From an uncultured delta proteobacterium (lineage in GTDB: Bacteria; Desulfobacterota; Syntrophia; Syntrophales; UBA2185): 64,000 bases of DNA. The notes below the pieces were generated by a model, which searched no databases, was not told where the DNA came from, and saw only the letters and a list, made by a program, of their open reading frames with translations. Of this stretch, positions 1 through 64,000 are shown in pieces; the first letter of the stretch is position 1, and each line of letters begins with the position of its first letter. The translations under genes and the position numbers were made by a program. The stretch is taken from positions 1 to 64,000 of the forward strand of contig CAVOID010000014.1 of NCBI GenBank assembly GCA_963695875.1. The letters run 5' to 3'.

Positions 1-1
1 G

Positions 2-610
2 CTATGGTTCGGATGGTTCGGTTTCAATGCCGGCAGCGCTCTGGAGGCGAGCGGGCTGGCAGTCAGTGCTTTTGTCAGCACCAATATCGCCGCTGCTGTA
101 GCGGCTATGACATGGGTGATCTGGGAATGGCAGAAACACGGTGCACCAACTATGCTCGGTTTGGTTACGGGTATCATAGCCGGGCTTGGTGCTATTACCC
201 CTGCCTGTGGTTACATAACTCCTCTCATGGCCATACCCATCGGAATCTTTGCAGGCGCCTTCTCCTTCATCGGCGTAACGAAATTGAAACCCAAACTGGG
301 CTACGATGATTCGCTGGATGTTTTCGGCGTTCACGGAGTTTGCGGGGTATGGGGGACGATCGCAACAGGACTCTTTGCACAAAAGGCAATTAATGCAGCC
401 GGGGCAAATGGTTTTCTTTTCGGAAATGTTAAGCTGCTGCTCATACAGGGGTTGTATGTAATTGTCACTGTTTCTTATGCAGTCGTAGTAACCTGGATTC
501 TGTACAAATTTGTGGATGCCTTTATGGGAATGAGGGTTGAGGAAAAAGGTGAAATCGTCGGCCTCGATCTTAATCAGCATCACGAATCTGCCTACACCGT
601 TGTGGAATAA
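2..610 (+). CDS. amtB: ammonium transporter Amt, C-terminal part (5' end outside window)
   Basis: Frame-2 translation from nt 2 gives [18 protein letters not shown]..., the Amt signature, and continues to the stop at 610. The ORF track shows only the internal-Met part, 107..610. Confidence 0.85.
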
Positions 611-624
611 GGAGGGTAACGAAG

Positions 625-966
625 ATGAAATATATAGTTGCGATAATACAGCCCCACAAGCTGGACGAAGTGATGAAGACGCTGGAGGATGTGGAGGTAA
701 ATTTAATGACCGTATCCAATGTCCTGGGGCGTGGCAGGCAGAAAGGGCTTACGGAAGTATACCGGGGCGCCAAGGAGGTGGGCAGCCTTTTAAAGAAGAT
801 CAAGCTGGAGATTGCCGTTAATGAGGATTTTGTGGAACCGACGATACAGGCGATCATCAAGGGAGCCCGGACTGGCGAGATCGGTGACGGGAAGATTTTC
901 GTTTTGGATTTGTATGAGGTTGTCCGCATCCGTACAGGTGAACGCGGCGGCAAGGCCATAGGATAA
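625..966 (+). CDS. glnK: nitrogen regulatory protein P-II (GlnK type, next to amt)
   Basis: 112-aa [19 protein letters not shown]...GRGRQKG...GDGKIFV, typical P-II. It sits directly downstream of amt. Confidence 0.9.
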
Positions 967-985
967 AGAGAGGGGTGTGAGTATT

Positions 986-2404
986 ATGAACCTGAAAGAA
1001 CTAATCAAATATTCCAAGGATAAGCATCTGGAATTCATCGACCTGAAATTTACGGATATCCCGGGTTTGTGGCAGCATATCACGATCCCGATCCAGCAGT
1101 TGGACGAGGATCTTGGTCATCCATGGTATCGGTTTCGACGGCTCCAGCATCCGGGGATTCCAGCCCATCAACGAGAGCGACATGCTGATCAAGCCGGACA
1201 CGGAGACGGCGTTCATCGATCCGTTTATGGCGGATCCCACACTGAGCATGATCTGTAACGTCAAGGACCCCCTCACCCAGGTGCCGTATTCACGGGACCC
1301 GCGGAATGTGGGGCAGAAGGCGGAGAGATACCTTTCCGTCTGCGGGATCGCGGATCAGGTCTTTTTCGGTCCGGAGCCGGAGTTTTATATTTTTGACGAT
1401 GTGCGGTTTGAGCAGACTTACAATACGGGATTTTACAGGGTCGATTCCAAGGAGGGTTTCTGGAATACTGCAAGGGACGAAGGGCCCGAATCTCGGATAC
1501 AAGCCCCGGTACAAGGAAGGCTACTTTCCGGTGCCGCCCACGGACAGCCTTCAGAACCTCAGGGCGAAGATGTGCAAGGTGATGACGGAGGTCGGCATCC
1601 CGGTCATCCTCCATCACCATGAAGTGGCCACGGCAGGGCAGTGCGAGATCGGGGTCAGGATCAATACCCTTGTGGATACGGGGGACATGCTCATGAAGTA
1701 CAAGTATGTGGTGAAGAATGTCGCTTTAGCCCACGGGAAGACGGTAACGTTCATGCCAAAGCCGCTCTTCATGGACAACGGTTCCGGGATGCACGTTCAT
1801 CAGAGCCTCTGGAAGAACGGGAGGAACCTCTTTTACGATACCAGCGGCTACGGGGGGATCAGCAAGCTCTGCAGACACTATATCGGCGGCCTCCTGCACC
1901 ATGCGCCGTCGCTTCTGGCCTTTACGTCTCCCACGACAAACTCATACCGGAGACTTGTTCCGGGGTATGAGGCGCCGATCAATCTTGTATACTCACAGCG
2001 GAACCGGAGCGCCTGCGTCCGGATTCCCATGTATTCTCCGAGCGGAAAAGGCCAAAAGGATAGAGTTCCGCTGTCCCGACTGTTCCTGTAACCCCTACCT
2101 GGCGCTTTCTGCGATGCTCATGGCGGGCTTGGACGGGATCGAGAACGAGATCGAGCCGCCGCCTCCCATCGATGAGGACATCTATGAACTTTCCCATGAG
2201 GAGAAAGCACACATCAAGGCGACGCCCGGGTCACTCTCCGAGGTCCTGGACGCCCTGGAGAAGGAGCATAAGTACCTGTTGAAAGGTGACGTCTTCACCG
2301 AAGACCTGATCCAGATGTGGATAGAATACAAACGGAAAAGAGAGGACGACATGATCAGACTGCGTCCCCATCCTTATGAGTTTGCGCTGTACTATGACAT
2401 TTAA
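986..2404 (+). CDS. glnA: glutamine synthetase type I (GlnA); reading frame broken by about 3 single-base indels in this assembly
   Basis: GS-I homology is spread over four overlapping ORFs (977-1258, 1113-1622, 1306-2091, 1901-2404). Motifs: [54 protein letters not shown] agagagggg, then ATG at 986. Confidence 0.85.
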
Positions 2405-2409
2405 ATAAA

Positions 2410-2489
2410 AAGAAGGATTCGAGGGATCAAGGGTTCAAGGAAATCTAACACTTGAACCCTGGAACCCTTGAATCCTCGAACCCTTCTTT
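2410..2489 (+). terminator. long imperfect palindrome (GGNTYNARGG decamer repeats) downstream of glnA; candidate terminator or attenuator
   Basis: aagaaggattcgagggatcaagggttcaagg ... cttgaaccctggaacccttgaatcctcgaacccttcttt, ending T-rich. Confidence 0.4.
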
Positions 2490-2556
2490 GCAACTAGACG
2501 GGATAAGAACCAAAAAGAATAACAGAAATAAACCAAGTATTATAAATCAGGAGGTT

Positions 2557-3834
2557 ATGGACATGGATATAGGAATGGTAGGTATTTTTATCGCTGCGTT
2601 GGTCATCATGGCAATCATTATCTACATCAAGGCCAACATGAAGATCTGCGAGCCCAATGAGGTGATGATCTTTTCCGGGCGGCAGTTCAAGGAGAAGGAC
2701 AAGGTAGTGGGGTACCGTGTGATCAAGGGAGGAAGAGGGTTGAAGATTCCCCTGATTGAGACGGTAAGGACCATATCGTTGAATACGATGCCCATCGAGA
2801 TGGATGTAACAGGCGCCCTCACGAGAGGGACGATTCCCGTAAATGTGAAGGCCATGGCGAATGTCAAGATCGCCGGCACGATGGAAGACGGTCTGGGGAA
2901 TGCCATCGAGAGATTCCTCGGGAAGAGCGCTACGGCCATTGCCACGACGGCCCGGGAGATCCTGGAAGGCACATTGCGCGGCATACTGGCGACGATGCAG
3001 CCGGAAGAAGCCAATGCGAACCGGATAGCACTGGCCCAGCAGGTTGCCAAAGAGGCGCGGGAGGACATGCAGAGGCTGGGGCTTGTCCTGGATACGTTCA
3101 AGATCCAGGAGATCAAGGATGACAAGGGTTATCTGGAGGCCATTGCACGGAAGAAAAACGCAGAGGTTCATCGTGATGCCAGGATTGTTGAGGCGGAATC
3201 CAATGCGGAGGCGAGCAAGAAGGAAGCGGAGGGGAAGAAGGTTGCGGAGATTGCGGACATTGAGGCCCGGCAGTCGATCGTGCAGTCGGACATGAACTTC
3301 CGGGTGCAGCAGGCGACGTGGAAGGCTGAGGCGAACCGCGCCGAGGAGAAGGCCAAGATTGCCGGTGAAATCTCCCGTATGGAGGAAACGAAGACCCTTG
3401 AGGGAAAACGGGTCGAGACCAACAAATTGAAGTATCAGGCTGAAGTCGTCATCCCCGCGGAAGCGGAGAAGGATGCCCAGCAGATGAAGGCCATCGGAGA
3501 AGCCGCCTTTACCTTTGAAGAGGGCAAGGCCAAGGCGGATGCCCTGAAGCTGCTCCGCGAACAGTGGGAACATCCGAACAGCAAGGACCTGTTCATGATC
3601 CAGCTCCTGCCGGAACTGGTAGGACATGTGTCCAAGGTCATCGCATCCAATCTCAATGTGGAAAGACTGACCGTGGTCGACGGCGGCAGCGGGAGCGGCA
3701 GTGGCGGAGGTCTCCCGCACCTCGTGGGAAACCTGGCCGGGTCTGTGAACTCCTTCTTTGAGCAGATGAAGACCCTCACAGGCCTGGATCTGGCCAAGCT
3801 GATGGAAGAGCGCTACAAGGTGTCAGCTAAATAA
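2557..3834 (+). CDS. flotillin-like SPFH/band-7 family membrane protein
   Basis: RBS AGGAGG at 2546-2551 (aggagg ttatgg ac ATG) precedes ATG 2557. N-terminal TM helix, SPFH core and a long Ala/Glu/Lys coiled-coil tail (flotillin/YqiK-like). The intact 460-aa ORF in the track starts at an upstream alternative start. Confidence 0.8.
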   Translation: MDMDIGMVGIFIAALVIMAIIIYIKANMKICEPNEVMIFSGRQFKEKDKVVGYRVIKGGRGLKIPLIETVRTISLNTMPIEMDVTGALTRGTIPVNVKAMANVKIAGTMEDGLGNAIERFLGKSATAIATTAREILEGTLRGILATMQPEEANANRIALAQQVAKEAREDMQRLGLVLDTFKIQEIKDDKGYLEAIARKKNAEVHRDARIVEAESNAEASKKEAEGKKVAEIADIEARQSIVQSDMNFRVQQATWKAEANRAEEKAKIAGEISRMEETKTLEGKRVETNKLKYQAEVVIPAEAEKDAQQMKAIGEAAFTFEEGKAKADALKLLREQWEHPNSKDLFMIQLLPELVGHVSKVIASNLNVERLTVVDGGSGSGSGGGLPHLVGNLAGSVNSFFEQMKTLTGLDLAKLMEERYKVSAK

Positions 3835-3867
3835 TAAATAGCGTAACAGCAAACCACTTCACATCAT

Positions 3868-3924
3868 CCCCTTCCTGAGAAACCTTCCCTGCAGAGGGAT
3901 TTAAGGGAAGGGGATTCTTTTCTT
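3868..3924 (+). terminator. rho-independent terminator after the flotillin gene
   Basis: ccccttcc...ggaagggg stem with an inner ccctgcagaggg hairpin, followed by attcttttctt. Confidence 0.55.
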
Positions 3925-4284
3925 ACGTTCCCTTTCCATCAATATATCTTATAGCATAAATAAAAATTCTTAATCAGATTTCCATCTGGAAGCAGCCACA
4001 CGACCCTTCAGTACATCTCTGATCCTTTTGCGGATCAGGATTGATAAGAAATCCTTGATTCTGGCCATTCCCTTTAATGCGCCAAGCTCTTCTTCGTAGA
4101 GGGACAAGATCACCTCGACAGTGTCAAATACTGAATTATTTTATTTCTACTTACCTTTCTGATCAAATATTCGTACTGGATTTCTTTGAGATCATGCTAT
4201 AATCTTTTATGGTGATACTTTGAATGTCAGAGTTTAGTGAGATCGGGTCAGTAGTTTTATCAACATTTCATAAGATTTTTCTCT

Positions 4285-5726
4285 TTGCTCAAAATGAGAT
4301 GGAGAGACGGGGCTTTTCTTGAAATCCGTCTTGAAAAATCCGCCTTTACGAAAGGTGGGGGTGCGAAGCGAAAGATATTATTCGAGGCAGCTTTGAACAT
4401 TCTTATTGTCGATGATGAGCTGAACATTCGTAAGACCCTGTCGGTCTGTCTGGAAACGGAAGGGCACAATGTTGTTGCTGTCAGTAATTTTCAGGATGCC
4501 CTTTCTGAAAACACCCGCCGGTCATTTGACATGGCTTTTGTGGATCTCCGTCTCGGAATAGATAGCGGTCTCGACCTCATTCCTGCGCTTCTCGCAGGAT
4601 CACCATGGCTGAAGATAATCATAATTACAGCCTATGCATCAATTGACACAGCCGTAGAGGCAATAAAGCGTGGCGCTACGGATTATATCCCGAAACCCTT
4701 CACACCTGCCCAGGTAAAACTTGTCGTTCAGAAGGTCGCGGAGGTCCGTTCACTGGAACAGCGTATTGATGCACTCCAGTCAGATTTGAACCGCATCAAT
4801 CCCGAAGTAGACCTGACTACGACAAGCCCGGTAATGCAGCGGGCCATCGAGCTTGCCAAGACAGGTGGCCCCAACCGATGCGATCGTCCTGCTTGACGGG
4901 AGAGAACGGAACCGGGAAAAGTATTTTTGCGCGGGCAATTCATGGGTGGAGCAAACGGGCAGATATGCCTTTTGCCGAGATCTCATGCCCGGCACTTTCA
5001 GCGCGAGCTTTTAGAAAGTGAACTCTTCGGTCATATCAAAGGCGCCTTTACCGGTGCTGTGCGAGACCATTCCGGCCGGATTGCATTTTGTGAAGGAGGA
5101 ACGCTGTTTCTCGATGAGATCGGTGATCTCCCCCTCCCGGTTCAACCGAAGCTTCTACAGGTTTATCCAGGAAAGGGAATACGAACGTCTGGGTGACCAT
5201 GTCACACGCAAGGCAGATGTACGCCTGATCGCAGCCACAAATATGGATATTGAGGATGCCGTCAAGAATCACCGGTTTCGGGAAGATCTTTACTATCGGC
5301 TTAATGTGATTCAGATAGAAATCCCGCCGCTCCGGGAACGGCCCGATGATATTGTCAGTCTGGCCACGACGTTTACTTACTTTCTTCGGGAGGAGCCATC
5401 ACTGTGACTCCCAGCATTTTACCGAAGATGCTCTTCACGTTCTGCGCCGTTATTCCTGGCCGGGTAATGTCCGTGAATTAAGAAATGTCGTTGAAAGAGC
5501 CTCCATAATCTGCAAGTCAGAGTCAGTCGGGATCGAACATCTCCCGGAAAAGCTTCTGACTGCCGAAGAATACCCAAAACCAGGTGATCTTATTTCCCTT
5601 GATAAAATCGAAGAGATGCACATCCGCCGCGTCCTGGCATCGACTAAATCATTACAGGAAGCCGCTGAAATCCTCGGAGTTGATCAGGCTACACTCTGGC
5701 GGCGGCGGAAACGATATAATATCTGA
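4285..5726 (+). CDS. sigma-54-dependent response regulator (REC + AAA+ sigma54-activation + Fis-type HTH), frameshifted in assembly
   Basis: ORFs 4285-4896, 4927-5196, 5018-5407 and 5346-5726 together give ILIVDDE...receiver, GENGTGKS Walker [43 protein letters not shown]-terminal HTH. True start may be TTG 4393. Confidence 0.8.
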
Positions 5727-6045
5727 GCAAACTCATCTTCTCCTTTCATGCCAATTTTGTTCAATCATTTGTCATTCCAAAGTCTGAGCAAGTGAATCTC
5801 AATAGTTCACGAGTTTTTTACCCTGAGAAACCGAAGGGCCCAACATGACAATCCAGTATCATTTTTTTGATTGCAATACTGCATCGAACACTTTCGGAAG
5901 TAGATTGCAATTTGCAAGACTTCTTAGTCCTGGTTCTTGCTAAGTGCAAGGAAAACCGGATCCCCCATAATTTTAAGCTATTGAATTTTCTTACTTTTAT
6001 CTATGGCATAGCAGTTGCTCTCTTTTATAGAGAAGGAGGACGACC

Positions 6046-7904
6046 ATGTTTGGTTTACGACAGAAGCTACTTACTGGTATTTGGGGGCCTTTTACTGATC
6101 ATTGTACTGATCAGCATTCAGAGCATCATCAAGGTTACAGACCTGGGAAATGCGATTGATATCATTCTTCGGGAAAACTACCAGAGTGTCATTGCCTGTC
6201 AGAACATGAAAGAATCCCTGGAAAGGATAGACAGCGGCGCTCTCTTCATCCTTTCCGGTTATGAAAAGGAGGGAAGAGAGGCCATTGACGGGAATGTACC
6301 GGAGTTTGAGAAGGCACTGCAGATCGAATTGAACAATATCACGCTTCCCGGAGAAGGAGAAAAGGCGAACCCATCTTCAGGAACTTTTTGCACGATATAG
6401 ACCCATGGTTCAAAGTATGGAGGATAAGACGCAGTGTCATCCGAGAGACGGCGTCAGATTTATTTTACCGAACTTTTTCCATTGTTTCGAGAAATCAAAG
6501 GAAACGGCAGATCAGATCCTAACACATGAATCAGCAGAACATGTACGATGAAAACCAGTCGGCACGCCACAAGGCGGCCACAGCACGTGAACAAATGTAT
6601 TTTCTTTTGTTTCTCGGAGCCATTGTGGCCATCGCTTACATGTTCCTAATCGGCAAGTGGATTCTTCGCCCGATCAGAAGCCTGACACAATCCGTCGATG
6701 AGATCAAACAGGGCAATCTTGATCTTGTGGTGAGAAGTGACACCCGCGATGAGATAGGACACCTTTCAGAGGCATTTAATGAAATGACGGCAAGCCTCAG
6801 AGAAATCCGCCGCATTGAAGAGCTGAAGCTGGTCCGGATGCAGCACTCCACACAGGAGACATTCAATAATCTTCCCGATGTCGCGGCAGTAGTAGACCTG
6901 GAAGGCAGGGTGGAGGTGTCAACGGAAACAGCCAGAAATACCTTTGGCCTCAACCGAGGCGTCCAAATCAGGATTCTTGCCTTACAAATGGATGGCTGAT
7001 CTTTTTAGAGAAGCCCTCAAGAGCGATCAAGATGTCGATGAACCAGGATAACATCCCGCTCATACAACACTTCATCAATGCAGAAGAACACTACTTCCGT
7101 CCGACCGCCGCACCCATCCTGAACAGTCGAAAAGAAGTGACGGGTGTCATCCTTGTTCTGAAGGACGTGACGGAGCAGCTGGAGCATGACGAACTTAAAC
7201 GGGGTGTCATTTCGACCGTCTCCCATCAATTGAAGACGCCGCTTACGTCCATCCGCATGGCCCTCCACCTGCTTCTCGAGGAAAAGGTCGGCTCCCTGAC
7301 ACCTAAGCAGGCGGATCTTCTGATTGCCGCCCGTGAAGACAGCGACCGCCTGGACCGGATCCTTGAGAATCTTCTGGACATGAGCCGCATCGCATCCGGA
7401 AAGGTGGCCATGGAATTGCAGGCGGCTCAACCGCATCAGATGATCCTCAAATGCAGTCGAATCGTACCGGGCAGCAGCCCGCCAGCGCGGAGTGGAGCTG
7501 AAGACGGACCTGCCGGACGATCTGCCCGATGTACTGGCAGATACGATGCAGATCGCTCATGTATTTGCCAATCTGCTCTTCAATGCCCTGAAGTACACCG
7601 ATTCGGGCGGTACGATCACTCGTGTCCGCGCAGGCTGATGAAGAACAGGTTCGTTTCTCCGTTTCGGATACGGGGAAGAGGCATACCCGAAGAGTACCTT
7701 CCGAAGATCTTCGATCGATTCTTTCGCGTCCCCGGACAGGAGCACGAAACAGGCATAGGATTGGGGCTTTCCATCGTCAAGGAAATCGTCGAGGCCCACG
7801 GGGGATCGGTAAGTGTGGAAAGCCGTGTAGGTGAGGGAAGCACATTCTCTTTCACGCTTCCAAGGGCCGACAAAGTTGCAAAGGATGCGATCAGCCATGA
7901 TTGA
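6046..7904 (+). CDS. sensor histidine kinase (periplasmic sensor, HAMP, PAS, HisKA, HATPase_c), frameshifted in assembly
   Basis: Pieces 5867-6400 (TM + sensor), 6526-6999 (HAMP: [17 protein letters not shown]), 7032-7904 (H-box [12 protein letters not shown]; G-boxes [25 protein letters not shown]). Confidence 0.75.
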
Positions 7905-7983
7905 TCTAATCTATATTTCAACTGCCATCATCTTTTTTGCAATTTGTGTTTTCTATGCCGGGCTCTGCGGGAGGCTTTAGAAT

Positions 7984-8067
7984 ATGGCTGATATCATTGT
8001 TCTTATGATCGGATTGTTTCTGATCGTCTATCTCTTTTTTGTGGTACTTCGTCCTGAAAAATTTTAA
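7984..8067 (+). CDS. kdpF: K+-transporting ATPase subunit F (27-aa hydrophobic peptide)
   Basis: ATG gct gat... encodes MADIIVLMIGLFLIVYLFFVVLRPEKF*, a typical KdpF C-terminus (LRPEKF), immediately upstream of kdpA. Confidence 0.7.
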   Translation: MADIIVLMIGLFLIVYLFFVVLRPEKF

Positions 8068-8113
8068 GTTTGCTCACAATATCTCAAGTTGCTTAAGGAT
8101 AGGAGAAGTTAAC

Positions 8114-9921
8114 ATGAACATTTATGGCTGGATTCAATTAACTGTCTTCATCGGCATCCTCCTTTTGCTGACGAAGCCGATAGGAGTTTATCTCACACAG
8201 GTTCTCGATCCTGAGGGAAAGACCTTTCTCGACCCGGTGCTTCGCCCTGTGGAAAGGCTGTTTTATCGGCTTTTCGGACTTGACCCGAAAAAGGAGCAGG
8301 CCTGGCAGGAGTATGCCCTGTCCCTTCTTGCCTTCAGTCTGGTGAGTCTTTTATTGACTTACGTTATCCTTCGCGTTCAGCATCTCCTGCCTCTGAACCC
8401 CCAGGGATTCGGACCGGTAAGCGAACACTTGGCCTTCAATACAGCGGTCAGTTTCACAACCAATACCAACTGGCAGAGCTATGGTGGAGAGTCTACTCTT
8501 TCGTATTTTTCGCAGATGGTCGGCCTTGTTTTCCACAACTTTACCTCCGCAGCCGTCGGAATTGCCGTGGCTGCCGCTCTGGTAAGGGGTATTGCCCAGC
8601 AGTACACTACCCGTACGATCGGCAATTTCTGGGTCGATCTTGTCCGTGTAAATCTTTATCTGCTGCTGCCGATCTCCCTTGTCTATGCCCTCTTTCTTGT
8701 ATCCCAGGGAATGATCCAGAATTTCAAGCCATACGATACGGCACAGCTTGTGGAACCCGCCGTCATTCAGGTCGCCAAGAAGGATACAGCAGGTCAGGAG
8801 ATCATGGATGCTCAGGGAAAGCCGGTCATGGAGGATCAAAAAGTTGAAACACAGACGATTGCGCAGGGACCGACGGCATCTCAGGTGGCGATCAAGATGC
8901 TGGGAACAAACGGCGGTGGATTCTTCAATGCCAACGCCTCTCATCCCTTTGAGAATCCGACACCGCTTTCCAATTTTTTGCAAATCCTGTCTATCTTTCT
9001 CATACCGAGCGGACTGACCTATTACCTGGGCCGGATGGTGAAGAACCAGCGGCACGGCTGGACAGTCTGGGGGGCGATGCTTGTTCTCTTTCTCGCAGGA
9101 GTCCTGACATGCTGGTGGGCGGAAGCAGCGGGAAACCCGAGGATGCATGCCTTGGGTGTGGATGCCAGTCGGAGGGCAACATGGAAGGGAAGGAAGTCCG
9201 CTTCGGGATATTCGGTTCCGCCCTCTTTGCCACCGTGACGACGGATGCCTCCTGCGGCGCCGTCAATGCGATGCACGATTCCTTTACGCCTCTGGGAGGC
9301 CTGATCCCGCTCTTCAATATGCAACTGGGCGAGGTCATCTTCGGCGGTGTAGGGGCCGGCCTTTACGGGATGCTCGTTTTCGTTTTACTGACGGTATTTT
9401 TAGCAGGACTGATGGTCGGGCGCACGCCTGAGTATCTGGGTAAAAAGATCGAGGCCTATGATGTGAAGGTCAGCGTATTGTTTGTGATGGTGCCTGTTTT
9501 TACCGTCCTGGGATTCACCGCCTGGGCGGCGGTGAGCGCCTGGGGTTTGGCCGGACTGAATAATACGGGCCCTCACGGTTTTAGCGAAATACTCTATGCC
9601 TTCTCATCGGCTGTCGGCAATAACGGCAGCGCCTTCGCCGGACTCACTACCAATACTTACTGGTACGACACAACAATGGGCATCGCCATGCTGCTGGGCC
9701 GCTTTTTCATGATCGTCCCGGTGCTGGCCCTCGCGGGCAGCCTGGCACAGAAGAGGCAGATCGCGACAAGCGGCGGCAGTTTCCCCGTTTCCGGCGTTAT
9801 GTTCGCTATTCTCCTCCTCGGCACCGTTCTCATCGTTGGCGCCCTGACGTTTCTCCCGGTACTGGCGCTGGGTCCCATTGTCGAGCATCTTTTGATGACC
9901 GGATCACAGATTATCTATTAA
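8114..9921 (+). CDS. kdpA: K+-transporting ATPase subunit A; one frameshift near 9170 (ccc to cc)
   Basis: RBS GGAG then ATG 8114, [15 protein letters not shown].... Homology continues from ORF 8039-9238 into ORF 9109-9921 at ...[12 protein letters not shown]. Confidence 0.9.
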
Positions 9922-9933
9922 GGAGCAAAGGCG

Positions 9934-11955
9934 ATGGCTGCCAGAACGCATTCCATATTCGATCGTGAAATTATATTGCAGGCAATCATTGAGGCTGCGA
10001 AGAAAATGAACCCGGTACACATGGTCAAAAATCCGGTCATGTTTGTCACCGAGGTGGGGGCGTTCATTGTAACCGCCGGACTCTTTTTCCGACCGGAAGG
10101 TGAAAATCTTGGCTTTAGTTTGCAGATCGCTCTGTGGCTCTGGTTTACCGCGTACTTCGCCAATTTCGCGGAGGCTATGGCCGAAGGCAGAGGAAGGGCG
10201 CAGGCGAACGCCCTCCGTAAGACACGGACCCGGACAATGGCCAACCGTATCCAAAGCGATGGCACGTCGGAAAAGATCCCTGCCGAGCAACTTCGAAAGG
10301 GGGATATATTTCTTGTTTCCGTCGGTGAGATCATACCTGCAGACGGTGAAATCATCGAGGGGGTCGCCACGGTTGATGAATCGGCTATTACCGGAGAATC
10401 GGCCCCTGTAATCCGCGAGGCAGGCGGAGACCGGAGCGCTGTCACAGGGGGAACAAAGGTCCTGTCGGACTTGATCAGGTGCCGCGTGACGGCAAACCCA
10501 GGCGAGAGTTTCTTGGACCGCATGATCAGCCTCGTAGAAGGTGCCCGGCGTCAGAAGACTCCGAATGAGATCGCTCTCACGATCCTTCTTGCGGCTTTGA
10601 CTATTATTTTCCTCGTCGTCATCATGACGCTGAAATTCTATGGACTCTATTCGGAAATATCATTTTCTGTAACCGTCCTGGTGGCGCTCCTGGTCTGCCT
10701 GATCCCAACCACCATCGGCGGTCTCTTGAGTGCCATCGGCATCGCTGGAATTGACAGAATGGTGCAGAGAAATGTCCTGGCCATGAGCGGCCGGGCTGTT
10801 GAGGCAGCCGGTGACGTCGATGTTTTGCTCCTCGATAAGACAGGAACCATTACGCTAGGAGACCGCCAGGCCACCGATTTTTTTCCTGCACCGGGCATTA
10901 CTATGGAAGGACTTGCTGACGCGGCGCAACTTGCCTCACTTGCCGATGAGACGCCCGAGGGAAGGAGCATTGTCATTCTTGCAAAAAAATATGGTCTGAG
11001 AGGCCGTTCAATTTCCGATATGCCTCAGGCCAAATTCATCAACTTCACGGCACAGACGCGCATGAGCGGCGTCGATTTAGACGGCCGGCAGATAAGAAAG
11101 GGGGCTACCGACGTCATCAAGTCTTTTGTCGGTGTGTCCTTTCCGATAGAGGTTCAAAACACCATCGACAGTATTTCCAGTTCCGGTGGAACACCTCTTG
11201 TCGTTGCTTCCGGGACCAAGGTTCTGGGTGTTGTCCACCTGAAAGACATCGTGAAAGGAGGACTTAGGGACCGGTTTGAACGATTCCGGGCGATGGGGAT
11301 CAAGACCGTAATGATAACCGGTGACAACCGTCTTACAGCCGCCGCTATTGCCCAGGAAGCTGGTGTGGACGATTTCATCGCCGAAGCGCGACCAGAAGAT
11401 AAACTGGCATTGATTCGAAAGGAACAGGCGAAAGGACATCTGGTTGCCATGACAGGCGACGGCACAAATGACGCACCTGCTCTGGCACAGGCCGATGTCG
11501 GCGTGGCCATGAATACGGGTACGCAGGCAGCCAAGGAGGCGGGTAATATGGTGGACCTTGATTCCAACCCGACGAAGCTGATTGAAGTCGTTGAGATCGG
11601 CAAACAGATGCTCATCACGCGCGGAGCATTGACGACGTTCAGCATCGCCAATGACGTGGCTAAATACTTCGCCATCATCCCGGCCATGCTTGTCGGCTCG
11701 TTCCCGGTTATTGAGCCCCTCAACATTATGAGACTACAATCACCGGACAGCGCAATCCTGAGTGCCGTCATTTTCAACGCCCTCATCATCATTGCCCTGA
11801 TTCCCCTGGCCCTCCGGGGTGTGAGATTCCGGCCGGTCGGGGCCGCGTCCCTTCTTAAGCGCAACATTCTGATTTACGGCCTGGGTGGCCTCATGGCGCC
11901 CTTTCCGGGGATAAAGATAATAGACATCATTGTGAACGCCTTACATCTCACGTGA
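9934..11955 (+). CDS. kdpB: K+-transporting P-type ATPase subunit B (intact)
   Basis: 673-aa intact ORF with DKTGTIT phosphorylation motif, [12 protein letters not shown] and the KdpB N-terminus [10 protein letters not shown]. Confidence 0.95.
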
Positions 11956-11972
11956 AAGGAGCATTTGCGACC

Positions 11973-12557
11973 ATGAAAAATCTGCTGACAGAACTTCGCA
12001 TCTCCCTTGTCGCTACCCTATCCCTGGCGGTTCTTTTATGCGGTCATTTACCCGGCTCTGGTCTGGGTAACAGCACAGGGTATTTTCCATAACGAGGCCA
12101 ACGGGTCGCTTATCATAAGAAGTGGCAAAATTGTGGGATCGAGCCTTCTTGCGCAGGGATTTACCGGTGCAAAATACTTTCACCCGCGACCATCAGCGGC
12201 AGGTTCCGGATACGATGCCGCCAATTCCGGTGGCAGCAACCTCGGCCCACTCTCCAAGAAACTGATGGACGATGTTGGACAGCGCGTCCGTGATTATCGT
12301 GCTGAGAACGACCTTTCCACCGACGCCAGAGTACCGGTTGATGCTGTAACCGCTTCAGGAAGCGGACTTAGACCCGCACATCAGTCTGGAAAATGCACTG
12401 TTACAGGCATCCCGTGTTGCTCGTGTGCGAGGATTGAGCTGGGGAAGCCATACGCAACATGATCACGGCTCGCACGGAGGGGCGCGTTCTGGGAATCTTC
12501 GGTGAACCCCGGGTCAACGTGCTACTCTTGAATCTGGATCTGGATGGGAGCAAATGA
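11973..12557 (+). CDS. kdpC: K+-transporting ATPase subunit C, two frameshifts
   Basis: MKNLLTELRISLVATLSLAVLL..., then frame change to ...NEANGSLIIRSGKIVGSSLLAQGF...YDAANSGGSNLGP...VPVDAVTASGSGL, then ...ITARTEGRVLGIFGEPRVNVLLLNLDLDGSK*. Confidence 0.85.
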
Positions 12558-12560
12558 ATC

Positions 12561-14237
12561 ATGCCTGCCGAAAATCGTGCAGATTCTTTTTTAAGGATGA
12601 TTCGCCGAGCCCAGCGTGGTCATCTGAAAGTATACCTGGGGTATGCCGCGGGCGTGGGTAAGACCTACCGCATGCTCCAGGAGGCTCATCAGCTCAAGGA
12701 TGAAGGGATCGACGTGGTCGTGGGACTTGTGGAAACCCATGGCCGTGCAGATGTCGCCAGGCTCCTGGAAGGGCTGGAAATAATCCCCAGGCGCAGCCAG
12801 GAATACCGCGGCATCATCGTGGAAGAGATGGATGTCGATGCAATACTGGCCAGGAAACCCCAAATCGTGCTCGTCGATGAACTGGCTCATACCAATGTGC
12901 CGGGCAGTCGAAATGCAAAGAGATATCAGGATGTCCAGGACATCCTTGCCCAGGGGATTCACGTTATCACTACCTTAAATATCCAGCATTTGGAAAGCCT
13001 TTATAATATCGTCGAAACGGCATACCGGGGTGAGGGTTCATGAGCGTCTCCCTGACTCCGTTCTTGCCGAAGCAGATCAGATTGTCAACGTCGATTTGAC
13101 CACGGAGGATCTGGAAGAACGTCTGAAAGAAGGGAAAATATATCCCCTGGAACGCGTTGAAACTGCCCTATCAAACTTCTTCAAAAAATCAAACCTGGAG
13201 CAGCTCCGTGAGCTTACCCTGCGCGAACTGGCCTCTCAGATCGATCTGCGATACCGGGATGATCTGGAAGAAGAGGTTGCGGCAACACCCGATCAGGTGA
13301 TGGTATGTCTCAGCTCAAAAGGCCCTAACAGTGAAAAACTCCTCCGATACGCGTCACGACTGGCGGGCAGGCTCAACAGAAACTGGTATGCAGTCTATGT
13401 TCAGACGCCGGTCGGAGGCGCCTACGGCCATTGATGCGCGGACACAGCGTATCCTCTCCGGCACTTTGACGCTCGCGAAGCAACTAGGGGCTATTGTGTT
13501 CACCTTCAAGGGAGAGGACATTGTAAAAACGATATTGCAATTTGCCAGGGAGTACCGGGTAGGACACATCGTGATCGGCAGCCCGAGAAAAATTCCTTTC
13601 TGGAAACTCCTGCTTGGCGAACGCAGTGTCGCCGAACGTCTGATCCACGATGCCAGGGGTGTTACATGTCACTGTCCTGGATACACTGGAGCCGGGGGCA
13701 GCCATACCCCTCCCGGTGGAAGCGAAGATCATCCAGGAGGAGACTGTCCCTTCAGCGCCTCCCCCGGAAACCGTCGGCACAGACTTAAGTCACTTCATAT
13801 CCCGTAAGAGCATTGTCATCTGGGATACGCCAATAGCAAAAGACAATTTGCTCCAGAGCCTCACAGAGGCAATACGGTGTGAAAACGGAATCGAACAAAG
13901 ATTAAAGGGACTTGATGCAGTCAGAGAAAGAGAAGAACAAGGGTCAACCTTCTTTAACGAAGGAGTTGCCTTTCCCCATGCGAGAATTGAGGGTTTAAAA
14001 CGCTCGTGTGTTGCTATCGGACTGACCCATCGCGGCGTGCCCGACGTTGAGACAGAGAAACCCATTGAATGCGTATTTTTAATCTTCTCACCCGCTGATA
14101 TTCCAGATGAACAGCTTCAGATACTGGCACTGGTCAGCAAGGCCGCCCAGGACAGGCACCTGATGGACAATCTGCGATCTGCGAAAACTCCTGCTGAGGT
14201 ATACACGGCCATTCAGAACTGGGAGGCTGCCCTATAA
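12561..14237 (+). CDS. soluble KdpD N-terminal sensor domain + Usp domain + PTS EIIA(Ntr-type) domain fusion; no TM or kinase domains; frameshifted in assembly
   Basis: 12561-13043: KdpD-N (GAAGVGKTYRMLQEAH...VITTLNIQHLES). 13030-13434 and 13331-13807: Usp-like (VMVCLSSKGPNSEKLLRYA...IVIGSPRK). 13650-14237: PTS_EIIA_2-like (GVAFPHARIEGLKRSCVAIGL). Segments abut in alternating frames; the 13640 junction is consistent with a 1-nt indel. Confidence 0.75.
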
Positions 14238-14267
14238 TACCCTCACCTTATGAACGCAGTGCCTGCG

Positions 14268-15158
14268 TTACGGCCATCTTCCGGCTGATTTTTCTTCTGG
14301 AACAGGCGGATTCTTTGATTGTCCGTCGCCTGAGCTGCCGTCATCAGGCTTCTTATGCAATTGATCAGTTGTCTCTTTGTCGTCTGATTGTGATTGCTCC
14401 TCAGGCTGTTTCAGATCCTCCCTTTCAATGCTTTCAGGCTCACTCATGACCTCCTCATACTCAGGAATCACGATGCCTCTTCTGACCATGATTTCATAGA
14501 TCTTATCAGAGCGGTTTTCAACAAACTTTGAATCGCCTGAAGGATTAAACCTTCTGGGATTGGGGAGAACAGATGCCAGCCGCGCCGCTTCTTTTGCCGT
14601 CAGTTCCGATGCGGGCTTGCCAAAGTAGCTGTGAGCGGCAACTCCGATACCGAACAGACCATCACCCCATTCAGCAACATTCAGATAAAGCTCGATAATC
14701 CTTTTTTTGGAAAGATTTCTCTCAATCCGCCAGGTAAGGATAGCTTCCTTTATCTTCCGAACAGGATTCTTTGAAGGAGTCAGATACAGGTTCTTTGCGA
14801 GTTGCTGACTGATTGTACTTCCGCCAAGCGCAAATTTCTTCTTTTTAATGTCCTTTTCAATGGCCTTTTGTATGGCATCATAATCAAACCCCTCGTGGGT
14901 CCAGAATTTATCATCTTCCGCAATAATTACCGCCTTGATGACGTAAGGAGAAACTTGAGACAAAGGTACCCATTGCTGGGCGATTTTTTTCTTTTTACCC
15001 TGACTCTGCCACTCTTCTTCCCGATACTCCATGAAAGCCGTTTTTTTGGGGTGCATTTTTCTCAGCTTTGAAACATCCGGGTAAACAAAATACACACCAA
15101 TACTTAGAAAGAGAGCTGCCAAAATGATAATAATAAGAATTCTAATCAATTTCTTCAT
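14268..15158 (-). CDS. mtgA: monofunctional biosynthetic peptidoglycan transglycosylase
   Basis: N-terminal TM anchor, then GT51 motifs (IIAEDDKFWTHEGFDYDAI, GGSTISQQLAKN, RKIKEAILTWRIE). Start probably MKKLIRIL at 15158. Confidence 0.8.
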   Translation of the reverse strand: MKKLIRILIIIILAALFLSIGVYFVYPDVSKLRKMHPKKTAFMEYREEEWQSQGKKKKIAQQWVPLSQVSPYVIKAVIIAEDDKFWTHEGFDYDAIQKAIEKDIKKKKFALGGSTISQQLAKNLYLTPSKNPVRKIKEAILTWRIERNLSKKRIIELYLNVAEWGDGLFGIGVAAHSYFGKPASELTAKEAARLASVLPNPRRFNPSGDSKFVENRSDKIYEIMVRRGIVIPEYEEVMSEPESIEREDLKQPEEQSQSDDKETTDQLHKKPDDGSSGDGQSKNPPVPEEKSAGRWP

Positions 15159-15823
15159 AATCCCGAAATTTCCATTAACCATTGTCTTCCAGATAAACTA
15201 TTTGCAGAAATTTTTTCCGGTTGACAATGCGATTTCACGCCACCCTCCATATACCATTTCGTCATATTATGAAAGTCAGGAAATACCATTTCACATGACT
15301 TCTCTGATATAAAATACATTGACCTTAAAATATTCGGATATATTGTCATAATTAACACACATTTGTGTCGCCACTTCACAAAGAACTTACATTTATGTTC
15401 GCCAGTTACGCGATTCTTATTCCCATAAATGTGCAACTCTCACTCAGAAAAGGTAAAAACACATCTATGGGCAGTTTATTATGAAATGTTATCAAGATTC
15501 CCCAGTCTGGCATAAGTTTTGAAGTACTTAATATCTTAAAGATTATTTTTATTCACAGACAGGGCATTAGAAGGGTAAATAGATCCATTTTTGTAAATAG
15601 ACTGTTAGTGATCTTCGTCACAGCTTTTTACTCTATTTTTAAATATATTACATCTAAAGCCCTTTAAAAATTTGCGTTCATGCGAAAATTTGTTTTGACT
15701 TAAGAATGTTTTTTTTGTAGAAGATTTTGTTAGCTTTTCTGTGTGCAGTATGTAATCCATGTCAAAATCTGTGCACCGTTAACAAAATGTGGGATCCCCC
15801 GAATGGAAAAGAGGAGGTACTTC

Positions 15824-16795
15824 ATGATGAAACGGCAGATTTTCCTATGGATGGGACTGATTGTCCTGTTCACTGCATTTGGCCTCAACCAGGAGGTACT
15901 TGCAAAGGAATATACGGTCAGGCAGGGCGATTCACTCGCCAAGATTTCAAAAAAGTTCGGTGTTACTACTCAGGCATTGATGGAAGCCAATGATCTGACA
16001 AGCAATGCCCTCAAACCAAAACAAATCCTCGTCATTCCAGATAACGGCAAGAAACAAATTACAAAATCCAAGAAGGCACATTCTTATAACGCCGAATACT
16101 ATGTGGTGAAAAAAGGAGATACCCTTCAAACTATTGCAAAGAACACCGGCCATTCAGTAAATGAAATCAGAAGGTTAAATCGTGTAAATGCAAGGTCCTT
16201 GAAAATAGGACAGAAACTTGTGCTGGCAAGGCTTGGTCCTGTGAGAGAACTGGCTGTGGCACGCACTGATGAAATAGATGAAGCGGAAGATGACGATGAT
16301 CTGCTTGGCGATGATGAAGACATTGTCATGAATGATAGCTTGCCTGAAGCAGAAAAGGACGTTGAAACAAACGCTGAATTGTTGGGTAAATGGGACAGTC
16401 CCCATGAGCGGTCACTATTTGTCCGGGTTGCCAAGGGATTTTTAGGAGCTCCTTATCGATTGGGGGGTTCATCTGTCAGGGGTTTGGATTGTTCCGCATT
16501 TGTGAAGAAGATTTACGAATTTTTTGATGTCAGCCTTCCCAGAACAGCAAGAGAACAGGCACATGTAGGGCAACGCATATCGAGGGATGAATTGAAGGAA
16601 GGGGACCTCGTCTTTTTCAATACTAGGCGGGCGTATGGCCATGTGGGGATATATATAGGAAACAATGAATTCGTCCATGCGGCAGCCGGCCGGCAGAGAA
16701 TGGTCAGGATTGATACTCTAGACAAACCTTACTACAATAAACGCTTTATCAAGGCCGTCAGGATTAAAGGATTGGACAGTGGATTATCTTCCTGA
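15824..16795 (+). CDS. secreted LysM(x2)-NlpC/P60 peptidoglycan endopeptidase
   Basis: RBS GAGGAGG then ATG 15824. Signal peptide, two LysM repeats (YTVRQGDSLAKISKKFGV; YVVKKGDTLQTIAKNTGH), Asp/Glu-rich linker, NlpC/P60 core (GLDCSAFV...GDLVFF...GHVGIYIG). Confidence 0.85.
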   Translation: MMKRQIFLWMGLIVLFTAFGLNQEVLAKEYTVRQGDSLAKISKKFGVTTQALMEANDLTSNALKPKQILVIPDNGKKQITKSKKAHSYNAEYYVVKKGDTLQTIAKNTGHSVNEIRRLNRVNARSLKIGQKLVLARLGPVRELAVARTDEIDEAEDDDDLLGDDEDIVMNDSLPEAEKDVETNAELLGKWDSPHERSLFVRVAKGFLGAPYRLGGSSVRGLDCSAFVKKIYEFFDVSLPRTAREQAHVGQRISRDELKEGDLVFFNTRRAYGHVGIYIGNNEFVHAAAGRQRMVRIDTLDKPYYNKRFIKAVRIKGLDSGLSS

Positions 16796-16825
16796 ATAGT
16801 CTAAATTCAAAACTAATTTCTTTGA

Positions 16826-16859
16826 AAGATGGGATACGCAAGTATCCCATCTTTATTTG
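16826..16859 (+). terminator. rho-independent terminator
   Basis: aagatgggatac-gcaa-gtatcccatctt followed by tatttgt. Confidence 0.65.
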
Positions 16860-17060
16860 TACAAAATCAGACAGAATATTTACAAAATCATTTTTTTATT
16901 GATTTATTTGTGTACCCTTTATATCCTGCATCCATACCCTGCATGCTAACGATACATTGCAGTCAGTAACCACCGAATAAAAGACGGTTAAATTGCATAA
17001 GAAAGGCGTGCTGGTATCAGAATGTATAAACATCTATATTAAAAAATGGAGGAGGCAAAC

Positions 17061-17834
17061 ATGCATAAGAGTTTATCATCGTTCATTTGGGTTCTAATGT
17101 TTTCCTTTTTTATCAGCGGCTGCGTTACCACGGCTACTTACGAGAAAAAAGCAGCAGAAGCGGACAATCAGGCAAAAGAGCTAGCATCTATCCAGCAAAA
17201 ATTCAATAATATGAAGGCAGACAGGGATCAACTGAAAGAAGCTTTTGCAAATGCGACCAGTGACCAGTCAAAGACCATCACCGATATGAGGCAGAAAAAT
17301 GCCAACCTTGAAGCTGAAAATACAAGACTGAAGGAAAATCTTGCCGAGATGAAAAAGAAAGAGGCGGAAGTACAGTCGGAAAGTAATACTTATAAACAAC
17401 TGATGCAGGAAATGAAGGATGAGATCTCCAAAGGACAGGTCACAATTTCAGAACTGAAAGGAAAACTGACCCTGGATGTCGTGGACAAAATCCTTTTTGC
17501 CTCCGGGCAGGCAGAAGTGACAAAGGAAGGTCTTGCTGTTTTAAATAGAGTTATAGATATCCTCAAAAATGTGAAGGATAAGGCAATCCGTATTGAGGGG
17601 CACACCGATAATGTAAGAATCAAGGGCAAGCTGGCTAAGCAGTATCCCACCAATTGGGAGCTCTCGGCTGCCCGTGCCATTAACGTGACAAAATATTTAC
17701 AGCAGCAGGGGATCGATTCTACACTATTATCAGCGACGGCTTTTGGCGAATATAAGCCGGTTGCAAACAACGACTCTTCGGAAGGAAGGGCCAAGAACCG
17801 GAGAATAGCCATTATTCTGCTGCCAAAGGAGTGA
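17061..17834 (+). CDS. OmpA/MotB-family lipoprotein with N-terminal coiled coil
   Basis: RBS GGAGG then ATG 17061. Lipobox FISGC, coiled coil, OmpA C-domain (IRIEGHTDN..., NWELSAARAINV, NRRIAIILLP). Confidence 0.8.
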   Translation: MHKSLSSFIWVLMFSFFISGCVTTATYEKKAAEADNQAKELASIQQKFNNMKADRDQLKEAFANATSDQSKTITDMRQKNANLEAENTRLKENLAEMKKKEAEVQSESNTYKQLMQEMKDEISKGQVTISELKGKLTLDVVDKILFASGQAEVTKEGLAVLNRVIDILKNVKDKAIRIEGHTDNVRIKGKLAKQYPTNWELSAARAINVTKYLQQQGIDSTLLSATAFGEYKPVANNDSSEGRAKNRRIAIILLPKE

Positions 17835-17852
17835 CAGTTTAAAAGTTCCATC

Positions 17853-19787
17853 ATGGCTAAGACCATCACTGAAAAAATTATAGAAGAACATATTGTTTCT
17901 GGCAGATATGCACCCGATACTGAGATCGGCATTAAAATCGATCAGACCCTGACGCAGGATGCAACAGGGACTATGGCTTATCTGCAGTTAGAGTCGATGA
18001 ACGTTCCACGCGTCAGAACAGAATTATCGGTAAGTTATATCGACCACAATACTATCCAGATCGGCTTTGAAAATTCTGATGACCACAGGTACCTGAAGAC
18101 TATCGCGCAGAAATTTGGTATATACCTGTCGCGGGCAGGCAATGGCATCTGTCACCAGGTACACTTTGAGAGGTTTGGGAAACCTGGAAAAACGCTCCTT
18201 GGCTCCGACAGTCATACTCCTACAGGGGGAGCCCTGGGCATGCTCGCCATCGGGGCCGGCGGCCTCGATGTGGCTTTGGCTATGGCGGGAGAACCCCTCT
18301 ACCTTGCCTGTCCCAGGATAATCAAGATCAATCTCACCGGTAAGCTTCCTCCGTGGACCTCGGCTAAAGATATCATCCTCAAGGTTCTTGAGATTTTTAC
18401 CACGAATGGAAATGTCGGCTGTGTTTTTGAATATGGAGGAGAGGGAATGGCAGCTTTGTCAGCACCGGAGAGGGCAACAATTGCCAACATGGGGGCGGAA
18501 TGCGGTGTAACCACTTCCGTCTTCCCCAGCGATGAAATGACGAGGCTTTTCTTAATGGCCGAAGGAAGGGAAGCGGATTGGCGGGAGATAACAGCTGATC
18601 CGGATGCCGAATATGAAAGGATCGTTGATATAAACCTCTCCGAACTCGTTCCCCTTACCGCAAAACCGCACAGTCCCGATAATATCAGCACCGTAAGAGG
18701 TGTGGGAGAAATTGAAGTGAATCAGGTCTGTATTGGCAGCTGTACGAACTCATCCTACAAAGACCTGGTAACAGTCGCCAAGATTCTGAAAGGCAAAGTG
18801 GTTCACCCAGAGACTAGTTTTATTATCACCCCCGGTTCGAGACAGGTTCTGGAAAATCTTGCCAGAGACGGTTATCTTGCAGACCTTATCCAGTCGGGCG
18901 CCAGACTCATGGAAAATGCATGCGGTTTCTGCATCGGGAGCAGCCAGAGTCCCCAGACAAAGGGCGTGTCTCTCCGGACGTCCAATAGAAATTACCTTGG
19001 CCGCTCAGGTACACTTGATGCGGAAGTTTACATAGTGAGCCCCGAAACGGCAGCAGCAGCTGTCATTACAGGCAGGTTCACCGATCCCCGCGACATTGGT
19101 ATGGAATATCCTGAAGTGAAAATGCCCAAACAGTACTACATCGACGACAGTATGATAATGAAACCTGAAGATACAAGGGATCCATCCTTAATAGAAATTT
19201 ACAGGGGCCCCAATATAGGCGCTCCTCCCAGGAATGACCCCTTCCCAGAGATGATTCAGGGCGAAATTACAATAAAGGTCGGGGACAAGATCACGACAGA
19301 TCATATCATCCCTGCCGGTACCCGGATGAAATATCGTTCAAACATACCCAAATATTCGGAGTACTTTTTTGAACTGTTGGATGGACGTTTTTACAAACGC
19401 GCCAAAAAAATCCAGGATAAGGGAAGGCATAACATCATCGTTGCCGGAATTTCCTACGGGCAGGGTTCGTCGAGGGAACATGCCGCCATGTGCCCGATGT
19501 TTCTTGGCGTGAAGTCTGTTATTGCTAAGTCTTTTGAGAGAATCCATTCGGCGAATCTGATAAACTTCGGAATCCTTCCCGTTACCTTCAAGGATGAGAA
19601 AGATTATGACCGTATTAACCAGGGTGATAGTCTTAAGATACCGTATGCCAGAAATGTCATCAAAGAAAACGGCAAAATGATTGTTATAAATGTCACGAGT
19701 GGCATTTCATTCGAGGTCATTTACAGCCTGTCAGAAAGGCAAAAGAATATTTTGCTGGCTGGCGGTGCGCTCAATCTCCGAAGATAA
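17853..19787 (+). CDS. aconitase-family hydratase (fused large + swivel domains; putative aconitate hydratase)
   Basis: Intact 644-aa ORF. Aconitase motifs: HQVHFERF, GSDSHT, CIGSCTNSS, GFCIGSS, IISYGQGSSREHAA. Confidence 0.8.
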   Translation: MAKTITEKIIEEHIVSGRYAPDTEIGIKIDQTLTQDATGTMAYLQLESMNVPRVRTELSVSYIDHNTIQIGFENSDDHRYLKTIAQKFGIYLSRAGNGICHQVHFERFGKPGKTLLGSDSHTPTGGALGMLAIGAGGLDVALAMAGEPLYLACPRIIKINLTGKLPPWTSAKDIILKVLEIFTTNGNVGCVFEYGGEGMAALSAPERATIANMGAECGVTTSVFPSDEMTRLFLMAEGREADWREITADPDAEYERIVDINLSELVPLTAKPHSPDNISTVRGVGEIEVNQVCIGSCTNSSYKDLVTVAKILKGKVVHPETSFIITPGSRQVLENLARDGYLADLIQSGARLMENACGFCIGSSQSPQTKGVSLRTSNRNYLGRSGTLDAEVYIVSPETAAAAVITGRFTDPRDIGMEYPEVKMPKQYYIDDSMIMKPEDTRDPSLIEIYRGPNIGAPPRNDPFPEMIQGEITIKVGDKITTDHIIPAGTRMKYRSNIPKYSEYFFELLDGRFYKRAKKIQDKGRHNIIVAGISYGQGSSREHAAMCPMFLGVKSVIAKSFERIHSANLINFGILPVTFKDEKDYDRINQGDSLKIPYARNVIKENGKMIVINVTSGISFEVIYSLSERQKNILLAGGALNLRR

Positions 19788-19848
19788 TCCGCTATACTTT
19801 GCTTATAATCCTGCGCACGGTCATAACAGGATTGCTTTTTGAAACTGA

Positions 19849-21337
19849 AATGATACCCGTTGAAGAAATTTTTTATCATTGCCTTTCCGGTCCCTTCAAG
19901 GGTGAACTGACAGCACATAATGTTTCGCTCTATCATACCTCCCCTTTCAATATCTATTGCGAGAAATTTATTCCTGTAGATGAGAAAGACCCTATGGGTC
20001 CTTATCGCCAACTCCTTTTGGAAAGAGGGCTTGAGCATGAACACAGGGTAATAGAAGGCAGATATCCCGAATGCCGGACAATCCATTACGAAACACCTGA
20101 AGAAGGTTTTCGTAAAATCCTCGATCAAATGGTAAGAGGAGCAGAGGTCATCCGCGGCCTTCCCCTGTTATATTTCCCGGAAAATATGCAGGGAAGAATA
20201 GACGTCCTTGAGAAGAGATATGATCATCCTTCCGTCTTCGGCAACTACCACTACACCGTAACGGAAATTAAACAGGCAAAAAAAATAAAAAAAGACCACA
20301 TCCTTCAGGGGGCTTTTTATACATATTTACTGGCAAATATCCAGGAGTGCCTTCCAGAGAAATTCCGGGTTATCAACCATGACCTGGAGACACTGGAATA
20401 TTACTTCTCAGATTATGAGGCAGAACTGCAAAGTGCCATCAGAGGAACGCAGGCAATTCTGGACGGCATAGAACGACCTACGGCAACCTACAATGCCTCA
20501 GAATGGCCATGGGAAAGATACAGCAATCACGAGGCACTGAGGATGAGAGATGTTTCGCTGGTCGGACAAGTCGGTCCCCGGACAAAAGAGAAACTGGTCG
20601 CACGGGGTTACAAAAAAATTTGGGATATTTCATATGCAAAGGTTGATACTTTGCTGACTATTCAGGGAATAAACGAGACTACAGCCAGAAAACTCATTTT
20701 GAATGCACAGGCTATAATGAAAAACGAACCCATCCTTCTCGATCGGTCGGCCCTGAGATTACCGGCAAAATCTACCGAAATCTTCCTGGATCTGGAAGGA
20801 ACAGATCAACCGGACCTGGAAGGAGAGGTTGATCCGGTTGACTATCTCATCGGGGTTGTTGTTTGCAAAGACGGCAGGGACGAATATCAGTCATTCATAG
20901 CCCACAGGATACGTGATGAAGAAAAGATGTTCCGGGATTTCATGTCCTTTCTGAAAACACAGAATGATTATGTTATTTACCATTGGCACAATTATGAACA
21001 CTGGCATATCAAGCGTCTGGCGGAACGATATAACTTAACCGAAGAGGTGGAGATATCGGTCTTACCCCACATGATTGACCTCCACAGGATCGCCACAAAG
21101 ACATTCGCCTTTCCCACTTACACAAATGGCCTTAAAGATGTGGCTGCCTTTTTAGGCTTCAAGTGGCGGCATGATGACATCAACGCCCTTGACGCCATCG
21201 CCTACTATCTCAGATATCAGACTAATCCGGAGACCTACCGGGGCAAAATCGAGGCCGTCATCGATTACAATGAAGACGACTGCCGGGCCACGAAACGGAT
21301 CAAGGACTGGCTGCAGGAGCAGCAAAATAATTTATAA
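19849..21337 (+). CDS. RecB-like nuclease, TM0106-type (PD-(D/E)XK N-domain + RNase-H-like C-domain)
   Basis: ORF 19799-21337 (TTG); a more plausible ATG is at 19849 (MIPVEEIFYH). C-terminal IFLDLEGTD...DYLIGVVV...YHWHNYE resembles the YprB/RNase_H_2 fold. Family assignment is from memory of motif patterns. Confidence 0.55.
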
Positions 21338-21375
21338 GACTGCTGTTCATTGTCATCTGAAGCAAATGTTTTACT

Positions 21376-21849
21376 CTAATATACCCGCGCGATAAACTCG
21401 GCAACACACGCCGGTTTCTCACTGTTCTCGATCTCTATCGTCATAATGTAGGTAATCTGTATGGCCTCGCCGATTTTCTCTGCACTTTGCAGTCTTGTCC
21501 TCGCCCTGATTAGGGAGTTGACTACAACCGGTGCGGGAAAACGCACCTTATTAAGGCCGTAATTCACCCGCATCTTCATCCCCGGGTAGTTCCTTTGAAA
21601 GTAGTCGGGGTGGTTGCTCTCGGTAAGGTAAGGAAGGAGGGACAGCGTCAGAAATCCGTGGGCGATGGTTGCCCTGTAAGGAGATTCCCTTTTCGCCCTA
21701 TCAGGGTCGGTGTGTATCCATTGGCGATCGCCAGTCACCTCTGCGAAGCGGTCGATCCGCTCCTGATCAACCATCAGCCAGAGGCCGACATGGATTTCAG
21801 TGCCGATCTTCGGCCGCAAAAATATAAGTAACTTATCGGATGCTGACAT
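21376..21849 (-). CDS. MaoC-like (R)-specific enoyl-CoA hydratase / hot-dog fold dehydratase
   Basis: 157-aa ORF with the ...FAEVTGDRQWIHTDPDRAKRESPYRATIAHGFLTLSLL... hot-dog motif. Confidence 0.8.
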   Translation of the reverse strand: MSASDKLLIFLRPKIGTEIHVGLWLMVDQERIDRFAEVTGDRQWIHTDPDRAKRESPYRATIAHGFLTLSLLPYLTESNHPDYFQRNYPGMKMRVNYGLNKVRFPAPVVVNSLIRARTRLQSAEKIGEAIQITYIMTIEIENSEKPACVAEFIARVY

Positions 21850-21963
21850 AATGCCTCCTGTAACTAACCTGCAAAATTAAGCATGTCATTTCGAAGGAAC
21901 AAAGTTACTGAAAAATATTCGATATCTTCAGATAAGATTTTCCTCTTCGATAGAAATTACATA

Positions 21964-22113
21964 ATTGAAGCTCTCCATAGTAGACTACGGAGAAGCTTCG
22001 ATCCACAAGGAATAATAATGTTCCCCATTCGCTCGCTTACCCCGCAGCAAGCTACGGGGAATGCGCTCACTGCCGGATTCGAACTCCGTAAAGTTAGCAC
22101 TCGCCGCAAGTAA
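21964..22113 (+). repeat. copy 1 of a ~120-bp intergenic module (hairpin + SD + 31-codon mini-ORF MFPIRSLTPQQ...)
   Basis: Shares attgaagctctcc...cggagaa.cttcgatccacaaggaataataatgttccccattcgctcgcttaccccgcagcaagc...gcgctc.ctgccggattc with 38498-38620. Lies 5' of icd on the same strand. Confidence 0.7.
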
Positions 22114-22168
22114 AATCATAAACTCGACTCCTATGGACATGCAACCTCCTTTATGATAGAAACAAAAT

Positions 22169-23422
22169 ATGAAATCTTCAAGCAGGAAAACAGTGCCGCT
22201 CACGGATAAGATAAAGGTCAAGAATACCATCGTCGAGATAGATGGTGATGAAATGACTAGAATCATGTGGGAGATGGTCAAGGAGAAACTTCTCCTCCCC
22301 CATCTATCCATGGACATCGAATACTACGATCTTCATATCAAGAACCGTGATTACACCGATGACCAGGTCACAATCGATGCAGCCAGGGCCATTATGAGGC
22401 ATGGAGTGGGGGTCAAGTGTGCTACGATTACCCCGAATGAAGACCGTGTCAGAGAATACAATCTAAAGCAACTGTGGAAAAGTCCGAATGGGACGATCAG
22501 GGCTTTGCTTGACGGAACGGTATTCAGGAAACCGATTCTTGTAAAAAATATCCGCCCCTCCGTTTCCGCATGGAAGAGACCCATCACCATAGGACGACAT
22601 GCCTATGGCGATGTTTACGGCAATACAGAGATGCGTATAAACTCTCCCGGAAAAGCAGAGCTTGTATTCACACCCGCCGGAGGCGGCCAACCGGTCAAAC
22701 AGATCATCAAGGAATTCACGGAGCCGGGAATTATCCAGGGTATCCACAATACTGACAAATCCATAGAAAGCTTCGCAAAGGCCTGCTTCACATTTGCCCT
22801 CGATCAGAAAATCGATCTATGGTTCAGCGCCAAGGATACCATATCCAAGACCTATGACGCCCGGTTCAGGGATATATTTGAGGAGGAGTATGAGAAGAAC
22901 TGGAAGTTAAAATTTACCAAGTCAGGTCTCTCATATTTTTTTACCCTCATTGATGATGCCGTAGCCCGCATTATAAAGTCGGAAGGGGGTATCCTCTGGG
23001 CCCTCAAAAACTATGATGGCGACGTGATGTCCGACATGATAGCCTCGGCGTATGGAAGCCTTGCCATGATGACGTCTGTTCTGGTTTCACCTCGCGGGTA
23101 TTTCGAGTACGAAGCGGCCCATGGGACGGTGCAGAAACACTACTACAAGCATCTCAAAGGGGGTAGAACATCCACCAATCCTATGGCGATTATCTTCGCC
23201 TGGTCAGGATGCCTGCGCAAGCGTGGTGAACTCGATGCGACACCACAAGTTGTTTCATTTGCGGACAAACTTGAAGAATCAGCTATTTCAACAGTGAAAT
23301 CCGGGATCATGACAGGGGACCTGCTTCTTGTGGCAGACAAGAGCCCCAATAATAAGAAAGTTACTACGAAAGCATTCATCGATGCCGTTGCCGAAAACCT
23401 CCGAAAAAAATTATCCGGTTAA
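22169..23422 (+). CDS. icd: NADP-dependent isocitrate dehydrogenase (homodimeric, eukaryote-like ~410-aa type)
   Basis: Intact 417-aa ORF: [52 protein letters not shown]. Confidence 0.9.
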
Positions 23423-23438
23423 ACCGAACCTGAAAGAC

Positions 23439-24455
23439 ATGTCTCTCGAGGAGGTCGAAGTCTTTATCTCAGGCTTTGGTAAGGAGAAATACCGGGCGCG
23501 TCAGCTCATGAAGTGGCTCTATCAGTTCAAATACCGGATCCTTTGAAGAAATGACGAACCTGTCAAAGGTCTTCCGGATCCAGATACAAGATCTGGCCAG
23601 AATCGTGGATCCAAAGATTGAAAGAATACAGATTTCGAAGGACGGCACGAAAAAGGTCCTCTTCAGACTGGAAGACGATCTTTTTATCGAAAGTGTTCTC
23701 ATCCCGGGGAAGAACCACTGGACGATTTGTGTCTCCACACAGGCCGGATGCCGGATGGGGTGCAAATTCTGCATGACCGGCAGAGCAGGGTTTCAAGAGG
23801 AATCTCCTGCCCTCTGAAATCACCGGACAGATAAGCGTGCTCCGGGCCAACATGCCGGAAGGAGATGATATCAAAAACATCGTGATGATGGGAATGGGAG
23901 AACCACTGGCCAACTATGAAAATACCCTGAAGGCGATCAGAATAATCACCTCTGATTTTGGATTCGGCTTTTCCAACAGAAAAATCACCGTATCCACCTG
24001 CGGGATAGCACCTATGATTAACCAACTGGGGAAAGATATCTGCGTCAATCTTGCCATTTCTTTAAATGCACCGGATGATAAAATAAGAAGCTATCTGATG
24101 CCAGTCAATAAAAAGTACCCCATAGAAATACTCCTTGATGCCTGCCGGAACTATCCCATGCCCGGACGAAGAATGCTCACATTCGAATACATCCTTATTG
24201 CAGGAATAAATGATTCTCCCGAGAGACGCGGAAAAGCTGGCACGTCTCCTTAAAGGGATCAGATGCAAGCTCAACCTTATCGCCTTTAATGAATTTCCCG
24301 GCTCCACCTTCAAGACGCCTACTCAAGATTCAATACGGACATTTCAGCAAGTTCTTCTCAACCACCACTACACATCAATAATCAGGGCAAGCAAAGGAAG
24401 TGACATCCTCGCTGCCTGCGGTCAATTGAGCGGCCGGGTAAACGAAAGGGGGTGA
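23439..24455 (+). CDS. rlmN: 23S rRNA (adenine2503-C2)/tRNA methyltransferase RlmN (radical SAM), several frameshifts
   Basis: MSLEEVEVFISGFGKEKYRARQLMKWLY; ICVSTQAGCRMGCKFCMTG (CxxxCxxC); MMGMGEPLANY; LNLIAFNEFPGS. Spread over ORFs 23328-23546, 23551-23817, 23837-24253, 24210-24455. Confidence 0.85.
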
Positions 24456-24556
24456 TAAAGAAACTGTTACAACTTTAAATAAGGAATGACTGAGCATTTG
24501 GCATCAAGTTGCGTTTATCTTACCAATCACCTGAGGATCAAAAGGAGGGATATTAT

Positions 24557-25885
24557 ATGCCTGAAGTCTTCAAAGATTATGTCAAAAACAAGTATAAAAA
24601 ACCGGCGCCTCTTAAAGGAATAAGGGTAATAGAGGTCTGCACGCTGCTCTTCGGACCTGCCGGCCCATCGTTTCTGGCTGAGATGGGGGCCGAAGTAATC
24701 AAGATCGAATTACCGCCTGTAGGAGATGTGACCCGCTCCCTGAATCCCTTCGGATGGTTTTACAAGGAACAGGGGCCCATGTTCATGCACATCAACCCAT
24801 CCAAATATTACATGGCACTGGACCTGCACATCGATGTGGCCCAGAATATATTCAAAGAGCTATGTGCGAAAGCGGACATCGTTGAGTTCAACCTCCGGCC
24901 TGCGGTAACAAATCGGTGGAACATCGGTTATGAAGATATCAAGAAAGTTAATCCCGGCATTATTTACATAGAAAAGAATGGCTTTGGCCAATGGGGACGT
25001 TATGCCGAAGAAGACAGGCCATCCAATGACGGTGCTGCCCAGGCCCTGTCGGGCTATGCATGGTTATCCAGTTTTTCGGGTCGGCCCCCGCTCAAGCAGG
25101 GCATCTGGATCTGTGACGTTTACGGAGCCATGATGGGGGAAATTGCAGTATTGGCGGCCCTCCATCACCGGAAGAGAACTGGGAAGGGGCAGTACATTGA
25201 AATGTCTCAGAGCGAAAACATCATGCGTGCCATGGGTTGGGTCTGGCCGTATCAGCAGATGACAGGCAAAGGGGCGGAGCCTTCAGGGAACAGAGATCAG
25301 TGCATCTGCCCTGCCGATACGTTCCTCTGTAAAGACGGTAACTTTGCAGCCCTCGCAGCGCCGGCGCCAGATGAATTCAAGGGACTCTGTACGGCCATGG
25401 GTAAGCCGGAACTGGCTGACGACCCCAGGTTCAAGGATCATACAACCCGCCTCCAAGATGAAAATGCCCTGGCCATTCTCAAGATCATCGCTGACTGGGC
25501 GGTAAAAAAAACAGCGGATCAGATAGATAACCTGGGAAAGAAGCACGGTTTTGCCGCTACCCGGCTTCACACCGCCAAGGATGAATGTGAAGATCCCCAC
25601 CGCAGGGCTCGCGGATTCATCAAAGAAATTGATGATCCCATGTACGGAAAGTATGTGGATCATGAATTTCCCGTAATGATGTCCAAAACCCCGCCAAAAC
25701 ATCGCTGGAGTGTCAGGCCGGTTGGCTTTGATAACGATTACATCATGACCAAGATTCTGGGCAGAAATCAGGCCCAACTCACTGAACTCTATTCATGTGG
25801 GGTCCTGGGAAGATGGAAGGACCAGCAGGGTCGCAGACCGCCCTCAGATTGGGACGGGCAATCCGGCGCAATATTAAGGAGGTGA
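24557..25885 (+). CDS. CoA-transferase family III (CaiB/BaiF family) subunit 1
   Basis: RBS AAGGAGGG then ATG 24557. GIRVIEVCTLLFGPAGPSFLAEMGAEVIKIE... is a typical family-III N-terminus; 443 aa. Confidence 0.8.
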   Translation: MPEVFKDYVKNKYKKPAPLKGIRVIEVCTLLFGPAGPSFLAEMGAEVIKIELPPVGDVTRSLNPFGWFYKEQGPMFMHINPSKYYMALDLHIDVAQNIFKELCAKADIVEFNLRPAVTNRWNIGYEDIKKVNPGIIYIEKNGFGQWGRYAEEDRPSNDGAAQALSGYAWLSSFSGRPPLKQGIWICDVYGAMMGEIAVLAALHHRKRTGKGQYIEMSQSENIMRAMGWVWPYQQMTGKGAEPSGNRDQCICPADTFLCKDGNFAALAAPAPDEFKGLCTAMGKPELADDPRFKDHTTRLQDENALAILKIIADWAVKKTADQIDNLGKKHGFAATRLHTAKDECEDPHRRARGFIKEIDDPMYGKYVDHEFPVMMSKTPPKHRWSVRPVGFDNDYIMTKILGRNQAQLTELYSCGVLGRWKDQQGRRPPSDWDGQSGAILRR

Positions 25886-25891
25886 TGAGCA

Positions 25892-27242
25892 ATGGCAGAT
25901 TATAAGAGAGCAAAATGGGCAGATTGGGCGGACCGCGTCAGGTCAATGGATGATCCGGCAAAGACCTTCGAGAAACCTGAGGCCCTGGATGACTTGGTGG
26001 TGCTTGATATAAGTTCGCGGAGCATGGCAGGGTGTTACTGTTCATCCCTGCTGGCGGAACTGGGCGCCGAAACAATCCGCATCGAGCCGCCGGGAGGCGA
26101 TCTCGTCAGAACCTATTCTCCAAACGGGATTATGGTGAAGGATACGGGTCTTGCATATCTCCAGGAGGGGCGAAACAAGTACCATGTTACACTGAACCTG
26201 GAAACGAAAGAAGGAAGAGACATTCTGACATCTCTCGTCGGCCAGGCGGACATACTGATTGAAACTTATCCTGCCGGAACTATGGATAAGTGGGGAATCG
26301 GCTATGAGGAACTCTCCGAGATCAATCCCCGACTTATCTTCGCATCAATTTCACCCTTCGGCCAGTTCGGCCCGGAAAGTGGAAGAAAACAGTATGATTA
26401 TGACAACGTCTCCCAGGCGCGCTCCAGCATACAGTATGCGACGGGAGAGGTTTTGCCGGAAGGGAAAACCGTGGAGGATATGCCTTACGCTGTTCCGACA
26501 AAGGCCGGGCCATGGATCGCATGGTCTGTCTCCGGTACTTTTGCCGCTATGGGCATACTGGCGGCTCTGTATTATCGAGACCTGACCGGCGAAGGCCAGG
26601 CCATCGACGTTTCTACACCGGAGGCCTATGGTCGCCTGAACGATTACCAGCTCATGTGGTACGGACAGGCTGGGGTTATCAACGAACGCTTCGGTAGTCT
26701 TGACACGGCTTTATGGCTGTATGGTTTTTATCCGACGAAGGATGGCGGCGTCTTCCTCGGCGGCTTGCGTTTGGAAATGTGGAAGGCCTTCGTGGATATG
26801 ATGGGAAAGTACGATGAATGGAAGGCGGAGGAGTGGACCACCCTGGCGCCTTTCATGAAAAAAGACTGGCAGCTCAAATATCAGTCCATGATCAATCCAT
26901 TAACATCACAGTACACGAGTGAGGAACTCACAAAAAAATCGGTCGAATACGCGAAAAGCGGCCGGCTTGGCGCCTATAACCCCGGTTGTGGCGGAGATCG
27001 TGTCGCCATGGAAAGCAATGCACGATGAAAACTGGCTGGATCGGGGAATGTTCGTACCTGTTCAGGATCCTGTTTACGGCTCGGTGCTTTGTGCCCAGGC
27101 ACAGTGGAAGGCTACGGAGACGCCACCCCGCACCAAATGGGTATGCCGACCAGTCGGTTATGACAATGGATTTGTCTACCTGAAATATCTCGGATATGGT
27201 CCTGTAAAACTGAAAGAAATGGAAAGCAAAGGCATTATCTAA
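25892..27242 (+). CDS. CoA-transferase family III subunit 2 (one frameshift near 26980)
   Basis: LVVLDISSRSMAGCYCSSLLAELGAETIRIEPPGGD... Continues in ORF 26919-27242. Adjacent to a paralogue, suggesting a heteromeric enzyme (BbsEF-like arrangement). Confidence 0.75.
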
Positions 27243-27244
27243 GG

Positions 27245-28897
27245 ATGACACATCCCAAATTGGTGGAAGCTATGTTCCGGCCGGAATTTTATCCCCACCG
27301 GCCGGAACAAGTTGAGTTAATTCAGACGCACATATCATATATCTTTATTGCCGGAACATATGTGTACAAGGTCAAGAAGGCTGTCGATTTTGGATTTCTC
27401 GATTTTACCACCCTCGATAAGAGGAAATATTACTGCAATGAAGAACTAATACTGAACAGGAGACTTGCCCCGAAGGTATACCTTGAGGTCGTTGAAATCG
27501 GCGAGGATGCAGGCGGAAACATCGTCCTCGGAATGAAAGACCGGATAGTCGAATATGCCGTCAAGATGCTCAAAATCCCCCAGGAGGGGATGTTGAAAAC
27601 CCTGCTTCACCAGGGGAAGGTTGATCACTCTATCATGGACGCACTTGCCCGTAAGCTGGTTGATTTCCATAGCCACGCGGCCACAGGCGGCCACATCGAT
27701 GAAATCGGAGGTCTGGAAACAATTCGGCGGAACCATGATGAAAATTTCGAACAGACAAAAAATTATGTCGATATTACCATTCCTGAAGTCCAATATCGTT
27801 TCATTAAAGCGTATATATACAATTTCATAGACAGCCATCATGCTTTGTTCGCGAAAAGGGTCGCTGAGCACAGGATCAGAGACGGTCATGGAGATCTGCA
27901 CTTAGAACACATCTGCATCATGGATCCCGGCTCCCCGGATAAAGCCCTGGACAGAGCAATGGATCGGTTTCGCAAGGATTACGATCCCGACGATATTGTC
28001 ATCTTCGATTGCATCGAATTCAACGAGAGATTCCGGTATGATGACGTCGCTGCCGAAGTGGCCTTCTTAGCTATGGACCTGGATTTCAACGGCTACCCCG
28101 ATCACAGTGAAACTTTTGTAAATGCCTATATCAAGCACTCAGGCGACCATGAAATCAGGAACCTCCTCAATTTCTATAAATGCTACTACGCTTATGTACG
28201 GGGCAAGGTCGTAGGTTTCGAGATAAACGACAATTCCATTCGGCAGGAAGAGCGCAATGAGGCGGCAAAGGCGGCAGCCGGATATTTCAATCTGGCCTAC
28301 ACCTATGCAGCCAGACTGGAAAAACCAACATTGATCCTGATGTCCGGGCTTATGGGGACAGGTAAAAGCGTCCGGGCCAAACATATCGCACCCCGTGTTG
28401 GCGCTGAAATTATTCAAACTGATGTGGTGCGCAAGGAAATCCTTAATATCGAACCAACTGAAAAACACTATGAAGCTTTCGGCAGAGGGATATATTCTGA
28501 AGAGGTAACCCGGAAGACCTATGGCAGAGCCCTCGAACTGGCATCGCAAAAACTGAAAGAAGGCAGGTCTGTCATAATAGATGCTTCATACAAGAGCAGG
28601 GATGATCGCCGAAAGGCATTTGAGGCCGCAGAAAGACTTCATGCCGACTTTTTTATCATCGAGTGCACATGCCCGGAAAACATCATTAAAGAACGCCTGA
28701 TTTCAAGGATGTCCGACAAGGGGGAGGTTTCCGATGGGCGATGGGAAATCTATCTGGCGCAGAAAGAAGCATTTGATGCAATTACTGAAATCCCGGATAG
28801 TTTACACATTATTCTCGATACTTCTTCAACGCCGGAGGAATCAACATATAAAGCCCTTCAGAAAATGAGGAATTTTGACGGAGCTGTCACGGAATGA
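27245..28897 (+). CDS. two-domain protein: aminoglycoside-phosphotransferase-like (APH/protein-kinase-like fold) N-domain + P-loop kinase (AAA_33-like) C-domain
   Basis: HGDLHLEHICIMD (kinase-like catalytic motif) in the N-half; LMSGLMGTGKS Walker A in the C-half. Intact 550 aa. Confidence 0.6.
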   Translation: MTHPKLVEAMFRPEFYPHRPEQVELIQTHISYIFIAGTYVYKVKKAVDFGFLDFTTLDKRKYYCNEELILNRRLAPKVYLEVVEIGEDAGGNIVLGMKDRIVEYAVKMLKIPQEGMLKTLLHQGKVDHSIMDALARKLVDFHSHAATGGHIDEIGGLETIRRNHDENFEQTKNYVDITIPEVQYRFIKAYIYNFIDSHHALFAKRVAEHRIRDGHGDLHLEHICIMDPGSPDKALDRAMDRFRKDYDPDDIVIFDCIEFNERFRYDDVAAEVAFLAMDLDFNGYPDHSETFVNAYIKHSGDHEIRNLLNFYKCYYAYVRGKVVGFEINDNSIRQEERNEAAKAAAGYFNLAYTYAARLEKPTLILMSGLMGTGKSVRAKHIAPRVGAEIIQTDVVRKEILNIEPTEKHYEAFGRGIYSEEVTRKTYGRALELASQKLKEGRSVIIDASYKSRDDRRKAFEAAERLHADFFIIECTCPENIIKERLISRMSDKGEVSDGRWEIYLAQKEAFDAITEIPDSLHIILDTSSTPEESTYKALQKMRNFDGAVTE

Positions 28898-29041
28898 CTA
28901 TTACGTCAAGGCGACCAGATCTCGGTTTGATTCGGCTTATCTGATTGAGCAAAACATTAGTAATAGCAGCGTTATTTCGAGGATTTTGTGATTGATGATC
29001 GGGCAAAGATGACCTGAAGATGAGATGCATAAATGTAACGG

Positions 29042-32000
29042 CTATTTCGTGACATCTCCTATATTATCTAACACAGCCCTGACTTTTTGAGATAATGTTA
29101 AAATGCTGAAGGGCTTTTGGATGAAGGCGTGACAACCCCTTTCCATGATTTTGATCGCCTGACCGTTTAAACTGTATCCACTGGAGAGGATCACCTTAAC
29201 ATCGTGATTAATTTCCCTCAGACGGTCAAAAGTGTCTCCACCTCCCATCTGCGGCATAATCATGTCCAAAATGATGACGTCGATCTTGTCTCTATCGGCC
29301 TTATAGCTCTCAATGGCTTCATGGCCGCTCTTCGCGCTGATCACACTATAGCCGAGGCTTTCCAGAATATCCCTTGTAACCGCGATTATCACGTCTTCGT
29401 CATCTATGAGAAGGATGGTTTCATGCCCCGTTAACAGCTTTTCAGGGATCTTAATCTCACGTCTCACCTCTTTCTCCGAAGCGGGAAGATAAATGGTGAA
29501 GGTCGTCCCCTCCCCTTTTTCACTGTAAACATTGATATATCCTTTGTGACCCTTGATGATGCCATAAACCATGGCCAGGCCGAGGCCGGTGCCTCTGCCC
29601 ATTTCTTTTGTGGTAAAGAAGGGTTCAAATATCCTCTGCCGCGTTTTCTCATCCATACCGGAACCTGTGTCTGTTATGGATATTTTCACATATTTCCCTG
29701 ATTCGACGGAGAAGAATTTTGCATAGCTCTCATCCAAAATTACATTTTCCGTCTCCAGGTAGATCTCTCCCCCACCCGGCATGGCCTGCCAGGCATTGAC
29801 ATAAAGGTTTAAAAGTACCTGTTCGAACTGACCCCCGTCAACTTCTACAGGCCAGATATCTTCCTGGTACTTCTGGTGGATCATGATTTCTTTCTTAGTC
29901 CTTCCAAACATGGTGGAAGTATTCTTGACGATTTCATTTAAGTTTGTCGGCTTGATTTCGTAGCGGCCTCCGCGGGCAAATCCCAGAAGTTGCGCCGTCA
30001 GGTCCGCGCCGCTTCTTACCTGCTCCTCTATGCTTTTAAGCCTGCTGTAATTGGAATGATCTTCGTCGGTCGTTAAAAGCATCAGCGAAGCATATCCCTG
30101 AATTCCCATGAGGAGGTTGTTAAAATCATGGGCAATGCCCCCTGCAAGTGTTCCGATCGCTTCCATCTTTTGAGCCTGGAAAAGACCTATCTCCAGCCTT
30201 TCTTTTTCTTCCTCGGCCAGCTTGCGTTCGGTAATGTCTGTATGAACTGAAATCCAGACTTCTCCATAATCAAGATGTTTGAATGAGGAAACGTTTGCAT
30301 AACACCAGAAAGGTGTACCGTCCTTCTTTCTACTATTAACTTCTCCGCTCCAGATATCTGTTTTTTTCAAGAAACGCTCAATGTCCTGTGCTACTTCCTC
30401 AGGCCTTTTCTGTCCCGGTGCATTGACCACTGAGATGTGTTTCCCTGCCAGTTCTCCATGGCCATAGCCGAACATCTCTTCAAATTTCGGGTTTGTATAG
30501 ACGATTGTTTTGTCACTAACTCTCGTGAGAACAACCCCTTCATTCATGTTCGCCATGATCTCGCTCTGCAGACGCAGCGCTTCCTCAGCCAGCTTTCGCT
30601 CAGTGATATCGACTACAAACGGCAAAGTATAAAGAAGACGGCCCGTCATGTCTTTGATTGCCCGCACCGACAATCGTCCCCAGATGACAGCGTCGTCCTT
30701 GCGAATATACCTTTTATCGGTTGCATACTCGTCGATCTCTCCGGCAGCCAGACGTTTCACCTGCTCTATATCAGCAGCCAAGTGGGCGGGGTGTGTGATG
30801 TCTGTGAATGTAAGCGATGTTAATTCCTTCTCCGTGTATCCCATCATACGACATAGGGCTTCATTAACAAGGGCAAAACGATTATCCGGTGTAACAATCG
30901 CCGCTCCAATGGGTGACTGATCGAAAATACGCCGGAAATTAGCTTCACTATCCCTTAGCTTTTCTTCCATCCGCCTGTTTTCGGTAATGTCCCGGTTTGT
31001 GCCCCGATAACCGACAACTGCACCTTCAGCATTAAGTAACGGGACACCCGTTGATTCTACATAGACCTGGTGTCCATCCCGATGAACCCTCCTATTAACG
31101 ATGCGGAAAAATGTCTCCTTTCCGTCAAAGAATCCTTTGAATGTATGCTGGAGCTTCTCTTTCTCTTCCGGAACATAGAAATCCGTGTAGTGTTTGCCGA
31201 TTATCTCTTCCGGCTCGTAGCCCAGGATATTTTTTATGGCCCCGCTCGAATAGGTGTACAAACCCTCCCTGTCTGTCTCCCATATCCAATCCTGGGAACT
31301 CTGCGCCACCTGCTGAAACCGCTCTTCACTCCTGCGAACGACCTCAGCAGACCTTACGGCCTGATAAGTAACGGCCAAAGGTATCGTGACTAGCAGGCAT
31401 ACGACTAACGTTAATACCGCGCCGACTGATTTATATATCGTGATTCTGTCTGTCGGGGCCATGAAAACAATCGACCATCCCTCGGTATCAATAACCTTGC
31501 GTGAAACAAGATATTTATGTCCAAGTAAGGTTACTTCTGTTCCATCGATAACCTCATGCGACATGACTGCATCAAACGGCTTTTCACCAAACTGTTTGGA
31601 AGCCAGTAACTCCGCTTCCAGTTCCCTTTGGACCGGCCACAGGCTCTTCAAGAGCATATCCTGACTGCTGGAGAGGAAAATAATTCCATGTTGATTGACG
31701 AAAAAGCAGTAAGTGTAATTCCTCAGATAATGTTCTATACTATCAAGATCCTTCTTCATTGCGGCAACACCAATGATATTACCGTCATGATCCCTGATAG
31801 GAAAGCTCGCGTAAAAACCCCTTTTCAGGGAGGTAACACCGAGGGCAAAGTAACGACCGAGTTTGCCGTCCATTGCCTGTGTGAAATACGGGCGAAACTG
31901 GTAGGATTTGCCTATGAAGCTGTCCGGATCGCTGCGGTTGGAAGAGGCAACGGTGAGACCATTGACATCCATAATATAACTGACAGATACATTTAATGCC

Positions 32001-32311
32001 GAATTATATCTGTCTAAAGCTTCGTTCGCACGAACAATATCCTCATGCCCGCGGGAACTCAGCACTGCATTGATCTGGGAGGAACCTGCCAGGGCTTTAA
32101 CTGCCCCTTCAATCTTTCTGAGTTCTCCGGTCAGATGGGTTGTCAGGAGTAATGATGTCGCTTGATTATCTTCAACTATCTCATGTCTGGCCCTGGCACC
32201 CAAATAATCGGTTACAAACCATCCGGCGCCAACAACAAGAGTCAGGAGGATCAGGTGGACTATCATCCACTGATAACGCGAAAACTCTATTTTATTAGAC
32301 ATAAAACGCAT
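29042..32311 (-). CDS. hybrid sensor histidine kinase: dCache periplasmic sensor, TM, multiple PAS, HisKA, HATPase_c, C-terminal receiver
   Basis: Intact 1089-aa ORF. H-box [18 protein letters not shown]; G-boxes GTGLGLAMV; receiver [10 protein letters not shown]...[14 protein letters not shown]. Confidence 0.9.
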
Positions 32312-32453
32312 TATTTTTTTAACTATTACTGCGACTTATAATCCGCATGATTACACACTGACATTAACATTTAAGATTCCCAAGTCTTGAGTTTCGATAA
32401 ATATTATTTCGCACGATTTTTTGCTTTTTGTGGAGATATAAAAACTGAGGATT

Positions 32454-33170
32454 TTATTTTGCAGCTTTTGATTTTGTTTTTGCTTCCTCCCCGGCAAGTC
32501 GTCTCCTGGTCTCATCTATGAAGTAATTCGCCTTGTAATCCAGCCCGAGGTTTGCATAATCCCGCGTGATTGTTTCAAATCTCTTCAGAGCAGCCTTATA
32601 CTGCCCTTTTTTGAAATAAAAATTCCCAACGTAGAACTCATGTTCCCCAAGATTTTTTTTACATTCCCTTAGCATCTTCTCCGCCATGAAGGAAAACTTA
32701 CTGTTTGGAAAACGGGCCATAAGTTTTTCAAATTCTTTTCTGGCTCTAATTGTCTCGGTCTGGTCCCTGTCTATGCTATACATCTGATTATAATGACACA
32801 TACCAAGCTGATACATGGCATAAGGAATATTCTCATTCGTTGGATGAAGGCTTATAAAGTCATTATAGGCCATCTCGGCTTCACCATAATTTTCATCGCT
32901 GAAATTGGAATCGGCAATCCCCAGTTCAGCAAGAAGCGCAAGTTTGCTCAGAGGGTACTCATCCCTCAGCCTTTGAAAATGCTCGATTGCCTTTTTGTAA
33001 AAGCCGTACTGGTATGCCTCATATCCTCTTTGATAAAGTGCCTCCGGAGTGCCTTTCACCCTGTCGCTGCGTTCCCACATGTGTTTCCACCAGCCACATC
33101 CGGACAGGGAAAAAATGGCAATCAGGATAAAAATTAAAACCTTTCTGTTTCCACACATTCTATCAGTCAT
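32454..33170 (-). CDS. bamD: TPR lipoprotein, probably outer-membrane assembly factor BamD
   Basis: Lipobox LSGC, TPR repeats, ~240 aa, typical BamD length and organisation. Confidence 0.7.
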   Translation of the reverse strand: MTDRMCGNRKVLIFILIAIFSLSGCGWWKHMWERSDRVKGTPEALYQRGYEAYQYGFYKKAIEHFQRLRDEYPLSKLALLAELGIADSNFSDENYGEAEMAYNDFISLHPTNENIPYAMYQLGMCHYNQMYSIDRDQTETIRARKEFEKLMARFPNSKFSFMAEKMLRECKKNLGEHEFYVGNFYFKKGQYKAALKRFETITRDYANLGLDYKANYFIDETRRRLAGEEAKTKSKAAK

Positions 33171-33173
33171 TTA

Positions 33174-33506
33174 CTACAAACCCTTTTTCATCAGTTCTTC
33201 AAGACGATTTTTGGGCGCAAGGCCCAGGATCTTATCCATAGCATTACCATTCTTGAACAGGATGAGGGTTGGTATGCTCATCACACCATAGGTCGCCGCG
33301 GTTTTGGGATTATCATCAATATTTAGTTTTGCGACCTTTACACGGTCTTTGTATGTTCCTGCCAAGTCTTCCACAATCGGCCCGATCGCCCTGCACGGAC
33401 CACACCACGGCGCCCAAAAATCGACGAGAACAGGTTTCTCCGATTTGATAACCTCCTGCTCAAAATTGCTGTCAGTCAAGTTAACCAAGGATTCCTCTTT
33501 AGTCAT
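33174..33506 (-). CDS. trxA: thioredoxin
   Basis: WAPWCGPC active site. Start MTKEES at 33506 (the track ORF extends further upstream to 33566). Confidence 0.9.
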   Translation of the reverse strand: MTKEESLVNLTDSNFEQEVIKSEKPVLVDFWAPWCGPCRAIGPIVEDLAGTYKDRVKVAKLNIDDNPKTAATYGVMSIPTLILFKNGNAMDKILGLAPKNRLEELMKKGL

Positions 33507-33790
33507 GTCATATTCCTCCCTACTAACATTTCTTGTACTATTGCATACTGCAACAAATGATGTCAAAGTAATTTATTATCCTGTATTTTGACAGACACAT
33601 ACAAATCTGGTATAAGGAGATTTATTGATAACACTCATGCAAAAAATTTCAAAACCGCAGATTAGCAAGCGGCGAAGTAAAATGTCCCTGAGGCAAGGCG
33701 CTCGGAACAGGCTCCGGATGAAGCATAACGCAGCATATGGGCTTTTGATGATGCCGTCAGCAAATTACAGGAGTCTCGCAGGATAATTAA

Positions 33791-34504
33791 ATGGAACCTC
33801 TGGGCATCATATCCGGTATCATTCTGCTCCAGGGAAAAGGGATTTTCCAAAATCTGGAAGAGAAGGAAATTGCAACAGACTTTGGTAAGGTTCTTGTTTT
33901 CCATTCAGACACAATTGCATTCATACCAAGGCATGGCAAAAACCCCAAGTATCACATTCTTCCTCACCTGATTAATCATCAGGCCAATATGAAGGCATTG
34001 AAGGATATCGGCGTCAAAGAGGTAATCAGCGTCAATTCCACAGGCTCTCTTAAGAAGAAATTAAAACCGGGAATGATTGTTGTCCCGGATGACTTCATCA
34101 TGTTTCCCGGAACGCCAACCACACTCCATGGAAAAGCCATTCACTTCACACCAAAACTAAGTTTTGAAGTACGGCAGAAATGGATCGAGGCGGCACATGA
34201 CTGTGCAATAAAGGTTGTAGATGGCGGGGTGTACTGGCAAACTATCGGCCCCCGGCTTGAAACTAAGTCTGAAATCAAGATGATGTCCCGGTTTGCCGAT
34301 CTCGTCGGGATGACGATGGCAAGTGAGGCGATTATTGCTCAGGAATTGGGTCTGTCATATGCCACACTATGTTCTGTGGATAACTACGGGCACGGTCTCG
34401 GAGAAAAGGAATTGACCATAGATGAAATACTGCAGCATGCCCGCAGAAATACTGACGTCATATTAAAAATTGTTGCGAGGTACATCGAAAGGAGAAGAGG
34501 ATGA
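33791..34504 (+). CDS. S-methyl-5'-thioadenosine / purine nucleoside phosphorylase family (PNP_UDP_1)
   Basis: FIPRHGKNPKYHILPHLINHQANMKALKDIGVKEVISVNSTGSL matches the MTAP pattern. Confidence 0.75.
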   Translation: MEPLGIISGIILLQGKGIFQNLEEKEIATDFGKVLVFHSDTIAFIPRHGKNPKYHILPHLINHQANMKALKDIGVKEVISVNSTGSLKKKLKPGMIVVPDDFIMFPGTPTTLHGKAIHFTPKLSFEVRQKWIEAAHDCAIKVVDGGVYWQTIGPRLETKSEIKMMSRFADLVGMTMASEAIIAQELGLSYATLCSVDNYGHGLGEKELTIDEILQHARRNTDVILKIVARYIERRRG

Positions 34505-35016
34505 AATTTTCTAGGAAAGGCGATGGCGGGGAAACAAGCTTATTAGGCGGGCAGAGAGTCCCTAAATACGATGCGAGGCCCGAAACCTACGGAACATTAG
34601 ATGAAGCAAGCTCCGCACTCGGGGTGGCCAGGGCTGCGACAAAGAACCCAAACATTAAAGAAATTATACTCAGTGTGCAAAAAGACCTGCTCACCATGGG
34701 AGCGGAGCTTTCCAGCCAGCCCGAAGACATTCAAAAGCTTGGTCGCAGGATCGGGGCAGGAGATGTTCAGCGCCTGGAAAAGATCATTGATGAGCTTCAG
34801 GAAAACATCACATTGAAGAACGAGTTTATCTACCCGGGAGAAACTATCATTTCAGCACAAATAGATGTGGCTAGAACAATAATAAGAAGGGCGGAAAGAA
34901 AAGCCGCCCGGCTTAAGGCTGACGGACTAGTCAATAATGATGAGATCCACAAATATCTGAACAGATTGGCAGATATGCTCTTTGTGCTTGCCCGGTACGA
35001 AGAACAGAAGGGGTGA
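34501..35016 (+). CDS. ATP:cob(I)alamin adenosyltransferase, PduO type
   Basis: KGDGGETSLLGGQRVPKYDARPETYGTLDEASSALG N-terminus is typical of PduO/MMAB; overlaps the upstream stop (ATGA). Confidence 0.8.
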   Translation: MKFSRKGDGGETSLLGGQRVPKYDARPETYGTLDEASSALGVARAATKNPNIKEIILSVQKDLLTMGAELSSQPEDIQKLGRRIGAGDVQRLEKIIDELQENITLKNEFIYPGETIISAQIDVARTIIRRAERKAARLKADGLVNNDEIHKYLNRLADMLFVLARYEEQKG

Positions 35017-35019
35017 TCT

Positions 35020-35454
35020 TCAAAAAGCCCCCAGTTGACATGGCTTGACCTTGATCTTCAGGGCCTCACAGGCCGATGAAACCTCCATTCTCGAAATGCC
35101 GAATCTTTCAGCGAGATTCCATGCGGCCGCACAGGGCAGACGGTTATTAATCAAGGCACTCTTTATGGCACTTTCCAGGTCACCAGGTACGGTCTTGGCA
35201 GGTTTGACAATCATCTTTTCAGGGCTGTAACCGAAAAGACCCAACTGACATTTGCTGATCTGAATGCCCATCAAATCAAGAGTAACACCTACTTCCCTTA
35301 TTGTGCCCTGTTCTTTGTCGGCAATTTTCTCGGCATCGGCACACGAGATCTTCCCATCGATGACCTTTTTCTCTACCGCCCGGGCAATTTTTTCATTGAC
35401 CTTAACATCAGAAGAATGTTTGGCCTTATAGTTTCCGGCATCTTTGTGAGTCAT
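35020..35454 (-). CDS. hypothetical 144-aa protein with internal ~55-aa duplication, each half ending in a C-Q-L-G-x-F motif
   Basis: Halves ...ISCADAEKIADKE...ISKCQLGLFGY and ...LPCAAAWNLAERFG...VKPCQLGAF. Immediately downstream of paaK. Confidence 0.5.
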   Translation of the reverse strand: MTHKDAGNYKAKHSSDVKVNEKIARAVEKKVIDGKISCADAEKIADKEQGTIREVGVTLDLMGIQISKCQLGLFGYSPEKMIVKPAKTVPGDLESAIKSALINNRLPCAAAWNLAERFGISRMEVSSACEALKIKVKPCQLGAF

Positions 35455-35482
35455 TTTTATATTTATACCCTCCTATCTTCAT

Positions 35483-36781
35483 TTACTCTTTTCTGTTATC
35501 GATAACCCGTACAGCTTTTCCTTCACTGCTGGGAAGGCTGCCCGGTTCAACCAGGTTGACTCTTGGAGTGATCAGGATGTCAGCCTTCAATTCATCAATA
35601 ATCCTTTTTCTCAGATTTTCAAGCGGTCTTAAATCACCCGTGAAGACTTCATTCTGCACTTCAACTTTAACGGTCAAATAATCATCGTAACCTTCCCTTT
35701 CCAGGATAATAACAAAGTTATTGCCGACACCGGGTATCTCCATCAGTTTCTTCTCAATCTGGATGGGAAATATATTTACACCTTTGATGATCATCATGTC
35801 ATCCGTCCTGCCCTTGATCCGATCGATTCTCCGGTGAGTCCTCCCGCATGCACATGGTCCGGGGATAATACACGTTAAATCCTTTGTTCTATATCTGATG
35901 ATGGGCATACCTTCCCTCATGAGGCTGGTTAACACAAGCTCTCCAACTTCACCATCGGATACAGGCTCAAGCGTTTTTGGGTCTATTATTTCCACATAAT
36001 AATGATCCTCCCAGATATGCATCCCGTTCTGATAGGGACATTCAAAGGATACTCCCGGCCCGTTCATTTCTGAAAGGCCGTAAGAATTGTAGGCCTTGAA
36101 ACCAAAAATCTCCTCGATTTTTCTTCTCATCTTCTCAGAATGGGGTTCGGCTCCAATGAAGGCCATTCTCAGGTTTGTATCTCTTCTCGGGCAAAGCTTC
36201 AATTCCTCAAAAACCTTTGAGAGATGAAGGGCATAACTGGGAATTATATGTATAACCGTCGTGTCAAAATCGCGCATCAGTTGTATCTGACGTTTGCTGT
36301 TGCCTGCCCCTGCCGGTATTACGAGAGCACCCACTTTCTCCGCAGCATAGTGAAAACCGAGACCCCCGGTAAAAAGGCCATACGTCATCATGTTCTGGAA
36401 AACATCTGTCTTTCTCATGCCCGCCATATATATACAGCGTGCCAGGACATCCGTCCATGCCTTGATATCATTGGCCGTATGAAATACTACAGTAGCCCGG
36501 CCGGTCGTACCTGAGGATGCATGCATGCGAATCAAACTGTCCTTCGGAACGGCAAGAAGGCCATACGGCCAATGCTCTCTCAAGTCGTCCTTTGTGGTAA
36601 AGGGAATGCCTTTGATTACATCGAGAGAGGCTATCTGTCCTGCCTTCAGTCCAATATCCCGGAACATTTTGTTATAATAGATGGATTTCTTCGCCTTCTT
36701 GAATGTCCGCTTAAATCTTACAAGCTGGAAGGCCTCCAGCCTTTCATGATCCATAGTTTCAATATCCTTATCCCAGAACAT
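35483..36781 (-). CDS. paaK: phenylacetate-CoA ligase (adenylate-forming, PaaK family)
   Basis: Intact 432-aa ORF with AMP-binding motif SSGTTGRATVV; PaaK-like length and C-terminal domain. Confidence 0.85.
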   Translation of the reverse strand: MFWDKDIETMDHERLEAFQLVRFKRTFKKAKKSIYYNKMFRDIGLKAGQIASLDVIKGIPFTTKDDLREHWPYGLLAVPKDSLIRMHASSGTTGRATVVFHTANDIKAWTDVLARCIYMAGMRKTDVFQNMMTYGLFTGGLGFHYAAEKVGALVIPAGAGNSKRQIQLMRDFDTTVIHIIPSYALHLSKVFEELKLCPRRDTNLRMAFIGAEPHSEKMRRKIEEIFGFKAYNSYGLSEMNGPGVSFECPYQNGMHIWEDHYYVEIIDPKTLEPVSDGEVGELVLTSLMREGMPIIRYRTKDLTCIIPGPCACGRTHRRIDRIKGRTDDMMIIKGVNIFPIQIEKKLMEIPGVGNNFVIILEREGYDDYLTVKVEVQNEVFTGDLRPLENLRKRIIDELKADILITPRVNLVEPGSLPSSEGKAVRVIDNRKE

Positions 36782-36875
36782 TCGCTGACCCCTACGTTCG
36801 ATGTATCGCCACTCTTACAACCCGTGTAAAATTTTATCAAGGCAAATTTGACATGATAGTGTTAAGTTTTGGCAA

Positions 36876-36955
36876 CAGGCCTACCCCGGACTCGATCCGG
36901 GGTAGGACGTAGCGCAACGCCGCAAAGCTTGTCCCCGCGAAAGCGGGGAGGCGTT
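36876..36955. other. two strong GC-rich hairpins in the divergent paaK / rubrerythrin intergenic region
   Basis: cctaccccgga-ctcga-tccggggtagg (11-bp perfect stem) and ccccgc-gaaa-gcgggg. Confidence 0.4.
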
Positions 36956-37068
36956 CTTTAACAGTCGAGCCGACAAAAAAATCTTGATTTATAGAGTGCA
37001 GTCAAGTAGAAAATTTACATGATTCTAATGAATATTGTAAAAAACCATAGAGGAGGAAATTGAGGAAT

Positions 37069-37647
37069 ATGGGGAAGTCAATCAAAGGATCGCGGACAGA
37101 AAAAAATCTATTGGCAGCGTTCGCCGGTGAGTCGCAAGCAAGAAACAGATATACTTATTTCGCAAGTGCCGCCAGAAAAGAAGGTTTTGAACAAATTGCA
37201 AATATATTTTTAGAAACAGCGGAAAACGAGAAGGAACATGCCAAGGTATTTTATAAACACCTGGAGGGAGGCGATGTAGAAATTACGGCCACCTACCCTG
37301 CTGGTGTTATAGCGGACGCTAAAAGCAATCTGGAGGCGGCAGCCGCCGGAGAGAACCTGGAATGGACCACTATTTACTCAGACTTTGCCAAGATTGCCGG
37401 AGATGAGGGTTTCCCGGAAGTTGCACGTTCTTTTGAGCAAATTTCGAAGGTGGAAAAATTCCATGAAAGCAGGTACAGGAAACTCATAAAGAACATTGAG
37501 AACAAAGAAGTATTTAAAAAGAAGGCATCGATAAAGTGGCACTGCATGAACTGTGGTTACATTTATGAGGGAACTGAAGCACCGAAAGAATGCCCCGCAT
37601 GTAAACATCCCCGGTCATACTACGAAGTATTGGCGGAAAATTATTAA
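37069..37647 (+). CDS. rbr: rubrerythrin
   Basis: Ferritin-like diiron domain (ExxH motifs) plus C-terminal rubredoxin-like CxxC...CxxC (CMNCGY...CPACKH). RBS AGGAGG; ATG 37069 preferred over the TTG 37060 used by the track. Confidence 0.9.
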
Positions 37648-37714
37648 ATCGAATTTAGAAAATCGCGATGACAAGTGACTAATTTTCAAAGCTCTCGCAA
37701 GATGTGTAAAGGTC

Positions 37715-38287
37715 ATGACAGGCATTATATTAACAGGCGGGAAAAATACGAGGATGGGAACGAACAAGGCTTTCCTCGATATCAACGGAGAGCGGCTGAT
37801 CGACAGAACCGTCAGGATTTTCAAAGATCTCTTTGGGGAAATTATCCTATCCACTAACTCTCCCTTGGATTATCTTGATCATGATGCCGTAATCGTTACC
37901 GACATCATTAAAGATAAGGGCGCGCTGGGAGGAATATACACGGGTCTTTTCTTTGCCTCCCATGAGCATGCCTTTGTATCAGCCTGCGACATGCCTTTCC
38001 TGAATAAGTCATTCATCGAATACATGATCGAACATCGCGGCGATAATGATATTGTTGTGCCGAGATCCTCCGACGGTCTGCAGCCCCTCCATGCCATTTA
38101 CTCAAGACGTTGCCTTCCTGCCATTAAGAGAATCATCGACCGGGGTGAACTTAAGATCACCGGTTTTTACAAGGGATTAAAGACTCTGGAGATCCCGGAG
38201 GATGTTATTAAATCATATGATCCGGAAGAAAAGATGTTTTTTAATGTCAACACACAAAAAGATCTCGAACAGATTTCGTCACTCTGA
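37715..38287 (+). CDS. mobA: molybdenum cofactor guanylyltransferase
   Basis: GIILTGGKNTRMG...NKAFLDINGERLID N-terminal signature. Confidence 0.85.
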   Translation: MTGIILTGGKNTRMGTNKAFLDINGERLIDRTVRIFKDLFGEIILSTNSPLDYLDHDAVIVTDIIKDKGALGGIYTGLFFASHEHAFVSACDMPFLNKSFIEYMIEHRGDNDIVVPRSSDGLQPLHAIYSRRCLPAIKRIIDRGELKITGFYKGLKTLEIPEDVIKSYDPEEKMFFNVNTQKDLEQISSL

Positions 38288-38335
38288 GAATGCAGCAAAA
38301 TCATCAATATATAAACCTTTGCACAATGTGCTCTC

Positions 38336-38448
38336 TGTCATTGCGGTGAACTGAAACCCTGAGCGCAGCGTGAGGGGAAGTGAAGCAATCTCACAGCATA
38401 TTGATAATACAGCAGATTGCCACGTCGCTGGCGCTCCTCGCAATGACA
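38336..38448. repeat. REP/BIME-like palindromic elements, inverted pair (tgtcattgcgg...gcaatctc and agattgcc...cgcaatgaca)
   Basis: Same termini as elements at 47380-47409, 58443-58505 and 63013-63061. Confidence 0.5.
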
Positions 38449-38497
38449 TAATAATAGTTGTGCAAACGTTTCAAAATATAATATTTCAATTGAAGCT

Positions 38498-38647
38498 CTC
38501 CGCAGCAAACTGCGGAGAATCTTCGATCCACAAGGAATAATAATGTTCCCCATTCGCTCGCTTACCCCGCAGCAAGCGAAGGTGTTTGCGCTCGCTGCCG
38601 GATTCAACAATCTCGAGCAGGCAATTACATTTCGACCGTTCATCAAT
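38498..38647 (+). repeat. copy 2 of the ~120-bp hairpin + SD + mini-ORF module (39-codon ORF MFPIRSLTPQQAKVFALAAGF...)
   Basis: Perfect 57-bp core shared with copy 1. Hairpin ctccgcag-caaa-ctgcggag. Lies 5' of the tetR-acd-etf operon on the same strand. Confidence 0.7.
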
Positions 38648-38750
38648 CTTTTTAGGAAATAAATGTCTTGACGTCACCAAGTGGGTTTGTTATCAATAGC
38701 GTGAGAGACCGACCGGTCTGTCTGGTTATTTTAAAGGAACTTTTTCGAGG

Positions 38751-39326
38751 ATGTCAATTAAAGAGAGTATAATTCACGAGGCTTTGAAGCTCTTTTCGCT
38801 CAAGGGATTTTCCAGCACCTCCATTACCGACATTTTAGAGGCTACCGGAACGTCCAAAGGCGGCTTTTACAATCATTTCAAAAGCAAGGAAGATTTGTTT
38901 TTCGCCGTGCTTGAGCGTGCGCGGCAGATCTGGCGCGAGAAGGTACTAACTGATCTGGACAAGGTGGAGCCGCCGCTTGATAAAATCTGCAAGCTATTGG
39001 AAAACTATCGCGACCTGTATCTCATCGATTCGGAGAACATCCCCGGAGGATGCATCTTTATTAACCTTGCCGTGGAGCTTGCCGACAAGTATCCCCACTT
39101 GGCCGACGGGGTGAATCAAGGCTTTTCGGGATTCAAAACGATGGTAAACAATTTTTTGAATGACGCAAAGAAACAAGGTGTCTTAAAGGGAGATACGTCG
39201 ACCGAGGCTATGACCGAGATGGTGTTTGCCAGCATGCTGGGGGCTTCCGTGATGTACAGCGTGGATAAATCTACCGAAAATTTACAGCGTACCATCGGCG
39301 CCATCATTCAGTATCTGCACACCTAA
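38751..39326 (+). CDS. TetR-family transcriptional regulator
   Basis: N-terminal HTH LFSLKGFSSTSITDILEATGTSKGGFYNHFKSKEDL. Confidence 0.85.
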   Translation: MSIKESIIHEALKLFSLKGFSSTSITDILEATGTSKGGFYNHFKSKEDLFFAVLERARQIWREKVLTDLDKVEPPLDKICKLLENYRDLYLIDSENIPGGCIFINLAVELADKYPHLADGVNQGFSGFKTMVNNFLNDAKKQGVLKGDTSTEAMTEMVFASMLGASVMYSVDKSTENLQRTIGAIIQYLHT

Positions 39327-39394
39327 ATTTTTTGAACTGTTTTTTTGGGAAACCAATAAGACTGACCTATCTTAATCTAAAAAGGAGGTTTACG

Positions 39395-40528
39395 ATGGAT
39401 TTTACATTTACCGAAGAACAGGAAATGTTCAGAAAGGCGGCCAGAGAATTTGCCGAAGTGAAACTAACCCCCTGGGTGGCTGAGATGGAAGCCACCGGCA
39501 AAGTTTGTGACGCGGTTGTGAAGGCCCTGGCAGAAGCCGAGATGATGGCATTAACCGTACCGGAGGAATATGGCGGCCTGGGGCTGGGCTATACGGCGCG
39601 CATGATAGCCCTGGAGGAAATCAGCCGCATTTCCGTAGCCACGGCCATGATGCTGCAGGTATTTGCCCTGGGAATTGAACCGATCTTAAAATTTGGAAAC
39701 GAAGAGCAGAAACGCAAATATCTTCCCGGTATGGCCGCCGGGAAACGCCTGTCTACCACGGCCGTTACGGAGCCCACTGGAGGGTCCGATCCCACCGGAG
39801 CCCGGACAACCTACCGCAAAGATGGAGACCATTACATCATCAATGGTCGTAAATGTTTTATCACCAACGCTCATATCGCCGATACCCTCACGATCCTGGC
39901 CAAGGATAATGCTGATCCCAAAGCGTTTTCCACCTTTATCATCGAAAAAGACATGCAGGGCTTTAAAGCGACCCATGAAGAGAACAAGATCGGCATGCGT
40001 GGATGCAACACCGGCGAGCTTTCTTTTGAGGATCTGCGGGTCTCCAAAGAGCAGCTATTAGGGGCTGAAGGCAAGGGGCTGCGGGTGGCCATGGCGGCCA
40101 TCGGCGATGTCGGCCGGGGCGGCATGGTGGGCTGCGCCATAGGATTGCAGGCCGCCTGTCTCGAGGCTTCGGTGAAATTTGCGAACGGACGCATCTTGTA
40201 CGGAAAGCCGATCAGCCAGTTGCAGACCATTCAAAATAAGCTGGCCGAGATGAAAATTGATCTTGACGCCGGACGTCTTCTGGCTTATCGGGCGGCAGCT
40301 ATTCAGGATAAAGGGCAAAATGCGAGCAACGAGTTCGCCGTGGCCAAATATTTTACCACGGAAGCCGCGCAAAGAGCGGCCAAGATGGCTGTGGATATCC
40401 ACGGCGGATACGGGTGCATGGTGGAATATGCGGTAACCCGGTACTTGAGAGATGCTTTTGTACTGGGGCCATCGGCCGGAACATCGGACATCATGAAGGT
40501 TATCATCGCCCGATGGGTGCTATCGTAA
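39395..40528 (+). CDS. acyl-CoA dehydrogenase
   Basis: RBS AAGGAGG then ATG 39395 (MDFTFTEEQEM...). ACAD motifs; C-terminal catalytic Glu region YEGTSDIMKVIIAR. Intact. Confidence 0.9.
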   Translation: MDFTFTEEQEMFRKAAREFAEVKLTPWVAEMEATGKVCDAVVKALAEAEMMALTVPEEYGGLGLGYTARMIALEEISRISVATAMMLQVFALGIEPILKFGNEEQKRKYLPGMAAGKRLSTTAVTEPTGGSDPTGARTTYRKDGDHYIINGRKCFITNAHIADTLTILAKDNADPKAFSTFIIEKDMQGFKATHEENKIGMRGCNTGELSFEDLRVSKEQLLGAEGKGLRVAMAAIGDVGRGGMVGCAIGLQAACLEASVKFANGRILYGKPISQLQTIQNKLAEMKIDLDAGRLLAYRAAAIQDKGQNASNEFAVAKYFTTEAAQRAAKMAVDIHGGYGCMVEYAVTRYLRDAFVLGPSAGTSDIMKVIIARWVLS

Positions 40529-41328
40529 TGTATCGACATCGTATCGTATGCATTAAAGCCGTACCGGATCCCAAGCAGGCCTGTCAGATCCGGATTGATC
40601 CGGTTTCAAAAACCCTGAATCGCTGCGATGTGCCCCTGGTATTAAATCCTTTGGATAAATATGCCATGGAAGCGGCACTTCAGATCAAGGAAACATCGGG
40701 GGCTTTTTTGACCGTGATCAGTATGGGGCCTCCGGAGGCAGGTAATATCGTCAAGGAATGCCTCTCACTTGGCGCGGATCAGGGCATTTTGCTTTCAGAT
40801 AGAGCTTTTGCCGGTGCGGACACTTATGCCACGGCGCTTACCCTGGCCAAGGGCATTGAAAAGATCGGCCGGTATGATCTGATCTTTTGCGGGATGGCCA
40901 GCAGTGATGGCGGAACGGAATGGGTAGGCCCACAGATTGCCGCCTTCCTCGGGATACCGGTGGTGACCATGGTCGAAGAACTCACCGAAACAGACCAAGA
41001 CACCTGGAAGGTCAAAGCTTGCATCGAAAACGGATACCGTCTGATGCAGGTGAAGCTTCCGGCCATTTTCACGGTGACCCGCAAGCTCAATTCTCCCCGG
41101 GTTCTTTCATTTTCGGGCATCATCAAGGCCAGGAAAAAACAGATTCTGTGCTGGTCCGCAAGAGATCTGGGTGTCGCGGAAAATACGGTGGGACTTTCAG
41201 GTTCTCCCACAATGGTCTCGGCCATGACAACCCGATCCAGTCAGCGACAAGTCGAAATCATCAACGGCACACGTGAGGAAAAAGCTGAAATACTGGTGCA
41301 GAAGTTGGCAGACGCCGGCCTGATCTGA
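40528..41328 (+). CDS. etfB: electron-transfer flavoprotein beta subunit
   Basis: ATG overlaps the acd stop (TAATG). IVCIKAVPDPKQ...; GADQGILLSD; DLIFCGMASSDGGTEWVGPQIAAFLGIP. Confidence 0.85.
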   Translation: MYRHRIVCIKAVPDPKQACQIRIDPVSKTLNRCDVPLVLNPLDKYAMEAALQIKETSGAFLTVISMGPPEAGNIVKECLSLGADQGILLSDRAFAGADTYATALTLAKGIEKIGRYDLIFCGMASSDGGTEWVGPQIAAFLGIPVVTMVEELTETDQDTWKVKACIENGYRLMQVKLPAIFTVTRKLNSPRVLSFSGIIKARKKQILCWSARDLGVAENTVGLSGSPTMVSAMTTRSSQRQVEIINGTREEKAEILVQKLADAGLI

Positions 41329-41413
41329 CGGGTTCCAGGATAGAACGCGGAAAACCCAGGGTCCGGTGCATTTTACCCGGCGGCAGGTGCGTCGCAAAAT
41401 AAAAGGTCTAAGA

Positions 41414-42426
41414 ATGACAGCAGAAGAGACATTTGGCCCCATATGGGTATTTGCAGAGCAGGCAGAAGGACGGATCCAGGACGTTTCCCTGCAGCTCGTC
41501 GGGAAAGCCCGCAAGCTTGCCGATGCGTTGAATACGAGCGTTGAAGCCATTCTGCTGGGCAACGGAATGAAAGACCAGGTTCAATTTTTGTTCGCTGCCG
41601 GTGCAGACAGGGTTTATCTGGGGGATGCGCCGGTTCTGGCATGGTATCAACCCGAGATTTACACTGAGATGATCGTATCCCTTGCCGAAGAGAAAAAGCC
41701 GGAGATCATGCTGATAGGCTCAACGTGCACAGGCCGGGAACTGGCCCCGATGGTGGCGGCCCGTTTGAAAACCGGCCTGACCGCTCACTGTATCGATTTG
41801 AATCATCAATGAAGACCGGAATACTGGAACAGTGGATTCCGGCCTATGGAGGGCTGATATCGATTGTCTGTCCGAATAATCGCCCCCAAATGGCCACAGT
41901 GGCAGGAGGTGTTTTCCCTAGGCCCATTATGGATGAAAACCGCCAGGGCGAAATTGTCCTGCTGGATGTCCCGACCAAGATTTCGGGACTGATTCAAACT
42001 TTGCAGGTCGTCTGCCGGGAACCGGAAACCGTACCTCTGGAATCCGCAGCCATTGTGGTTGCCGGCGGTGTCGGTGCAGGGAATGAAGAGGGGTGGCAAC
42101 AGATTGCCGATTTGGCCCAAACGCTTCATGCGGCCCTTGGATGCACGCGACCGGTGGTTGACGAAGGCTGGGCCGGACATGAGGCCATGATCGGTCAAAG
42201 CGGAAAAATGGTATGCCCTGAACTGTACATCGGTATCGGTCTTTCCGGTGAGTTGCAGCATTTAATCGGTGTCGTGGGCGCCAAGGTGATGGTTGCCGTC
42301 AATAAAGATGCCAGGTCTCCCGTATTTGAACAGGTAGATTACGGTATCGTGGAGGATTGCCGGACATTTGTTCCCCTGTTGATTGAAAAGATCAAAGCGT
42401 ACCGGACAAGCTGTGCGGGAGCGTAA
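41414..42426 (+). CDS. etfA: electron-transfer flavoprotein alpha subunit (one frameshift near 41800)
   Basis: ORF 41366-41812 plus ORF 41725-42426. FAD-binding motif PELYIGIGLSGELQHLIGVVGAKVMVAVNKDARSPVF. Confidence 0.85.
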
Positions 42427-42571
42427 ATCTCAACTTTCACGACCGGGTTTGAAACCCATCCTAAGGCGTTCACCGTAATATCGAAAACCTTTTGTTTGAT
42501 GTTGCACTTCGCCGGGAAACAATGTATTTTTTACAATGATCTTCATAATAACCAGAAGGCGCATCAGATAA

Positions 42572-43852
42572 ATGGATAAGTTCGATGTGATCATCGTGGG
42601 AGCAGGTCTTGCCGGTCTGGGAGCAGCCTACACATTAGCAGGCAGCGGTCTTGAGGTGCTCATCCTGGAGCGAGGAGACTATCCTGGCGCCAAGAACGTG
42701 ACAGGGGGTCGCCTTTATGTGAACCCCGTTCGTGATCTCTTTCCCGGTCTGTTCGAAAAAGCCCCCCTGGAGCGCTTTATAACCCGCGAAGGCCTCACCC
42801 TCATGGCAAAAGAGCGTTCCGCCTCTTTCAGTTATTCCGGGAACGAACTGCGGGAAGAACCCCACCAGAGTTACAGCGTACTGCGCGCGAAGTTTGACCG
42901 GTGGCTTGCCGAACAGGCCGAAGAGAAAGGGGCTATGGTGCTCTCCAAGATCAGGGTTGATGACGTCATCAAAGACAACGGGAAAATCTCCGGCGTTCTG
43001 GCAGGCGGTGACGAACTGCGAGCCGATGTGGTTATCGCCTGTGACGGTGTGCTCTCGCTCTTGTCGGAAAAGGCAGGGCTCCGGTCACCCGGCTCCCCTC
43101 ATAACTTTGCCCTCGGGATCAAGGAGGTGATCGCCCTGGATCCCGGGGTGATCAATGACCGCTTTCACCTGGAAGGCAACGAGGGCGCGGCGCATCTCTT
43201 TGTAGGCGAGGTCACACAGCGGTAAATTCGGGGGCGGATTTCTCTACACGAACAGGGAAAGCCTCAGCCTGGGAATCGTCATCGGCATCGAGGATGCCAT
43301 GGATGAGAAATCGCTATCGAAGTACCGTCCTTCTGGAAGCGTTCAAGAAGCGGCCTGAGATCGCCCCGCTAATCAGGGGAGGAAACACAGTGGAATATTC
43401 CGCCCATGTCATTCCGGAAGGTGGATTCAAGGCGCTGGGTAACCTCTATGGAAATGGCATTCTGGTTGCGGGTGATGCCGCCGGACTGGCACTGAACATC
43501 GGTTTCACCGTGAGAGGCATGGAATATGCCCTGGCATCGGGCTACTTCGCCGCCCAGGCCGTCCTGAAGGCAAAGGAAGCGGGAAATTTCAGCACTGAGA
43601 CCCTCAGCATATACAAGAAGCTCTTCGAGGAAAGTTTTGTCCTCCAGGATTTGAAGAACTTTCAGGAAACACCTGCTGTTGTCAGCAATCCCAGGTTTTT
43701 CACCCACTATCCGGAACTGATCGGAAACCTCATGAAAGACATCTACGCGGTCCCGGCCGGCCCCAAGGAGAGGCTGTACCCGACTATTAAAAAGACATTT
43801 GACCCTGGGCGAGTTGTGGAGCATTTTCAAGGATCTGAAAGAGGTAATGAAG
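42572..43852 (+). CDS. fixC: FAD-dependent ETF:quinone oxidoreductase FixC/EtfQO-like (frameshift near 43230)
   Basis: FDVIIVGAGLAGLGAAYTLA Rossmann N-terminus. Continues in ORF 43294-44142 (GDAAGLALN...). Confidence 0.8.
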
Positions 43853-43854
43853 AT

Positions 43855-44142
43855 ATGAGCGAGAATGTGGAATTGAAGGCCAAGCTGGGGCTTGACGTAT
43901 TCAAACCCGTCGCAGTTCCGCATATCAAAATCAGGCCGGGCATGGAAAAAGACCCCCGTCTGAAACCCGCCGTCCGGCTCTGTCCCGCGGGACTTTACAG
44001 TGAAAATGAAAACGGGGAGGTTGTGCTTGCCACCATCGACGGATGCCTGGAATGCGGCACCTGCCGGCTTGCCTGCGGCACCGAGGTTCTGGAATGGAAC
44101 TACCCTGAAGGAGGAACGGGTGTGCAGTTTCGGTTCGGATAG
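43855..44142 (+). CDS. fixX: ferredoxin-like protein FixX; in the same frame as the fixC 3' end with no intervening stop
   Basis: MSENVELKAKLG...CPAGLY...CLECGTCRLACG, 4Fe-4S ferredoxin-like, ~95 aa. Confidence 0.7.
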   Translation: MSENVELKAKLGLDVFKPVAVPHIKIRPGMEKDPRLKPAVRLCPAGLYSENENGEVVLATIDGCLECGTCRLACGTEVLEWNYPEGGTGVQFRFG

Positions 44143-44169
44143 GCATGAGACTGAAGGTCTGCACTACAT

Positions 44170-44189
44170 TTCCCTTTTTGAAAAGGGAA
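44170..44189 (+). terminator. hairpin after fixX (ttcccttt-ttga-aaagggaa)
   Basis: Perfect 8-bp stem; weak U-tract. Confidence 0.35.
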
Positions 44190-44280
44190 TATATGCGAAT
44201 CTGCTTTGTAATAAGACATTTCAAAGGCTTGTTAGCTTTAAAACAATATGCAGAAATGATAATCTATAAGGAGGTACATC

Positions 44281-45423
44281 ATGGACTTTAAACTGACAGA
44301 GGAACAGGAACTGATTCGCCAGAACATGCGGGAATTTTGCAAGAAGTATGTGGACCCCATCGCTGTGGAAATCGACGAGAACAGCCGCCACCCCGCAGAG
44401 TTGTTTCAGAAGCTTGCCGAGGGGGACTGGATGGGCATGCCCATTCCGCAGGAATACGGCGGTGCCGGCGCAGACCAGCTGACTTTCGTCATTGCGGTGG
44501 AGGAGCTTTCCCGGTCCTGCGCGTCCACCGGGTTTACCGTATCGACTCATGCGGGCATCGTGTGCATGATGCTCCTTCTCTTCGGGACAGAAGAGCAGAA
44601 GAAGAAATTCCTGATCCCCCTGGCCAAAGGGCAAGCACCTGGGGGCCTTCGCCCTGACCGAACCCGGAGCGGGCACGGACGTGATGGCCGCTGCCGCTAC
44701 CGCCGTAATCGACGGCAACGATTACGTCATCAATGGAACCAAGACCTTCACCTCCAACGGCCCAACCGCCGGCACGTATCTCGTCTTTGCCTGGACGGAC
44801 AAAGCAGCAGGCCGGAAAGGCATGAGCGCCTTCATCGTCCCCAGGGAAGCCCCCGGTATGAGAGTCGGGAGAACATTTCAAGAAGATGGGGCTCAGGTCA
44901 TCTCAGACATCCGAGATGATCTTCAAAGACTGCCGCGTGCCCAAGGAAAATCTGCTGGGAAAAGAAGGAATGGGTCTCCAGATGGCCATGACCGGCTTTG
45001 ACCATGGCCGGATCGGGATCGCCGCCCAGTGTGTGGGCATCCTCCAGGCAGCCCTGGATGAATCCATCCGATATTCCAAGGAACGCGTCCAGTTCGGCAT
45101 CTCCCATCGCCCGCCATCAGGCCATTGCCTGGATGATCGCCGACATGGCAACGGATCTGGCCGCCGCCCGATTCCTCACCTATCATGCCGCCTGGCTCAA
45201 GGATCAGAAGCAGCCCTTCAGCAAGGAAGCCGCCATGGCCAAACTCTATGCATCGGAGGCGGCGATGAAACACACCATCAAGGCGGTCCAGATCCACGGC
45301 GGATACGGCTACTGCAAGGGCGCCAAGGTGGAGCGGCTGATGCGCGACGCCAAGATCACGGAAATCTACGAGGGCACCTCGGAAGCCCAGCGCATGGTGA
45401 TTTCCGGAAATGTGCTGCGCTAA
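44281..45423 (+). CDS. acyl-CoA dehydrogenase (second paralogue), multiple frameshifts
   Basis: RBS AAGGAGG then ATG 44281 ([14 protein letters not shown]). Homology continues through ORFs 44281-44919, 44681-45001, 44886-45491, 44998-45423 and ends ...[18 protein letters not shown]. Confidence 0.8.
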
Positions 45424-45638
45424 GGTTAACAGCATTGTTTCCTTGCCGGAGTATCACGAATGCATTGAAACTTGTCATTCGTCTGGCTTGACCAGAAAGA
45501 TCCAGTAAGTCTCCCTTTTACAAAGGGAGATTTAGAGGGATTTTACAAAGGAAATAACAAATCCCCCGGCCCCTTTAAAAAAGGGGGTGACTTAAATCTG
45601 ATTTTCACAACTTGATGATCTTGAAAGGTGAACAGTTT

Positions 45639-46407
45639 ATGCCCACTATCATCGCCTGCTTCAAATGGGTCGTCGATGAAGCCTACATCCGGCGAGCGCC
45701 ATCCGGCGATCTGGATTTCTCCTCAGTCGATTACAAGATCGGTGATTATGACCGCAATGCCATCGAAGAGGCCGTCCGTCTGAAAGACAACCCTTGGCGG
45801 CAGTGCCATCGCCATCACCGTCGGCGTTCCCGAGGCAACGAAAGGCATCAAGGATGCCCTCTCCCGGGGAACGGACCAGGCCTACTTCATCGCCGATGCA
45901 TCGTTCGGTAATCTGGAACCTTCCCAGACCGCGGCCCTCCTGGCAGAGGTCATCCGCACACGGATTCAGCCCTACGACCTGATCATCTGCGGCGAAGGTT
46001 CCAGCGACCTCTACGCCCAGCAGGTCGGCCCTCGCCTGGCAGAAAAACTGGGGATACCCTGCATCTCCTTCGTCCAGAAGATTTCTATCGACGGGGATCA
46101 ACTCATTGCGGAGCGGCGTGTTGAAGAAGGTATCGAAGTCATTGCCGCACCCCTGCCTGCCCTGGTGACGGTTCTTCCCGACATCAATGTTCCCAGGATA
46201 CCGGGAGTTAAGGACACTCTGATGGCTTCAAAAAAGCCCGTTGTTACAATCAAAAAGGATGAACTGTCACCTATTGGTGAGGCCCGTCTGCAAACCATCA
46301 GTCTCAGAGCGTCACGTATGGAACGGACCTGCGAGAGGTTCGGAACAGACGCCGCGGAGATCAACCGCTTCGTTGGGTCCCTACGGAAGAAAGGCGTCAT
46401 CGGCTAA
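45639..46407 (+). CDS. electron-transfer flavoprotein beta subunit, second copy (frameshift near 45790)
   Basis: MPTIIACFKWVVDEAYIRR...DYDRNAIEEAVRLKD, then ...DLIICGEGSSDLYAQQVGPRLAEKLGIP in a second frame. Confidence 0.8.
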
Positions 46408-46417
46408 AGGAGAACAT

Positions 46418-47366
46418 ATGGCTGGAGTCTGGATTATTTCGGAAAACCGTGAGCAAGCCCTGGAACTTTTAATATTGGCCGCGAACTTGCCGAGAAGATG
46501 GGAACGAACGTTTCCGCGCTTCTCTCGCAGGATCGTGAACGGGCGCAAGACTATATCGAAGCACGGAGCGGACGAGGTTCTGATTCTGCCCCCTCTTGCC
46601 GGTGATCAGTCCATAGATGCTTACATCCCCATTATCGTTGAAGAGGCAAAAAAAGATGATCCTGATTTGATCCTTATACCCGCCACAGCGAGAGGAAAGG
46701 ACATGGCCGCCCGCATCGCATCCCGCCTGGACACAGGCCTATGCAGCAGTTGTATGTCCATTGCCTTTGATGAGGCAAGCAAAACTTTGGTGATGGAGCG
46801 TCTGGCATACGGAGGCGCTGCCGTGCAGAAGGTGATCTGCACCACCCGGCCCGCGATGGCCACCATCCCGCCGCGGACATATGAGCCTGCCATGGCAGAG
46901 GAAGGACGGCAAGGACAGATTCGGGAGCTCCCGGCACCTCCCCCCTCAGCGGTAAAGGTCCTGGAGAGAAAGGTAAAAGAACGGGTAGCGAAAGACATTA
47001 CGGAGGCACGGGTTATTGTCTGTGTGGGAAGAGGTATGGAGAAGAAGCGAGGATCTGGCTCTTGCCCGGCAGTTGGCTGAGGCCCTGGGCGGCGAAATCG
47101 CCTGCACGCGGCCGATTGCCGAGGAGTATCACTGGCTGCCCGAAGAACTCTGCATCGGGCTTTCCGGCGTGCAGGTGAAACCTGATCTTTATTTAGGCAT
47201 CGGTGTTTCCGGACAGGTCCAGCATGTCACCGGTATCCGCAATGCCAAGGTGATCGCTGCCGTGAACAAAGATGAGAATGCCCCCATTTTCAAAGCCGCC
47301 GACTTCGGCATCGTCGGCGATCTCTATGACGTGCTGCCAAAACTTATTACCGAGTTAAAAAAGTGA
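46418..47366 (+). CDS. electron-transfer flavoprotein alpha subunit, second copy (frameshifts)
   Basis: MAGVWIISENREQALELL... C-terminal FAD motif PDLYLGIGVSGQVQHVTGIRNAKVIAAVNKDENAPIF. Confidence 0.8.
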
Positions 47367-47379
47367 AGATGGTCTTTTC

Positions 47380-47409
47380 TGTCATTGCGAACGATTGAAG
47401 AGATTGCAA
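47380..47409. repeat. REP-like element (tgtcattgcga ... gagattgcaat)
   Basis: Shares termini with the 38336, 58443 and 63013 elements. Confidence 0.4.
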
Positions 47410-47434
47410 TCCGACGAACTCGCAGATAGAAGGA

Positions 47435-48121
47435 TTGAATCATTTGACTGGCCGCAAACCATTTGTCGTCGTTGGCGTTGACCTGGCCGGGTCTGTGCAC
47501 CGTCCGTCTGGCATATGCATACTCCGTGGCCTGAAGGCCGAGACGCACATTGCCTTCAGCGACGAAGAAATTCTTCAGTGGGTCTCCCAGGCCCAGCCCG
47601 ACCTCGTTCCCATCGATGCACCGCTCAGCCTCCCCAAGGGGCGGATGACGATCCATGACCGCTCGGGTGGACATTTCCGCGATTGCGACTATGAGCTGAA
47701 GCGGCGCGGCATCCGTTTCTTCCCCATCACCCTCGGTCCGATGCGGATGTTGACCGAGCGCGGCATTGCGCTCAAAGCGAAGATAGAAGTGATGGGGTAC
47801 CGCGTGGTGGAGTGCTACCCCGGGGCGGCGCAGCATCTGTGGGGAATTCCCCGCCAGCACCGGGATCGCGCAGGCCTTCTGGCCGGACTCAGAGAACTGG
47901 GAGTGAAAGGATTGCCGGAGGCTCTGACCGGCGACGAACTGGACGCGGTGACTGCGGCCCTGGTCGGCCGGTGGTTTCTCCAAGGGAAGGGGGAACTGAT
48001 CGGCGGCGATGATGGGATCGTTATCCCTTCCGTACACCGACGAGGAGAGAGGAGCTCAACCCTGACAGACACAGCCCATGATCCGGCGGTACAGAAGAAA
48101 CTCCGGACAGTGTTGCCATGA
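47435..48121 (+). CDS. DUF429-family protein (predicted RNase-H-like fold), GC-rich (~62%) compared with its surroundings
   Basis: VVGVDLAGS...PDLVPIDAPLSLP pattern, typical of the DUF429 N-terminus. GC content is visibly higher than flanking genes. Confidence 0.55.
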   Translation: MNHLTGRKPFVVVGVDLAGSVHRPSGICILRGLKAETHIAFSDEEILQWVSQAQPDLVPIDAPLSLPKGRMTIHDRSGGHFRDCDYELKRRGIRFFPITLGPMRMLTERGIALKAKIEVMGYRVVECYPGAAQHLWGIPRQHRDRAGLLAGLRELGVKGLPEALTGDELDAVTAALVGRWFLQGKGELIGGDDGIVIPSVHRRGERSSTLTDTAHDPAVQKKLRTVLP

Positions 48122-48704
48122 CGGGCGCCGCTCCCGAAGGAGCTGCAAACCGGGCAGGTCTCCCCGGATAAGAACGTGAACTGTCGCTACACAACCGCAG
48201 CATTTACCCTATCTCCCGAATCCAGGGCTTTGTCATGTTGTGCTGACTTGCCCGGAGACTGGGCCTTGTATGCTGTTTCTGTTCGTCGGCTCATAGCTTT
48301 GCGCTCCGGCTTCCTTCGGACGGTCCCTCGCGGTTCCGCCCTTGCCTTCGGCTAGTACTTGTGTCAATGTATCATGACATTGACAGGATTCACGTACAGG
48401 GGACTTTCACCCCATAAGTTCACGCCCATGCCGGGCGTACACATAATCACTTCAGCGGATGGCCAATAGCCGCCGCTGATTTTTTCGCCAGACCAGATAG
48501 CCACGAGGAATTACCATGCATACACAGACTTACCTGAAGACATTTTGGTACCTTGAACAGCGACCCCAAGTATTTGTAGCCATGAGTTTTGCACCTCAGT
48601 ACAGCAATCCTTTCAATCAAGTTATGTCCTTCGGCTAATCAATCGCCAGTCTGCACTCCAATTAGCAGTGGGCTATCAAAAATAAGAAAAAGGTGGGAGG
48701 AAGA

Positions 48705-49874
48705 ATGAAGAATTTGAGATCTTATTTACTGATTGCAAGTATCGTAATGGTTTTGCTCTTTTCCAGTTATGCCTCTGCATCTTGGCAGATCCAGTATTAT
48801 GGGGAAGCGGCACGGACGTTTGGTTCCGCTCCCCGGGGGAACTTCTCCACTCGTTCTGCATGCGAAGCTTACTGGAGATCCTCGCCCAAGTTTGAGAGAA
48901 ATAATTCCCGTTGCGTGGGCTCTGATACACCTTCTGTTCCTTCCGGCAGTCTGGGTCCATCACAACAGATGGCTATTGGAATTGTCGGCAGCCTTTTCAG
49001 TAGCATATTTAGCGGAATGCTTGATGATTCGACTCCATCTCCATCTACAGATAATACTTATCGGGAACAATTGAAAATACAGCAGGAAGAACAACGGAAG
49101 AAGGAGATGCAAGCAGCTATTGATGCATGGAGGAATGCACAGGAGAAGGCGGCACAAGATGCTTTGAAGGAGCAGCAGAAAAAAAGAGAGCAAGGGGCAT
49201 TGCTTATTGGTAAAATGGATGGCGGTATTACCGGTGGTGGAGGAAAGCTTGAACCTATGTGGATAGCCCAGAAGCCAGAGCTCAAACCCATACAGCTTGG
49301 AGGGTATGACACTTCCAAACTCAAACCCATGGAAAGACTTCTTTGCACATCATATTTTTCAACCCGTGCCCTTGAGGAGACAAGAAAAGGAAACCGCGAA
49401 GGTGCAAGGTTCTTTAGTGAACAGTCTGACAAGGTGATGACTGGAGCAAAGGCTGATGTTGAATGCAAATTTCCTAAAATTCCGGATGTTCCAATGCCAA
49501 AAGCACAGGCAACTCAACAGATGGATTCAAAAAAATTTACAGCCCTTATGAAAGATTTTAATGTAAAGCTCAAAGAACTTCAAAACATTGAAACCGAGCT
49601 TAATAAAGTGAGACAGGAAAAGCAAACGGCAGAGGAAAATCTGAAAAAGATAGATGAAAAGATAACAGAGATAAGTAATCAGGTGCAATCCGCACAAAAA
49701 CCTGAAGAGAAGGCTCAGGCAGATGATCTTCTTCAGCAAGCACTTGCTGCAAGGTCAGATGCAGAAAATCAGGTAAACTCTGCAAAACAGAGTGAGCAGG
49801 AACTTTTGAATAAGACAAAGGATATGGCAAGGGATATAGATTCACAACTAAAATCCATTCAAAAGGGAGAGTAG
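48705..49874 (+). CDS. secreted coiled-coil protein, hypothetical
   Basis: RBS GGTGGGAGG then ATG 48705. Signal peptide, Gln/Lys/Glu-rich coiled coils. AT-rich gene (~42% GC). Confidence 0.6.
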   Translation: MKNLRSYLLIASIVMVLLFSSYASASWQIQYYGEAARTFGSAPRGNFSTRSACEAYWRSSPKFERNNSRCVGSDTPSVPSGSLGPSQQMAIGIVGSLFSSIFSGMLDDSTPSPSTDNTYREQLKIQQEEQRKKEMQAAIDAWRNAQEKAAQDALKEQQKKREQGALLIGKMDGGITGGGGKLEPMWIAQKPELKPIQLGGYDTSKLKPMERLLCTSYFSTRALEETRKGNREGARFFSEQSDKVMTGAKADVECKFPKIPDVPMPKAQATQQMDSKKFTALMKDFNVKLKELQNIETELNKVRQEKQTAEENLKKIDEKITEISNQVQSAQKPEEKAQADDLLQQALAARSDAENQVNSAKQSEQELLNKTKDMARDIDSQLKSIQKGE

Positions 49875-49900
49875 GTTAAAAATAGAACAGGAGATGAAGT

Positions 49901-51943
49901 ATGAAAAACCTTATTGCATTATTTTCAATACTTGCGATCTTAATTGTGCCGGCTGGCTGTGCAAGTGTAACATTACCGCCTTTAATGGATGCAGCCGATA
50001 GAGGGGATATTAATGCTGTAAAAGCTTTGCTGGATAAGGGAGCGGATGTGAATGAGTGGTATTATGGTACAGCCTTGATGCAGGCATCGAGTAAAAAGAA
50101 TGCCGACATGGTGAAACTTCTGATAGACAGGGGTGCCGATGTAAATGCGATGACTCAGGGAGGATCGTCCGCCTTGGGGATTGCGGCAGAATTCGGTCAC
50201 GCCGATATAGTGGAAATTCTAATTAATAAAGGTGCTAATGTAGATAAAGCTATAATGGGTTTGAAGAAAAGAGCTATCTCCGTTGCCAACTACCCCGATA
50301 TAGTTGCTAAAGTTAACCGCGGCATTGATCTAATTAATGAAATACAAAAAAACCTTCCGAATAAGGCTGGTTGGGCGTATTATTCTAATGGACAATATCA
50401 GGAGGCGATAAATTCATTCAAGCAGGCTATTAGCTTAGACCCATCTATCAGTTTTAATTTTAGAGGCCTTTCAGCATCTTATAATGCGTTAAAGCAGTAT
50501 GATGAGGCTATAACCGCAGCAAAGAGGGCGATAGAGCTTAAGCCTGATAATGCTAATGCTTACAGCGATCTCGGCATAGCGTATTCACATAAAAAACAGT
50601 TTGACGAGGCATTAAATGCTCACCAAAAAGCTATTGAGATAGAACCAAAAAATGCAACTCTTTACACCAATATTGGCAATTTATTCCTTCAGAGGGAAGA
50701 TTATAGCAGGGCGGCAGACAATTATAAAAAGGCAGCAGTACTGACTCCGAATGACACAAGACCCCTGTTTGCCCTTGCAAACACATACAGACAGATGGGC
50801 AGATACGATGATGCATTTGAGCCAGCAAATAAGGCAATTGCATTGATGACTATAACCGGAGTGGGCTTGGGAATCGCAATTGAGGGGGATTACCCCGTTG
50901 TGCGAAGACAAATAGTCGGTGAATCGGGACTAATAGAAGGACCCGCTAAAAGAGCAGGCATACAGGCAGGAGATAAAATCATCAAGATTGACGGCATACC
51001 AACAAAAAGGTGGGATATAAATAAGGTTATCCAAAATGTAAAAGGCTCAGAAGGAACACAGGTTGTCCTTACAATCGAAAGAAAGAACTTTGATAAGCCT
51101 ATAGAAAAGACACTTACAAGGGAAACGATTATCTTTAAAGACGCAGCTCCGCTTTTCGGTCTAAGAAGCCTTGCCAACAGAGAAAAAGGCAGGTTAGAAG
51201 AATCTTACAAAGATGCTGAAAAGGCATACTCCCTTGATCCGAATGACAGGTGGGCAAAGAGTGCTATGAGTATCGCGTTTATTGATAAAGGTAAATATAA
51301 CGATGCCCTAAATATCTTATCAACCATAAAAGATAGCCCCTTTGACCGCATATTTGAATCAATAGCCTACTCAAAACTTGGAGATATGAAAAAGGCGGTT
51401 GAGATGTATAGCTCAATTCAAGAAGATTATTTAGCTACCCAAAGTGCCGTGCGTCAAAGCTACAAAAAAACCCTTTTAGAATCTCTAAAGCCTTATGTCA
51501 ATGCCAGGAAAGACTCTGCGAAACTCCTTGAAAAAAAGAGTCAATACAGAGAAGCACTCAAAGAATATGCAGAGGCTCTAAAGGTTGCCGATGACAGAGA
51601 TGCGAAAGAGGTAAGAAATCGTGTTGCAGTGTTGATTAGAAACAATCCTTATCTTGCGGAACTCCCTGAAGAGGCAAGAAAGTATGCTTTAAGAGCAGAG
51701 GTCTTGCTTAAAGATGGAAATTTTAAAGAATCGCTGAATGAATTCAATTCTGCTATAAAGATAGCGCCATTTGCTCCTCAACTCTATTTCAACACAGCCC
51801 TTGTATATGGAGAACTGAAAAACTACAAATCAGCCAAAAGATATATGAACATCTATATTGACCTTTATCCCGCTGCACCAAACATCCGCCAGGTGAAGGA
51901 CGAGATTTACAAATGGGAATTTATGATGGAGAAAGGTAAATGA
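49901..51943 (+). CDS. lipoprotein with ankyrin repeats + TPR repeats + central PDZ domain
   Basis: Lipobox VPAGC; ankyrin repeats (DINAVKALLDKGADVN; ADMVKLLIDRGADVNA; HADIVEILINKGANVD); TPR blocks; PDZ (GLGIAIEGDYPVVRRQIVGESGLIEGPAKRAGIQAGDKIIKIDG). Confidence 0.7.
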   Translation: MKNLIALFSILAILIVPAGCASVTLPPLMDAADRGDINAVKALLDKGADVNEWYYGTALMQASSKKNADMVKLLIDRGADVNAMTQGGSSALGIAAEFGHADIVEILINKGANVDKAIMGLKKRAISVANYPDIVAKVNRGIDLINEIQKNLPNKAGWAYYSNGQYQEAINSFKQAISLDPSISFNFRGLSASYNALKQYDEAITAAKRAIELKPDNANAYSDLGIAYSHKKQFDEALNAHQKAIEIEPKNATLYTNIGNLFLQREDYSRAADNYKKAAVLTPNDTRPLFALANTYRQMGRYDDAFEPANKAIALMTITGVGLGIAIEGDYPVVRRQIVGESGLIEGPAKRAGIQAGDKIIKIDGIPTKRWDINKVIQNVKGSEGTQVVLTIERKNFDKPIEKTLTRETIIFKDAAPLFGLRSLANREKGRLEESYKDAEKAYSLDPNDRWAKSAMSIAFIDKGKYNDALNILSTIKDSPFDRIFESIAYSKLGDMKKAVEMYSSIQEDYLATQSAVRQSYKKTLLESLKPYVNARKDSAKLLEKKSQYREALKEYAEALKVADDRDAKEVRNRVAVLIRNNPYLAELPEEARKYALRAEVLLKDGNFKESLNEFNSAIKIAPFAPQLYFNTALVYGELKNYKSAKRYMNIYIDLYPAAPNIRQVKDEIYKWEFMMEKGK

Positions 51944-52731
51944 TAGGCAAGGGAAAAACAGGTATGTATATTCTACCAGTTCTCCTTTTGGTAATCTTTT
52001 GTGGTATCACTTACGCACAGGATTCCGATGTACAGAAGAATAACTGGCTGCTTGGCGTGATATTTAAGCTGGAAAGGATGAAGGACAATTCAGTGGCAGA
52101 TATTCAGAAATGCGAGCGTGAGATTCAGAAATCTGAAAGCACTATCAGAAAATCTGAAGATATTATAAGACAGGCACAACAAAAAGGTAATGCGCAGGCT
52201 GAAATGATTGCGCGTCAGGCGTTAACAACAGCACAAGAGGCAAAGAGAAAAAATGAGATACTGAAACAGGAGGCCGAAAAGAGAAAAAGTAAAGCAGAAC
52301 TGGCTAAAGCAAGCGTGAGCGATACGCTTGCAAAACAACTAAACCTGCCAGAGGAAACAAAAGAATCCTCAGCTAAAGACAATACAGGACTGACTTTGCC
52401 GCCTTATTTTGACGAGGGAGCGCCGCCGGTTGATTGCAATAAAGCATTAAAACAACTCGATAATCCGAACTGCAAATGTTTGGCTGCTAATAGGGCGCCT
52501 GTATGCCCTGGAAAAGGCATGAAATTGCCGCACGAAGAAGAAATAACTTATGTTTTTTACTGGAATATTGCATTTACTACAGAAGGCAGACATTACTTAA
52601 ATGATGGCGTTTATTTTGGAAAGCATGACTCCTACGATAAAGCATTTAAGGCTTGTCAGGAAGATGCTAAGAATAGAAGTCATGTGGATTTTGTAGATCA
52701 TGTTCAGAAAATTAATTGCATACCGCAATAA
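51940..52731 (+). CDS. secreted hypothetical protein with coiled coil and Cys-rich C-terminal domain
   Basis: ATGA overlap with the upstream gene; signal peptide; 8 Cys in the C-terminal 110 aa. Confidence 0.55.
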   Translation: MIGKGKTGMYILPVLLLVIFCGITYAQDSDVQKNNWLLGVIFKLERMKDNSVADIQKCEREIQKSESTIRKSEDIIRQAQQKGNAQAEMIARQALTTAQEAKRKNEILKQEAEKRKSKAELAKASVSDTLAKQLNLPEETKESSAKDNTGLTLPPYFDEGAPPVDCNKALKQLDNPNCKCLAANRAPVCPGKGMKLPHEEEITYVFYWNIAFTTEGRHYLNDGVYFGKHDSYDKAFKACQEDAKNRSHVDFVDHVQKINCIPQ

Positions 52732-52762
52732 ATAAAGAAAAGTGGTGGGAGAGATGAAAGTA

Positions 52763-54341
52763 CTATAGAAAACAGTACGGATCTTTCTCTCTGAAAATAT
52801 CGAGGCCGTGACTGTAAGCATTCGCAAGACAGCCCCCGCACACGTAACGAAGAGGGCATGACCGGCATTCGGCACATCCAGCGCGATAGCGACGCGCGAT
52901 TTCTGAGTCGTATATCTCCCCGATTCTCTGGTCGAATACGTTTCCTATGGGAGAAGGAAACTTCCTGCAGGCATGAACCTCGCCGTCGGCTAGAATGGCG
53001 ACGAAATTGAATGCGGCCCCGCAACCGAAGCCGGTACAGCCGCCAAAGGGTTCCAGACCTTTCCGATACTTGAGGATGTTGATGAGGTTATCCTTCAAGC
53101 CTAAAACAGGGTTTTTACCATAGGCCTCAAGGTACGCTTTCAAGGAAAGACATATATTCCTGCTTTGTCGGAAGTTCAAGGCTCGCCCCTTCACCCACCT
53201 TCGAAAGACGATTGAAATAAAAAACATCCGTCTTCCCGCGCAGCAATTCACCAAGGGGGATAACCTGGTGGATGTTGTCTTTCGTCACGGTGAGCATCAC
53301 CATCGTATAGACTCCCAGTTCACGGAGTATTTCGAGAAAACGCATGGATCTTTCGAAGTGACCTTCTCCCCGGATGAAATCATTGTATTCAGGCAAACCC
53401 TCCAGACTCAACTGAAAAAAATCGGGCTGCTGGATGGAACACAGTGCCTCAACCTGTTCACGGGTTGAGGGATTTCCCAGGACGGACAGGGTAAAACCAC
53501 GGTCAGCGGCAGCCTTGTATATGGATAGAAATTCCGGATGAAGAAGGGGATTACCGCCGGTGAATGATACCCGCCCCTTCACGTGGCGCTCCCGGCAAAA
53601 GATATCGAGGTCATCGATGATTGTGAGTGCCTGCTCAAGTGTCAGCGCGGATCGATCACTCCGGTCATAGCAGTGTTTGCAATGAAGGTCGCAGGCCTGC
53701 GTGATATGCCACTGAAGGACGAATACCGATGACGTAAGAAAGTGTTTGCTCGTGTCAGGTGATGCTTCGTCAAGATCGCGCCGGATACGTGATAGCGGTG
53801 CAATGATGATTCCTCTGTCCACGGCACGATCCATGGCCGCATCAACCGCGAAGATCGGCAGCGTGCCTATTCGCGCCACCTCCCGCCTGTCGATGCCCTC
53901 AAATATCATCTTGAGAATGAGGAGATCCTCCAGTGAGGCAGCCTTCATATGAAGGCCGCCGTCTTCCGGATATTTCCATATCAGGACATATTCGTTTCCC
54001 GGTTCCGGAGCCTGTGGAGATAGAGATGTCACATTATCCACAAGGTTTTTCCATTGAAGCTCAAGTAAAATGAGTGTGGGATTGATGGCCATCTCCTCCG
54101 GATCACCGGGTATGGATACACTATTTTCTTTTACCCGGAAGATATTCCATTCAAGGCGGGCAAGTTCAGCAAGAAATTCAGGAAGGCGGGCATGAGGACC
54201 AAAATAGCTGATGATTTCAGGAAAGTTATCCGGTTTGTTATTCAGGTCATGGCTGGAAATGATCTGCTGCCATATGTCGGGATCAAGAAGGGAGCGACAT
54301 CGGGGATAAATGGCTGCAATGTCACTCTTTGAAGGGTTCAT
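52763..54341 (-). CDS. radical SAM / SPASM-domain enzyme with ~190-aa N-terminal extension (RiPP-maturase-like); split by one frameshift near 53200
   Basis: ORF 53127-54341 has CDLHCKHCY (CxxxCxxC) after a 190-aa N-domain. ORF 52763-53254 supplies the SPASM Cys-rich C-terminus (GCGAAFNFVAILADGEVHACR...AGCAECRSCPLRYVCGGC). Confidence 0.85.
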
Positions 54342-54476
54342 CGATGCTTTTTTGAAACAGGCAAAGGATGGCGCATCTCCTATCGCACTCGTTTTTCACT
54401 TTATCTTCCTGCATGGTTTTCAGGGGAATGAACGCCTCAGTCCCTAAAAGCAATACAGGGGGGAAATTGTTTTTGA

Positions 54477-54626
54477 TAGTGCAAACTGCACTATTACTTT
54501 GTACCGCCTCAGCTGCTTCCCGGCTTAGCCGGCTGTTCCGTTGGGGTGCTACCTGCACCCGGTTTCGTACCGCTTCAGCTGCTACCGGGCTTGGCCGGTT
54601 GTTCTTTCTGGATGCCACCTGCATCC
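54477..54626 (-). promoter_or_regulatory. three SECIS-like hairpins, 14-15 nt downstream of each in-frame UGA
   Basis: GGATGC-AGGUG-GCATCC (54626-54610), GGGTGC-AGGUA-GCACCC (54560-54544), TAGTGCA-GUU-TGCACTA (54493-54477). The first two differ by a compensatory A-U to G-C pair. The loop GCAGGU...GCACC resembles the E. coli fdhF SECIS apex. Confidence 0.5.
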
Positions 54627-54748
54627 GGTTTCGTCCCAGTTCAACTGCTGGCCTTTTGCGCACAACCAGACACCATAAGAGCCGAACCGGAAATGAGGGA
54701 GGCCAGGCAGAGCCCTGCAAGAATCTTTTTCAGTTGATCACTGTCCAT
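54491..54748 (-). CDS. candidate selenoprotein: lipoprotein-signal peptide followed by three 22-codon repeats, each containing an in-frame UGA (putative Sec)
   Basis: RBS AAGGAGG + 5 nt + ATG (54748). MDSDQLKKILAGLCLASLISGSALMVSGC AQKASS-UGA-TGTKPDAGGIQKEQPAKPGSS-UGA-SGTKPGAGSTPTEQPAKPGSS-UGA-GGTK-TAA-TAG. UGA codons at 54643-41, 54577-75, 54511-09. Confidence 0.5.
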
Positions 54749-54912
54749 GTTAACCTCCTTAAACGCCAGTCCATCCTTTGCCTGTGTTATTATGAGGAAG
54801 TATTATTGATCCTGTCAAGGAAGATTTCGGTTCCAACAAACTTAGGAAAATGGTCTTGACAAATTGAAAGCTTTTGCATACACTGTAATACAATAATTAC
54901 AAGAGGTGCATC

Positions 54913-55131
54913 ATGAGTACAGCAATATCCATAAGATTACCGGAAGATTTAGCCAAGCAGCTCGACAATATCGCCAAAGAAACAGAGAGGCCTCGTTCCT
55001 TCATCGTACAAAAGGCCCTGGAGTCATACTTGGAGGACTATGCTGATCTCCAGGTGGCTCTTGACAGACTTCACGACAAAGCCGACCCTATCATATCCAG
55101 CAAAAAGATGAGGGAGTCTCTTGGCCTATAA
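54913..55131 (+). CDS. type II antitoxin, RelB/ParD-like ribbon-helix-helix
   Basis: 72-aa ORF MSTAISIRLPEDLAKQLDNIAKETERPRSFIVQKALESYLEDYAD... Confidence 0.7.
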   Translation: MSTAISIRLPEDLAKQLDNIAKETERPRSFIVQKALESYLEDYADLQVALDRLHDKADPIISSKKMRESLGL

Positions 55132-55376
55132 TATCGTTTACAAAAAATCTGTTTCGAGAGATTTGAATAAGCTTGCCAAAGCGGAAGCGGCTCGAATATT
55201 AAATCAAATTGAAAAGGTGCTTTTAAGAATCCCGAATCTTATCTATCCTTAAAAGGTAAATTTGCAGGACTGCGCAAATTCCGTATTGGTGACTATAGAA
55301 TAATATATGCCATATCGCGATATGATGTCATTATTTTCAGAATTGGTCACGGGAAAAGACCATTTAAAAAAGAATG
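55121..55376 (+). CDS. type II toxin RelE/ParE family (one frameshift: cctt versus ccttt near 55247)
   Basis: TTG 55121 overlaps the antitoxin 3' end. MAYNIVYKKSVSRDLNKL...RIPNLIYP / LKGKFAGLRKFRIGDYRIIYAISRYDVIIFRIGHGKRPF. Confidence 0.7.
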
Positions 55377-55458
55377 AAATAGCATGCGGCACTCTGCTGC
55401 ACCGACTCGCCCAAAAACGCGCTCCCGGTTGGCTTTGCATTAGAAGTCTGGAGGCGAG

Positions 55459-56469
55459 GTGAATATCTATATCGATGAATCGGGCTCCTTCGTGAACGCT
55501 TCCAAGGTGGGTGCTTGGAACGCTGTTGCCGCCCTTGCTGTTCCCGAAGCTGCGGACGAGAAGATAGATCAACTTCTTGCCCAACTGAAAATATCAAACG
55601 GGCACGAAGCCGGAAGAGAGACCAAGCTCAACGAGGTAACGGAGGATACATACGTTCAGTTTATTGGAAACTTGGCTGACCTAAACACTGTGGTTTTTTC
55701 CACCGCTACCGATGCAGGCCTAAATACGATTGATAGAGTACTTGAGCACCAACAGCACCAAGTCGAAGAGGTCCTGAGACATATCGACAAGATGAAATAC
55801 GAGGGCGGACGACAAGGCGTACTGCTTGTGGCCTCTCAGTTAGGAAAACTGTCTCCCCAGCTTTATGTACAGTTACTCTGTCAGATTAATCTCATGTTTG
55901 ATGTGGTAAGTAGGGTAATTACTTATTATGTACAGCGCGACCCAGGCACTCTTGCTGAATTTAGGTGGCGGATAGACCAAAAAAACATCTCCCGAACGGA
56001 TTTTGAGGATGCATTTGAGAAACTAAGCCCGCCGCTACTTCAAACAAGATCCATGTCAGAGCCGTTGCTGATGGTCAAAGGTTTCGATTACAGTAGCCTG
56101 AGGCAGTATGAATTCGAAAATGGTAAGGCGCCGGATTACCTCAAGGAAGTCTATGGAATTGAGGTTGGAACTGGTTTAAATATACAGAAAATCATTCGAG
56201 GTAATATCAAGTTCATGGATTCCCAAGATTCACCAGGCATTCAGGCAATAGACTTAGTAGTATCAGGAATCCGTAGGTGTCTTAGAAGACAGTTTTCAGA
56301 TAACGACAAGGCAGCATCCACGCTTGGGAGGCTCATGCTGCAAGCGAAGCACAATGCTCCGCCTCTAAATCTCATCTCCTTCGCCAATGACCGGCCAGTG
56401 ACAATAGAAGTTGAACGGTTGGTGAGAATGATGTCTAGAAATTGTAAAAGTATGATTATGAGGTCTTGA
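55459..56469 (+). CDS. DUF3800-family protein
   Basis: N-terminal NIYIDESGSF motif, characteristic of DUF3800. 336 aa, intact. Confidence 0.65.
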   Translation: MNIYIDESGSFVNASKVGAWNAVAALAVPEAADEKIDQLLAQLKISNGHEAGRETKLNEVTEDTYVQFIGNLADLNTVVFSTATDAGLNTIDRVLEHQQHQVEEVLRHIDKMKYEGGRQGVLLVASQLGKLSPQLYVQLLCQINLMFDVVSRVITYYVQRDPGTLAEFRWRIDQKNISRTDFEDAFEKLSPPLLQTRSMSEPLLMVKGFDYSSLRQYEFENGKAPDYLKEVYGIEVGTGLNIQKIIRGNIKFMDSQDSPGIQAIDLVVSGIRRCLRRQFSDNDKAASTLGRLMLQAKHNAPPLNLISFANDRPVTIEVERLVRMMSRNCKSMIMRS

Positions 56470-56572
56470 GTGGGTCATGGTAAAAAGGATTTTTGACAAC
56501 GGCATTAAGGGCGACGGTAAGAATCCGCCGCGCCTTATGCCAAACGTTAGGCACTGAGAAGGAGGATAAACC

Positions 56573-57187
56573 CTGAAAGTACCGTGGACTGGCAACAAAT
56601 GTATTCTGTGTCTTCGTGAAAACACTCTTTCCGAAGAGCATCTTATACCTGAGGCGCTCGGAGGACAGCTCAAGTGCGAATTCCTCTGCGAATGCTGCAA
56701 CTCAAGACTGGGGTATAATTTGGAAGCTAATGCGAAGTCCGATCCGTCTATTCTTATGGCTGCCAAGATTCTCAGAGACAAAATCCCGGCGTTAGCAGCG
56801 CCCCTGATCGAGAGTCATCCACACGTTGCATATAGCGAACCCGGCCCAGCACAAGGATATATCAAGAATGGTGAGTTCCGTGTAAAATCAGGGAAATTGG
56901 ATGACGGCTCTCTTATCCAACCAACGGACATGGGAAGAAAAACTCTTCTGAGGCTTCTACGGAAATCCGGATGCCAAGAAGCACCCGCTAGGAAAGCAGT
57001 CTCATTATTTGACGAGGCCCCAGAAAACGAGCGAGTAGAGATTGCTCCCGGATTAGAGGTGGTGAAGTGGCGCATTGATCGTTTGGACGTGGACATGAGC
57101 CGGACGCAGATCATGGACCCACTCATTCCAGCCAAAGCAGCCTTCGAATTCCTTTGCTGCCATGTTGGTTCGAGCCATATACGATGA
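56573..57187 (+). CDS. HNH-endonuclease-domain protein (start uncertain)
   Basis: CILCLRENTLSEEHLIPEALGG...CEFLCECCN HNH-like Cys/His cluster. Same frame continues through ORF 56720-57187. RBS GGAGG at 56561; no ATG available (CTG 56573 or frameshifted start). Confidence 0.5.
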   Translation: MKVPWTGNKCILCLRENTLSEEHLIPEALGGQLKCEFLCECCNSRLGYNLEANAKSDPSILMAAKILRDKIPALAAPLIESHPHVAYSEPGPAQGYIKNGEFRVKSGKLDDGSLIQPTDMGRKTLLRLLRKSGCQEAPARKAVSLFDEAPENERVEIAPGLEVVKWRIDRLDVDMSRTQIMDPLIPAKAAFEFLCCHVGSSHIR

Positions 57188-57638
57188 GGGTCTCCATCTG
57201 TCACAAATACGGTTATCCATCATCAACAAACAAATGAATCCAGATGTCTTCAGAGTTGAAAGGCTTACCTGAACAAATACGAGCCTCTGCATGGCATTTG
57301 TTTTGAAGGAAACGACCCTTATGCAAAGGTTCAGATCAGGTTGTTTGGTTGGCTCGCTTTCCGCGTTCACTTCCTGCATTTGTCGATCAGCGGGCCGGGG
57401 TACGCGTATACTCACCGGCTTGATACTGATGAGGAAAGTATTGATGCCGTTAGTGCCTAGTACTTATGTTGATTGGTATGGAATCTCATGGGGATTCCTC
57501 CTTCTGGTATCATTTGGCCTTGCCAGAAACTGACTGTACGATGTTTTAGGAGGAGGCCTTAAATAGTATCAAGGCAATCCACCGGGCGCTCGTTCCTCGC
57601 GCCGGCGATTTTTTCCTTAGCTTGAATGGGGCTGCATA

Positions 57639-57857
57639 GTGCGAAGGTTTTTACGAGTATTTGGTTGGCTTCTATTGGTGTCGGGGCTCTTGCTCTGCCT
57701 TCTGGGCATTGCGAATCTGCCCACCGGAGGCTTGATGTTCGCCCTTCCATTCTTTTTCTTCATTCCAGGATTTGTACTTTTAGTTGGTGGAGGTATCTTG
57801 TTGTTTCTTACACGATTTAAGGTAAGTTCCTCTCCGGGATTAAAAGATGCAAGCTAA
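57639..57857 (+). CDS. small hydrophobic membrane protein (two TM helices), hypothetical
   Basis: 72-aa ORF with GTG start. Strongly hydrophobic; weak coding evidence. Confidence 0.3.
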   Translation: MRRFLRVFGWLLLVSGLLLCLLGIANLPTGGLMFALPFFFFIPGFVLLVGGGILLFLTRFKVSSSPGLKDAS

Positions 57858-57936
57858 GACTTATAAGGCGCTCAACCCAAAACGCGAGAGATGGGGGACG
57901 GGAATTACAGTTAGGAGTATTTCTCCGGATTTTTCG

Positions 57937-58341
57937 TCACTTCTTATACTCCGCTTCTACGGTAATTGAAATCCCCCCGCGAACCGCGAAATCCGCCGTG
58001 ACCTTGCACCACCGGGGCTTCAGCACGGAAACAAGATCGTCAAGAATCACATTGGTCACATGCTCATGGAAGACACCCTCATTGCGATAAGACCACAGAT
58101 ATAATTTCAGAGATTTGGATTCGACAATCCGCTTATCCGGGATGTACTGGATGGTTAGCCAGGCCAGATCAGGCTGCCCCGTAGCCGGGCAGACACAGGT
58201 GAATTCTTCTGTCTGGAGAGTTACAACGTAATCCCTCTCCGGATGACGGTTGGGAAAGGTTTCTAACTTCTTTGTCGGCTTGGAACCTCGACCGAGTAAA
58301 GTCAACCCATTGAGGTCTGATTTTTGCGTCTTTTTTTTCAT
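57937..58341 (-). CDS. queF: NADPH-dependent 7-cyano-7-deazaguanine reductase
   Basis: 134 aa. EFTCVCPATGQPD motif with catalytic Cys; type I QueF length. Confidence 0.9.
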   Translation of the reverse strand: MKKKTQKSDLNGLTLLGRGSKPTKKLETFPNRHPERDYVVTLQTEEFTCVCPATGQPDLAWLTIQYIPDKRIVESKSLKLYLWSYRNEGVFHEHVTNVILDDLVSVLKPRWCKVTADFAVRGGISITVEAEYKK

Positions 58342-58442
58342 GATAGATTTTCTCCTTCTGTGGAACTAAATAACTCCTGGCTTCCCACCTTCAAGACTGT
58401 GCCACAACGTCATTGCGCGGGAGTTGAACTGCCGACAGGCTA

Positions 58443-58505
58443 CTGTCACGATCGAGCGAGGGAACTCTTGAGATTGCCACGCGCCTTACGGTCGCTCGCA
58501 ATGAC
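58443..58505. repeat. REP-like elements (degenerate inverted copy + gagattgcc...cgcaatgaca)
   Basis: tgtcacgatcgagcgagg ... gagattgccacgcgccttacggtcgctcgcaatgaca. Confidence 0.4.
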
Positions 58506-58508
58506 AAA

Positions 58509-59146
58509 TTATGTAATTATCTTCTGTACCCCTGCATAGAAAAAATAAATGGCAAAAAGTATTAGCACAACCGCGCACGTGGCGATGATCCCCCTATACA
58601 GACGGTCGGTGAAAAGATGCCTGCCCTTCCCCACTGCCGTAGAGACCGCTGAATACCATGCAAAATCCGCCAGAATGTGTCCTGTGAAGAAAAAGACGAT
58701 GCCTGCCATGCCATATTGCCAGCTATAAATGACATAACCGAATCCGATTGTCGCCCACCATATTATCCAATAAGGATTAACTATACTTAAAACAGCGCCG
58801 TTTAGTACTATGGAACCACGCGCTTTGATGCTACGGGATTTAATGACATGCTCAACGATGGAAGTGAACGAAACATCCCCACAGCCATCCAGATTAAAAT
58901 AACACCGCCCGATATGGCAACAACAGCAAAGACATCACCACGCTGCAGAAAAGGGGCTATTCCGAACACCAACGCCACCAGAAGGAGGAGTTCCAGAATA
59001 CCGTGTCCAACGATAAGCAGAGGTCCTGCGAAGACTCCTCTTTGCGAGCTTTCACTGATCGTAGCAGTGAGCAAAGGTCCCGGCATCATCGCACCGGAAA
59101 GGGCAATGATAAACGAAGAAAAAAATATAGTAAAAAGTTCCCACAC
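58509..59146 (-). CDS. LysE/RhtB-family amino-acid exporter (one frameshift near 58750)
   Basis: N-terminus MWELFTIFFSSFIIALSGAMMPGPLL (LysE signature). The C-terminal half is in ORF 58509-58709. Confidence 0.75.
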
Positions 59147-59164
59147 GGTTTTTAAATAAATTTC

Positions 59165-59628
59165 TTAGACTCTGACTTTTTTGCAATCAATTTTCTTCAT
59201 TCTCACGCCGTCGCCATAAGGATAATAATTTGGAAGGAATTTTGATTCAGTGTAACCGTGCTTAAGAAAGAATAATTTTGCTCCGTCTCTTCCTTCGAGA
59301 GTTTCTAAAACAATAAATGAAACGCCTGATTTAATCAGGTATTCTTCCATCGCATCCAGGAGAAAACTCCCCGCACCTTTGCTTTTATACTCCGGAAGTA
59401 CTCCAATAGAATATATCCTTCCCTTATATTGACCGTTTCGCAGTCTGTTCCTTAGCGCAATGCCGTATCCGACAACTGATTTATTATCATAGAGCATGAA
59501 AAAGGCAGCATTCGGCGAAGATAGAAAATATCGCAATTGCGATCGTGAGATGCATTCATTTTCTGCAAATATACGCTTTTCAAGTTCATATATTTGGTCA
59601 ATATCAATTTTTGAAGCTGGTATGATAG
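59165..59628 (-). CDS. GNAT-family N-acetyltransferase (start uncertain)
   Basis: GVLPEYKSKGAGSFLL acetyl-CoA binding motif. Reading frame is open upstream to ~59628 with no obvious ATG. Confidence 0.6.
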
Positions 59629-59750
59629 AAGATTGTCAAATTGTTGAACGACTTTTGTTTGAGCATTTATAACACTGCTTATCTTTTTTGATTCCGGATC
59701 TATAAGGTTTACAAATGAAGTTTTCTTAGAAAAACATTTACAATCTCCTA

Positions 59751-60376
59751 TTAAGAGTTAAGACGATGTTTCTTTTCCACTTCCAGGATATCATCCCATA
59801 TCTCATAAACAATCTCCCGGGTCTCATCCGGTGAATCCTGATTGTCAATGACTATATCAGCATATGGGATCTTGTCATCGATGGGCATCTGGGAGGCGAG
59901 CCTCTTCACGGCTTCTTCCCTGCTGTATCCGTTTCTGTCCATTAACCGTTCTATCTGTACCTCAGGAGCTATATATACCAATATAACAATATCTACCTGA
60001 TCCTGCATCCCCACTTCGATAAGGAGAGGCACATCGGATATGACAACTAGCACATGGATCAATTTCATAGATATCATCTATTCTCCGCCTCCATTCCTCG
60101 AAAACTGCGGGGTGAACTATACTGTTGAGTACGGAAAGTTTCTTTTGGTCTGCAAAGACGATCAAACCGAGTTCAACCCTGTTTATTGTCCGGTCCTCGT
60201 TTAGTATGTCCGATCCAAAATAATCCACAATAGCCTTCCATGCAGGCTTGATCCGGTTCCTCCACGAAGTGGGCCAGTTCGTCGAAGTCGATCAGGTAAG
60301 CTCCCCGCTCCTGAAACATCTTCGCCACAGTTGATTTACCGGAGGCGATGCCTCCTGTCAGACCTACATTCAGCAT
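59751..60376 (-). CDS. coaE: dephospho-CoA kinase (two frameshifts)
   Basis: MLNVGLTGGIASGKST Walker A. Homology continues through ORFs 60173-60388, 59962-60228, 59751-60077. Confidence 0.8.
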
Positions 60377-60527
60377 AGTGACACTCAACTTGTTGTAGAC
60401 AATACAGCCTTCCGGTAGAAACCTGGAGGATCCATAATAAGACTGGATTCCCCCGTATCAAGTACGGGGCATGCTTATCAAGGACGGAATGACATTTAAA
60501 AGTTTATTTTAGCGTGTAATGACAAGG

Positions 60528-61293
60528 TCAGCAATTCCGCTTGTAAATAATTCGAAGCCCTTCCAACGTCAGCATCTCATCGACAATGTTAATGCTTTTA
60601 GTTTCAGCAGCGATGATTGTCGCCAGCCCCCCGGTTGCTATAACCTTCGGGTCTGACTTGACTTCTGATTTAATACGATCAACAAGGCCGTCCACGAGAC
60701 CCGCATAACCGAACAATATGCCTGCCTGCATACTGCTTACCGTATCTTTACCGATGACTGATTTCGGCCTGCCTATTTCTACCCTCGGCAGTTTTGCCGT
60801 CTTGTTGAAAAGGGCCTCACTCGCTATCATGATGCCCGGCGATATGCATCCACCCATGTATTCCCCTTTTTTTGATACATAGTCGAAGGTTGTGGCAGTG
60901 CCGAAATCCACAATTATGATATCTCCCCCGTACTTTTCATATGCCGCTACAGCATTGACAATTCGGTCTGCTCCTACTTCTTTCGGGTTATCATACAGAA
61001 TCGGCATCCCGGTTTTAATGCCCGGTTCGACAATAATGGGTTTGACATTAAAATATTTTTTGCAGAGAGGTTCAAGAATGTTGAGCATCGTGGGAACGAC
61101 ACATGAAATAATGATGTCCTTGATGGCCCTCGGTCTGAATCTTGCTGTTTTTGTAAAGATTGTAGATCAACATACCGTACTCATCGACGGTATGATCTAC
61201 AACTGTCCTGATCCTCCAGTCATGGACCAGTTCATCCTGGTCATACAAACCCAAAACCGTATTGGTATTTCCGACATCGATGACTAAAAGCAT
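60528..61293 (-). CDS. coaX: type III pantothenate kinase (one frameshift near 61080)
   Basis: [18 protein letters not shown]-terminus; [11 protein letters not shown]; GGLA. Confidence 0.85.
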
Positions 61294-61294
61294 A

Positions 61295-62092
61295 TCATAT
61301 ATCCTTTACAATTGTCGCATCACCGGCCATGACCCTTCTGATGACATCATTTTCATCAGAGATGATGAGAGCCCCAAAATCGTCAATACCAAGGACTTCT
61401 CCTGCCTGAACATTATCGTTAAACACTACCTGAATGTGCTTCCCGACCATGTCCGAGTATCGAAGCCACATATCCTTTAAGGAACCAAACCCCTCCGTGA
61501 GCAGCCTGGTATATAAATATTCTAAATTATCAAATAATTTTACAGTTAAATCAAGCCGTGAAATTTCACTTCCCGCCTCTTCCTTCAGAGATGTGGCAAT
61601 GTCACGAAACGACTCGTCAAAATCAACTCTTTCTATGTTAACATTAATGCCGATTCCTACGATTATGAAATCCACCCCTTTCGCGGCAGAAGCGCTCATC
61701 TCCGTCAGGATGCCGCAGACCTTTTTGCCCCTGATCTGAACATCATTCGGCCATTTGAGCGTTACATTGTCCGGACAGTAAACCGACAAAAGATCGGCAA
61801 CGGCGACACCTGTCATCAGGGTGATCTGGGGGGCAAAAACGGGATCTATCGCAGGCCTCAATATAATAGAGGTATAAATATTACAGCCGGGGGGTGATTG
61901 CCATTGCCTCTTCAGACGGCCCTTTCCTCTGGTCTGACAATCCGCAATGACGACAGTTCCTTCGGGAACGCCACTGATGGCAAGCTGGAAAGCAACGTCG
62001 TTTGTCGAATCGACTTCCTCGAAAAATTGGATATTGTTTCCTATCCGCTTCCCCGAAAGACGGACAGCCAGGATTCGTTCATTAAATTCCAT
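61295..62092 (-). CDS. birA: biotin--[acetyl-CoA-carboxylase] ligase (class I, no HTH)
   Basis: [14 protein letters not shown] biotin-binding motif; 265 aa, intact. Confidence 0.85.
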
Positions 62093-62117
62093 CGCATTGA
62101 TTAAACTGGTGGTAACG

Positions 62118-62953
<836 letters not shown>

Positions 62954-63012
62954 GATAAAAGAGACATCCCAATTTTTAAAAAATGAAAGAAAGATTTGAA
63001 AATTTCAACTAG

Positions 63013-63061
63013 GTCATTACGATATGAGATTGCCGCGGAGCTAAAGCTCCTCGCAATGACA
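63013..63061. repeat. REP-like element (gagattgccgcggagc-taaa-gctcctcgcaatgaca) with partial inverted copy
   Basis: Palindromic; located between nadC and valS. Confidence 0.4.
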
Positions 63062-63086
63062 CGAAAAACAATTGTTGATATTCCTT

Positions 63087-64000
63087 TTACCCCATTGCCT
63101 GAAGTCTTTTTAGGGCAGTTTCCAGAACAACCTGCTTCTCTTTGACTTCCCTGAATTTTTCTTCTTCTCTTTCAACTACCGCTTTTGAGGCCTTTGCCAT
63201 GAAATCGCGATTGGCCAGCTTCTTCGAGATTGTCGCCAGATCTTTATTTACCCTGGCCATTTCCTTTTCGAGCCTTGCCTTCTCCCCGGCAATGTCCACC
63301 ACGCCTTCCAGCGACACATATATCCGAATAGGTCCGACAACGCCGGTAGCGGCATTCTTAGGTTCTTCTCCATTACGACTGATGGTCAATGCCTCAAGAT
63401 TGGCCAGATTCATAATGTAACCATTTCCCATTCCAATGATCGCGCCGGATTCATCATCAGGAACAGAGACCATGACCTTTAATTTTTTCGATGGTGCTAT
63501 ATTCATCTCACCCCTGATGTTCCTGATAGAAGTTATTGCATTCATAATAATACTCATTTGTTTCTCTGCAACAAAGTCCTGACAGGTGTCATCCGGTGAG
63601 GGAAATTCACTTATCATAATGGATCTTCCGTCATCCACCATGGTCTGCCATATTTCTTCAGTCACGAAAGGCATGAAGGGATGAAGCAATTTCAAAGAAG
63701 ACTTCATGACATTAAGCAGGGTATGCTGCGCTACACGCCTCTTTGCAGGATCTCCTTTCCCATAAAGTGTCGGTTTGATCAATTCCAGATACCAGTCACA
63801 GAATTCATGCCAGATAAACTGATAAATACTTGAGGCGGCATCATTAAATCGATATTCATCCAGAGCTCTGATAACTTCGGTAACAGTTATGTTCAGTCGA
63901 TGCTTGATCCACCTGTCGGGAAGGGATTCATCGCCTTTATCTACATGAACCTCTTCGGACGGATAATCTTCCAGATTCATGAGGGAAAACCGGGTTGCAT
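63087..64000 (-). CDS. valS: valine--tRNA ligase, C-terminal portion (anticodon-binding + coiled-coil tail); continues beyond window
   Basis: ...WHEFCDWYLELIKP...; C-terminal coiled coil EKFREVKEKQVVLETALKRLQAMG*. Confidence 0.85.
   Translation of the reverse strand, partial: ATRFSLMNLEDYPSEEVHVDKGDESLPDRWIKHRLNITVTEVIRALDEYRFNDAASSIYQFIWHEFCDWYLELIKPTLYGKGDPAKRRVAQHTLLNVMKSSLKLLHPFMPFVTEEIWQTMVDDGRSIMISEFPSPDDTCQDFVAEKQMSIIMNAITSIRNIRGEMNIAPSKKLKVMVSVPDDESGAIIGMGNGYIMNLANLEALTISRNGEEPKNAATGVVGPIRIYVSLEGVVDIAGEKARLEKEMARVNKDLATISKKLANRDFMAKASKAVVEREEEKFREVKEKQVVLETALKRLQAMG

Follow-up and report, generated by a model that had tools for sequence, protein, structure and literature searches.

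What can a protein do for the KdpFABC potassium pump when it joins the cytoplasmic N-terminal part of KdpD to a phosphotransferase domain of the EIIA type and leaves out the histidine kinase? This question is raised by a gene lying directly behind kdpFABC in an uncultured delta proteobacterium (Syntrophales, UBA2185), on contig CAVOID010000014.1 (assembly GCA_963695875.1), of which positions 1 to 64,000 of the forward strand constitute the window analysed here. The two activities concerned, that of EIIA-Ntr on the histidine kinase part of KdpD and that of the KdpD N-terminal serine kinase, which switches KdpB off, have so far been studied separately.

A single reading unit encodes a three-domain protein

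The gene (12561-14237, plus strand) begins 3 nt after the stop codon of kdpC, immediately behind kdpFABC as originally predicted, and it appears in the window as four open reading frame pieces (12561-13043, 13030-13434, 13331-13807 and 13650-14237, in frames 0/1/2/0). In an alignment with the syntenic relative L001 (~89% nucleotide identity), the window has one base too many at each of 13022, 13413 and 13665, and removal of the inserted bases at about these positions yielded one frame of 557 aa, confirming that this is a single reading unit broken by 1-nt indels. The last frame junction had also been rightly attributed to a single-base indel, but it lies nearer 13664 than the proposed position 13640.

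A Pfam domain search placed a KdpD N-terminal domain, a Usp domain, a Pro-rich linker and a PTS_EIIA_2 domain in exactly the order that had been claimed, the EIIA domain being the last before the C-terminus at residue 557. As also anticipated, the protein lacks the membrane and histidine kinase parts of KdpD: HisKA, HATPase, GAF and DUF4118 gave no Pfam match in the 557 aa, which sets it apart from a canonical KdpD, and hydropathy indicated no transmembrane (TM) segment (maximum Kyte-Doolittle mean over 19 residues, 1.39), in contrast to the two clear TM segments of the neighbouring histidine kinase (HK). The original prediction had further regarded the fusion as the union of two known interaction partners. 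This needs revision: the site on KdpD to which PtsN binds is the HisKA/transmitter in E. coli and, for PtsN1 of S. fredii, the GAF domain (PMC9239096), and the fusion has neither surface. It is not a chance juxtaposition, for many homologues of 547-581 aa carry the same domains in one uninterrupted ORF (the best one, 557 aa long, is 94% identical).

The frameshifts are probably assembly or sequencing errors

The sequence as given contains, besides the three frameshifts in the fusion gene, about 20 more in the response regulator, HK, kdpA and kdpC genes, as would be seen if the frameshifts were real and the fusion gene and much of the kdp cluster were a decaying pseudogene in this organism. However, the 23 uncompensated events counted across the cluster (22 single bases and one of 2 nt) were all insertions, with 0 deletions, whereas pseudogene decay in bacteria is biased to deletions. 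After correction, no in-frame stop codons were left and dN/dS values ranged from 0.06 to 0.14, the same as in intact neighbours, and kdpB, in the middle of the cluster, was untouched. The glnA (1113-2404) and ETF/acyl-CoA dehydrogenase genes of the window also look split, and the same pattern of broken genes recurs in some MFD-named MAG loci (L048, L051, L052 and L083). We therefore consider decay very improbable and the three frameshifts in the fusion gene to be probably assembly or sequencing errors; with assembly errors as their most likely origin, the organism itself probably has an unbroken gene. A homopolymer or sequence-motif cause of the insertions was considered and rejected, most contexts showing, when inspected by eye, no homopolymer run and no common motif.

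The N-terminal module retains the catalytic residues of the KdpD serine kinase

The KdpD N-terminal domain (12612-13242, plus strand; residues 18-227; Pfam E 1.8e-95) covers the PF02702 profile over its full length (positions 1-210 of 210), and it matched PDB 2R8R both in a profile search (E 2.6e-80) and as the top structure in Foldseek. Its original description as part of the sensing module needs revision. In KdpD, this domain is an atypical serine kinase that phosphorylates Ser162 of KdpB and turns the pump off (Silberberg 2024; PMC11018627); it is active as a kinase when isolated, and mutagenesis of E. coli KdpD has identified Walker A, W39, D109/E110 and R190 as residues required for phosphorylation of KdpB-Ser162 (PMC11018627). 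The fusion carries a Walker A GVGKT (K34 codon, 12660-12662), Y36, Walker B D106/E107 and R187. Among 78 distinct fused proteins, G31, G33, K34, T35, D106, E107 and R187 were 100% conserved, and position 36, which corresponds to E. coli W39, was always aromatic (Tyr, Phe or Trp).

The Usp domain (13297-13654, plus strand; residues 246-364) scored 29.8 bits against PF00582 (cutoff 24), and its best structural match in Foldseek was the KdpD USP domain 7JI4. Its motif is of the E. coli type, RxxxR-X8-WxAVY (R262, R266, W275-Y279), and the c-di-AMP-binding motif SxS-X20-FTAxY was absent from the domain on motif comparison. In full-length KdpD the serine kinase is joined to TM/GAF potassium-sensing domains, and in short KdpD proteins of the Deinococcus type the kinase is stimulated by c-di-AMP, with Usp as the suspected binding site. 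Since the Usp domain found here is of the E. coli and not of the c-di-AMP-binding type, the EIIA domain is left as the obvious input.

Among the closest known systems are the short KdpD/Usp proteins, such as those of Deinococcus geothermalis (DgKdpD, Q1J2K3) and Anabaena (NF038185), which, like the fusion, consist of a soluble N-domain plus Usp with conserved catalytic residues and are devoid of TM, GAF, HisKA and HATPase regions. Their genes too come last in the kdp operon, being kept behind kdpC in cases where transcription is run by a two-component system of its own (PMC11018627), and this is the arrangement found in the window. A close relative from the Desulfobacterota, Desulfurivibrio A0A3A6NN71, is listed in the short KdpD/Usp class and ends right after the linker, whereas the fusion adds a C-terminal EIIA_2 domain and differs from the class in its E. 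coli-type Usp. Against NF038185 itself (KdpD_non_kinase, a cyanobacterial-type K+ sensor) the fusion reached 368.7 bits, below the cutoff of 550, and is thus related to this family without being a member. Residues 7-371 align to model positions 10-371 of full-length KdpD of the E. coli type (NF007793; 368 bits), with which the fusion shares the N-domain and the Usp motif while lacking DUF4118/TM, GAF, HisKA and HATPase.

A flexible linker leads to an EIIA domain with an invariant histidine site

The Pro-rich linker (13680-13793, plus strand; residues ~373-410) is about 35 aa long and poorly conserved, with 7 Pro among the 40 residues from 373 to 412; its length varied from 30 to 43 aa across the 78 homologues and it was disordered in the AlphaFold2 models (pLDDT <50). 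The models of the full fusion, built from 19-sequence and 84-sequence alignments, had a mean pLDDT of 61-64 and a pTM of 0.33-0.38, and were confident only for the EIIA domain plus parts of the other two domains; at such pTM values they provided no usable inter-domain geometry or contacts.

The PTS_EIIA_2 domain, EIIA-Ntr-like (13836-14219, plus strand; residues 425-552), matched PF00359 with an E of 5e-19 and 69-72 bits (cutoff 27). The phosphorylatable His region that had been expected is there: His472 (codon 13977-13979) occupies the position of PtsN His73, and R456 that of PtsN R57. Residues H472, E457, S461 and T462 were invariant in the 78 fused proteins and R456 was present in 76 of them. 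The R-E...GST...PH motif, which matches E. coli PtsN, was invariant in fused members only 28-52% identical in the EIIA domain, the remote ones, 28-40% identical, having been found by a HMMER search unbiased by the motif; this is the pattern expected of a working phospho-acceptor.

The label 'Ntr-like' is supported in a relative sense. The best PDB matches, by sequence (E ~1e-13 to 4e-14) as well as by fold (TM-score 0.77-0.83, target-normalised), were four PtsN structures from E. coli, Burkholderia and Neisseria (1A6J, 3URR, 4GQX and 2A0J), ahead of EIIA-Mtl, but the domain stayed below the PtsN equivalog cutoffs (TIGR01419, 51.7 vs 138.7 bits; NF008145, 44.0 vs 221). It has in common with PtsN the equivalents of R57/E58, GST and His73, plus a functional tie to Kdp regulation. 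However, PtsN is a free protein of ~160 aa typically encoded in the rpoN cluster, whereas this EIIA is the C-terminal domain of a protein encoded in the kdp operon, on a polypeptide that lacks HisKA and GAF, the KdpD targets of PtsN. The position of PtsN His120 also differs, being Gln517 in the window, Gln in 69 and Met in 9 of the 78 proteins, and His only in more distant fused members.

This loss of the His120 equivalent in the clade would fit a domain that acts independently of phosphorylation, as an autoinhibitory or ligand-binding module of the kind found on ion transporters, with no PTS relay and with the conserved His serving for binding or structure. So would the nearest non-KdpD relatives of the domain, which are EIIA_2 domains arranged in tandem at the C-terminal end of Na_H_Exchanger (CPA) transporters, and the SLC4/Band 3 anion exchangers, whose EIIA-like cytoplasmic domains Foldseek also returned. 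Yet the strict retention of a PtsN-like phosphorylation site in domains so divergent argues against this alternative, which we judge to be distinctly unlikely. The Na_H_Exchanger-EIIA_2 fusions likewise carry a C-terminal EIIA_2 on a monovalent-cation effector, and in PRD-type regulators such as MtlR and LicR the effectors are controlled in cis by an EIIA_2 domain; the effector here would be neither a transporter nor a transcription factor, but a predicted serine kinase acting on a P-type ATPase.

The kdp cluster is preceded by a sigma-54 promoter-like element

Upstream of the cluster, an NtrC-family sigma-54-dependent response regulator (REC, Sigma54_activat, HTH_8; 4393-5726, plus strand) was mapped from the intact 442-aa gene of L001, its reading frame in the window being broken by 5 single-base insertions. 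Its NCBIfam matches were generic (AtoC/NtrC-like) and all under the equivalog cutoffs. Two palindromic TTGC-N3-5-GCAA elements follow (5905-5949, plus strand; 5905-5917 and 5937-5949), which are candidates for the upstream activating sites of this regulator; L001, L002 and L004 have comparable palindromes in the corresponding intergenic region. The sigma-54 (-24/-12) promoter-like element TGGCATAGCAGTTGCT (6004-6019, plus strand) lies ~27 nt ahead of the HK start codon. Of 55 related loci, 46 have a -24/-12-like element in the 200 nt preceding the HK start, in almost every case at -40 to -51, against a background expectation of 0.009 per 200 nt. The operon regulator is of the sigma-54 NtrC type and not the OmpR-type KdpE of the E. 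coli-type KdpD system. The analysis documents a replacement of KdpDE by a sigma-54/NtrC-type system for kdp transcription in these lineages.

The first gene behind this element encodes a membrane sensor HK (6046-7904, plus strand) with 2 TM, a 4HB_MCP-like periplasmic domain, HAMP, HisKA and HATPase_c, in which the window shows ~10 uncompensated insertions. It is not KdpD-like. The possibility that it represents a split-off KdpD transmitter was rejected, as it is a 4HB/HAMP kinase whose transmitter is PhoR/PnpS-like. A hydrophobic small ORF of 27 aa (7897-7980, plus strand) overlaps the HK stop codon and is followed by a kdpF-like ORF, also of 27 aa (MADIIVLMIGLFLIVYLFFVVLRPEKF; 7984-8067, plus strand), recognised by its position, its size and a C-terminal PEKF motif that we take to be a KdpF feature. 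Then come kdpA (8114-9921, plus strand), in whose reading frame the window has a net shift of +2 at 9164/9171; kdpB (9934-11955, plus strand), intact and encoding 673 aa; and kdpC (11973-12557, plus strand), interrupted by single inserted bases at 12045, 12368 and 12438. In KdpB, TGES occupies residues 153-156, so that Ser156 is the counterpart of Ser162 in E. coli KdpB, and DKTGT is at residue 301. Beyond the fusion gene, a terminator-like hairpin followed by a T-run (14271-14287, plus strand) lies inside the 123-nt gap before a convergent transglycosylase gene (14361-15182, minus strand).

The fusion is widespread and associated with kdp genes

The distribution of the three-domain architecture, whose survey had been suggested with the original prediction, extends to at least 232 species-level genomes, uncultured and belonging to several phyla. 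The main hosts are Syntrophales, Smithella, Desulfomonilia and Aminicenantes, with others among Hydrogenedentes and Krumholzibacteria; in the GTDB representatives scanned with the EIIA domain, no match exceeded 83% identity. OY970063.1, OY969586.1 and CAXXLA010000005.1 are examples of complete genomes bearing the fusion. Wherever the flanking sequence of a related locus is long enough, the fusion is adjacent to kdpABC or within the kdp cluster, and in most of these loci it is clustered with a HAMP-HisKA-HATPase kinase.

The association with a kinase is consistent with the PTS-linked K+ adaptor originally envisaged. As an adaptor or co-sensor, the protein would dock through its EIIA domain on the HisKA (DHp) of the operon HK or on a separate Usp-TM-GAF sensor protein, and it would modulate transcriptional signalling or else place the serine-kinase module at a potassium sensor in the membrane, roles compatible with a gated kinase. 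The binding of PtsN proteins to the HisKA/transmitter and GAF regions of KdpD lends this some weight, as does the PhoR/PnpS-like transmitter of the operon HK, PhoR being the other known PtsN target besides KdpD (bioRxiv 10.1101/2023.07.05.547876). In five loci (L037, L038, L047, L054 and L064), moreover, kdpC and the fusion are separated by a gene for Usp-DUF4118-GAF, the middle part of KdpD. However, Smithella-type loci consist of the fusion and kdpFABC behind a c-di-AMP riboswitch, with no HK or response regulator within ~8-10 kb, indicating that the fusion has a role independent of the HK; a pure adaptor, besides, would not need invariant ATP-binding and catalytic serine-kinase residues. 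Because of the Smithella-type loci, the evidence favours a KdpB kinase regulated by EIIA over a pure adaptor, and we regard an adaptor or co-sensor function as unlikely. The c-di-AMP riboswitch was confined to Smithella-type loci; L001, L002 and L004, related loci of the window's own type, had none. L058-type genomes possess the fusion plus a canonical KdpD beside kdpABC, so that the fusion is not the sole possible KdpB kinase there.

A putative EIIA-gated kinase of KdpB

Judging from sequence, we see about an even chance that the fusion is an EIIA-gated KdpB serine kinase, encoded by the last gene of a sigma-54-dependent HK-kdpFABC operon. It would be a soluble, kinase-only 'short KdpD' whose N-domain, an atypical Walker-A/B serine kinase, would phosphorylate the TGES serine of KdpB (Ser156; Ser162 in E. 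coli) and switch KdpFABC off post-translationally. The flexible linker of ~35 aa would tether this kinase module to the EIIA-Ntr-like domain, taking the place of a TM/GAF or c-di-AMP input, and the phosphorylation state of His472 would gate the kinase in cis. If the phosphoryl group were supplied by an HPr/NPr-type relay reporting PEP and nitrogen status, pump activity would follow the metabolic state of the cell. Transcription would be a separate matter, with the adjacent NtrC-family regulator presumably driving the sigma-54-dependent operon in the order HK, small ORF, kdpF, kdpA, kdpB, kdpC and, at the end, the fusion. Counting against the gated-kinase model are the canonical KdpD of L058-type genomes, the Gln or Met at the PtsN H120 equivalent and the score of 369 bits relative to the NF038185 cutoff of 550. 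As to the relay, searches with E. coli and B. subtilis HPr/NPr queries gave no match among the ORFs of the window and of 86 loci (~1.6 Mb of flanking DNA, rather than whole genomes), and some former delta-proteobacteria are devoid of a PTS (PMC2405797).

The fusion unites in one conserved polypeptide an EIIA-Ntr-like domain and the serine-kinase module, with the HK omitted. A 'Rosetta-stone' reading, which is conceivable although on balance doubtful, would be that the serine-kinase module of KdpD is a direct target of EIIA-Ntr signalling, so that PTS-Ntr status (PEP/pyruvate, glutamine/2-oxoglutarate) would gate KdpFABC post-translationally through serine phosphorylation of KdpB and not only through kdp transcription. 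If true, this would predict that in E. coli and rhizobia PtsN has a so far unknown influence on full-length KdpD as a serine kinase, and would add a new class of input, beside potassium and c-di-AMP, to the control of P-type ATPases. The fusion also offers a testable idea, that a short KdpD with neither TM/GAF nor a c-di-AMP-type Usp takes its post-translational input from metabolic (PTS) status.

The KdpD-N/Usp/EIIA fusion appears to be conserved yet unstudied. No description of a KdpD-EIIA (PTS_EIIA_2) architecture was found in the literature; the text of PMC11018627 covers KdpD-domain classes with no mention of an EIIA fusion, and the accessible part of its supplementary tables contains no 'PTS', 'EIIA' or EIIA motif strings. 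In databases, fusion proteins of this kind go under the misleading names 'PTS sugar transporter subunit IIA' or 'sensor histidine kinase KdpD'.

Reading frame and domains of the fusion gene

The interval 12561-14237 (+) of the window holds four overlapping ORF pieces (frames 0, 1, 2 and 0), and the protein sequence runs on from each piece into the next. In the syntenic contig of a related MAG (L001; GCA_002634255.1, PDVH01000028.1), which shares ~89% nucleotide identity with the window, the gene is one intact 557-aa ORF, relative to which the window has one additional base each at 13022, 13413 and 13665. Deleting one base per junction gave a 557-aa fusion protein with 94% identity to the homologue P0001. 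The alignment and reconstruction bear out the original prediction of a single reading unit broken by 1-nt indels; only the third junction needed a small shift, towards the extra base at 13665.

Pfam assigned a KdpD domain (residues 18-227, E 1.8e-95), a Usp domain (residues 246-364, 29.8 bits, cutoff 24) and a PTS_EIIA_2 domain (residues 425-552, E 5e-19), with a Pro-rich, weakly conserved linker at residues ~373-410 that is disordered in AF2 models. The 557-aa protein gave no Pfam match to HisKA, HATPase, GAF or DUF4118, and it has no hydrophobic segment. Thus the proposed domain order agrees with the Pfam search and linker composition, and the proposed lack of transmembrane and HisKA/HATPase regions with the Pfam search and hydrophobicity. 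The gene starts 3 nt past the kdpC stop codon, and the domains, frame correction and this position together indicated that the protein had been described correctly.

Origin of the frameshifts

Compared with L001, the window shows 23 uncompensated insertions across 4393-14237 (22 single-base, one of 2 nt) and no uncompensated deletions. The response regulator (RR) gene carried 5, the histidine kinase (HK) gene 10, kdpA 2, kdpC 3 and the fusion gene 3, with none in kdpB or the genes at 14361-20721. Judged by eye, most insertion contexts lacked homopolymer runs. Once their frames were corrected, these genes contained no in-frame stop codons and showed dN/dS values of 0.06-0.14, the same as intact neighbouring genes. 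Bacterial pseudogene decay is deletion-biased, the reverse of this insertion-only spectrum, and the frameshifts are very probably an assembly artefact.

The glutamine synthetase gene glnA (1113-2404) is likewise split across three overlapping same-strand ORFs, and at 39.3-48.1 kb the genes for ETF, FixC and acyl-CoA dehydrogenase seem split too. Within the window, such frameshift-like errors apparently concentrate where GC content is higher. Similar fragmentation occurs in some related MAG loci, from the MFD-named assemblies L048, L051, L052 and L083. The 39332-48121 stretch encodes an acyl-CoA dehydrogenase, ETF beta/alpha, a FixC/ETF-QO-like protein and a second acyl-CoA dehydrogenase/ETF set, with overlapping ORFs such as 41366-41812/41725-42426, 42572-43225/43294-44142 and 44281-44919/44886-45491; its GC is 0.54-0.57, and 1-14237 is also a higher-GC stretch.

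Distribution of the architecture

Nearly all of the 120 best listed database matches to the reconstructed protein were 505-578 aa long, and all except P0068 contained both PF02702 and PF00359. The family is already represented in public databases, where its entries bear generic or misleading labels ('PTS sugar transporter subunit IIA' at NCBI, 'sensor histidine kinase KdpD' at JGI). Scanning one genome per GTDB species with two EIIA-domain peptide patterns recovered 232 relatives, the best 80 of which came from Syntrophales/Syntrophaceae, Smithella, Desulfomonilia, Syntrophorhabdaceae, Aminicenantes, Hydrogenedentes, Krumholzibacteria and Terriglobales MAGs. Across this set of 80, EIIA shared one ORF with KdpD-N/Usp, except in the frameshifted L048 and a few loci cut by contig ends, and the fusion gene adjoined kdpABC wherever flanking sequence was present. 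The KdpD-N/Usp/EIIA architecture is genuine and conserved. Our literature search found no published description of it. The largest survey of KdpD architectures assigns close relatives from Desulfobacterota to the class 'KdpD domain, Usp domain', and its text describes no EIIA-bearing class; 'PTS' and 'EIIA' are absent from its supplementary files as far as these were covered, one of them in part.

Relationships of the EIIA domain

PtsN was the closest known match of the EIIA domain: a PDB profile search gave E values of 4e-14 to 2e-13 for 1A6J, 2A0J, 4GQX and 3URR, against 3e-5 for EIIA-Mtl, and Foldseek returned TM-scores of 0.77-0.83 with PtsN structures. The R-E...GST...PH motif is kept, with His472 occupying the position of PtsN His73, even in fused proteins that share just 28-40% identity and came from a search free of motif bias; the PtsN His120 position is Gln or Met in the fusion clade. 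Beyond KdpD proteins, its nearest relatives are EIIA_2 domains, single or in tandem, at the C-terminus of Na_H_Exchanger (CPA) transporters (P0172, P0209, P0214, P0222, P0234 and P0265), and Foldseek also recovered cytoplasmic domains of SLC4/Band 3. Among ion-transport proteins the EIIA fold is a recurrent cytoplasmic regulatory module. The tandem domains on the exchangers lend some weight to the possibility that EIIA is regulatory without phosphorylation.

KdpD N-domain and Usp motif

Silberberg et al. 2024 (PMC11018627) report that the N-domain of KdpD acts as an atypical serine kinase, active in isolation, which phosphorylates KdpB on Ser162 and thereby inhibits the pump; Walker A, W39/R190 and D109/E110 are required. 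In the protein reconstructed from the window and in 78 distinct homologues, G31/G33/K34/T35, an aromatic residue at 36, D106/E107 and R187 were invariant. The TGES motif is kept in the window KdpB, which makes Ser156 the predicted phosphorylation target. Short KdpD/Usp proteins are kept after kdpC where another two-component system runs transcription, and the Deinococcus one is stimulated by c-di-AMP (PMC11018627). The c-di-AMP-binding Usp motif is SxS-X20-FTAxY and the E. coli type RxxxR-X8-WxAVY (PMC4686210). In contrast to the Deinococcus protein, the fusion has an EIIA domain and the E. coli-type motif, the SxS-X20-FTAxY type being absent, and an input other than c-di-AMP is therefore expected.

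Operon structure and promoter

Mapping from L001 placed an NtrC-family sigma-54 RR at 4393-5726 and a two-TM 4HB/HAMP/HisKA/HATPase kinase at 6046-7904, separated by 320 nt that hold TTGC-N3-5-GCAA palindromes (5905-5917 and 5937-5949) and a -24/-12 element, TGGCATAGCAGTTGCT (6004-6019). The end of the HK gene, including its stop codon, is overlapped by a very hydrophobic 27-aa ORF (7897-7980), perhaps the operon's second small membrane peptide, with kdpF (7984-8067) directly after it; kdpA (8114-9921), kdpB (9934-11955), kdpC (11973-12557), the fusion gene (12561-14237, +) and a terminator-like hairpin (14271-14287) follow. In 46 of the 55 related loci, the 200 nt preceding the HK start codon contain a -24/-12-like element, nearly always at -40 to -51, against a background expectation of 0.009 per 200 nt, so that the kdp operon in these lineages looks sigma-54-dependent. 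With a generic NtrC/AtoC-like RR and a PhoR/PnpS-like HK transmitter, it looks to be driven by a non-orthologous pair rather than KdpDE.

The RR-HK-kdp-fusion cassette (4393-14237) has a GC of 0.52 versus 0.46 in the downstream flank (14238-39000), is likewise GC-richer than its flank in L001, L002 and L010, and occurs in differing genomic contexts in several phyla, which suggests that it moves as one unit. The window begins with the nitrogen-assimilation genes amt (partial, 2-610), glnK/P-II (574-966) and glnA (1113-2404), ~2 kb upstream of the sigma-54 regulator of the kdp cluster, a proximity not kept in L001.

Locus variants and proposed role

We read the fusion as a putative serine kinase of the short KdpD type that carries a new input domain, in a putatively sigma-54-rewired kdp operon. 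The most economical reading is an EIIA-gated KdpB serine kinase: transcription would be set by the sigma-54 two-component system, or by a c-di-AMP riboswitch in Smithella, and pump activity post-translationally by the fusion protein, whose input would be the phosphorylation state of His472 in place of c-di-AMP or of the TM/GAF potassium sensing of full-length KdpD.

The proposal that the fusion joins two known partners was imprecise: the HisKA/transmitter domain of KdpD is what PtsN of E. coli binds, GAF is what S. fredii PtsN1 binds (PMC9239096), and both domains are absent from the fusion protein. That same binding leaves room for an adaptor, in which EIIA could dock on the HisKA of the operon HK or on a separate Usp-TM-GAF protein and so either modulate the HK or anchor the serine kinase at a membrane sensor. 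Candidates for such a separate protein lie between kdpC and the fusion gene in five loci (L037, L038, L047, L054 and L064); the L037 protein (3437-4738, 433 aa, KdpD model positions 242-651) corresponds to just the central part of canonical KdpD (Usp, DUF4118 TM region and GAF), lacks the N-domain and kinase domain, and looks like a detached potassium-sensing module. Besides the order RR-HK-fusion-kdpABC, however, there are Smithella-type loci with neither HK nor RR, arranged as amt-glnK, a c-di-AMP riboswitch (RF00379, 91.6 bits), two small ORFs, fusion and kdpFABC (L003, 7685-11698; L031, L032, L033, L063 and L071). Since these loci have no HK and the catalytic residues of the serine kinase are invariant, docking is unlikely to be the only role. 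The fusion lets a proposed link from PTS-Ntr to post-translational Kdp control be tested directly.

Smithella-type loci also tie the fusion a second, independent time to genes for ammonium transport and P-II. Some fusion loci (L058, 6949-20441; L053, L039 and L036) additionally contain canonical KdpD (N-domain, Usp, DUF4118, GAF...), in the order HK, fusion, a 181-aa unknown ORF, kdpABC, BBP2 porin and canonical KdpD, giving two KdpD N-domains within one kdp neighbourhood. Elsewhere in the window, 29042-32311 (-) encodes a 1089-aa hybrid sensor kinase unrelated to the fusion (dCache_1, several PAS, HisKA, HATPase_c and receiver domains). Outside the window, a possible taxonomic marker for its MAG lies at the edge of the fusion-bearing contig L004 (1-378, -): the 5'-terminal part of a bacterial 16S rRNA gene (RF00177, 329 bits).

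Follow-up and report, generated by a model that had tools for sequence, protein, structure and literature searches.

Two short intergenic modules in a 64,000-nt stretch of DNA from an uncultured Syntrophales bacterium (the whole stretch is called the window below), one upstream of icd and the other upstream of a tetR-acd-etf operon, are with a probability of roughly 0.85 copies of a transposase-less, dispersed mobile repeat of 119 nt that belongs to an uncultured Syntrophales lineage. The repeat is a selfish, MITE/PATE-like element that does not serve to control icd or the tetR operon. Its mobility is supported by its presence at many unrelated intergenic sites, by sharp ends, by the lack of an orientation preference and by presence/absence polymorphism among relatives. 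That the two modules share a hairpin, an AAGGA-N7-ATG and identical first 12 codons is due to recent descent from a master copy rather than to selection at icd and tetR.

A direct-repeat scan of the window paired 21963-22080 with 38488-38605 (118 nt, 90% identical), and the alignment of 55 copies refined these limits to two units of 119 nt that are about 90% identical (Table 1). Pairwise alignment bore out the first-pass annotation in that both copies lie on the + strand and share a perfect 57-nt core; the AAGGA-N7-ATG and the mini-ORFs of 31 and 39 codons are also as it had described them. The icd ATG follows 87 nt after the end of copy 1, and the tetR ATG 143 nt after the end of copy 2. Both mini-ORFs run out of the repeat, at 22082 and 38607, respectively, and in copy 1 the stop codon lies in the flanking DNA. 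The copy 1 frame is open upstream to 21883, which makes a 76-codon ORF.

Table 1. Coordinates of the two repeat copies, their parts and their surroundings in the window.
Feature	Position	Strand	Details
Copy 1, subtype A	21964..22082	+	nhmmer family profile, E 6.6e-39; ends from 47-50 aligned flanks
Copy 2, subtype B	38489..38607	+	nhmmer family profile, E 2.1e-41
Hairpin 1 (subterminal), copy 1	21966..22000		consensus fold; outer stem TGAAG/CTTCG, loop TAGA
Hairpin 1 (subterminal), copy 2	38491..38525		copy 2 fold; outer stem and perfect inner 9-bp stem TCTCCGCAG-CAAA-CTGCGGAGA
Hairpin 2 (subterminal), copy 1 (subtype A)	22040..22059		CCCCGCAG-CAAG-CTACGGGG
Alternative 3' hairpin, copy 2 (subtype B)	38569..38598		copy 2 fold; GCAGCAAGCG...CGCTCGCTGC
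Shine-Dalgarno-like site and mini-ORF, copy 1	22007..22113	+	AAGGA 22007-22011; mini-ORF 22018-22113 (MFPIRSLTPQQATGNALTAGFELRKVSTRRK), 31 codons
Shine-Dalgarno-like site and mini-ORF, copy 2	38532..38662	+	AAGGA 38532-38536; mini-ORF 38543-38662, 39 codons
MaoC-like dehydratase, neighbour of copy 1	21376..21849	-	Pfam
icd, isocitrate dehydrogenase, neighbour of copy 1	22169..23422	+	Pfam
MobA-like NTP transferase, neighbour of copy 2	37715..38287	+	Pfam
tetR, neighbour of copy 2	38751..39326	+	Pfam
Acyl-CoA dehydrogenase, neighbour of copy 2		+	Pfam
icd-proximal motif	22122..22160	+	ctcgactcctatggacatgcaacctcctttatgatag; downstream of copy 1, outside the repeat
Putative tetR promoter	38668..38696	+	TTGACG 38668-38673, 17-nt spacer, TATCAA 38691-38696
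Conserved operator-like sequence	38706..38723	+	AGACCGACCGGTCTGTCT; downstream of copy 2, outside the repeat

Within the 64-kb window the repeat occurs only twice, which by itself would fit a local segmental duplication that happened by chance or only once. A 41-nt piece of the core is found at these two sites only, and 0 of 100 shuffles matched the pair. Using the 24-mer CAAGGAATAATAATGTTCCCCATT from the core as a probe, we found exact matches in 52 further contigs from wetland, peat and sediment metagenomes (loci labelled L), where the flanks are unrelated, and a local duplication therefore has no probability left. The two window copies are thus far from the only ones, and the many copies point to mobility, not to regulation. 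After removal of orthologous duplicates, the 52 loci and the window hold at least 45 distinct repeat sites. The same 24-mer has 0 matches in 185,579 species-representative genomes, a set in which the host lineage is not represented; the closest relatives of the window icd protein, at 89%, 83% and 79% identity, come from Syntrophales/Syntrophaceae MAGs, with Smithella among the next-best bacterial matches. A literature search found no described Syntrophales MITE or similar repeat.

A profile search of the window and the loci gave 56 hits at 80 bits or more, including a diverged copy (L029:5417-5533) that was caught by the profile and not ascertained through the 24-mer. The 44 full-length copies (alignment A2) have a mean column identity of 93% over 119 nt, a figure that permits no judgement on the conservation of the repeat centre, since the copies were sampled through the exact 24-mer. 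The copies share the sharp ends ATTGAAGC...GGATTCAA: in an anchored alignment of 55 copies the flanks are unrelated directly outside ATTGAAGC...GGATTCA(A), and the consensus reads ATTGAAGCTCTCCGCAGTAAACTGCGGAGAATCTTCGATCCACAAGGAATAATAATGTTCCCCATTCGCTCGCTTACCCCGCAGCAAGCTACGGGGAATGCGCTCGCTGCCGGATTCAA. One metagenome contig, L133, begins exactly at a repeat end, as is seen at an assembly break. Two subtypes differ across a 10-12-nt segment of the 3' part, namely subtype A with ...GCTACGGGGAAT..., which includes copy 1, and subtype B with ...GCGAAGGTGTTT..., which includes copy 2; a string classifier assigned 31 copies to A and 13 to B and left 11 unclassified. At one orthologous site the subtypes are swapped (L039 versus L046:7480). 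Variant forms are also present. Some copies are 5'-truncated, three separate loci (L031, L033, L044) carry an 85-nt form that has lost 34 nt between two CGCTCGCT direct repeats, and L016 holds a 65-nt derivative with perfect 15-bp inverted ends, TTGAATCCGGCAGCG.

The arrangement upstream of two metabolic operons had led to the proposal of a leader peptide or attenuator, in which translation of MFPIRSLTPQQA... would set alternative hairpins and so control the icd and tetR-acd-etf operons. The well-spaced AAGGA-N7-ATG speaks for it, as does the fact that both window copies face the downstream gene; moreover, as read from the sequence, CTGCGGAG has two potential pairing partners, CTCCGCAG upstream and CCCCGCAG downstream. 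Across the family, however, the downstream gene is read in the same direction as the repeat in 25 of the 45 scorable copies and in the opposite direction in 20. Judged by crude long-ORF calls, every copy sits between long ORFs, with neighbours oriented -/+ in 11 cases, -/- in 9, +/+ in 8 and +/- in 4.

The mini-ORF itself is decaying and not maintained. There is no stop in its frame within the repeat, so that the mini-ORF of each copy terminates in its own flank, and its length ranges from 5 to 86 codons over 55 copies. The first 12 residues are kept in only 27 of these; premature stops at codon 6 or 11 occur in five copies, frameshifting indels in at least nine, and the 34-nt deletion at three loci adds to the damage. 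At codon positions 1, 2 and 3, respectively, 6, 9 and 4 sites vary in at least three copies (positions recounted by hand), making the third position the least variable. Given this codon-position pattern, the frameshifts and the premature stops, we rejected the mini-ORF as a coding sequence. Many of its changes are CpG transitions. When the translated + frame was compared with 5.8 billion proteins, only 22 hypothetical ORFs of 30-72 aa were recovered, and none of these proteins was a long one with the mini-ORF as its N-terminus, as might be expected of a parent transposase.

Comparison with relatives shows that several of them lack the repeat at one or the other locus. The MobA-tetR spacer measures 463 nt with the repeat in the window and in L144 (TetR 96% identical), and 101-158 nt without it in L135 (TetR 97%), L145 (95%), L136 (92%) and L142 (90%). 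Similarly, the profile finds no repeat at E<=10 near icd in L053, L054 and L055, the genomes with the closest icd proteins (the three MAGs at 89%, 83% and 79%); MaoC is retained upstream of icd in L053 and L054, and another gene takes its place in L055. On the MaoC side, relatives at 99-100% identity (L134, L146) carry the repeat and the next relatives are at 86% or below. A third site, the flank of L003, is found without the repeat in L019 (95% identical), where the spacer has diverged. The empty relatives have TTTA or CTCA at the position aligned to TTCA, and their spacers are too diverged for a base-exact empty site to be recovered; an all-against-all BLAST of joined flanks likewise gave no hit across a junction.

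Conserved blocks at both loci lie downstream of the repeat. The block GACCGACCGGTCTGTCTG does not differ between the window, L144, L135 and L145, of which L135 and L145 lack the repeat, and a -35-like box containing TTGAC is kept in the same four aligned sequences. Together, positions 38668-38723 form a putative tetR promoter and operator. The icd-proximal motif, read by eye in the upstream sequences, is also retained in the repeat-less L053, L054 and L055, and may be promoter- or operator-like as well. A scan of both regions detected no terminator-like site in either and no promoter-like site inside the repeat. The first-pass suggestion of a small mobile, MITE-like promoter/UTR module therefore holds in its first half, with at least 45 sites, sharp ends, presence/absence polymorphism and independence of orientation, and fails in its second, because no promoter is found inside the repeat and the tetR promoter/operator-like block and the icd-proximal motif, both conserved, are downstream of it. 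For the attenuator, with an ORF that is not conserved, no terminator, 20 of 45 copies with the next gene on the opposite strand and syntenic relatives that do without the module, only a very slight probability remains.

Hairpin 1, at consensus positions 3-37 (35 nt), is real in both window copies and longer than first described, as an outer TGAAG/CTTCG stem adds to the inner 9-bp stem. In copy 1 the inner stem TCTCCATAG/CTACGGAGA has one A.C mismatch; the change that had been called partially compensatory is indeed so, consisting of C-G to T-A at one pair with the mismatch at another. The hairpin of L040, the copy-1 locus from another sample, is perfect, and the mismatch is thus specific to the window sequence. 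The consensus folds into three parts, an extended left-end hairpin, a small hairpin that sequesters the Shine-Dalgarno sequence against the start codon, and a 3' hairpin that depends on the subtype: type A has CCCCGCAG-CAAG-CTACGGGG there, type B GCAGCAAGCG...CGCTCGCTGC. In the fold of copy 2, hairpin 2 is missing, and the loop of the alternative 3' hairpin is the very segment that distinguishes the subtypes. In copy 1, ggattcgaactcc resembles a tRNA T-arm, a lead that was abandoned since the likeness is absent from copy 2 and from the consensus; a tRNA/tmRNA scan found none.

Such folding could suggest a multi-copy structured RNA or a host-domesticated REP-like element whose copies are kept by selection, and a structured cis-regulatory RNA was among the earlier proposals. 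The hairpins of such a transcript would influence RNA stability or processing, or a host protein would bind them. In favour of this, both strands, folded as RNA, do far better than shuffles (z -3.45 on the + strand, -4.85 on the - strand), the location is exclusively intergenic, and a few copies keep their hairpins by double changes. Hairpin 1 has two independent compensatory events, one at the copy-1 locus common to the window, L040 and L134 and one in L022. For hairpin 2A the alignment shows a single event, in L021, and pairing in hairpin 2 is improved in three diverged variants (L025, the L016 derivative and the second copy in L029, at 5417-5534). Yet insertions into genes would be removed by purifying selection, which predicts an intergenic location just as well. 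Stem pairing amounts to 85-97% across 44 copies, with 96.7% of cells paired in hairpin 1 and 90.5% in the alternative 3' hairpin, where convincing covariation is absent and pair 82/111 is broken in 11 of the 44 copies. The changes are mostly one-sided or disruptive, and the RNAalifold covariation term is -0.45 kcal/mol, negligible for the three candidate helices tested. None of the Rfam 15 covariance models reached its gathering score on the repeat. With the limit relaxed to E<=10, the only hits were two to eukaryotic models, both at the level of chance: one overlaps nt 1-17 of copy 2, the other falls in DNA flanking copy 1. Copies with truncations or internal deletions have survived, and a promoter or terminator of its own is not found inside the repeat. 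We consider conservation of a structured RNA by selection improbable. The hairpin pattern fits a property that a master copy would need in order to spread, rather than maintenance locus by locus.

How a selfish mobile repeat of this kind would move can be approached from its ends. They form a perfect inverted repeat of 5 bp, TTGAA/TTCAA, which continues imperfectly as far as about 16 nt, and TGAA (TTCA on the + strand) is found at the end in 45 of 50 copies. Over 90 boundary-offset combinations and 37 independent copies, no target-site duplication of k=2-9 was detected; the surplus of identical left and right flank k-mers over expectation stays within about 3 of 37 copies, which speaks against most MITEs of the DDE type. 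A classical MITE or small mobile repeat, whose inverted ends are recognised in trans by a DDE-type or other double-strand transposase and whose hairpins are incidental, would nevertheless account for the inverted termini (TTGAAGC.. / ..GGATTCAA), and both size and copy number are typical. The L016 derivative with its 15-bp ends is more MITE- or SMR-like than PATE-like, and SMR-A of Haloquadratum offers a precedent, being about 110 bp long with inverted terminal repeats and no target duplication (PMC3119063). Against it stand the missing duplication, which most DDE families make, the mere 5 bp of perfect terminal repeat, and the similar, directly oriented internal hairpins that recognition of inverted repeats leaves unexplained; in addition, the window and about 290 kb of loci yielded no matching transposon. 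We regard this route as rather unlikely.

The alternative route for a mobile repeat involves single-stranded DNA. On the window minus strand, the layout is TGAA, then TCCGGCAGCGAGCGCATT (18 nt), CCCCG..CGGGG, the core, TCTCCGCAG-TTTA-CTGCGGAGA and GCTTCAAT, so that the distances from end to hairpin are asymmetric, 18 nt and 7-8 nt. In subtype A, and only there, the two palindromes CTCCGCAG-TAAA-CTGCGGAG and CCCCGCAG-CAAG-CTACGGGG agree at 16 of 20 positions in direct orientation. At the hairpin-1 end, as read from the consensus, CGAAG 5' of the foot can pair with the terminal CTTCA; the same reading reveals no evident guide/cleavage pairing at the hairpin-2 end. These features are compatible with mobilisation in trans by an HUH/Y1 transposase of the IS200/IS605 or RAYT type, with the window minus strand as the top strand. 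Bound to the two similar subterminal hairpins, the enzyme would cleave twice, on the left behind a TGAA-type target and on the right behind the TCAA(T) end. A circle would be released and would integrate 3' of a further TGAA, with no duplication of the target. Any influence on icd or tetR expression would be incidental. Provided that the repeat is mobile, we offer this mechanism tentatively, by analogy with known systems, as a possibility somewhat short of even odds.

The search for an enzyme was extended to the neighbourhood of the copies. Pfam detected no transposase among the 20 window ORFs, and neither the window nor about 290 kb of loci contained an autonomous IS with matching termini. 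An IS605-type transposon (tnpA/tnpB) with similar palindromes and a RAYT gene were likewise not seen in the window and the loci examined. Two ORFs were considered as transposases and rejected by reading: one in L011 that abuts a 5'-truncated copy looks, from its HKD motif, to be of the phospholipase-D/cardiolipin-synthase type, and one in L016 between a full and a partial copy looks to be of the ferredoxin/nitroreductase type.

A bacterial PATE that has been partly co-opted by its host, as a portable SD-ATG translation-start cassette whose frame stays open through the right end or as a trans-acting hairpin RNA (e.g. guide-like for an IS605-type TnpB encoded elsewhere in the genome), is very unlikely to be right. 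If it were, the cassette would create new small proteins or N-terminal extensions at each landing site, and the A/B switch at L039 versus L046:7480 would represent active exchange between copies. For the selfish repeat, the practical consequences are more immediate. A conserved hairpin with a Shine-Dalgarno sequence and an ATG upstream of two metabolic operons looks regulatory and is a selfish repeat, which calls for caution. Annotation pipelines call spurious 'genes' of 30-81 aa on it, and it breaks short-read assemblies of this Syntrophales lineage. Should the IS200/IS605-type mechanism be true, the repeat would be a PATE of a bacterial, anaerobic syntroph, of a class described in haloarchaea (PMC3119063), and would provide a compact substrate, two hairpins in 119 nt, for studies of single-strand transposition.

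Several families of bacterial repeats invite comparison. Neisseria Correia elements, enterobacterial ERIC and pneumococcal RUP and BOX are about 100-150 bp long, have tens to hundreds of intergenic copies and form stable hairpins; they often adjoin promoters and can be mistaken for regulatory modules. None is known to be related to the present repeat in sequence. In Correia elements and most other MITEs the terminal inverted repeats are long and the target is duplicated (TA in the case of Correia), whereas our repeat shows neither; with classical MITEs it shares small size, absence of transposase coding and dispersal, and it departs from them in lacking a target-site duplication. REP, BIME and REPIN sequences are intergenic palindromic units without target duplication that are thought to be handled by an HUH Y1 enzyme (RAYT). 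REPINs are inverted doublets of a 20-40-nt unit, and in contrast the palindromes of the present repeat are direct and lie inside a 119-nt unit with a unique 45-nt core, with no RAYT seen in the window and loci.

Closer parallels come from Haloquadratum walsbyi and from IS608. SMR-A has prominent inverted terminal repeats unrelated to known transposons and targets palindromes of other elements (PMC3119063). The repeat resembles it in length (SMR-A is ~110 bp), in terminal inverted repeats unrelated to known transposons and in the absence of target duplication, and differs in having short inverted ends only and no visible palindrome targeting. PATEs, palindrome-associated transposable elements of H. 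walsbyi, are non-autonomous and derived from IS200/IS605; they are defined by the lack of a TSD, similar near-terminal palindromes, a length too short for a transposase, a longer 5' distance and repeat-mediated core deletions (PMC3119063). Like them, the repeat is too short for a transposase, has no target duplication, carries similar near-terminal palindromes at 18 versus 7-8 nt from its ends, consists of 'homogeneous' copies more than 90% identical, and has given rise to repeat-mediated internal deletion derivatives. Unlike them, it resides in a bacterial host (Syntrophales), has 5-bp inverted ends, lacks the second palindrome in subtype B and has no IS605-type parent with related ends among the sequences searched; a fixed 5' targeting oligonucleotide could not be told apart from the repeat, and if it is a PATE, one arm of the 5-bp inverted repeat would be the target. 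In IS608, the cleavage sites lie 19 nt from the hairpin on the left, on its 5' side, and 10 nt from the one on the right, on its 3' side, and the right end contains TCAA (PMC3201880). Comparable are the subterminal hairpins in the same orientation, the distances of 18 and 7-8 nt, the TCAA right end and, by analogy, the CGAAG/CTTCA pairing at the hairpin-1 end, which may correspond to a guide and its cleavage site. On the other hand, the repeat has no tnpA or tnpB and no evident guide/target pairing at the other end, and its target would be TGAA in place of the TTAC of IS608. The repeat has most of the structural traits of a PATE; even with the defining link to an IS605-type parent not found, it is best filed beside the bacterial MITE/PATE-type non-autonomous repeats.

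The two subtypes of the mobile element, A and B, can occupy the same site in different contigs. Two element sites in fetched contigs, L039:213-331 and L046:7480-7598, are orthologous, with a flank identity of 95-100%, and one contig carries subtype A while the other carries subtype B. About 9 differences between these copies cluster within about 20 nt, and none falls in the first 89 nt. This pattern suggests gene conversion between copies or, alternatively, re-insertion at the same site.

Other short repeats, some of them putative, occur in the window and in relatives. A second repeat family, unrelated to the 119-nt sequence, adjoins copy 2 as an inverted pair (see table), and a repeat search of the window recovered a further instance of one arm at 63027-63061 with 83% identity. 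The 9-mer GTCATTGCG/CGCAATGAC of this family occurs eight times in the window, but the fetched loci, 288 kb in all, contain only six instances. In the comparison of tetR spacers, L135 and L145, two relatives that have the tetR locus and no element, were also found to lack the inverted-repeat block. A short way upstream of copy 1, about 50 nt (window 21878-21926) match L046:7328-7378 and L046:1021-1056 at 84-89% identity; the segment is possibly another short repeat family of this lineage. The spacer between tetR and acd measures 280 nt in a further relative without the element (L142:2577-2856), compared with 5 nt in the window. The L142 spacer holds GC-rich palindromic sequence, for example CCGGACTTGATCCGG and CCGGCTCGGAGGCCGG; a further repeat has likely inserted there.

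The element also leaves its mark on assembly and annotation. The short-read Logan contig SRR35914872_719846 (L133) starts exactly with the element's final bases (ATTCAACAATCTCG...), and we therefore conclude that the element breaks assemblies of this lineage. In the element consensus one plus and two minus frames are open throughout, which invites spurious ORF calls. Gene callers report an 81-aa 'gene' in each of three contigs (see table), and in two of them, L134 and L146, the call spans the element, antisense to its mini-ORF.

Two further features of the window are of note. The ORF adjoining the group II intron RNA (47324-48037, minus strand) gave no Pfam match, and because of this the intron may have decayed or may carry no ORF. 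In the kdpA region (8039-9921), the Pfam match to KdpA in ORF 8039-9238 is confined to profile positions 2-315 of 548, and the next ORF (9109-9921) overlaps that ORF; on these grounds kdpA looks frameshifted or split, which would mean a pseudogene or else an error in the sequence.

Features located in the window and in fetched loci (L-numbers)
Feature	Location	Strand	Sequence or score
Inverted pair, second repeat family	window 38337-38448		GTCATTGCGGTGAAC...GAAGCAATCT / AGATTGCC...CTCCTCGCAATGAC
Motif matches, second repeat family	window 44488, 47381, 58409, 58497, 61943		
Group II intron domain D1-D4 RNA	window 48173-48337	-	RF02001, 137.9 bits, E 2e-28
81-aa gene-caller 'genes'	L134:823-1068; L146:541-786; L138:79-324		
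65-nt palindromic derivative (from the right part of the element)	L016, ~1222-1290 of the reverse complement (original 3437-3505)		TTGAATCCGGCAGCG-CTCACTTACCCCGCGGCAAGCCGCTGGGAATGTGCTCGCTGCCGGATTCA

Beyond full copies, the element occurs in derived and interrupted forms. The inverted ends of the 65-nt derivative are perfect over 15 bp, and its hairpin 2 is preserved via compensatory changes. A full copy is found about 870 nt away, beyond a 274-aa gene that reads as ferredoxin/nitroreductase-like. In L034 (reverse complement, 1-60), one copy has its hairpin 1 loop split by about 45 nt of inserted GC-rich sequence (CGGCTGTCCCCCGCTGGCGGGGGTTGGGGGTGGTCTCGTTCGT...), which recalls small repeats that target the palindromes of other elements.

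Follow-up and report, generated by a model that had tools for sequence, protein, structure and literature searches.

A split sbtM gene beside a candidate selenopeptide gene in a Syntrophales-like bacterium, and the predicted peptide-recognition fold of its product

Introduction

The pairing of the radical SAM maturase SbtM with the precursor peptide SbtA was reportedly predicted by Haft and Basu in 2011. The SbtM of Geobacter (Trichlorobacter) lovleyi was characterised biochemically by the Bandarian laboratory (PMC9204691), and accounts of the chemistry are given in PMC9204691, PMC11002830 and PMC13638132. According to PMC9204691, the family acts on selenocysteine or cysteine through an anSME-like oxidation of the β-carbon, after which the oxidised residue closes a ring with the carbonyl of the residue before it to yield a 5-seleno/thio-oxazole. 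Thio(seleno)oxazole formation by the G. lovleyi enzyme has a signature of −4 Da and ~305 nm (PMC9204691, PMC11002830). In the literature searched, SbtA/SbtM is the sole selenium-containing RiPP system with described enzyme chemistry.

A second group of related systems is built on MNIO (DUF692) enzymes, which together with DUF2063-RRE partners (PME1/BufC/HvfC; structure 3DEE) make bufferins, oxazolins, fontiphorin and bulbicupramide. The bufferins combine a DUF2063-RRE partner and signal peptides of the Sec or lipoprotein type with a 5-thiooxazole and copper binding (PMC11626156, PMC12452194). Here we compare with these systems a two-gene locus found in the window, by which we mean the whole stretch of DNA that was analysed, 64 kb in length.

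Results and Discussion

The radical SAM/SPASM gene sbtM lies on the minus strand at 54341..52763 and is split over two reading frames by one extra base. The first-frame ORF (54341..53127, 404 aa) contains the motif CDLHCKHCY, and the second-frame ORF (53254..52763) contains the SPASM cysteines. After deletion of one base from CTTGAAAGCG (about 53138-53144), both frames are collinear with the homologues across the junction in the alignment, just as the preliminary description of the locus had supposed when it ascribed the second-frame SPASM cysteine cluster to a single-base indel. The repaired SbtM has 525 aa: residues 1-401, with the N-terminal domain, a linker and the radical SAM core, are encoded at 53139..54341, and residues 402-525, which contain the SPASM domain, together with the TAG stop at 52763..53137.

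The repaired protein scores 715.2 bits (E = 4.6e-215) on NCBIfam TIGR04082, an equivalog model named "thio(seleno)oxazole modification radical SAM maturase SbtM" with a cutoff of 350; with one base removed from the query, residues 11-524 cover profile positions 1-516 of 516. The preliminary description was right in taking the protein for a radical SAM/SPASM peptide maturase, the core matching PF04055 (66 bits) and the SPASM domain PF13186 (36 bits), both above threshold. It had left the enzyme and its N-terminal domain unassigned, with SbtM among its listed candidates. That status has to be given up: the profile search it proposed for residues 1-190 and for the full protein returns SbtM in both cases, residues 11-197 alone matching profile positions 1-187 with 123 bits. 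Its sequence thus makes it a typical representative of the SbtM family, already known and already characterised. The search for homologues gave 2971 sequences, the closest being 97% and 91% identical, and the closest ones are already labelled "selenobiotic family peptide radical SAM maturase" or SbtM in their source databases; the closest named relatives are Syntrophaceae MAGs at 74% identity.

The CxxxCxxC cluster motif (C217, C221 and C224; 53670..53693, minus strand) occupies residues 217-224. A whole domain does precede the core, as first described, while the position of about 190 given for the motif was too low. The SPASM cysteines are C435, C440, C458, C492, C495, C501, C504 and C523, with the spacing C440-x12-G-x4-C458 and C492-x2-C495-x5-C501-x2-C504; the CxxxCxxC motif and the entire SPASM set, C435 and C523 included, are invariant in 64 homologues. 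When the whole protein is modelled (pTM 0.85), the RRE-rSAM-SPASM maturases SuiB and CteB come out as the nearest structures over the full length (Foldseek E about 1e-14; sequence identity 17-18%).

The extra base falls within GAAAGCG (53138..53144, minus strand), where relatives have GAAAGG or AAGGCG. The site reads GAAAGCGTAC in the window, GAAAGGTAC in a 97% identical contig and AAGGCGTAC in a 93% identical contig, and sbtM is intact in both of the latter. At least three other genes of the window, kdpA, an acyl-CoA dehydrogenase gene and etfA, are split in the same way. These further split genes and the two intact close relatives make an error of assembly the probable source of the frameshift, although the gene as sequenced could be inactive in the source organism. 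If the frameshift were genuine, sbtM would be a recent pseudogene and the SbtA peptide, if made, would stay unmodified there. It is true that the extra base lies outside any homopolymer run, the commonest place of sequencing indels, and that the source organism is represented by a single sequence; nevertheless, we regard a pseudogene as unlikely, given the intact relatives, the other frameshift-split genes within the same 64 kb, which point to assembly indel errors, the retention of every SPASM cysteine, and a downstream frame that has no further lesions and a pN/pS of 0.20-0.25 against intact relatives.

The gene sbtA (54494..54748, minus strand, 84 codons) ends 152 nt before the start of sbtM, which lies downstream on the same strand, so the reported adjacency to a UGA-repeat peptide is confirmed. 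Its product, MDSDQLKKILAGLCLASLISGSALMVSGC-AQKASS-U-TGTKPDAGGIQKEQPAKPGSS-U-SGTKPGAGSTPTEQPAKPGSS-U-GGTK, matches TIGR04081 (SbtA precursor leader) over residues 1-26 with 45.4 bits (cutoff 30.5; E = 4.9e-12). Three in-frame UGA (selenocysteine) codons, numbers 36 (54641..54643), 58 (54575..54577) and 80 (54509..54511), are spaced exactly 66 nt apart, and the three core sites share the pattern S-S-U-x-G. The leader resembles a lipoprotein signal peptide with the lipobox VSGC and Cys29; a lipobox is found in at least 50 of 69 SbtA sequences, and the strict form is absent from about a quarter. An AAGGAGG Shine-Dalgarno sequence precedes the ATG, and about 40 nt upstream of the gene a consensus scan gives, as a pattern match, a sigma-70-like promoter candidate, TTGACA-18-CATAAT (54789..54818, minus strand; 11/12). 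The annotation of a close relative misses sbtA and has a spurious ORF on the opposite strand in its place.

By folding, a SECIS-like hairpin of 6-8 bp starts 14 nt after each UGA on the minus strand: GGAUGC-AGGUG-GCAUCC (54610..54626), GGGUGC-AGGUA-GCACCC (54544..54560) and AUAGUGCA-GUU-UGCACUAU (54476..54494). The third overlaps the stop codons; it is kept in 8 loci, and one of its pairs shows a compensatory change from UA to CG. Across the SbtA family, such hairpins follow UGA codons and not Cys codons, with 142 UGA contexts folding at −12.3 kcal/mol and 44 Cys-codon contexts at −8.3 (p = 4e-11); the loops are AGGUA, AGGUG, GGU or GUU, and the helix mostly starts 11-14 nt after the UGA. An Rfam scan of 54300-54900 returned no curated SECIS family, only chance-level miRNA and CRISPR matches, and the case for SECIS elements is therefore built on a structural criterion, the folding statistics. 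Genes for tRNA-Sec and for selenocysteine insertion were not found within the 64-kb window. Between sbtA and sbtM, folding gives an imperfect hairpin of about 20 bp (54408..54459, minus strand), which is partly conserved with little covariation and may be an attenuator or processing element; the whole 166-nt sbtA-sbtM spacer has a folding z of −1.9.

Taken as a whole, the locus is very likely a two-gene sbtA-sbtM RiPP cassette whose peptide would carry selenocysteine-derived selenooxazoles. Family membership, domain anatomy, co-localisation and the SECIS elements come from the present analysis, and the chemistry comes from the literature. SbtA would be translated with three selenocysteines, each UGA being recoded through its own downstream hairpin, and SbtM, one polypeptide once the indel is removed, would consist of an N-terminal DUF2063 and RRE module, the radical SAM core and the SPASM domain. 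On the predicted fold, the N-terminal module may hold the conserved SbtA leader. The core would cleave SAM to the 5'-deoxyadenosyl radical, with the SPASM domain carrying two auxiliary [4Fe-4S] clusters. The radical would take the β-hydrogen from selenocysteine or cysteine to give a seleno/thio-aldehyde, as in the G. lovleyi enzyme, and the residue before it, a serine in the window SbtA, would attack this with its carbonyl oxygen; a second SAM-dependent oxidation would then aromatise the ring to the 5-seleno(thio)oxazole, so that each site loses 4 H overall. By analogy, all three S-S-U-x-G sites may be modified. The earlier idea that both Sec and Ser of the repeats are acted upon is half right: in the characterised reaction (PMC9204691), selenocysteine or cysteine is oxidised, and a serine before it would contribute nothing but its carbonyl.

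Since SbtA has a lipoprotein-type signal peptide and no dedicated protease or exporter belongs to the cassette, the modified peptide probably leaves the cytoplasm through the general Sec/Lgt/Lsp pathway and is held outside by a lipid anchor. There, its selenooxazoles might act as ligands of soft metals, the role of thiooxazoles in bufferins. We infer the lipoprotein part of this explanation from the leader sequence, and the metallophore part from analogy.

Could an enzyme of this family perform some other radical SAM/SPASM reaction on the Ser-Ser-Sec core, for example cross-linking to a sactionine- or ranthionine-like seleno/thioether, or an anSME-like oxidation that goes no further than the selenoaldehyde or formylglycine? 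The nearest solved folds are indeed the cross-linking enzymes SuiB, CteB and SkfB, and anSME, and the window SbtA has Ser before selenocysteine where the tested GGUG peptide has Gly (PMC9204691). However, the enzyme scores twice the cutoff of its equivalog model over the full length, and the residue at −1 is free to vary in the SbtA family with the same enzyme. The family counts are Ser 117, Gly 64 and Ala 22, so that Ser is the commonest state and no departure. MNIO-made 5-thiooxazoles also accept residues other than Gly at −1 (Lys-Cys-Gly, PMC12538549). A different reaction, of either kind, is thus very unlikely, and formation of selenooxazoles stays the preferred chemistry. The identification of the enzyme as an anSME was rejected: no anSME family model is among the best 25 of its 72 NCBIfam matches, no sulfatase gene occurs among the neighbouring ORFs scanned, and the two are alike in the core fold alone.

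In the structure prediction, the N-terminal domain is folded over about residues 5-178 and is followed by a low-confidence linker up to about residue 205. It has two parts, a helical DUF2063-like part (residues about 5-72; 54126..54329, minus strand) and an RRE-like part (residues about 88-178; 53808..54080, minus strand) with three β-strands followed by three helices, as in a PqqD-like RRE (winged helix-turn-helix). Such a family-specific domain of ~200 residues is also found in the aligned SbtM homologues. Ranked second among its structural matches is TglI, bound there to the MNIO TglH and carrying the annotation of a RiPP recognition protein; the leader-bound RREs TfuB1, TbiB1 and NisB follow.

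At the sequence level, the window domain reaches 22.1 bits (E = 1e-4) on the HvfC RRE model NF050145, below its cutoff of 142. Among 39 family N-domains, 12 match this model (best 8e-6) and 8 match PF09836 (best 0.007), all below threshold. Pfam gives no PqqD match for the window SbtM and only a chance DnaX_C match for its N-terminal domain, and the N-domain profile finds nothing below E = 0.4 among PDB sequences, so the fold is not revealed by sequence alone. The preliminary judgement that this is not an obvious canonical RRE therefore holds for Pfam and fails for the predicted fold. We conclude that the domain is predicted to have a DUF2063 and RRE peptide-recognition fold; judged from the model, it would resemble a PME1 module in its working, yet it is not classed as PME1.

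That the domain is instead a DNA-binding or regulatory winged-helix domain, as might be read from the old Pfam name of DUF2063 ("putative DNA-binding domain"), from weak sub-threshold matches of some family N-domains to Sigma70_r4_2, MarR_2 and HTH models, and from the deposition of 3DEE as a "putative regulatory protein", is scarcely credible and was rejected in view of the matches to TglI and leader-bound RREs, the fusion to a peptide-modifying enzyme with the substrate gene adjacent, and the fact that DUF2063-RRE proteins are now known as required partners in peptide modification (PMC11626156, PMC12668002).

An SbtA-like ORF lies directly upstream of sbtM in about 70 of 83 related loci (69 by regex), which is the conserved co-localisation to be expected if the two genes belong together. 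Across these loci, no other gene family is common to more than 10, no conserved exporter, protease or selenium gene was found as a neighbour, and the recurrent neighbour "families" are antisense ORFs inside sbtA or sbtM. No DUF692 (MNIO) gene is present among the neighbouring ORFs scanned. The gene is convergent with its neighbour, as described, a plus-strand ORF ending at 52731 and sbtM at 52763. The adjacent 48.7-52.7 kb cluster is excluded from the system because the 83 loci have no further conserved neighbours, and it shows no conservation with sbtAM among them.

The recognition fold of MNIO partners, a lipoprotein-type signal peptide and the lack of an exporter or protease lead to the hypothesis, partly by analogy, that the SbtA product may be an exported, membrane-anchored soft-metal ligand in anaerobes. 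We go further only tentatively, and with more doubt than confidence: the N-terminal domain of SbtM might be a true homologue of the MNIO DUF2063-RRE partners, and sbtA-sbtM the oxygen-independent counterpart of the bufferin and oxazolin systems, providing strict anaerobes with a soft-metal-binding selenooxazole peptide on a lipid anchor outside the cytoplasm. Were this so, the systems would have in common the recognition module, a 5-chalcogeno-oxazole product, a signal peptide doubling as leader and the lack of a dedicated protease or exporter; the signal peptide would be mostly of the lipoprotein type, copper or other soft metals would be bound, and the selenocysteine spacers of 14-22 residues would be set by the SECIS hairpins rather than by peptide function. 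The likeness suggests that a single module for recognising substrates came to serve two unrelated catalysts, either by convergence or by exchange. No statement of a link between the SbtM N-terminal domain and MNIO partners was found in the literature searched, a set outside which the primary SbtM paper lies. The locus also illustrates two frequent failures of annotation, a selenopeptide gene unseen by ordinary gene callers and a maturase split by an indel.

Comparison with known systems

The window locus and G. lovleyi SbtM/SbtA share the full-length equivalog family including the N-terminal domain, the radical SAM and SPASM cysteines, the two-gene cassette and, immediately before the maturase gene, a precursor gene whose leader belongs to one and the same family and which has in-frame UGA codons and SECIS elements. 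The differences are the core, S-S-U-[T/S/G]-G in three 22-residue repeats against the studied GGUG peptide, the one-base frameshift in the window sbtM, and the Syntrophales-like host.

In the MNIO systems, the catalyst is a separate O2-dependent iron enzyme, whereas SbtM is an oxygen-independent radical SAM/SPASM enzyme fused to its recognition module, and its substrate residue, unlike theirs, is mostly selenocysteine. The SbtM N-terminal domain stays below the HvfC and PF09836 sequence thresholds of the MNIO partners, while its predicted two-part fold matches theirs. TglI (TglHI complex, PDB 8HCI), 14% identical to this domain in sequence, is likewise a separate protein, paired with an MNIO that excises the Cys β-carbon.

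SuiB (5V1Q) and CteB (5WGG) have the same order of N-terminal recognition domain, rSAM barrel and two-cluster SPASM domain as SbtM. However, the helical DUF2063 part is missing from their N-terminal domains, which are simple PqqD-like RREs, and their products are cross-linked through C-C or thioether bonds, where the SbtM family makes azoles. With anSMEcpe (4K39), SbtM shares the rSAM/SPASM core (TM 0.66 on target) and, as proposed, the first step, abstraction of the Cys β-hydrogen to give a thioaldehyde. Unlike SbtM, anSMEcpe lacks an N-terminal recognition domain, acts on sulfatases and stops at formylglycine after hydrolysis.

Family identity of SbtM

The repaired product of sbtM, the split minus-strand radical SAM/SPASM gene, scores 715 bits (cutoff 350) against NCBIfam TIGR04082, "thio(seleno)oxazole modification radical SAM maturase SbtM", and covers all 516 profile positions. 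This profile comparison with radical SAM subfamilies, proposed in the preliminary description, assigns both the enzyme and its N-terminal domain (profile positions 1–187), which had been called unassigned. The runner-up NCBIfam family, the ACGX-system radical SAM proteins, reaches 157 bits over SbtM residues 206–524 only; Pfam recognizes Radical_SAM and SPASM. A database search returned 2971 relatives, with identities of 97% and 91% for the nearest; "selenobiotic family peptide radical SAM maturase" or SbtM is the name that many of them already bear. The SbtA/SbtM family reportedly goes back to a computational prediction by Haft and Basu (2011). Given this prediction and the characterization of the G. 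lovleyi enzyme, the window locus is a typical member of a described, partly characterized system; the system is thus already known, the original observation is confirmed, and its interpretation is partly supported. The contribution made here lies chiefly in assigning the N-terminal domain by structure prediction, in family-wide SECIS and co-localization statistics, and in evidence for the frameshift as an assembly artefact.

SbtM of G. lovleyi acts on a -Gly-Cys/Sec- motif, turning the Cys or Sec into a thio- or seleno-oxazole with loss of four hydrogens, the beta-hydrogen being abstracted via the 5′-deoxyadenosyl radical; a chromophore appears at ~304 nm and about three [4Fe-4S] clusters are used (PMC9204691; PMC11002830, PMC13638132).

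The frameshift in sbtM

The gene consists of a 404-aa ORF at 54341 (ATG)..53127 (−), which holds CDLHCKHCY, and a second-frame ORF at 53254..52763 (−), which encodes the cysteine-rich C-terminus. The junction reads CTTGAAAGCGTACC in the window, CTTGAAAGGTACC in L002 (a 97% identical metagenome contig) and CTTAAGGCGTACC in L001 (a 93% identical contig), and sbtM is intact in both contigs. By this comparison, the window has one extra base at ~53138–53144. Deletion of one base gives a 525-aa SbtM that aligns with homologues without a gap across the junction; its CxxxCxxC motif occupies residues 217–224, somewhat later than the "about 190" originally estimated.

With a single sequence for this organism, sbtM could, at low probability, be a very recent pseudogene. 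The part behind the shift, however, is otherwise free of lesions and has lost none of the SPASM cysteines, its changes relative to intact relatives are mostly synonymous (pN/pS 0.20–0.25), and three other genes on the plus strand of the window are likewise cut so that successive pieces match one profile: kdpA (8039..9238 and 9109..9921), an acyl-CoA dehydrogenase gene (44281..44919 and 44886..45491) and etfA (46241..47080 and 47016..47366). An assembly indel, as first proposed, is therefore the most likely explanation. Single-base indels are apparently common in this assembly, which calls for caution with every "split gene" of the window.

The N-terminal domain

The domain ahead of the radical SAM core is conserved in the aligned homologues, with W24, N87, P88, W122, K144, E148 and R188 invariant. 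Sequence searches gave matches below threshold throughout: the window domain reaches E = 1e-4 with the "HvfC family RiPP maturation protein" model (RiPP_RRE_HvfC), and among 39 family N-terminal domains 12 match RiPP_RRE_HvfC, eight PF09836 (DUF2063) and one NGO1945_C. The best structural match is 3DEE (NGO1945), the founding DUF2063 structure (162 residues aligned, score 13.2), followed by 8HCI chain C (TglI), the "RiPP recognition protein" of the MNIO complex TglHI (11.0). The RRE (RiPP recognition element)-containing regions of TbtB, MibB and NisB score 8.6, 7.3 and 5.9, the lasso-peptide B1 proteins TfuB1 and TbiB1 7.0 and 6.1, the radical SAM enzyme TigE 6.0, and PqqD 4.6. Because of the matches to 3DEE, TglI and the RREs, the prediction for this domain is a DUF2063 part joined to an RRE, as in the partner proteins of MNIO (DUF692) enzymes. 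This predicted fold favors the early guess of a substrate-recognition domain; the remark that it is no canonical RRE holds for the sequence searches but not for the predicted structure, which is RRE-like. For the model of the whole protein (pLDDT 87.6, pTM 0.85), the nearest structures are those of the RRE–rSAM–SPASM maturases SuiB and CteB, with SkfB, PqqE and anSME next.

The SbtA precursor

The small ORF sbtA (54748..54494, −), upstream of sbtM, translates as MDSDQLKKILAGLCLASLISGSALMVSGCAQKASS-U-TGTKPDAGGIQKEQPAKPGSS-U-SGTKPGAGSTPTEQPAKPGSS-U-GGTK. Its leader scores 45 bits against TIGR04081 (SbtA precursor; cutoff 30.5) and shows the pattern of a basic n-region, a hydrophobic stretch of 18 residues and a putative lipobox, V-S-G-C29; a strict lipobox occurs in at least 50 of the 69 family members. 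Core sites follow S-[S/G/A]-[U/C]-[S/G/T]-G, with Sec in 64 of the 69 precursors and only Cys in five. Since S-S-U-x-G, the form in the window, is the most frequent, Ser ahead of Sec is no departure.

In a Syntrophobacteraceae-like subgroup (L041, L044, L049, L069), Sec stands at the lipobox Cys position (…LTFAASS-U-GG…), which raises the question whether Sec replaces the lipid-modified Cys or signal peptidase I serves instead. A 163-aa ORF antisense to sbtA (54368–54859, +) is an artefact of the repeat-rich region, and the public gene call in L001 is a 173-aa antisense ORF (3477–3998, −) where sbtA belongs; the selenopeptide gene is systematically overlooked by gene callers.

Recoding of UGA

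The three UGA codons of sbtA are spaced 66 nt apart, each followed after 14 nt by a predicted hairpin of 6–8 bp: GGAUGC-AGGUG-GCAUCC, GGGUGC-AGGUA-GCACCC and AUAGUGCA-GUU-UGCACUAU (all −). None of the three is strong by itself (z = −1.2 to −1.8), and an Rfam scan of the sbtA region matched no family; hence the 45 nt downstream of 142 distinct UGA and 44 Cys-codon contexts from SbtA genes of related loci were folded. UGA contexts average −12.3 kcal/mol, whereas the mean for Cys-codon contexts is −8.3 (Mann-Whitney p = 4e-11) and that for shuffled sequence −8.0. The helices tend to begin 11–14 nt downstream of UGA, the commonest apical loops being AGGUA, AGGUG, GGU and GUU, and the last sbtA hairpin is kept in eight loci with one compensatory change. 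On these folding statistics and the conserved last hairpin, the reading of the UGA codons as Sec codons is well supported.

Counted from a Sec, the median distance to the next residue open to modification is 20 (mode 22), compared with 7 when counted from a Cys, and a G-A-G-S-like motif, which is the translated SECIS loop (GC-AGGU-R), follows 73 of 143 Sec and none of 44 Cys. The spacers between Sec residues (window 54494–54660; loci L003–L082) appear to be set by the SECIS hairpin RNA. In the cores of L033, L021, L022, L054, L063 and L072, UGA pairs lie merely 2–3 codons apart (SSUSSU, U-N-G-U, U-N-U, terminal S-U-S-U), and one hairpin cannot stand at the usual distance from both.

Co-localization and neighboring genes

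A scan with one genome per species found 562 SbtM relatives. In about 70 of 83 loci (82 fetched plus the window; 69 by regex), sbtM is immediately preceded on the same strand by an SbtA-like ORF that shares the leader, bearing out the conserved pairing for which the preliminary description had proposed to look. Loci without it are mostly contigs ending upstream; L045, L056 and L078 have no SbtA-like ORF within 900 nt upstream, and there the precursor may be encoded elsewhere or the enzyme may have another substrate. Apart from these two genes, no family turns up in over 10 of the 83 loci; sbtA and sbtM thus form a self-contained cassette of two genes.

Convergent with sbtM, three genes at 48693–52731 (+) encode a 393-aa protein with a hydrophobic N-terminus and coiled-coil-like sequence, a 680-aa ankyrin, TPR and PDZ protein whose N-terminus resembles that of a lipoprotein, and a protein of 263 aa; the first and last match no Pfam family. 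This cluster is not conserved beside sbtAM in other loci and was ruled out as a component. A ribbon-helix-helix antitoxin gene (72 aa) and, behind it, a shortened 43-aa ORF lie at 54913–55252 (+), the latter at the position of an intact 86-aa ParE toxin in L001; the toxin-antitoxin pair (2963–3431 in L001) adjoins sbtA in both, and the toxin of the window looks degraded or frameshifted. The antitoxin was also dismissed as a cassette member, no such family occurring in more than 10 of the 83 loci.

The 152-nt sbtA–sbtM spacer contains an imperfect ~20-bp hairpin (54408–54459, −) and, ~25 nt ahead of the sbtM ATG, a box CCATCCTTTGCCTG (about 54360–54385, −) kept in eight loci; the sbtM start lacks an obvious Shine-Dalgarno sequence. 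These elements may control the peptide-to-enzyme ratio. In one Desulfobacteraceae MAG, each of four RPRI01 contigs (L005–L008) carries a near-identical sbtA–sbtM pair, either multiple copies or strain variants binned together. By record title, relatives also occur in MAGs labelled Nitrospirota/Thermodesulfovibrionia, Acidobacteria, Chloroflexota, Planctomycetota and Gammaproteobacteria (L014, L022, L050, L052, L054, L058, L067, L074), a range wider, binning errors being possible, than the "Geobacter and Desulfobacteria" of PMC9204691.

Proposed mechanism

Combining results obtained here, published work (PMC9204691, PMC13638132) and inference, we propose that the RRE part would hold the conserved SbtA leader, SAM would be cleaved at the radical SAM cluster (C217/C221/C224), and the radical would take the beta-hydrogen from Sec. 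An auxiliary SPASM cluster (SPASM cysteines C435, C440, C458, C492, C495, C501, C504 and C523) would ligate or oxidize the chalcogen, the carbonyl oxygen of the Ser ahead of Sec would close the ring, and a second SAM turnover would aromatize it. At most three selenooxazoles per SbtA peptide would be expected.

Comparison with MNIO systems

MNIO/DUF2063-RRE systems, such as bufferins and their relatives, form 5-thiooxazoles on precursors with Sec signal peptides, lipoprotein signals being present on 16% of Buf2 precursors, and bufferin-type products act as periplasmic copper chelators (PMC11626156, PMC12452194, PMC12668002). In the literature searched, which did not include the primary SbtM paper, no statement linking SbtA/SbtM to MNIO systems was found. 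SbtA shares with the bufferin precursors a signal-peptide-like leader, which in SbtA is mostly of the lipoprotein type. From these parallels and the lipobox leader, we tentatively suggest that SbtA/SbtM might be the oxygen-independent counterpart of MNIO systems in strict anaerobes, its product possibly being a lipid-anchored selenooxazole metal ligand.

Follow-up and report, generated by a model that had tools for sequence, protein, structure and literature searches.

To our knowledge, no selenium-containing RiPP class other than SbtA/SbtM is installed by a radical SAM enzyme, and we know of very few bacterial genes that encode several selenocysteines. Haft and Basu (2011) predicted the system under the name 'selenobiotic' (NCBIfam TIGR04081 and TIGR04082). 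A characterisation of the Geobacter SbtM came from Lewis et al. (Biochemistry 2021; summarised in PMC9204691 and PMC11002830), and thio(seleno)oxazole chemistry has already been demonstrated for the SbtM family (PMC9204691, section 5; PMC11002830). A small precursor is encoded immediately 5' of a radical SAM/SPASM maturase. The precursor contains multiple UGA-encoded selenocysteines (Sec), with SECIS directly downstream, in a Gly/Ser-rich core, while the maturase has an N-terminal domain, a CxxxCxxC motif and a SPASM domain.

We found a locus with all of these properties in a 64-kb stretch of DNA (hereafter the window) from a Syntrophaceae-like deltaproteobacterium, and we assign it with good confidence as an sbtA-sbtM operon of the thio(seleno)oxazole RiPP system once called 'selenobiotic'. 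The locus is a typical example of an already described system and represents no new kind of system. It differs from the published cases in detail only: the peptide has three Sec, where the literature examined says 'at least two', and the Sec context, quoted as 'GGUG' for Geobacter SbtA, is S-S-U-[TSG]-G here. Gly precedes Sec in the only tested SbtM substrate, whereas in the window Ser would give the oxazole carbonyl. The host is also different from that of the Geobacter system, and sbtM is frameshifted in the assembly. The features of the locus are listed in Table 1.

Table 1. Features of the sbtA-sbtM locus, in window coordinates
Feature	Position	Strand	Basis
Candidate sigma-70-type promoter TTGACA, 18 nt, CATAAT, upstream of sbtA	54789..54818	-	consensus match
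RBS AAGGAGG	54754..54760	-	sequence; conserved in six orthologous loci
sbtA, 84-codon precursor, three UGA (Sec) codons	54494..54748	-	translation; TIGR04081; orthologue co-linearity
SbtA leader / lipoprotein-type signal peptide, n-region with KK, hydrophobic core, lipobox VSG/C, Cys29	54662..54748	-	sequence
66-nt tandem repeat in sbtA	54501..54649	-	Tandem Repeats Finder: period 66, 2.3 copies, 80% matches, score 186
UGA 1 (probable Sec36)	54641..54643	-	sequence, translation; invariant in six orthologues
SECIS-like hairpin 1, GGAUGC-AGGUG-GCAUCC, 14 nt after UGA 1	54610..54626	-	fold; compensatory variants
UGA 2 (probable Sec58)	54575..54577	-	sequence, translation; invariant in six orthologues
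SECIS-like hairpin 2, GGGUGC-AGGUA-GCACCC, 14 nt after UGA 2	54544..54560	-	fold; family consensus
UGA 3 (probable Sec80)	54509..54511	-	sequence, translation; invariant in six orthologues
SECIS-like hairpin 3, AUAGUGCA-GUU-UGCACUAU, 14 nt after UGA 3	54476..54494	-	fold; recurrent core
sbtM, radical SAM/SPASM thio(seleno)oxazole maturase	52763..54341	-	TIGR04082, Pfam; split by 1-nt frameshift near 53138-53145
SbtM N-terminal domain, about 200 aa, predicted DUF2063/TglI-like module containing RRE	53730..54341	-	fold match

The sbtA gene and its leader

sbtA is a real small gene of 255 nt. As a preliminary description of the locus had stated, its ribosome binding site is separated by 5 nt from the ATG that opens a minus-strand ORF, and the start region A[AT]GGAGG[TG]TAAC-ATG was found to be kept in six orthologous loci. 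The candidate promoter upstream matches the consensus at 11 of 12 positions and is identical in sequence in the closest relative (L001). The encoded peptide reads MDSDQLKKILAGLCLASLISGSALMVSGCAQKASS-U-TGTKPDAGGIQKEQPAKPGSS-U-SGTKPGAGSTPTEQPAKPGSS-U-GGTK before the TAA, the gene ending in a double stop, TAA-TAG (54496-54491), and it is co-linear with the three-U orthologues L003, L004, L018 and L047. Each unit of the tandem repeat comprises one UGA and its own hairpin.

Residues 1-26 of SbtA aligned to positions 1-26 (of 27) of the TIGR04081 profile, with 45.4 bits against a curated cutoff of 30.5. The N-terminus, MDSDQLKK-ILAGLCLASLISGSALM-VSG/C, matches the lipobox pattern [LVI][ASTVI][GAS]C and has a positive n-region and a hydrophobic core. 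The lipoprotein-type signal proposed earlier is borne out: the signal-like N-terminus ends in LMVSG/C, and in approximately 61 of 70 distinct SbtA family members the hydrophobic region is followed by a Cys at one of positions 26-30. Judged by these sequence features SbtA is probably a surface lipoprotein. Recognition by SbtM alone could also account for the strong conservation of the leader.

The sbtM maturase

sbtA lies directly upstream of sbtM on the same strand, an arrangement found in approximately 140 of 160 related loci. The maturase gene had been described as one ORF, but it is divided in the assembly by a 1-nt frameshift into two pieces (53127-54341 and 52763-53254). TIGR04082 matched the N-terminal piece with 481.8 bits (profile positions 1-394) and the C-terminal piece with 216.7 bits (376-516), the cutoff being 350. 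Further matches were to PF04055 (Radical_SAM, 67 bits), PF13186 (SPASM, 38.8 bits) and TIGR04085 (46.6 bits). The radical SAM motif CxxxCxxC (C217-D-L-H-C221-K-H-C224) is invariant in alignments. When one base was removed, the gene encoded a 525-aa protein with 97% and 91% identity to the intact proteins P0001 and P0002, respectively. Both are named 'selenobiotic family peptide radical SAM maturase' by their sources. An exact-protein lookup of the truncated SbtM of the window returned no record.

The precursor/maturase pairing and the resemblance to SbtA/SbtM suggested in the preliminary description thus turned out to be a direct match, with TIGR04081 and TIGR04082 both above their cutoffs. 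The N-terminal extension of the maturase, which had been thought to set it apart from SbtM, is covered by the TIGR04082 profile, whose positions 1-394 align to residues 11-402. A fold search predicted a winged-helix domain in this region, with three strands followed by three helices, like known leader-binding domains; a PDB sequence-profile search with the domain as query gave no meaningful match. We predict that the extension is a DUF2063/TglI-like leader-recognition (RRE) domain. Its likeness to the Cys-modifying TglHI / DUF692-DUF2063 (MbnBC-like) RiPP enzymes is one of predicted fold, at 13-18% identity, and where those enzymes have a DUF692 di- or tri-iron catalytic partner, SbtM has a fused radical SAM/SPASM domain.

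Because sbtM is frameshifted as assembled, the system could be inactive in the source organism. Were the frameshift real, the locus would be a decaying, non-functional sbtAM remnant and SbtA would stay unmodified, a reading favoured by the 1-nt indel relative to intact sbtM orthologues and by a private 1-nt deletion in the sbtA of L001. We consider it unlikely. At least four housekeeping genes of the window (glnA, kdpA, kdpD and ETF-alpha) are broken up likewise, suggesting indel errors of the assembly and not pseudogenes, so the sbtM frameshift is likely an assembly error as well. Moreover, sbtA has no break and aligns co-linearly with its orthologues, and both halves of SbtM are highly conserved, as the identity to P0001 indicates.

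In-frame UGA codons

The three TGA codons of sbtA are exactly 66 nt apart and each is preceded by Ser-Ser; both points had been noted before and were confirmed in the sequence, and Tandem Repeats Finder gave the same period. TGA is also the commonest stop codon of the window, ending 15 of the 33 ORFs that are 250 codons or longer, in agreement with the earlier statement that UGA is an ordinary stop elsewhere, and the standard genetic code therefore applies. A search of the window for further sites of the UGA+SECIS type, or for further selenoprotein genes with read-through, gave sbtA alone, and no tRNA-Sec, selA, selB or selD was seen within its 64 kb.

Across the 160 related loci SbtA normally contains one to four UGAs, three being the commonest number, and the family context of Sec is S-[SGA]-U-[SGT]-G, with Ser at -2 in 84% and at -1 in 49% of sites. 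The repeated SS-U units, previously regarded as unlike SbtA/SbtM, are thus the family consensus. With both NCBIfam equivalog models matching and the claimed differences being family-typical, the implied novelty of the locus was not supported.

We conclude from this comparison of sequences that the three in-frame UGAs almost certainly encode selenocysteine. The tri-selenocysteine reading was already given in the preliminary description, which had asked whether UGA or Cys codons are conserved in orthologues: all three TGAs are invariant in six of them, relatives have Cys in place of U at homologous positions, some family members are all-Cys, and the hairpins described below track UGA and not Cys. 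If the UGAs were instead ordinary stops, sbtA would yield no more than a signal-like peptide of 35 residues, and the repeats and hairpins behind it would code for nothing and might act, for instance, as transcription or translation attenuators for sbtM. The frequent use of TGA as a stop in the window, the lack of visible Sec machinery there and the behaviour of gene callers, which end at the first TGA, would all fit. However, more than 130 loci keep frame, spacing and Sec context from the first UGA to the last, and the all-Cys homologues, with Cys codons at the homologous sites, read straight through. The hairpins, apart from following UGA rather than Cys codons, lack T-tracts, and terminator prediction for the sbtA-sbtM interval gave nothing. 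Termination at these codons is highly improbable.

Hairpins downstream of the UGA codons

The hairpins had been placed 14, 14 and 15 nt after the UGAs. All three were found, the first two at these positions, while the third also begins 14 nt downstream (the value of 15 corresponds to a 7-bp stem). Stems 1 and 2 differ by the compensatory change described earlier, an A-U versus a G-C pair. Hairpin 1, which encodes ...DAGGIQ, has compensatory variants in orthologues (GGACGC/GCGUCC in L003, a G-U intermediate in L018), and hairpin 2 fits the family consensus nCnGGUGC-AGGUn-GCACCnAn. Hairpin 3 overlaps the TAA-TAG stops and extends into non-coding sequence; its core recurs behind terminal UGAs across the family, with compensatory UAGCGCA/UGCGCUA in L018. 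Taken singly the sbtA hairpins are not thermodynamically significant (z -1.1 to -1.7), and their significance was therefore drawn from comparative data.

A hairpin of -6 kcal/mol or lower, whose start lies 8-26 nt after the codon (14 nt being the most frequent distance), was present at 87.7% of 163 UGA sites. The same criterion picked out 10.4% of 48 Cys-codon sites and 7.7% of shuffles (Mann-Whitney p = 4e-18). In a replicate set the hairpin was present at 93% of 142 UGA sites versus 3% of 31 Cys-codon sites. The family hairpin, GUGC-AGGUR-GCAC, follows approximately 90% of UGA sites, against 3-10% at Cys-codon sites. The preliminary description had also asked whether substitutions covary in orthologues; they do. 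In a family alignment limited beforehand to sites that have a hairpin (88% of sites qualified), and leaving out four outliers among 116 hairpins whose loops did not fit the 5-nt register, we counted 159 double-sided stem changes against 73 +/- 9 after shuffling, with at most 29 in slid controls. The covariation score was 0.418 versus 0.181 in shuffles, with a maximum of 0.156 in slid controls. For both measures none of 500 shuffles reached the observed value. Loops were AGGUG, AGGUA, GGU or GUU, and G10 was invariant in 112 distinct hairpins.

A likeness to the E. coli fdhF SECIS had been pointed out; the fdhF sequence given there proved exact, and the apex GC-AGGU...GCACC, whose loop contains G and U, is common to both. 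In both cases a stem-loop lies shortly 3' of the UGA, with one element per UGA. Unlike the fdhF element, those of sbtA are minimal (6-8 bp stem, 3-5 nt loop, without the long lower stem) and occur as three in tandem in one gene, the last across and beyond the stop codon. No Rfam SECIS family matched, either in the whole window at the gathering threshold or in 54400-54800 at E <= 10. The sole Rfam match in the latter interval at that threshold, SCARNA6, is spurious.

Since the internal hairpins lie in coding sequence for DAGG/GAGS(T) and units 1 and 2 are copies of each other with 80% identity, the hairpins might be a by-product of selection for a G-A-G-G/S-T peptide, or of tandem duplication, and not functional SECIS. 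This is very unlikely. The terminal hairpins are non-coding and lie past the stop codon, yet they have the core GUGC-AGKU-GCAC in common with the others and covary through compensatory changes; Cys-type cores have neither the motif nor a hairpin; and the pair types of the stems vary (GC, AU, UA, CG) with pairing retained. Finally, sequencing or assembly artefacts, or an alternative code with UGA as Trp or Gly, have next to no chance of explaining the TGAs and are effectively refuted by the orthologue comparison, as the same three TGAs recur in separately made assemblies of other species and samples and the long ORFs of the window end so often in TGA, even though the assembly clearly has indel errors.

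Family-wide comparison

The sbtA-sbtM pair is a stand-alone two-gene module. An SbtA-type leader was found upstream of sbtM in approximately 73 of 80 species-genome loci and in 67 of 80 metagenome loci. No conserved neighbour (protease, transporter or selenium-metabolism gene) was found, the best flanking cluster being present in only 9 of 80 loci. The distribution of the pair extends beyond Geobacter and Desulfobacteria and includes MAGs labelled Nitrospirota, Acidobacteria, Chloroflexota and Planctomycetota. The best match was 73-75% identical in the GTDB species set and 68% in a metagenome scan for a near-identical copy.

Proposed maturation pathway and wider meaning

sbtA would be transcribed from the sigma-70-type promoter, probably jointly with sbtM. 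We infer from the comparative evidence that each of the three UGAs is decoded as selenocysteine, the GC-AGGUR-GC apex of the hairpins being of the kind that would recruit SelB with Sec-tRNA(Sec). Since every UGA has its own hairpin 14 nt downstream, a 66-nt unit amounts to one Sec site plus its SECIS. In the cytoplasm, SbtM is predicted from its fold to bind the SbtA leader (M-D-x-x-x-L-K-K-I-L-A-G-L...) through the N-terminal RRE-type domain. The radical SAM/SPASM core would then remove 4 H from each X-Sec unit, in an oxidation to a 5-selenooxazole that takes in the carbonyl of residue X. This step is extrapolated from the in vitro chemistry of the Geobacter orthologue, in which that residue is Gly and not Ser as in the window; in the family as a whole Ser precedes Sec as often as Gly. 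Because the leader carries the lipobox, modified SbtA is probably exported and lipid-anchored at Cys29. The end product, as far as can be read from sequence, would be a surface lipopeptide of approximately 55 residues, rich in Pro, Gly, Thr and Lys and bearing three selenium heterocycles. A redox or metal-binding role for it is a guess.

The native product of SbtA probably carries two to four selenooxazoles and not one. We tentatively suggest that SbtA products may be exported, lipid-anchored poly-selenooxazole peptides and not diffusible 'selenobiotics', that the conserved RiPP leader may double as a lipoprotein signal read by the DUF2063/TglI-like RRE fused to SbtM, and that heterocycle number may be tuned in evolution by gain and loss of a self-contained 66-nt UGA+SECIS cassette. 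In the literature examined we found no statement of any part of this proposal. If SbtA is a surface lipoprotein, the search for its function would be redirected away from secreted antibiotics. The family-wide comparison sharpens the open questions on SbtA/SbtM.

The locus shows cleanly, and in typical form, a bacterial gene with several selenocysteines, and since every Sec has its own minimal SECIS, SbtA should offer a natural system well suited to studies of tandem Sec insertion. Eukaryotic selenoprotein P likewise has several Sec per polypeptide, but its SECIS act at a distance from the 3' UTR, whereas in sbtA an adjacent element serves every UGA. Unlike in selenoprotein P, the Sec count of SbtA would change by duplication or loss of the cassette, and a relative with a 97% identical SbtM, on contig Ga0619417_02244295 of JGI 3300067036, apparently has two UGA+SECIS units versus three in the window.

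Structure and family identity of sbtAM

Direct reading of the minus strand over 54471-54790 bore out the preliminary description of the sbtA precursor gene, including three in-frame TGA codons spaced exactly 66 nt apart. The N-terminus of SbtA is signal-like (MDSDQLKKILAGLCLASLISGSALMVSG followed by C) and the remainder, broken by the TGA codons, is rich in Pro, Gly, Thr and Lys. Tandem Repeats Finder detected a 66-nt period with 2.3 copies at 80% identity. No terminator-like site was found between sbtA and the radical SAM/SPASM maturase gene sbtM.

Features of the sbtAM locus and frameshift-split genes in the window
Feature	Position	Strand	Details
Sigma-70-like promoter match, strong	54818-54789	-	TTGACA-18 nt-CATAAT; 11/12 consensus positions
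sbtA RBS	54760-54754	-	AAGGAGG; 5-nt spacer, then ATG at 54748
TGA 1	54643-54641	-
TGA 2	54577-54575	-
TGA 3	54511-54509	-
Hairpin 1	14 nt after TGA 1	-	GGAUGC-AGGUG-GCAUCC
Hairpin 2	14 nt after TGA 2	-	GGGUGC-AGGUA-GCACCC
Hairpin 3	14 nt after TGA 3	-	AUAGUGCA-GUU-UGCACUAU
sbtA stops	54496-54491	-	TAA-TAG
Split gene region	1113-2404
Split gene region	8039-9921
Split gene region	12561-14237
Split gene region	41366-42426
Split gene region (sbtM)	52763-54341	-

SbtA residues 1-26 matched the NCBIfam model TIGR04081 (45.4 bits, curated cutoff 30.5). The sbtM product, in which Pfam identified Radical_SAM and SPASM domains, matched TIGR04082 ("thio(seleno)oxazole modification radical SAM maturase SbtM", cutoff 350) in two pieces of 481.8 bits (53127-54341) and 216.7 bits (52763-53254). 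The pair had been called reminiscent of SbtA/SbtM; the resemblance is real but was understated, since these matches amount to direct membership. According to the reviews PMC9204691 (section 5) and PMC11002830, the system was predicted in 2011 by Haft and Basu, and SbtM removes four hydrogens from Gly-Cys or Gly-SeCys in vitro to give a thio- or seleno-oxazole. The range, thought confined to Geobacter and Desulfobacteria in PMC9204691, is narrower than the labels of the sbtAM-bearing MAGs found here, which also include Gammaproteobacteria, Nitrospirota/Thermodesulfovibrionia, Planctomycetota, Acidobacteria and Chloroflexota (by record title, among others, loci L014, L022, L045, L055, L063 and L069), though binning errors are possible.

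Integrity of the reading frames

In the assembly sbtM is spread over two frames, with a break near 53138-53145 (…TTCCTTGAAAGCG…). Removal of one base there restored a 525-aa SbtM with 97% and 91% identity to the intact proteins P0001 and P0002 (527-528 aa), whose sequence over the junction is FLERYLEA or FLKAYLEA. Glutamine synthetase (glnA), kdpA, kdpD and the ETF alpha subunit are split likewise, consecutive ORFs matching consecutive parts of one profile. So many broken housekeeping genes in 64 kb suggest assembly indel errors rather than true pseudogenes, in an apparently indel-prone assembly, perhaps a long-read MAG. As several housekeeping genes are broken alike, the sbtM frameshift was treated as a probable artefact. 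For sbtA, comparison with orthologous sequences validates the reading frame.

Conservation of the UGA codons

Window ORFs of at least 250 codons end in TGA more often than in any other stop codon (15 of 33), so the standard genetic code applies. A search of the 64 kb for tRNA and sel genes found none. The three hairpins are individually unexceptional in thermodynamics (z -1.1 to -1.7). Given this and the frequency of TGA stops, the case for recoding must rest on cross-sequence comparison.

We compared 80 loci from species-representative genomes, found with an SbtM-homologue alignment (at least 570 loci matched), a second set of 80 metagenome loci, and the loci of the two closest SbtM proteins. 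An SbtA-type leader lay just 5' of sbtM in ~73/80 and ~67/80 loci, respectively. With TGA read as selenocysteine (U), SbtA peptides typically contain 1-4 U; the 67 distinct SbtAs in the species-genome set comprised 8 with none, 11 with one, 20 with two, 25 with three and 2 with four. U is preceded by S at -2 (84%) and by S, G or A at -1 (49%, 36%, 15%), and is followed by S, G or T at +1 and G at +2 (93%). These frequencies agree with the window's SS-U-[TSG]-G, which is thus the family consensus and not, as had been proposed, a distinctive unit.

The nearest clade (L003, L004, L018 and L047; 72-75% SbtM identity) has an identical three-unit layout, and none of the three TGAs varies in the six-way DNA alignment. 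All-Cys SbtAs (TSCSG repeats) also exist, and Sec and Cys swap between relatives, e.g. TTSUSGSQGAGGT versus TTSCSGTQGAGGT. Such exchange at homologous positions is a classic mark of a genuine Sec site.

SECIS-like hairpins

A hairpin of -6 kcal/mol or lower, starting 8-26 nt downstream (mode 14 nt), was present at 87.7% of 163 UGA sites in the first set, compared with 10.4% of the family's 48 Cys-codon sites and 7.7% of shuffles (Mann-Whitney p = 4e-18). The independent metagenome set gave 93% of 142 UGA sites versus 3% of 31 Cys sites. When 112 distinct hairpins were aligned without gaps, the consensus was nCnGGUGC-AGGUn-GCACCnAn.

Covariation, suspected from the window's own stems, was borne out in related loci: an alignment restricted to hairpin-bearing sites (88% qualified), with four outliers dropped, contained 159 double-sided changes versus 73 +/- 9 in column shuffles (0/500 reached this value) and at most 29 in partner-slid stem controls. 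Pair types vary between GC, UA and CG at one stem position and between GC and AU at another. In the nearest clade, L003 has GGACGC/GCGUCC in place of the hairpin 1 stem GGAUGC/GCAUCC, and L018 has a G-U intermediate; L018 also carries UAGCGCA/UGCGCUA in place of the hairpin 3 stem UAGUGCA/UGCACUA.

The internal hairpins encode a G-A-G-G/S-T peptide motif. This motif cannot account for the conservation of hairpin 3 and its counterparts at terminal UGAs, which are located across or past the stop codon. The apical GC-AGGU…GCACC is common to the SbtA hairpins and the E. coli fdhF SECIS, whose sequence was verified in 5,419 E. coli genomes; an Rfam search for a SECIS model returned no match.

Leader and SbtM N-terminus

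In the SbtA leader, a positive n-region and a hydrophobic core precede a VSG|C lipobox. Cys occurs at 26-30 in ~61/70 distinct SbtAs, most others having Ala-X-Ala-like sites. Conservation of the leader (LKKILAGL…) across several phyla, far above that of usual signal peptides, fits a second role as a recognition sequence for SbtM. The SbtM N-terminal extension (the first ~200 residues), previously described as atypical, is covered by the SbtM profile. The best flanking gene cluster occurred in 9/80 loci; with no other gene conserved beside it, the pair is a self-contained module.

Proposed pathway and standing of the locus

There is good support for reading the locus as a tri-selenocysteine precursor with its maturase. 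The comparative evidence argues strongly for SelB-dependent Sec insertion at the three UGAs, with one SECIS each. The predicted fold of SbtM suggests that its RRE-type (leader-binding) domain would bind the SbtA leader. Radical-SAM oxidation of each Ser-Sec unit would then yield a selenooxazole, by extrapolation from the Geobacter enzyme, which modifies Gly-Cys/Sec in vitro. Sequence motifs point to export and lipid anchoring of the product.

The features first presented as distinctive are family norms, and the locus typifies a family that has been described before, characterised in part and curated as HMMs. Several family-level points were not found stated in the accessible literature: the modal three Sec, the similar frequencies of Ser and Gly at -1, the pairing of every Sec with its own minimal SECIS in a 66-nt cassette that can be duplicated, the lipobox, the predicted DUF2063/TglI-like RRE, and the wide phyletic spread.

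Variant relatives and neighbouring features

In the closest full-length relative (L001, ENA ERZ25039602; 91% SbtM identity) a single base is missing from repeat unit 2 (4810-4825; GCTAGCC versus GCTAAGCC in the window), and its third TGA is thereby shifted into another frame. This deletion, seen in one of six orthologues, was taken as an assembly error or private mutation because it is unique. In a 97%-identical relative (L002, 1-75) the unit-1 tail is joined directly to TGA-GGTGGTACAAAG-TAA-TAG, which suggests a two-Sec SbtA with one 66-nt unit fewer; the contig ends within the repeat, and collapse or truncation is possible.

Closely spaced UGA pairs, 2-6 codons apart (UNGU, USSU, USGKTSU, UGGGGSGU) and followed by a single hairpin, occur in the sbtA cores of L023, L024, L032, L035, L038 and L064; there, one SECIS would have to act on both UGAs, at unequal distances. 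Two different sbtA genes precede one sbtM in L072 (1819-2500), and in MAG RPRI01 (L005-L008) sbtAM is present at least four times, each time with the same two-Sec precursor. In a clade without the lipobox Cys (L041, L043, L048, L121-L125, L132, L150), the first Sec directly follows an Ala-Ala-Ser-Ser signal-cleavage-like site (…LTFAASS-U-GG…), and a long Lys/Glu-rich C-terminal tail has no Sec.

The ~150-nt sbtA-sbtM spacer (54342-54493, minus strand) is conserved in close relatives (…CCCCTGTATTGCTTTTAGGGAC…) and its predicted fold is a long, imperfectly paired stem (z -1.9). No Shine-Dalgarno sequence is evident for sbtM, and the precursor:enzyme ratio may be under the control of this spacer.

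Two genes convergent with sbtM (49901-52731, plus strand) encode a 680-aa lipoprotein with ankyrin, TPR and PDZ (C-terminal-processing-peptidase-like) regions and a 263-aa secreted Cys-rich protein without a family match; neither is conserved beside sbtAM in other loci. A group II intron RNA domain (48173-48337, minus strand; Rfam RF02001, 137.9 bits) with nearby ORFs (47324-48121) places a mobile element ~6 kb from the operon. Divergent from and upstream of sbtA, and syntenic with L001, are genes for a 72-aa RHH antitoxin and a ParE-like toxin (54913-55252, plus strand); the ParE ORF is truncated or frameshifted in the window, as it is half the length of that in L001 (43 versus 86 aa).
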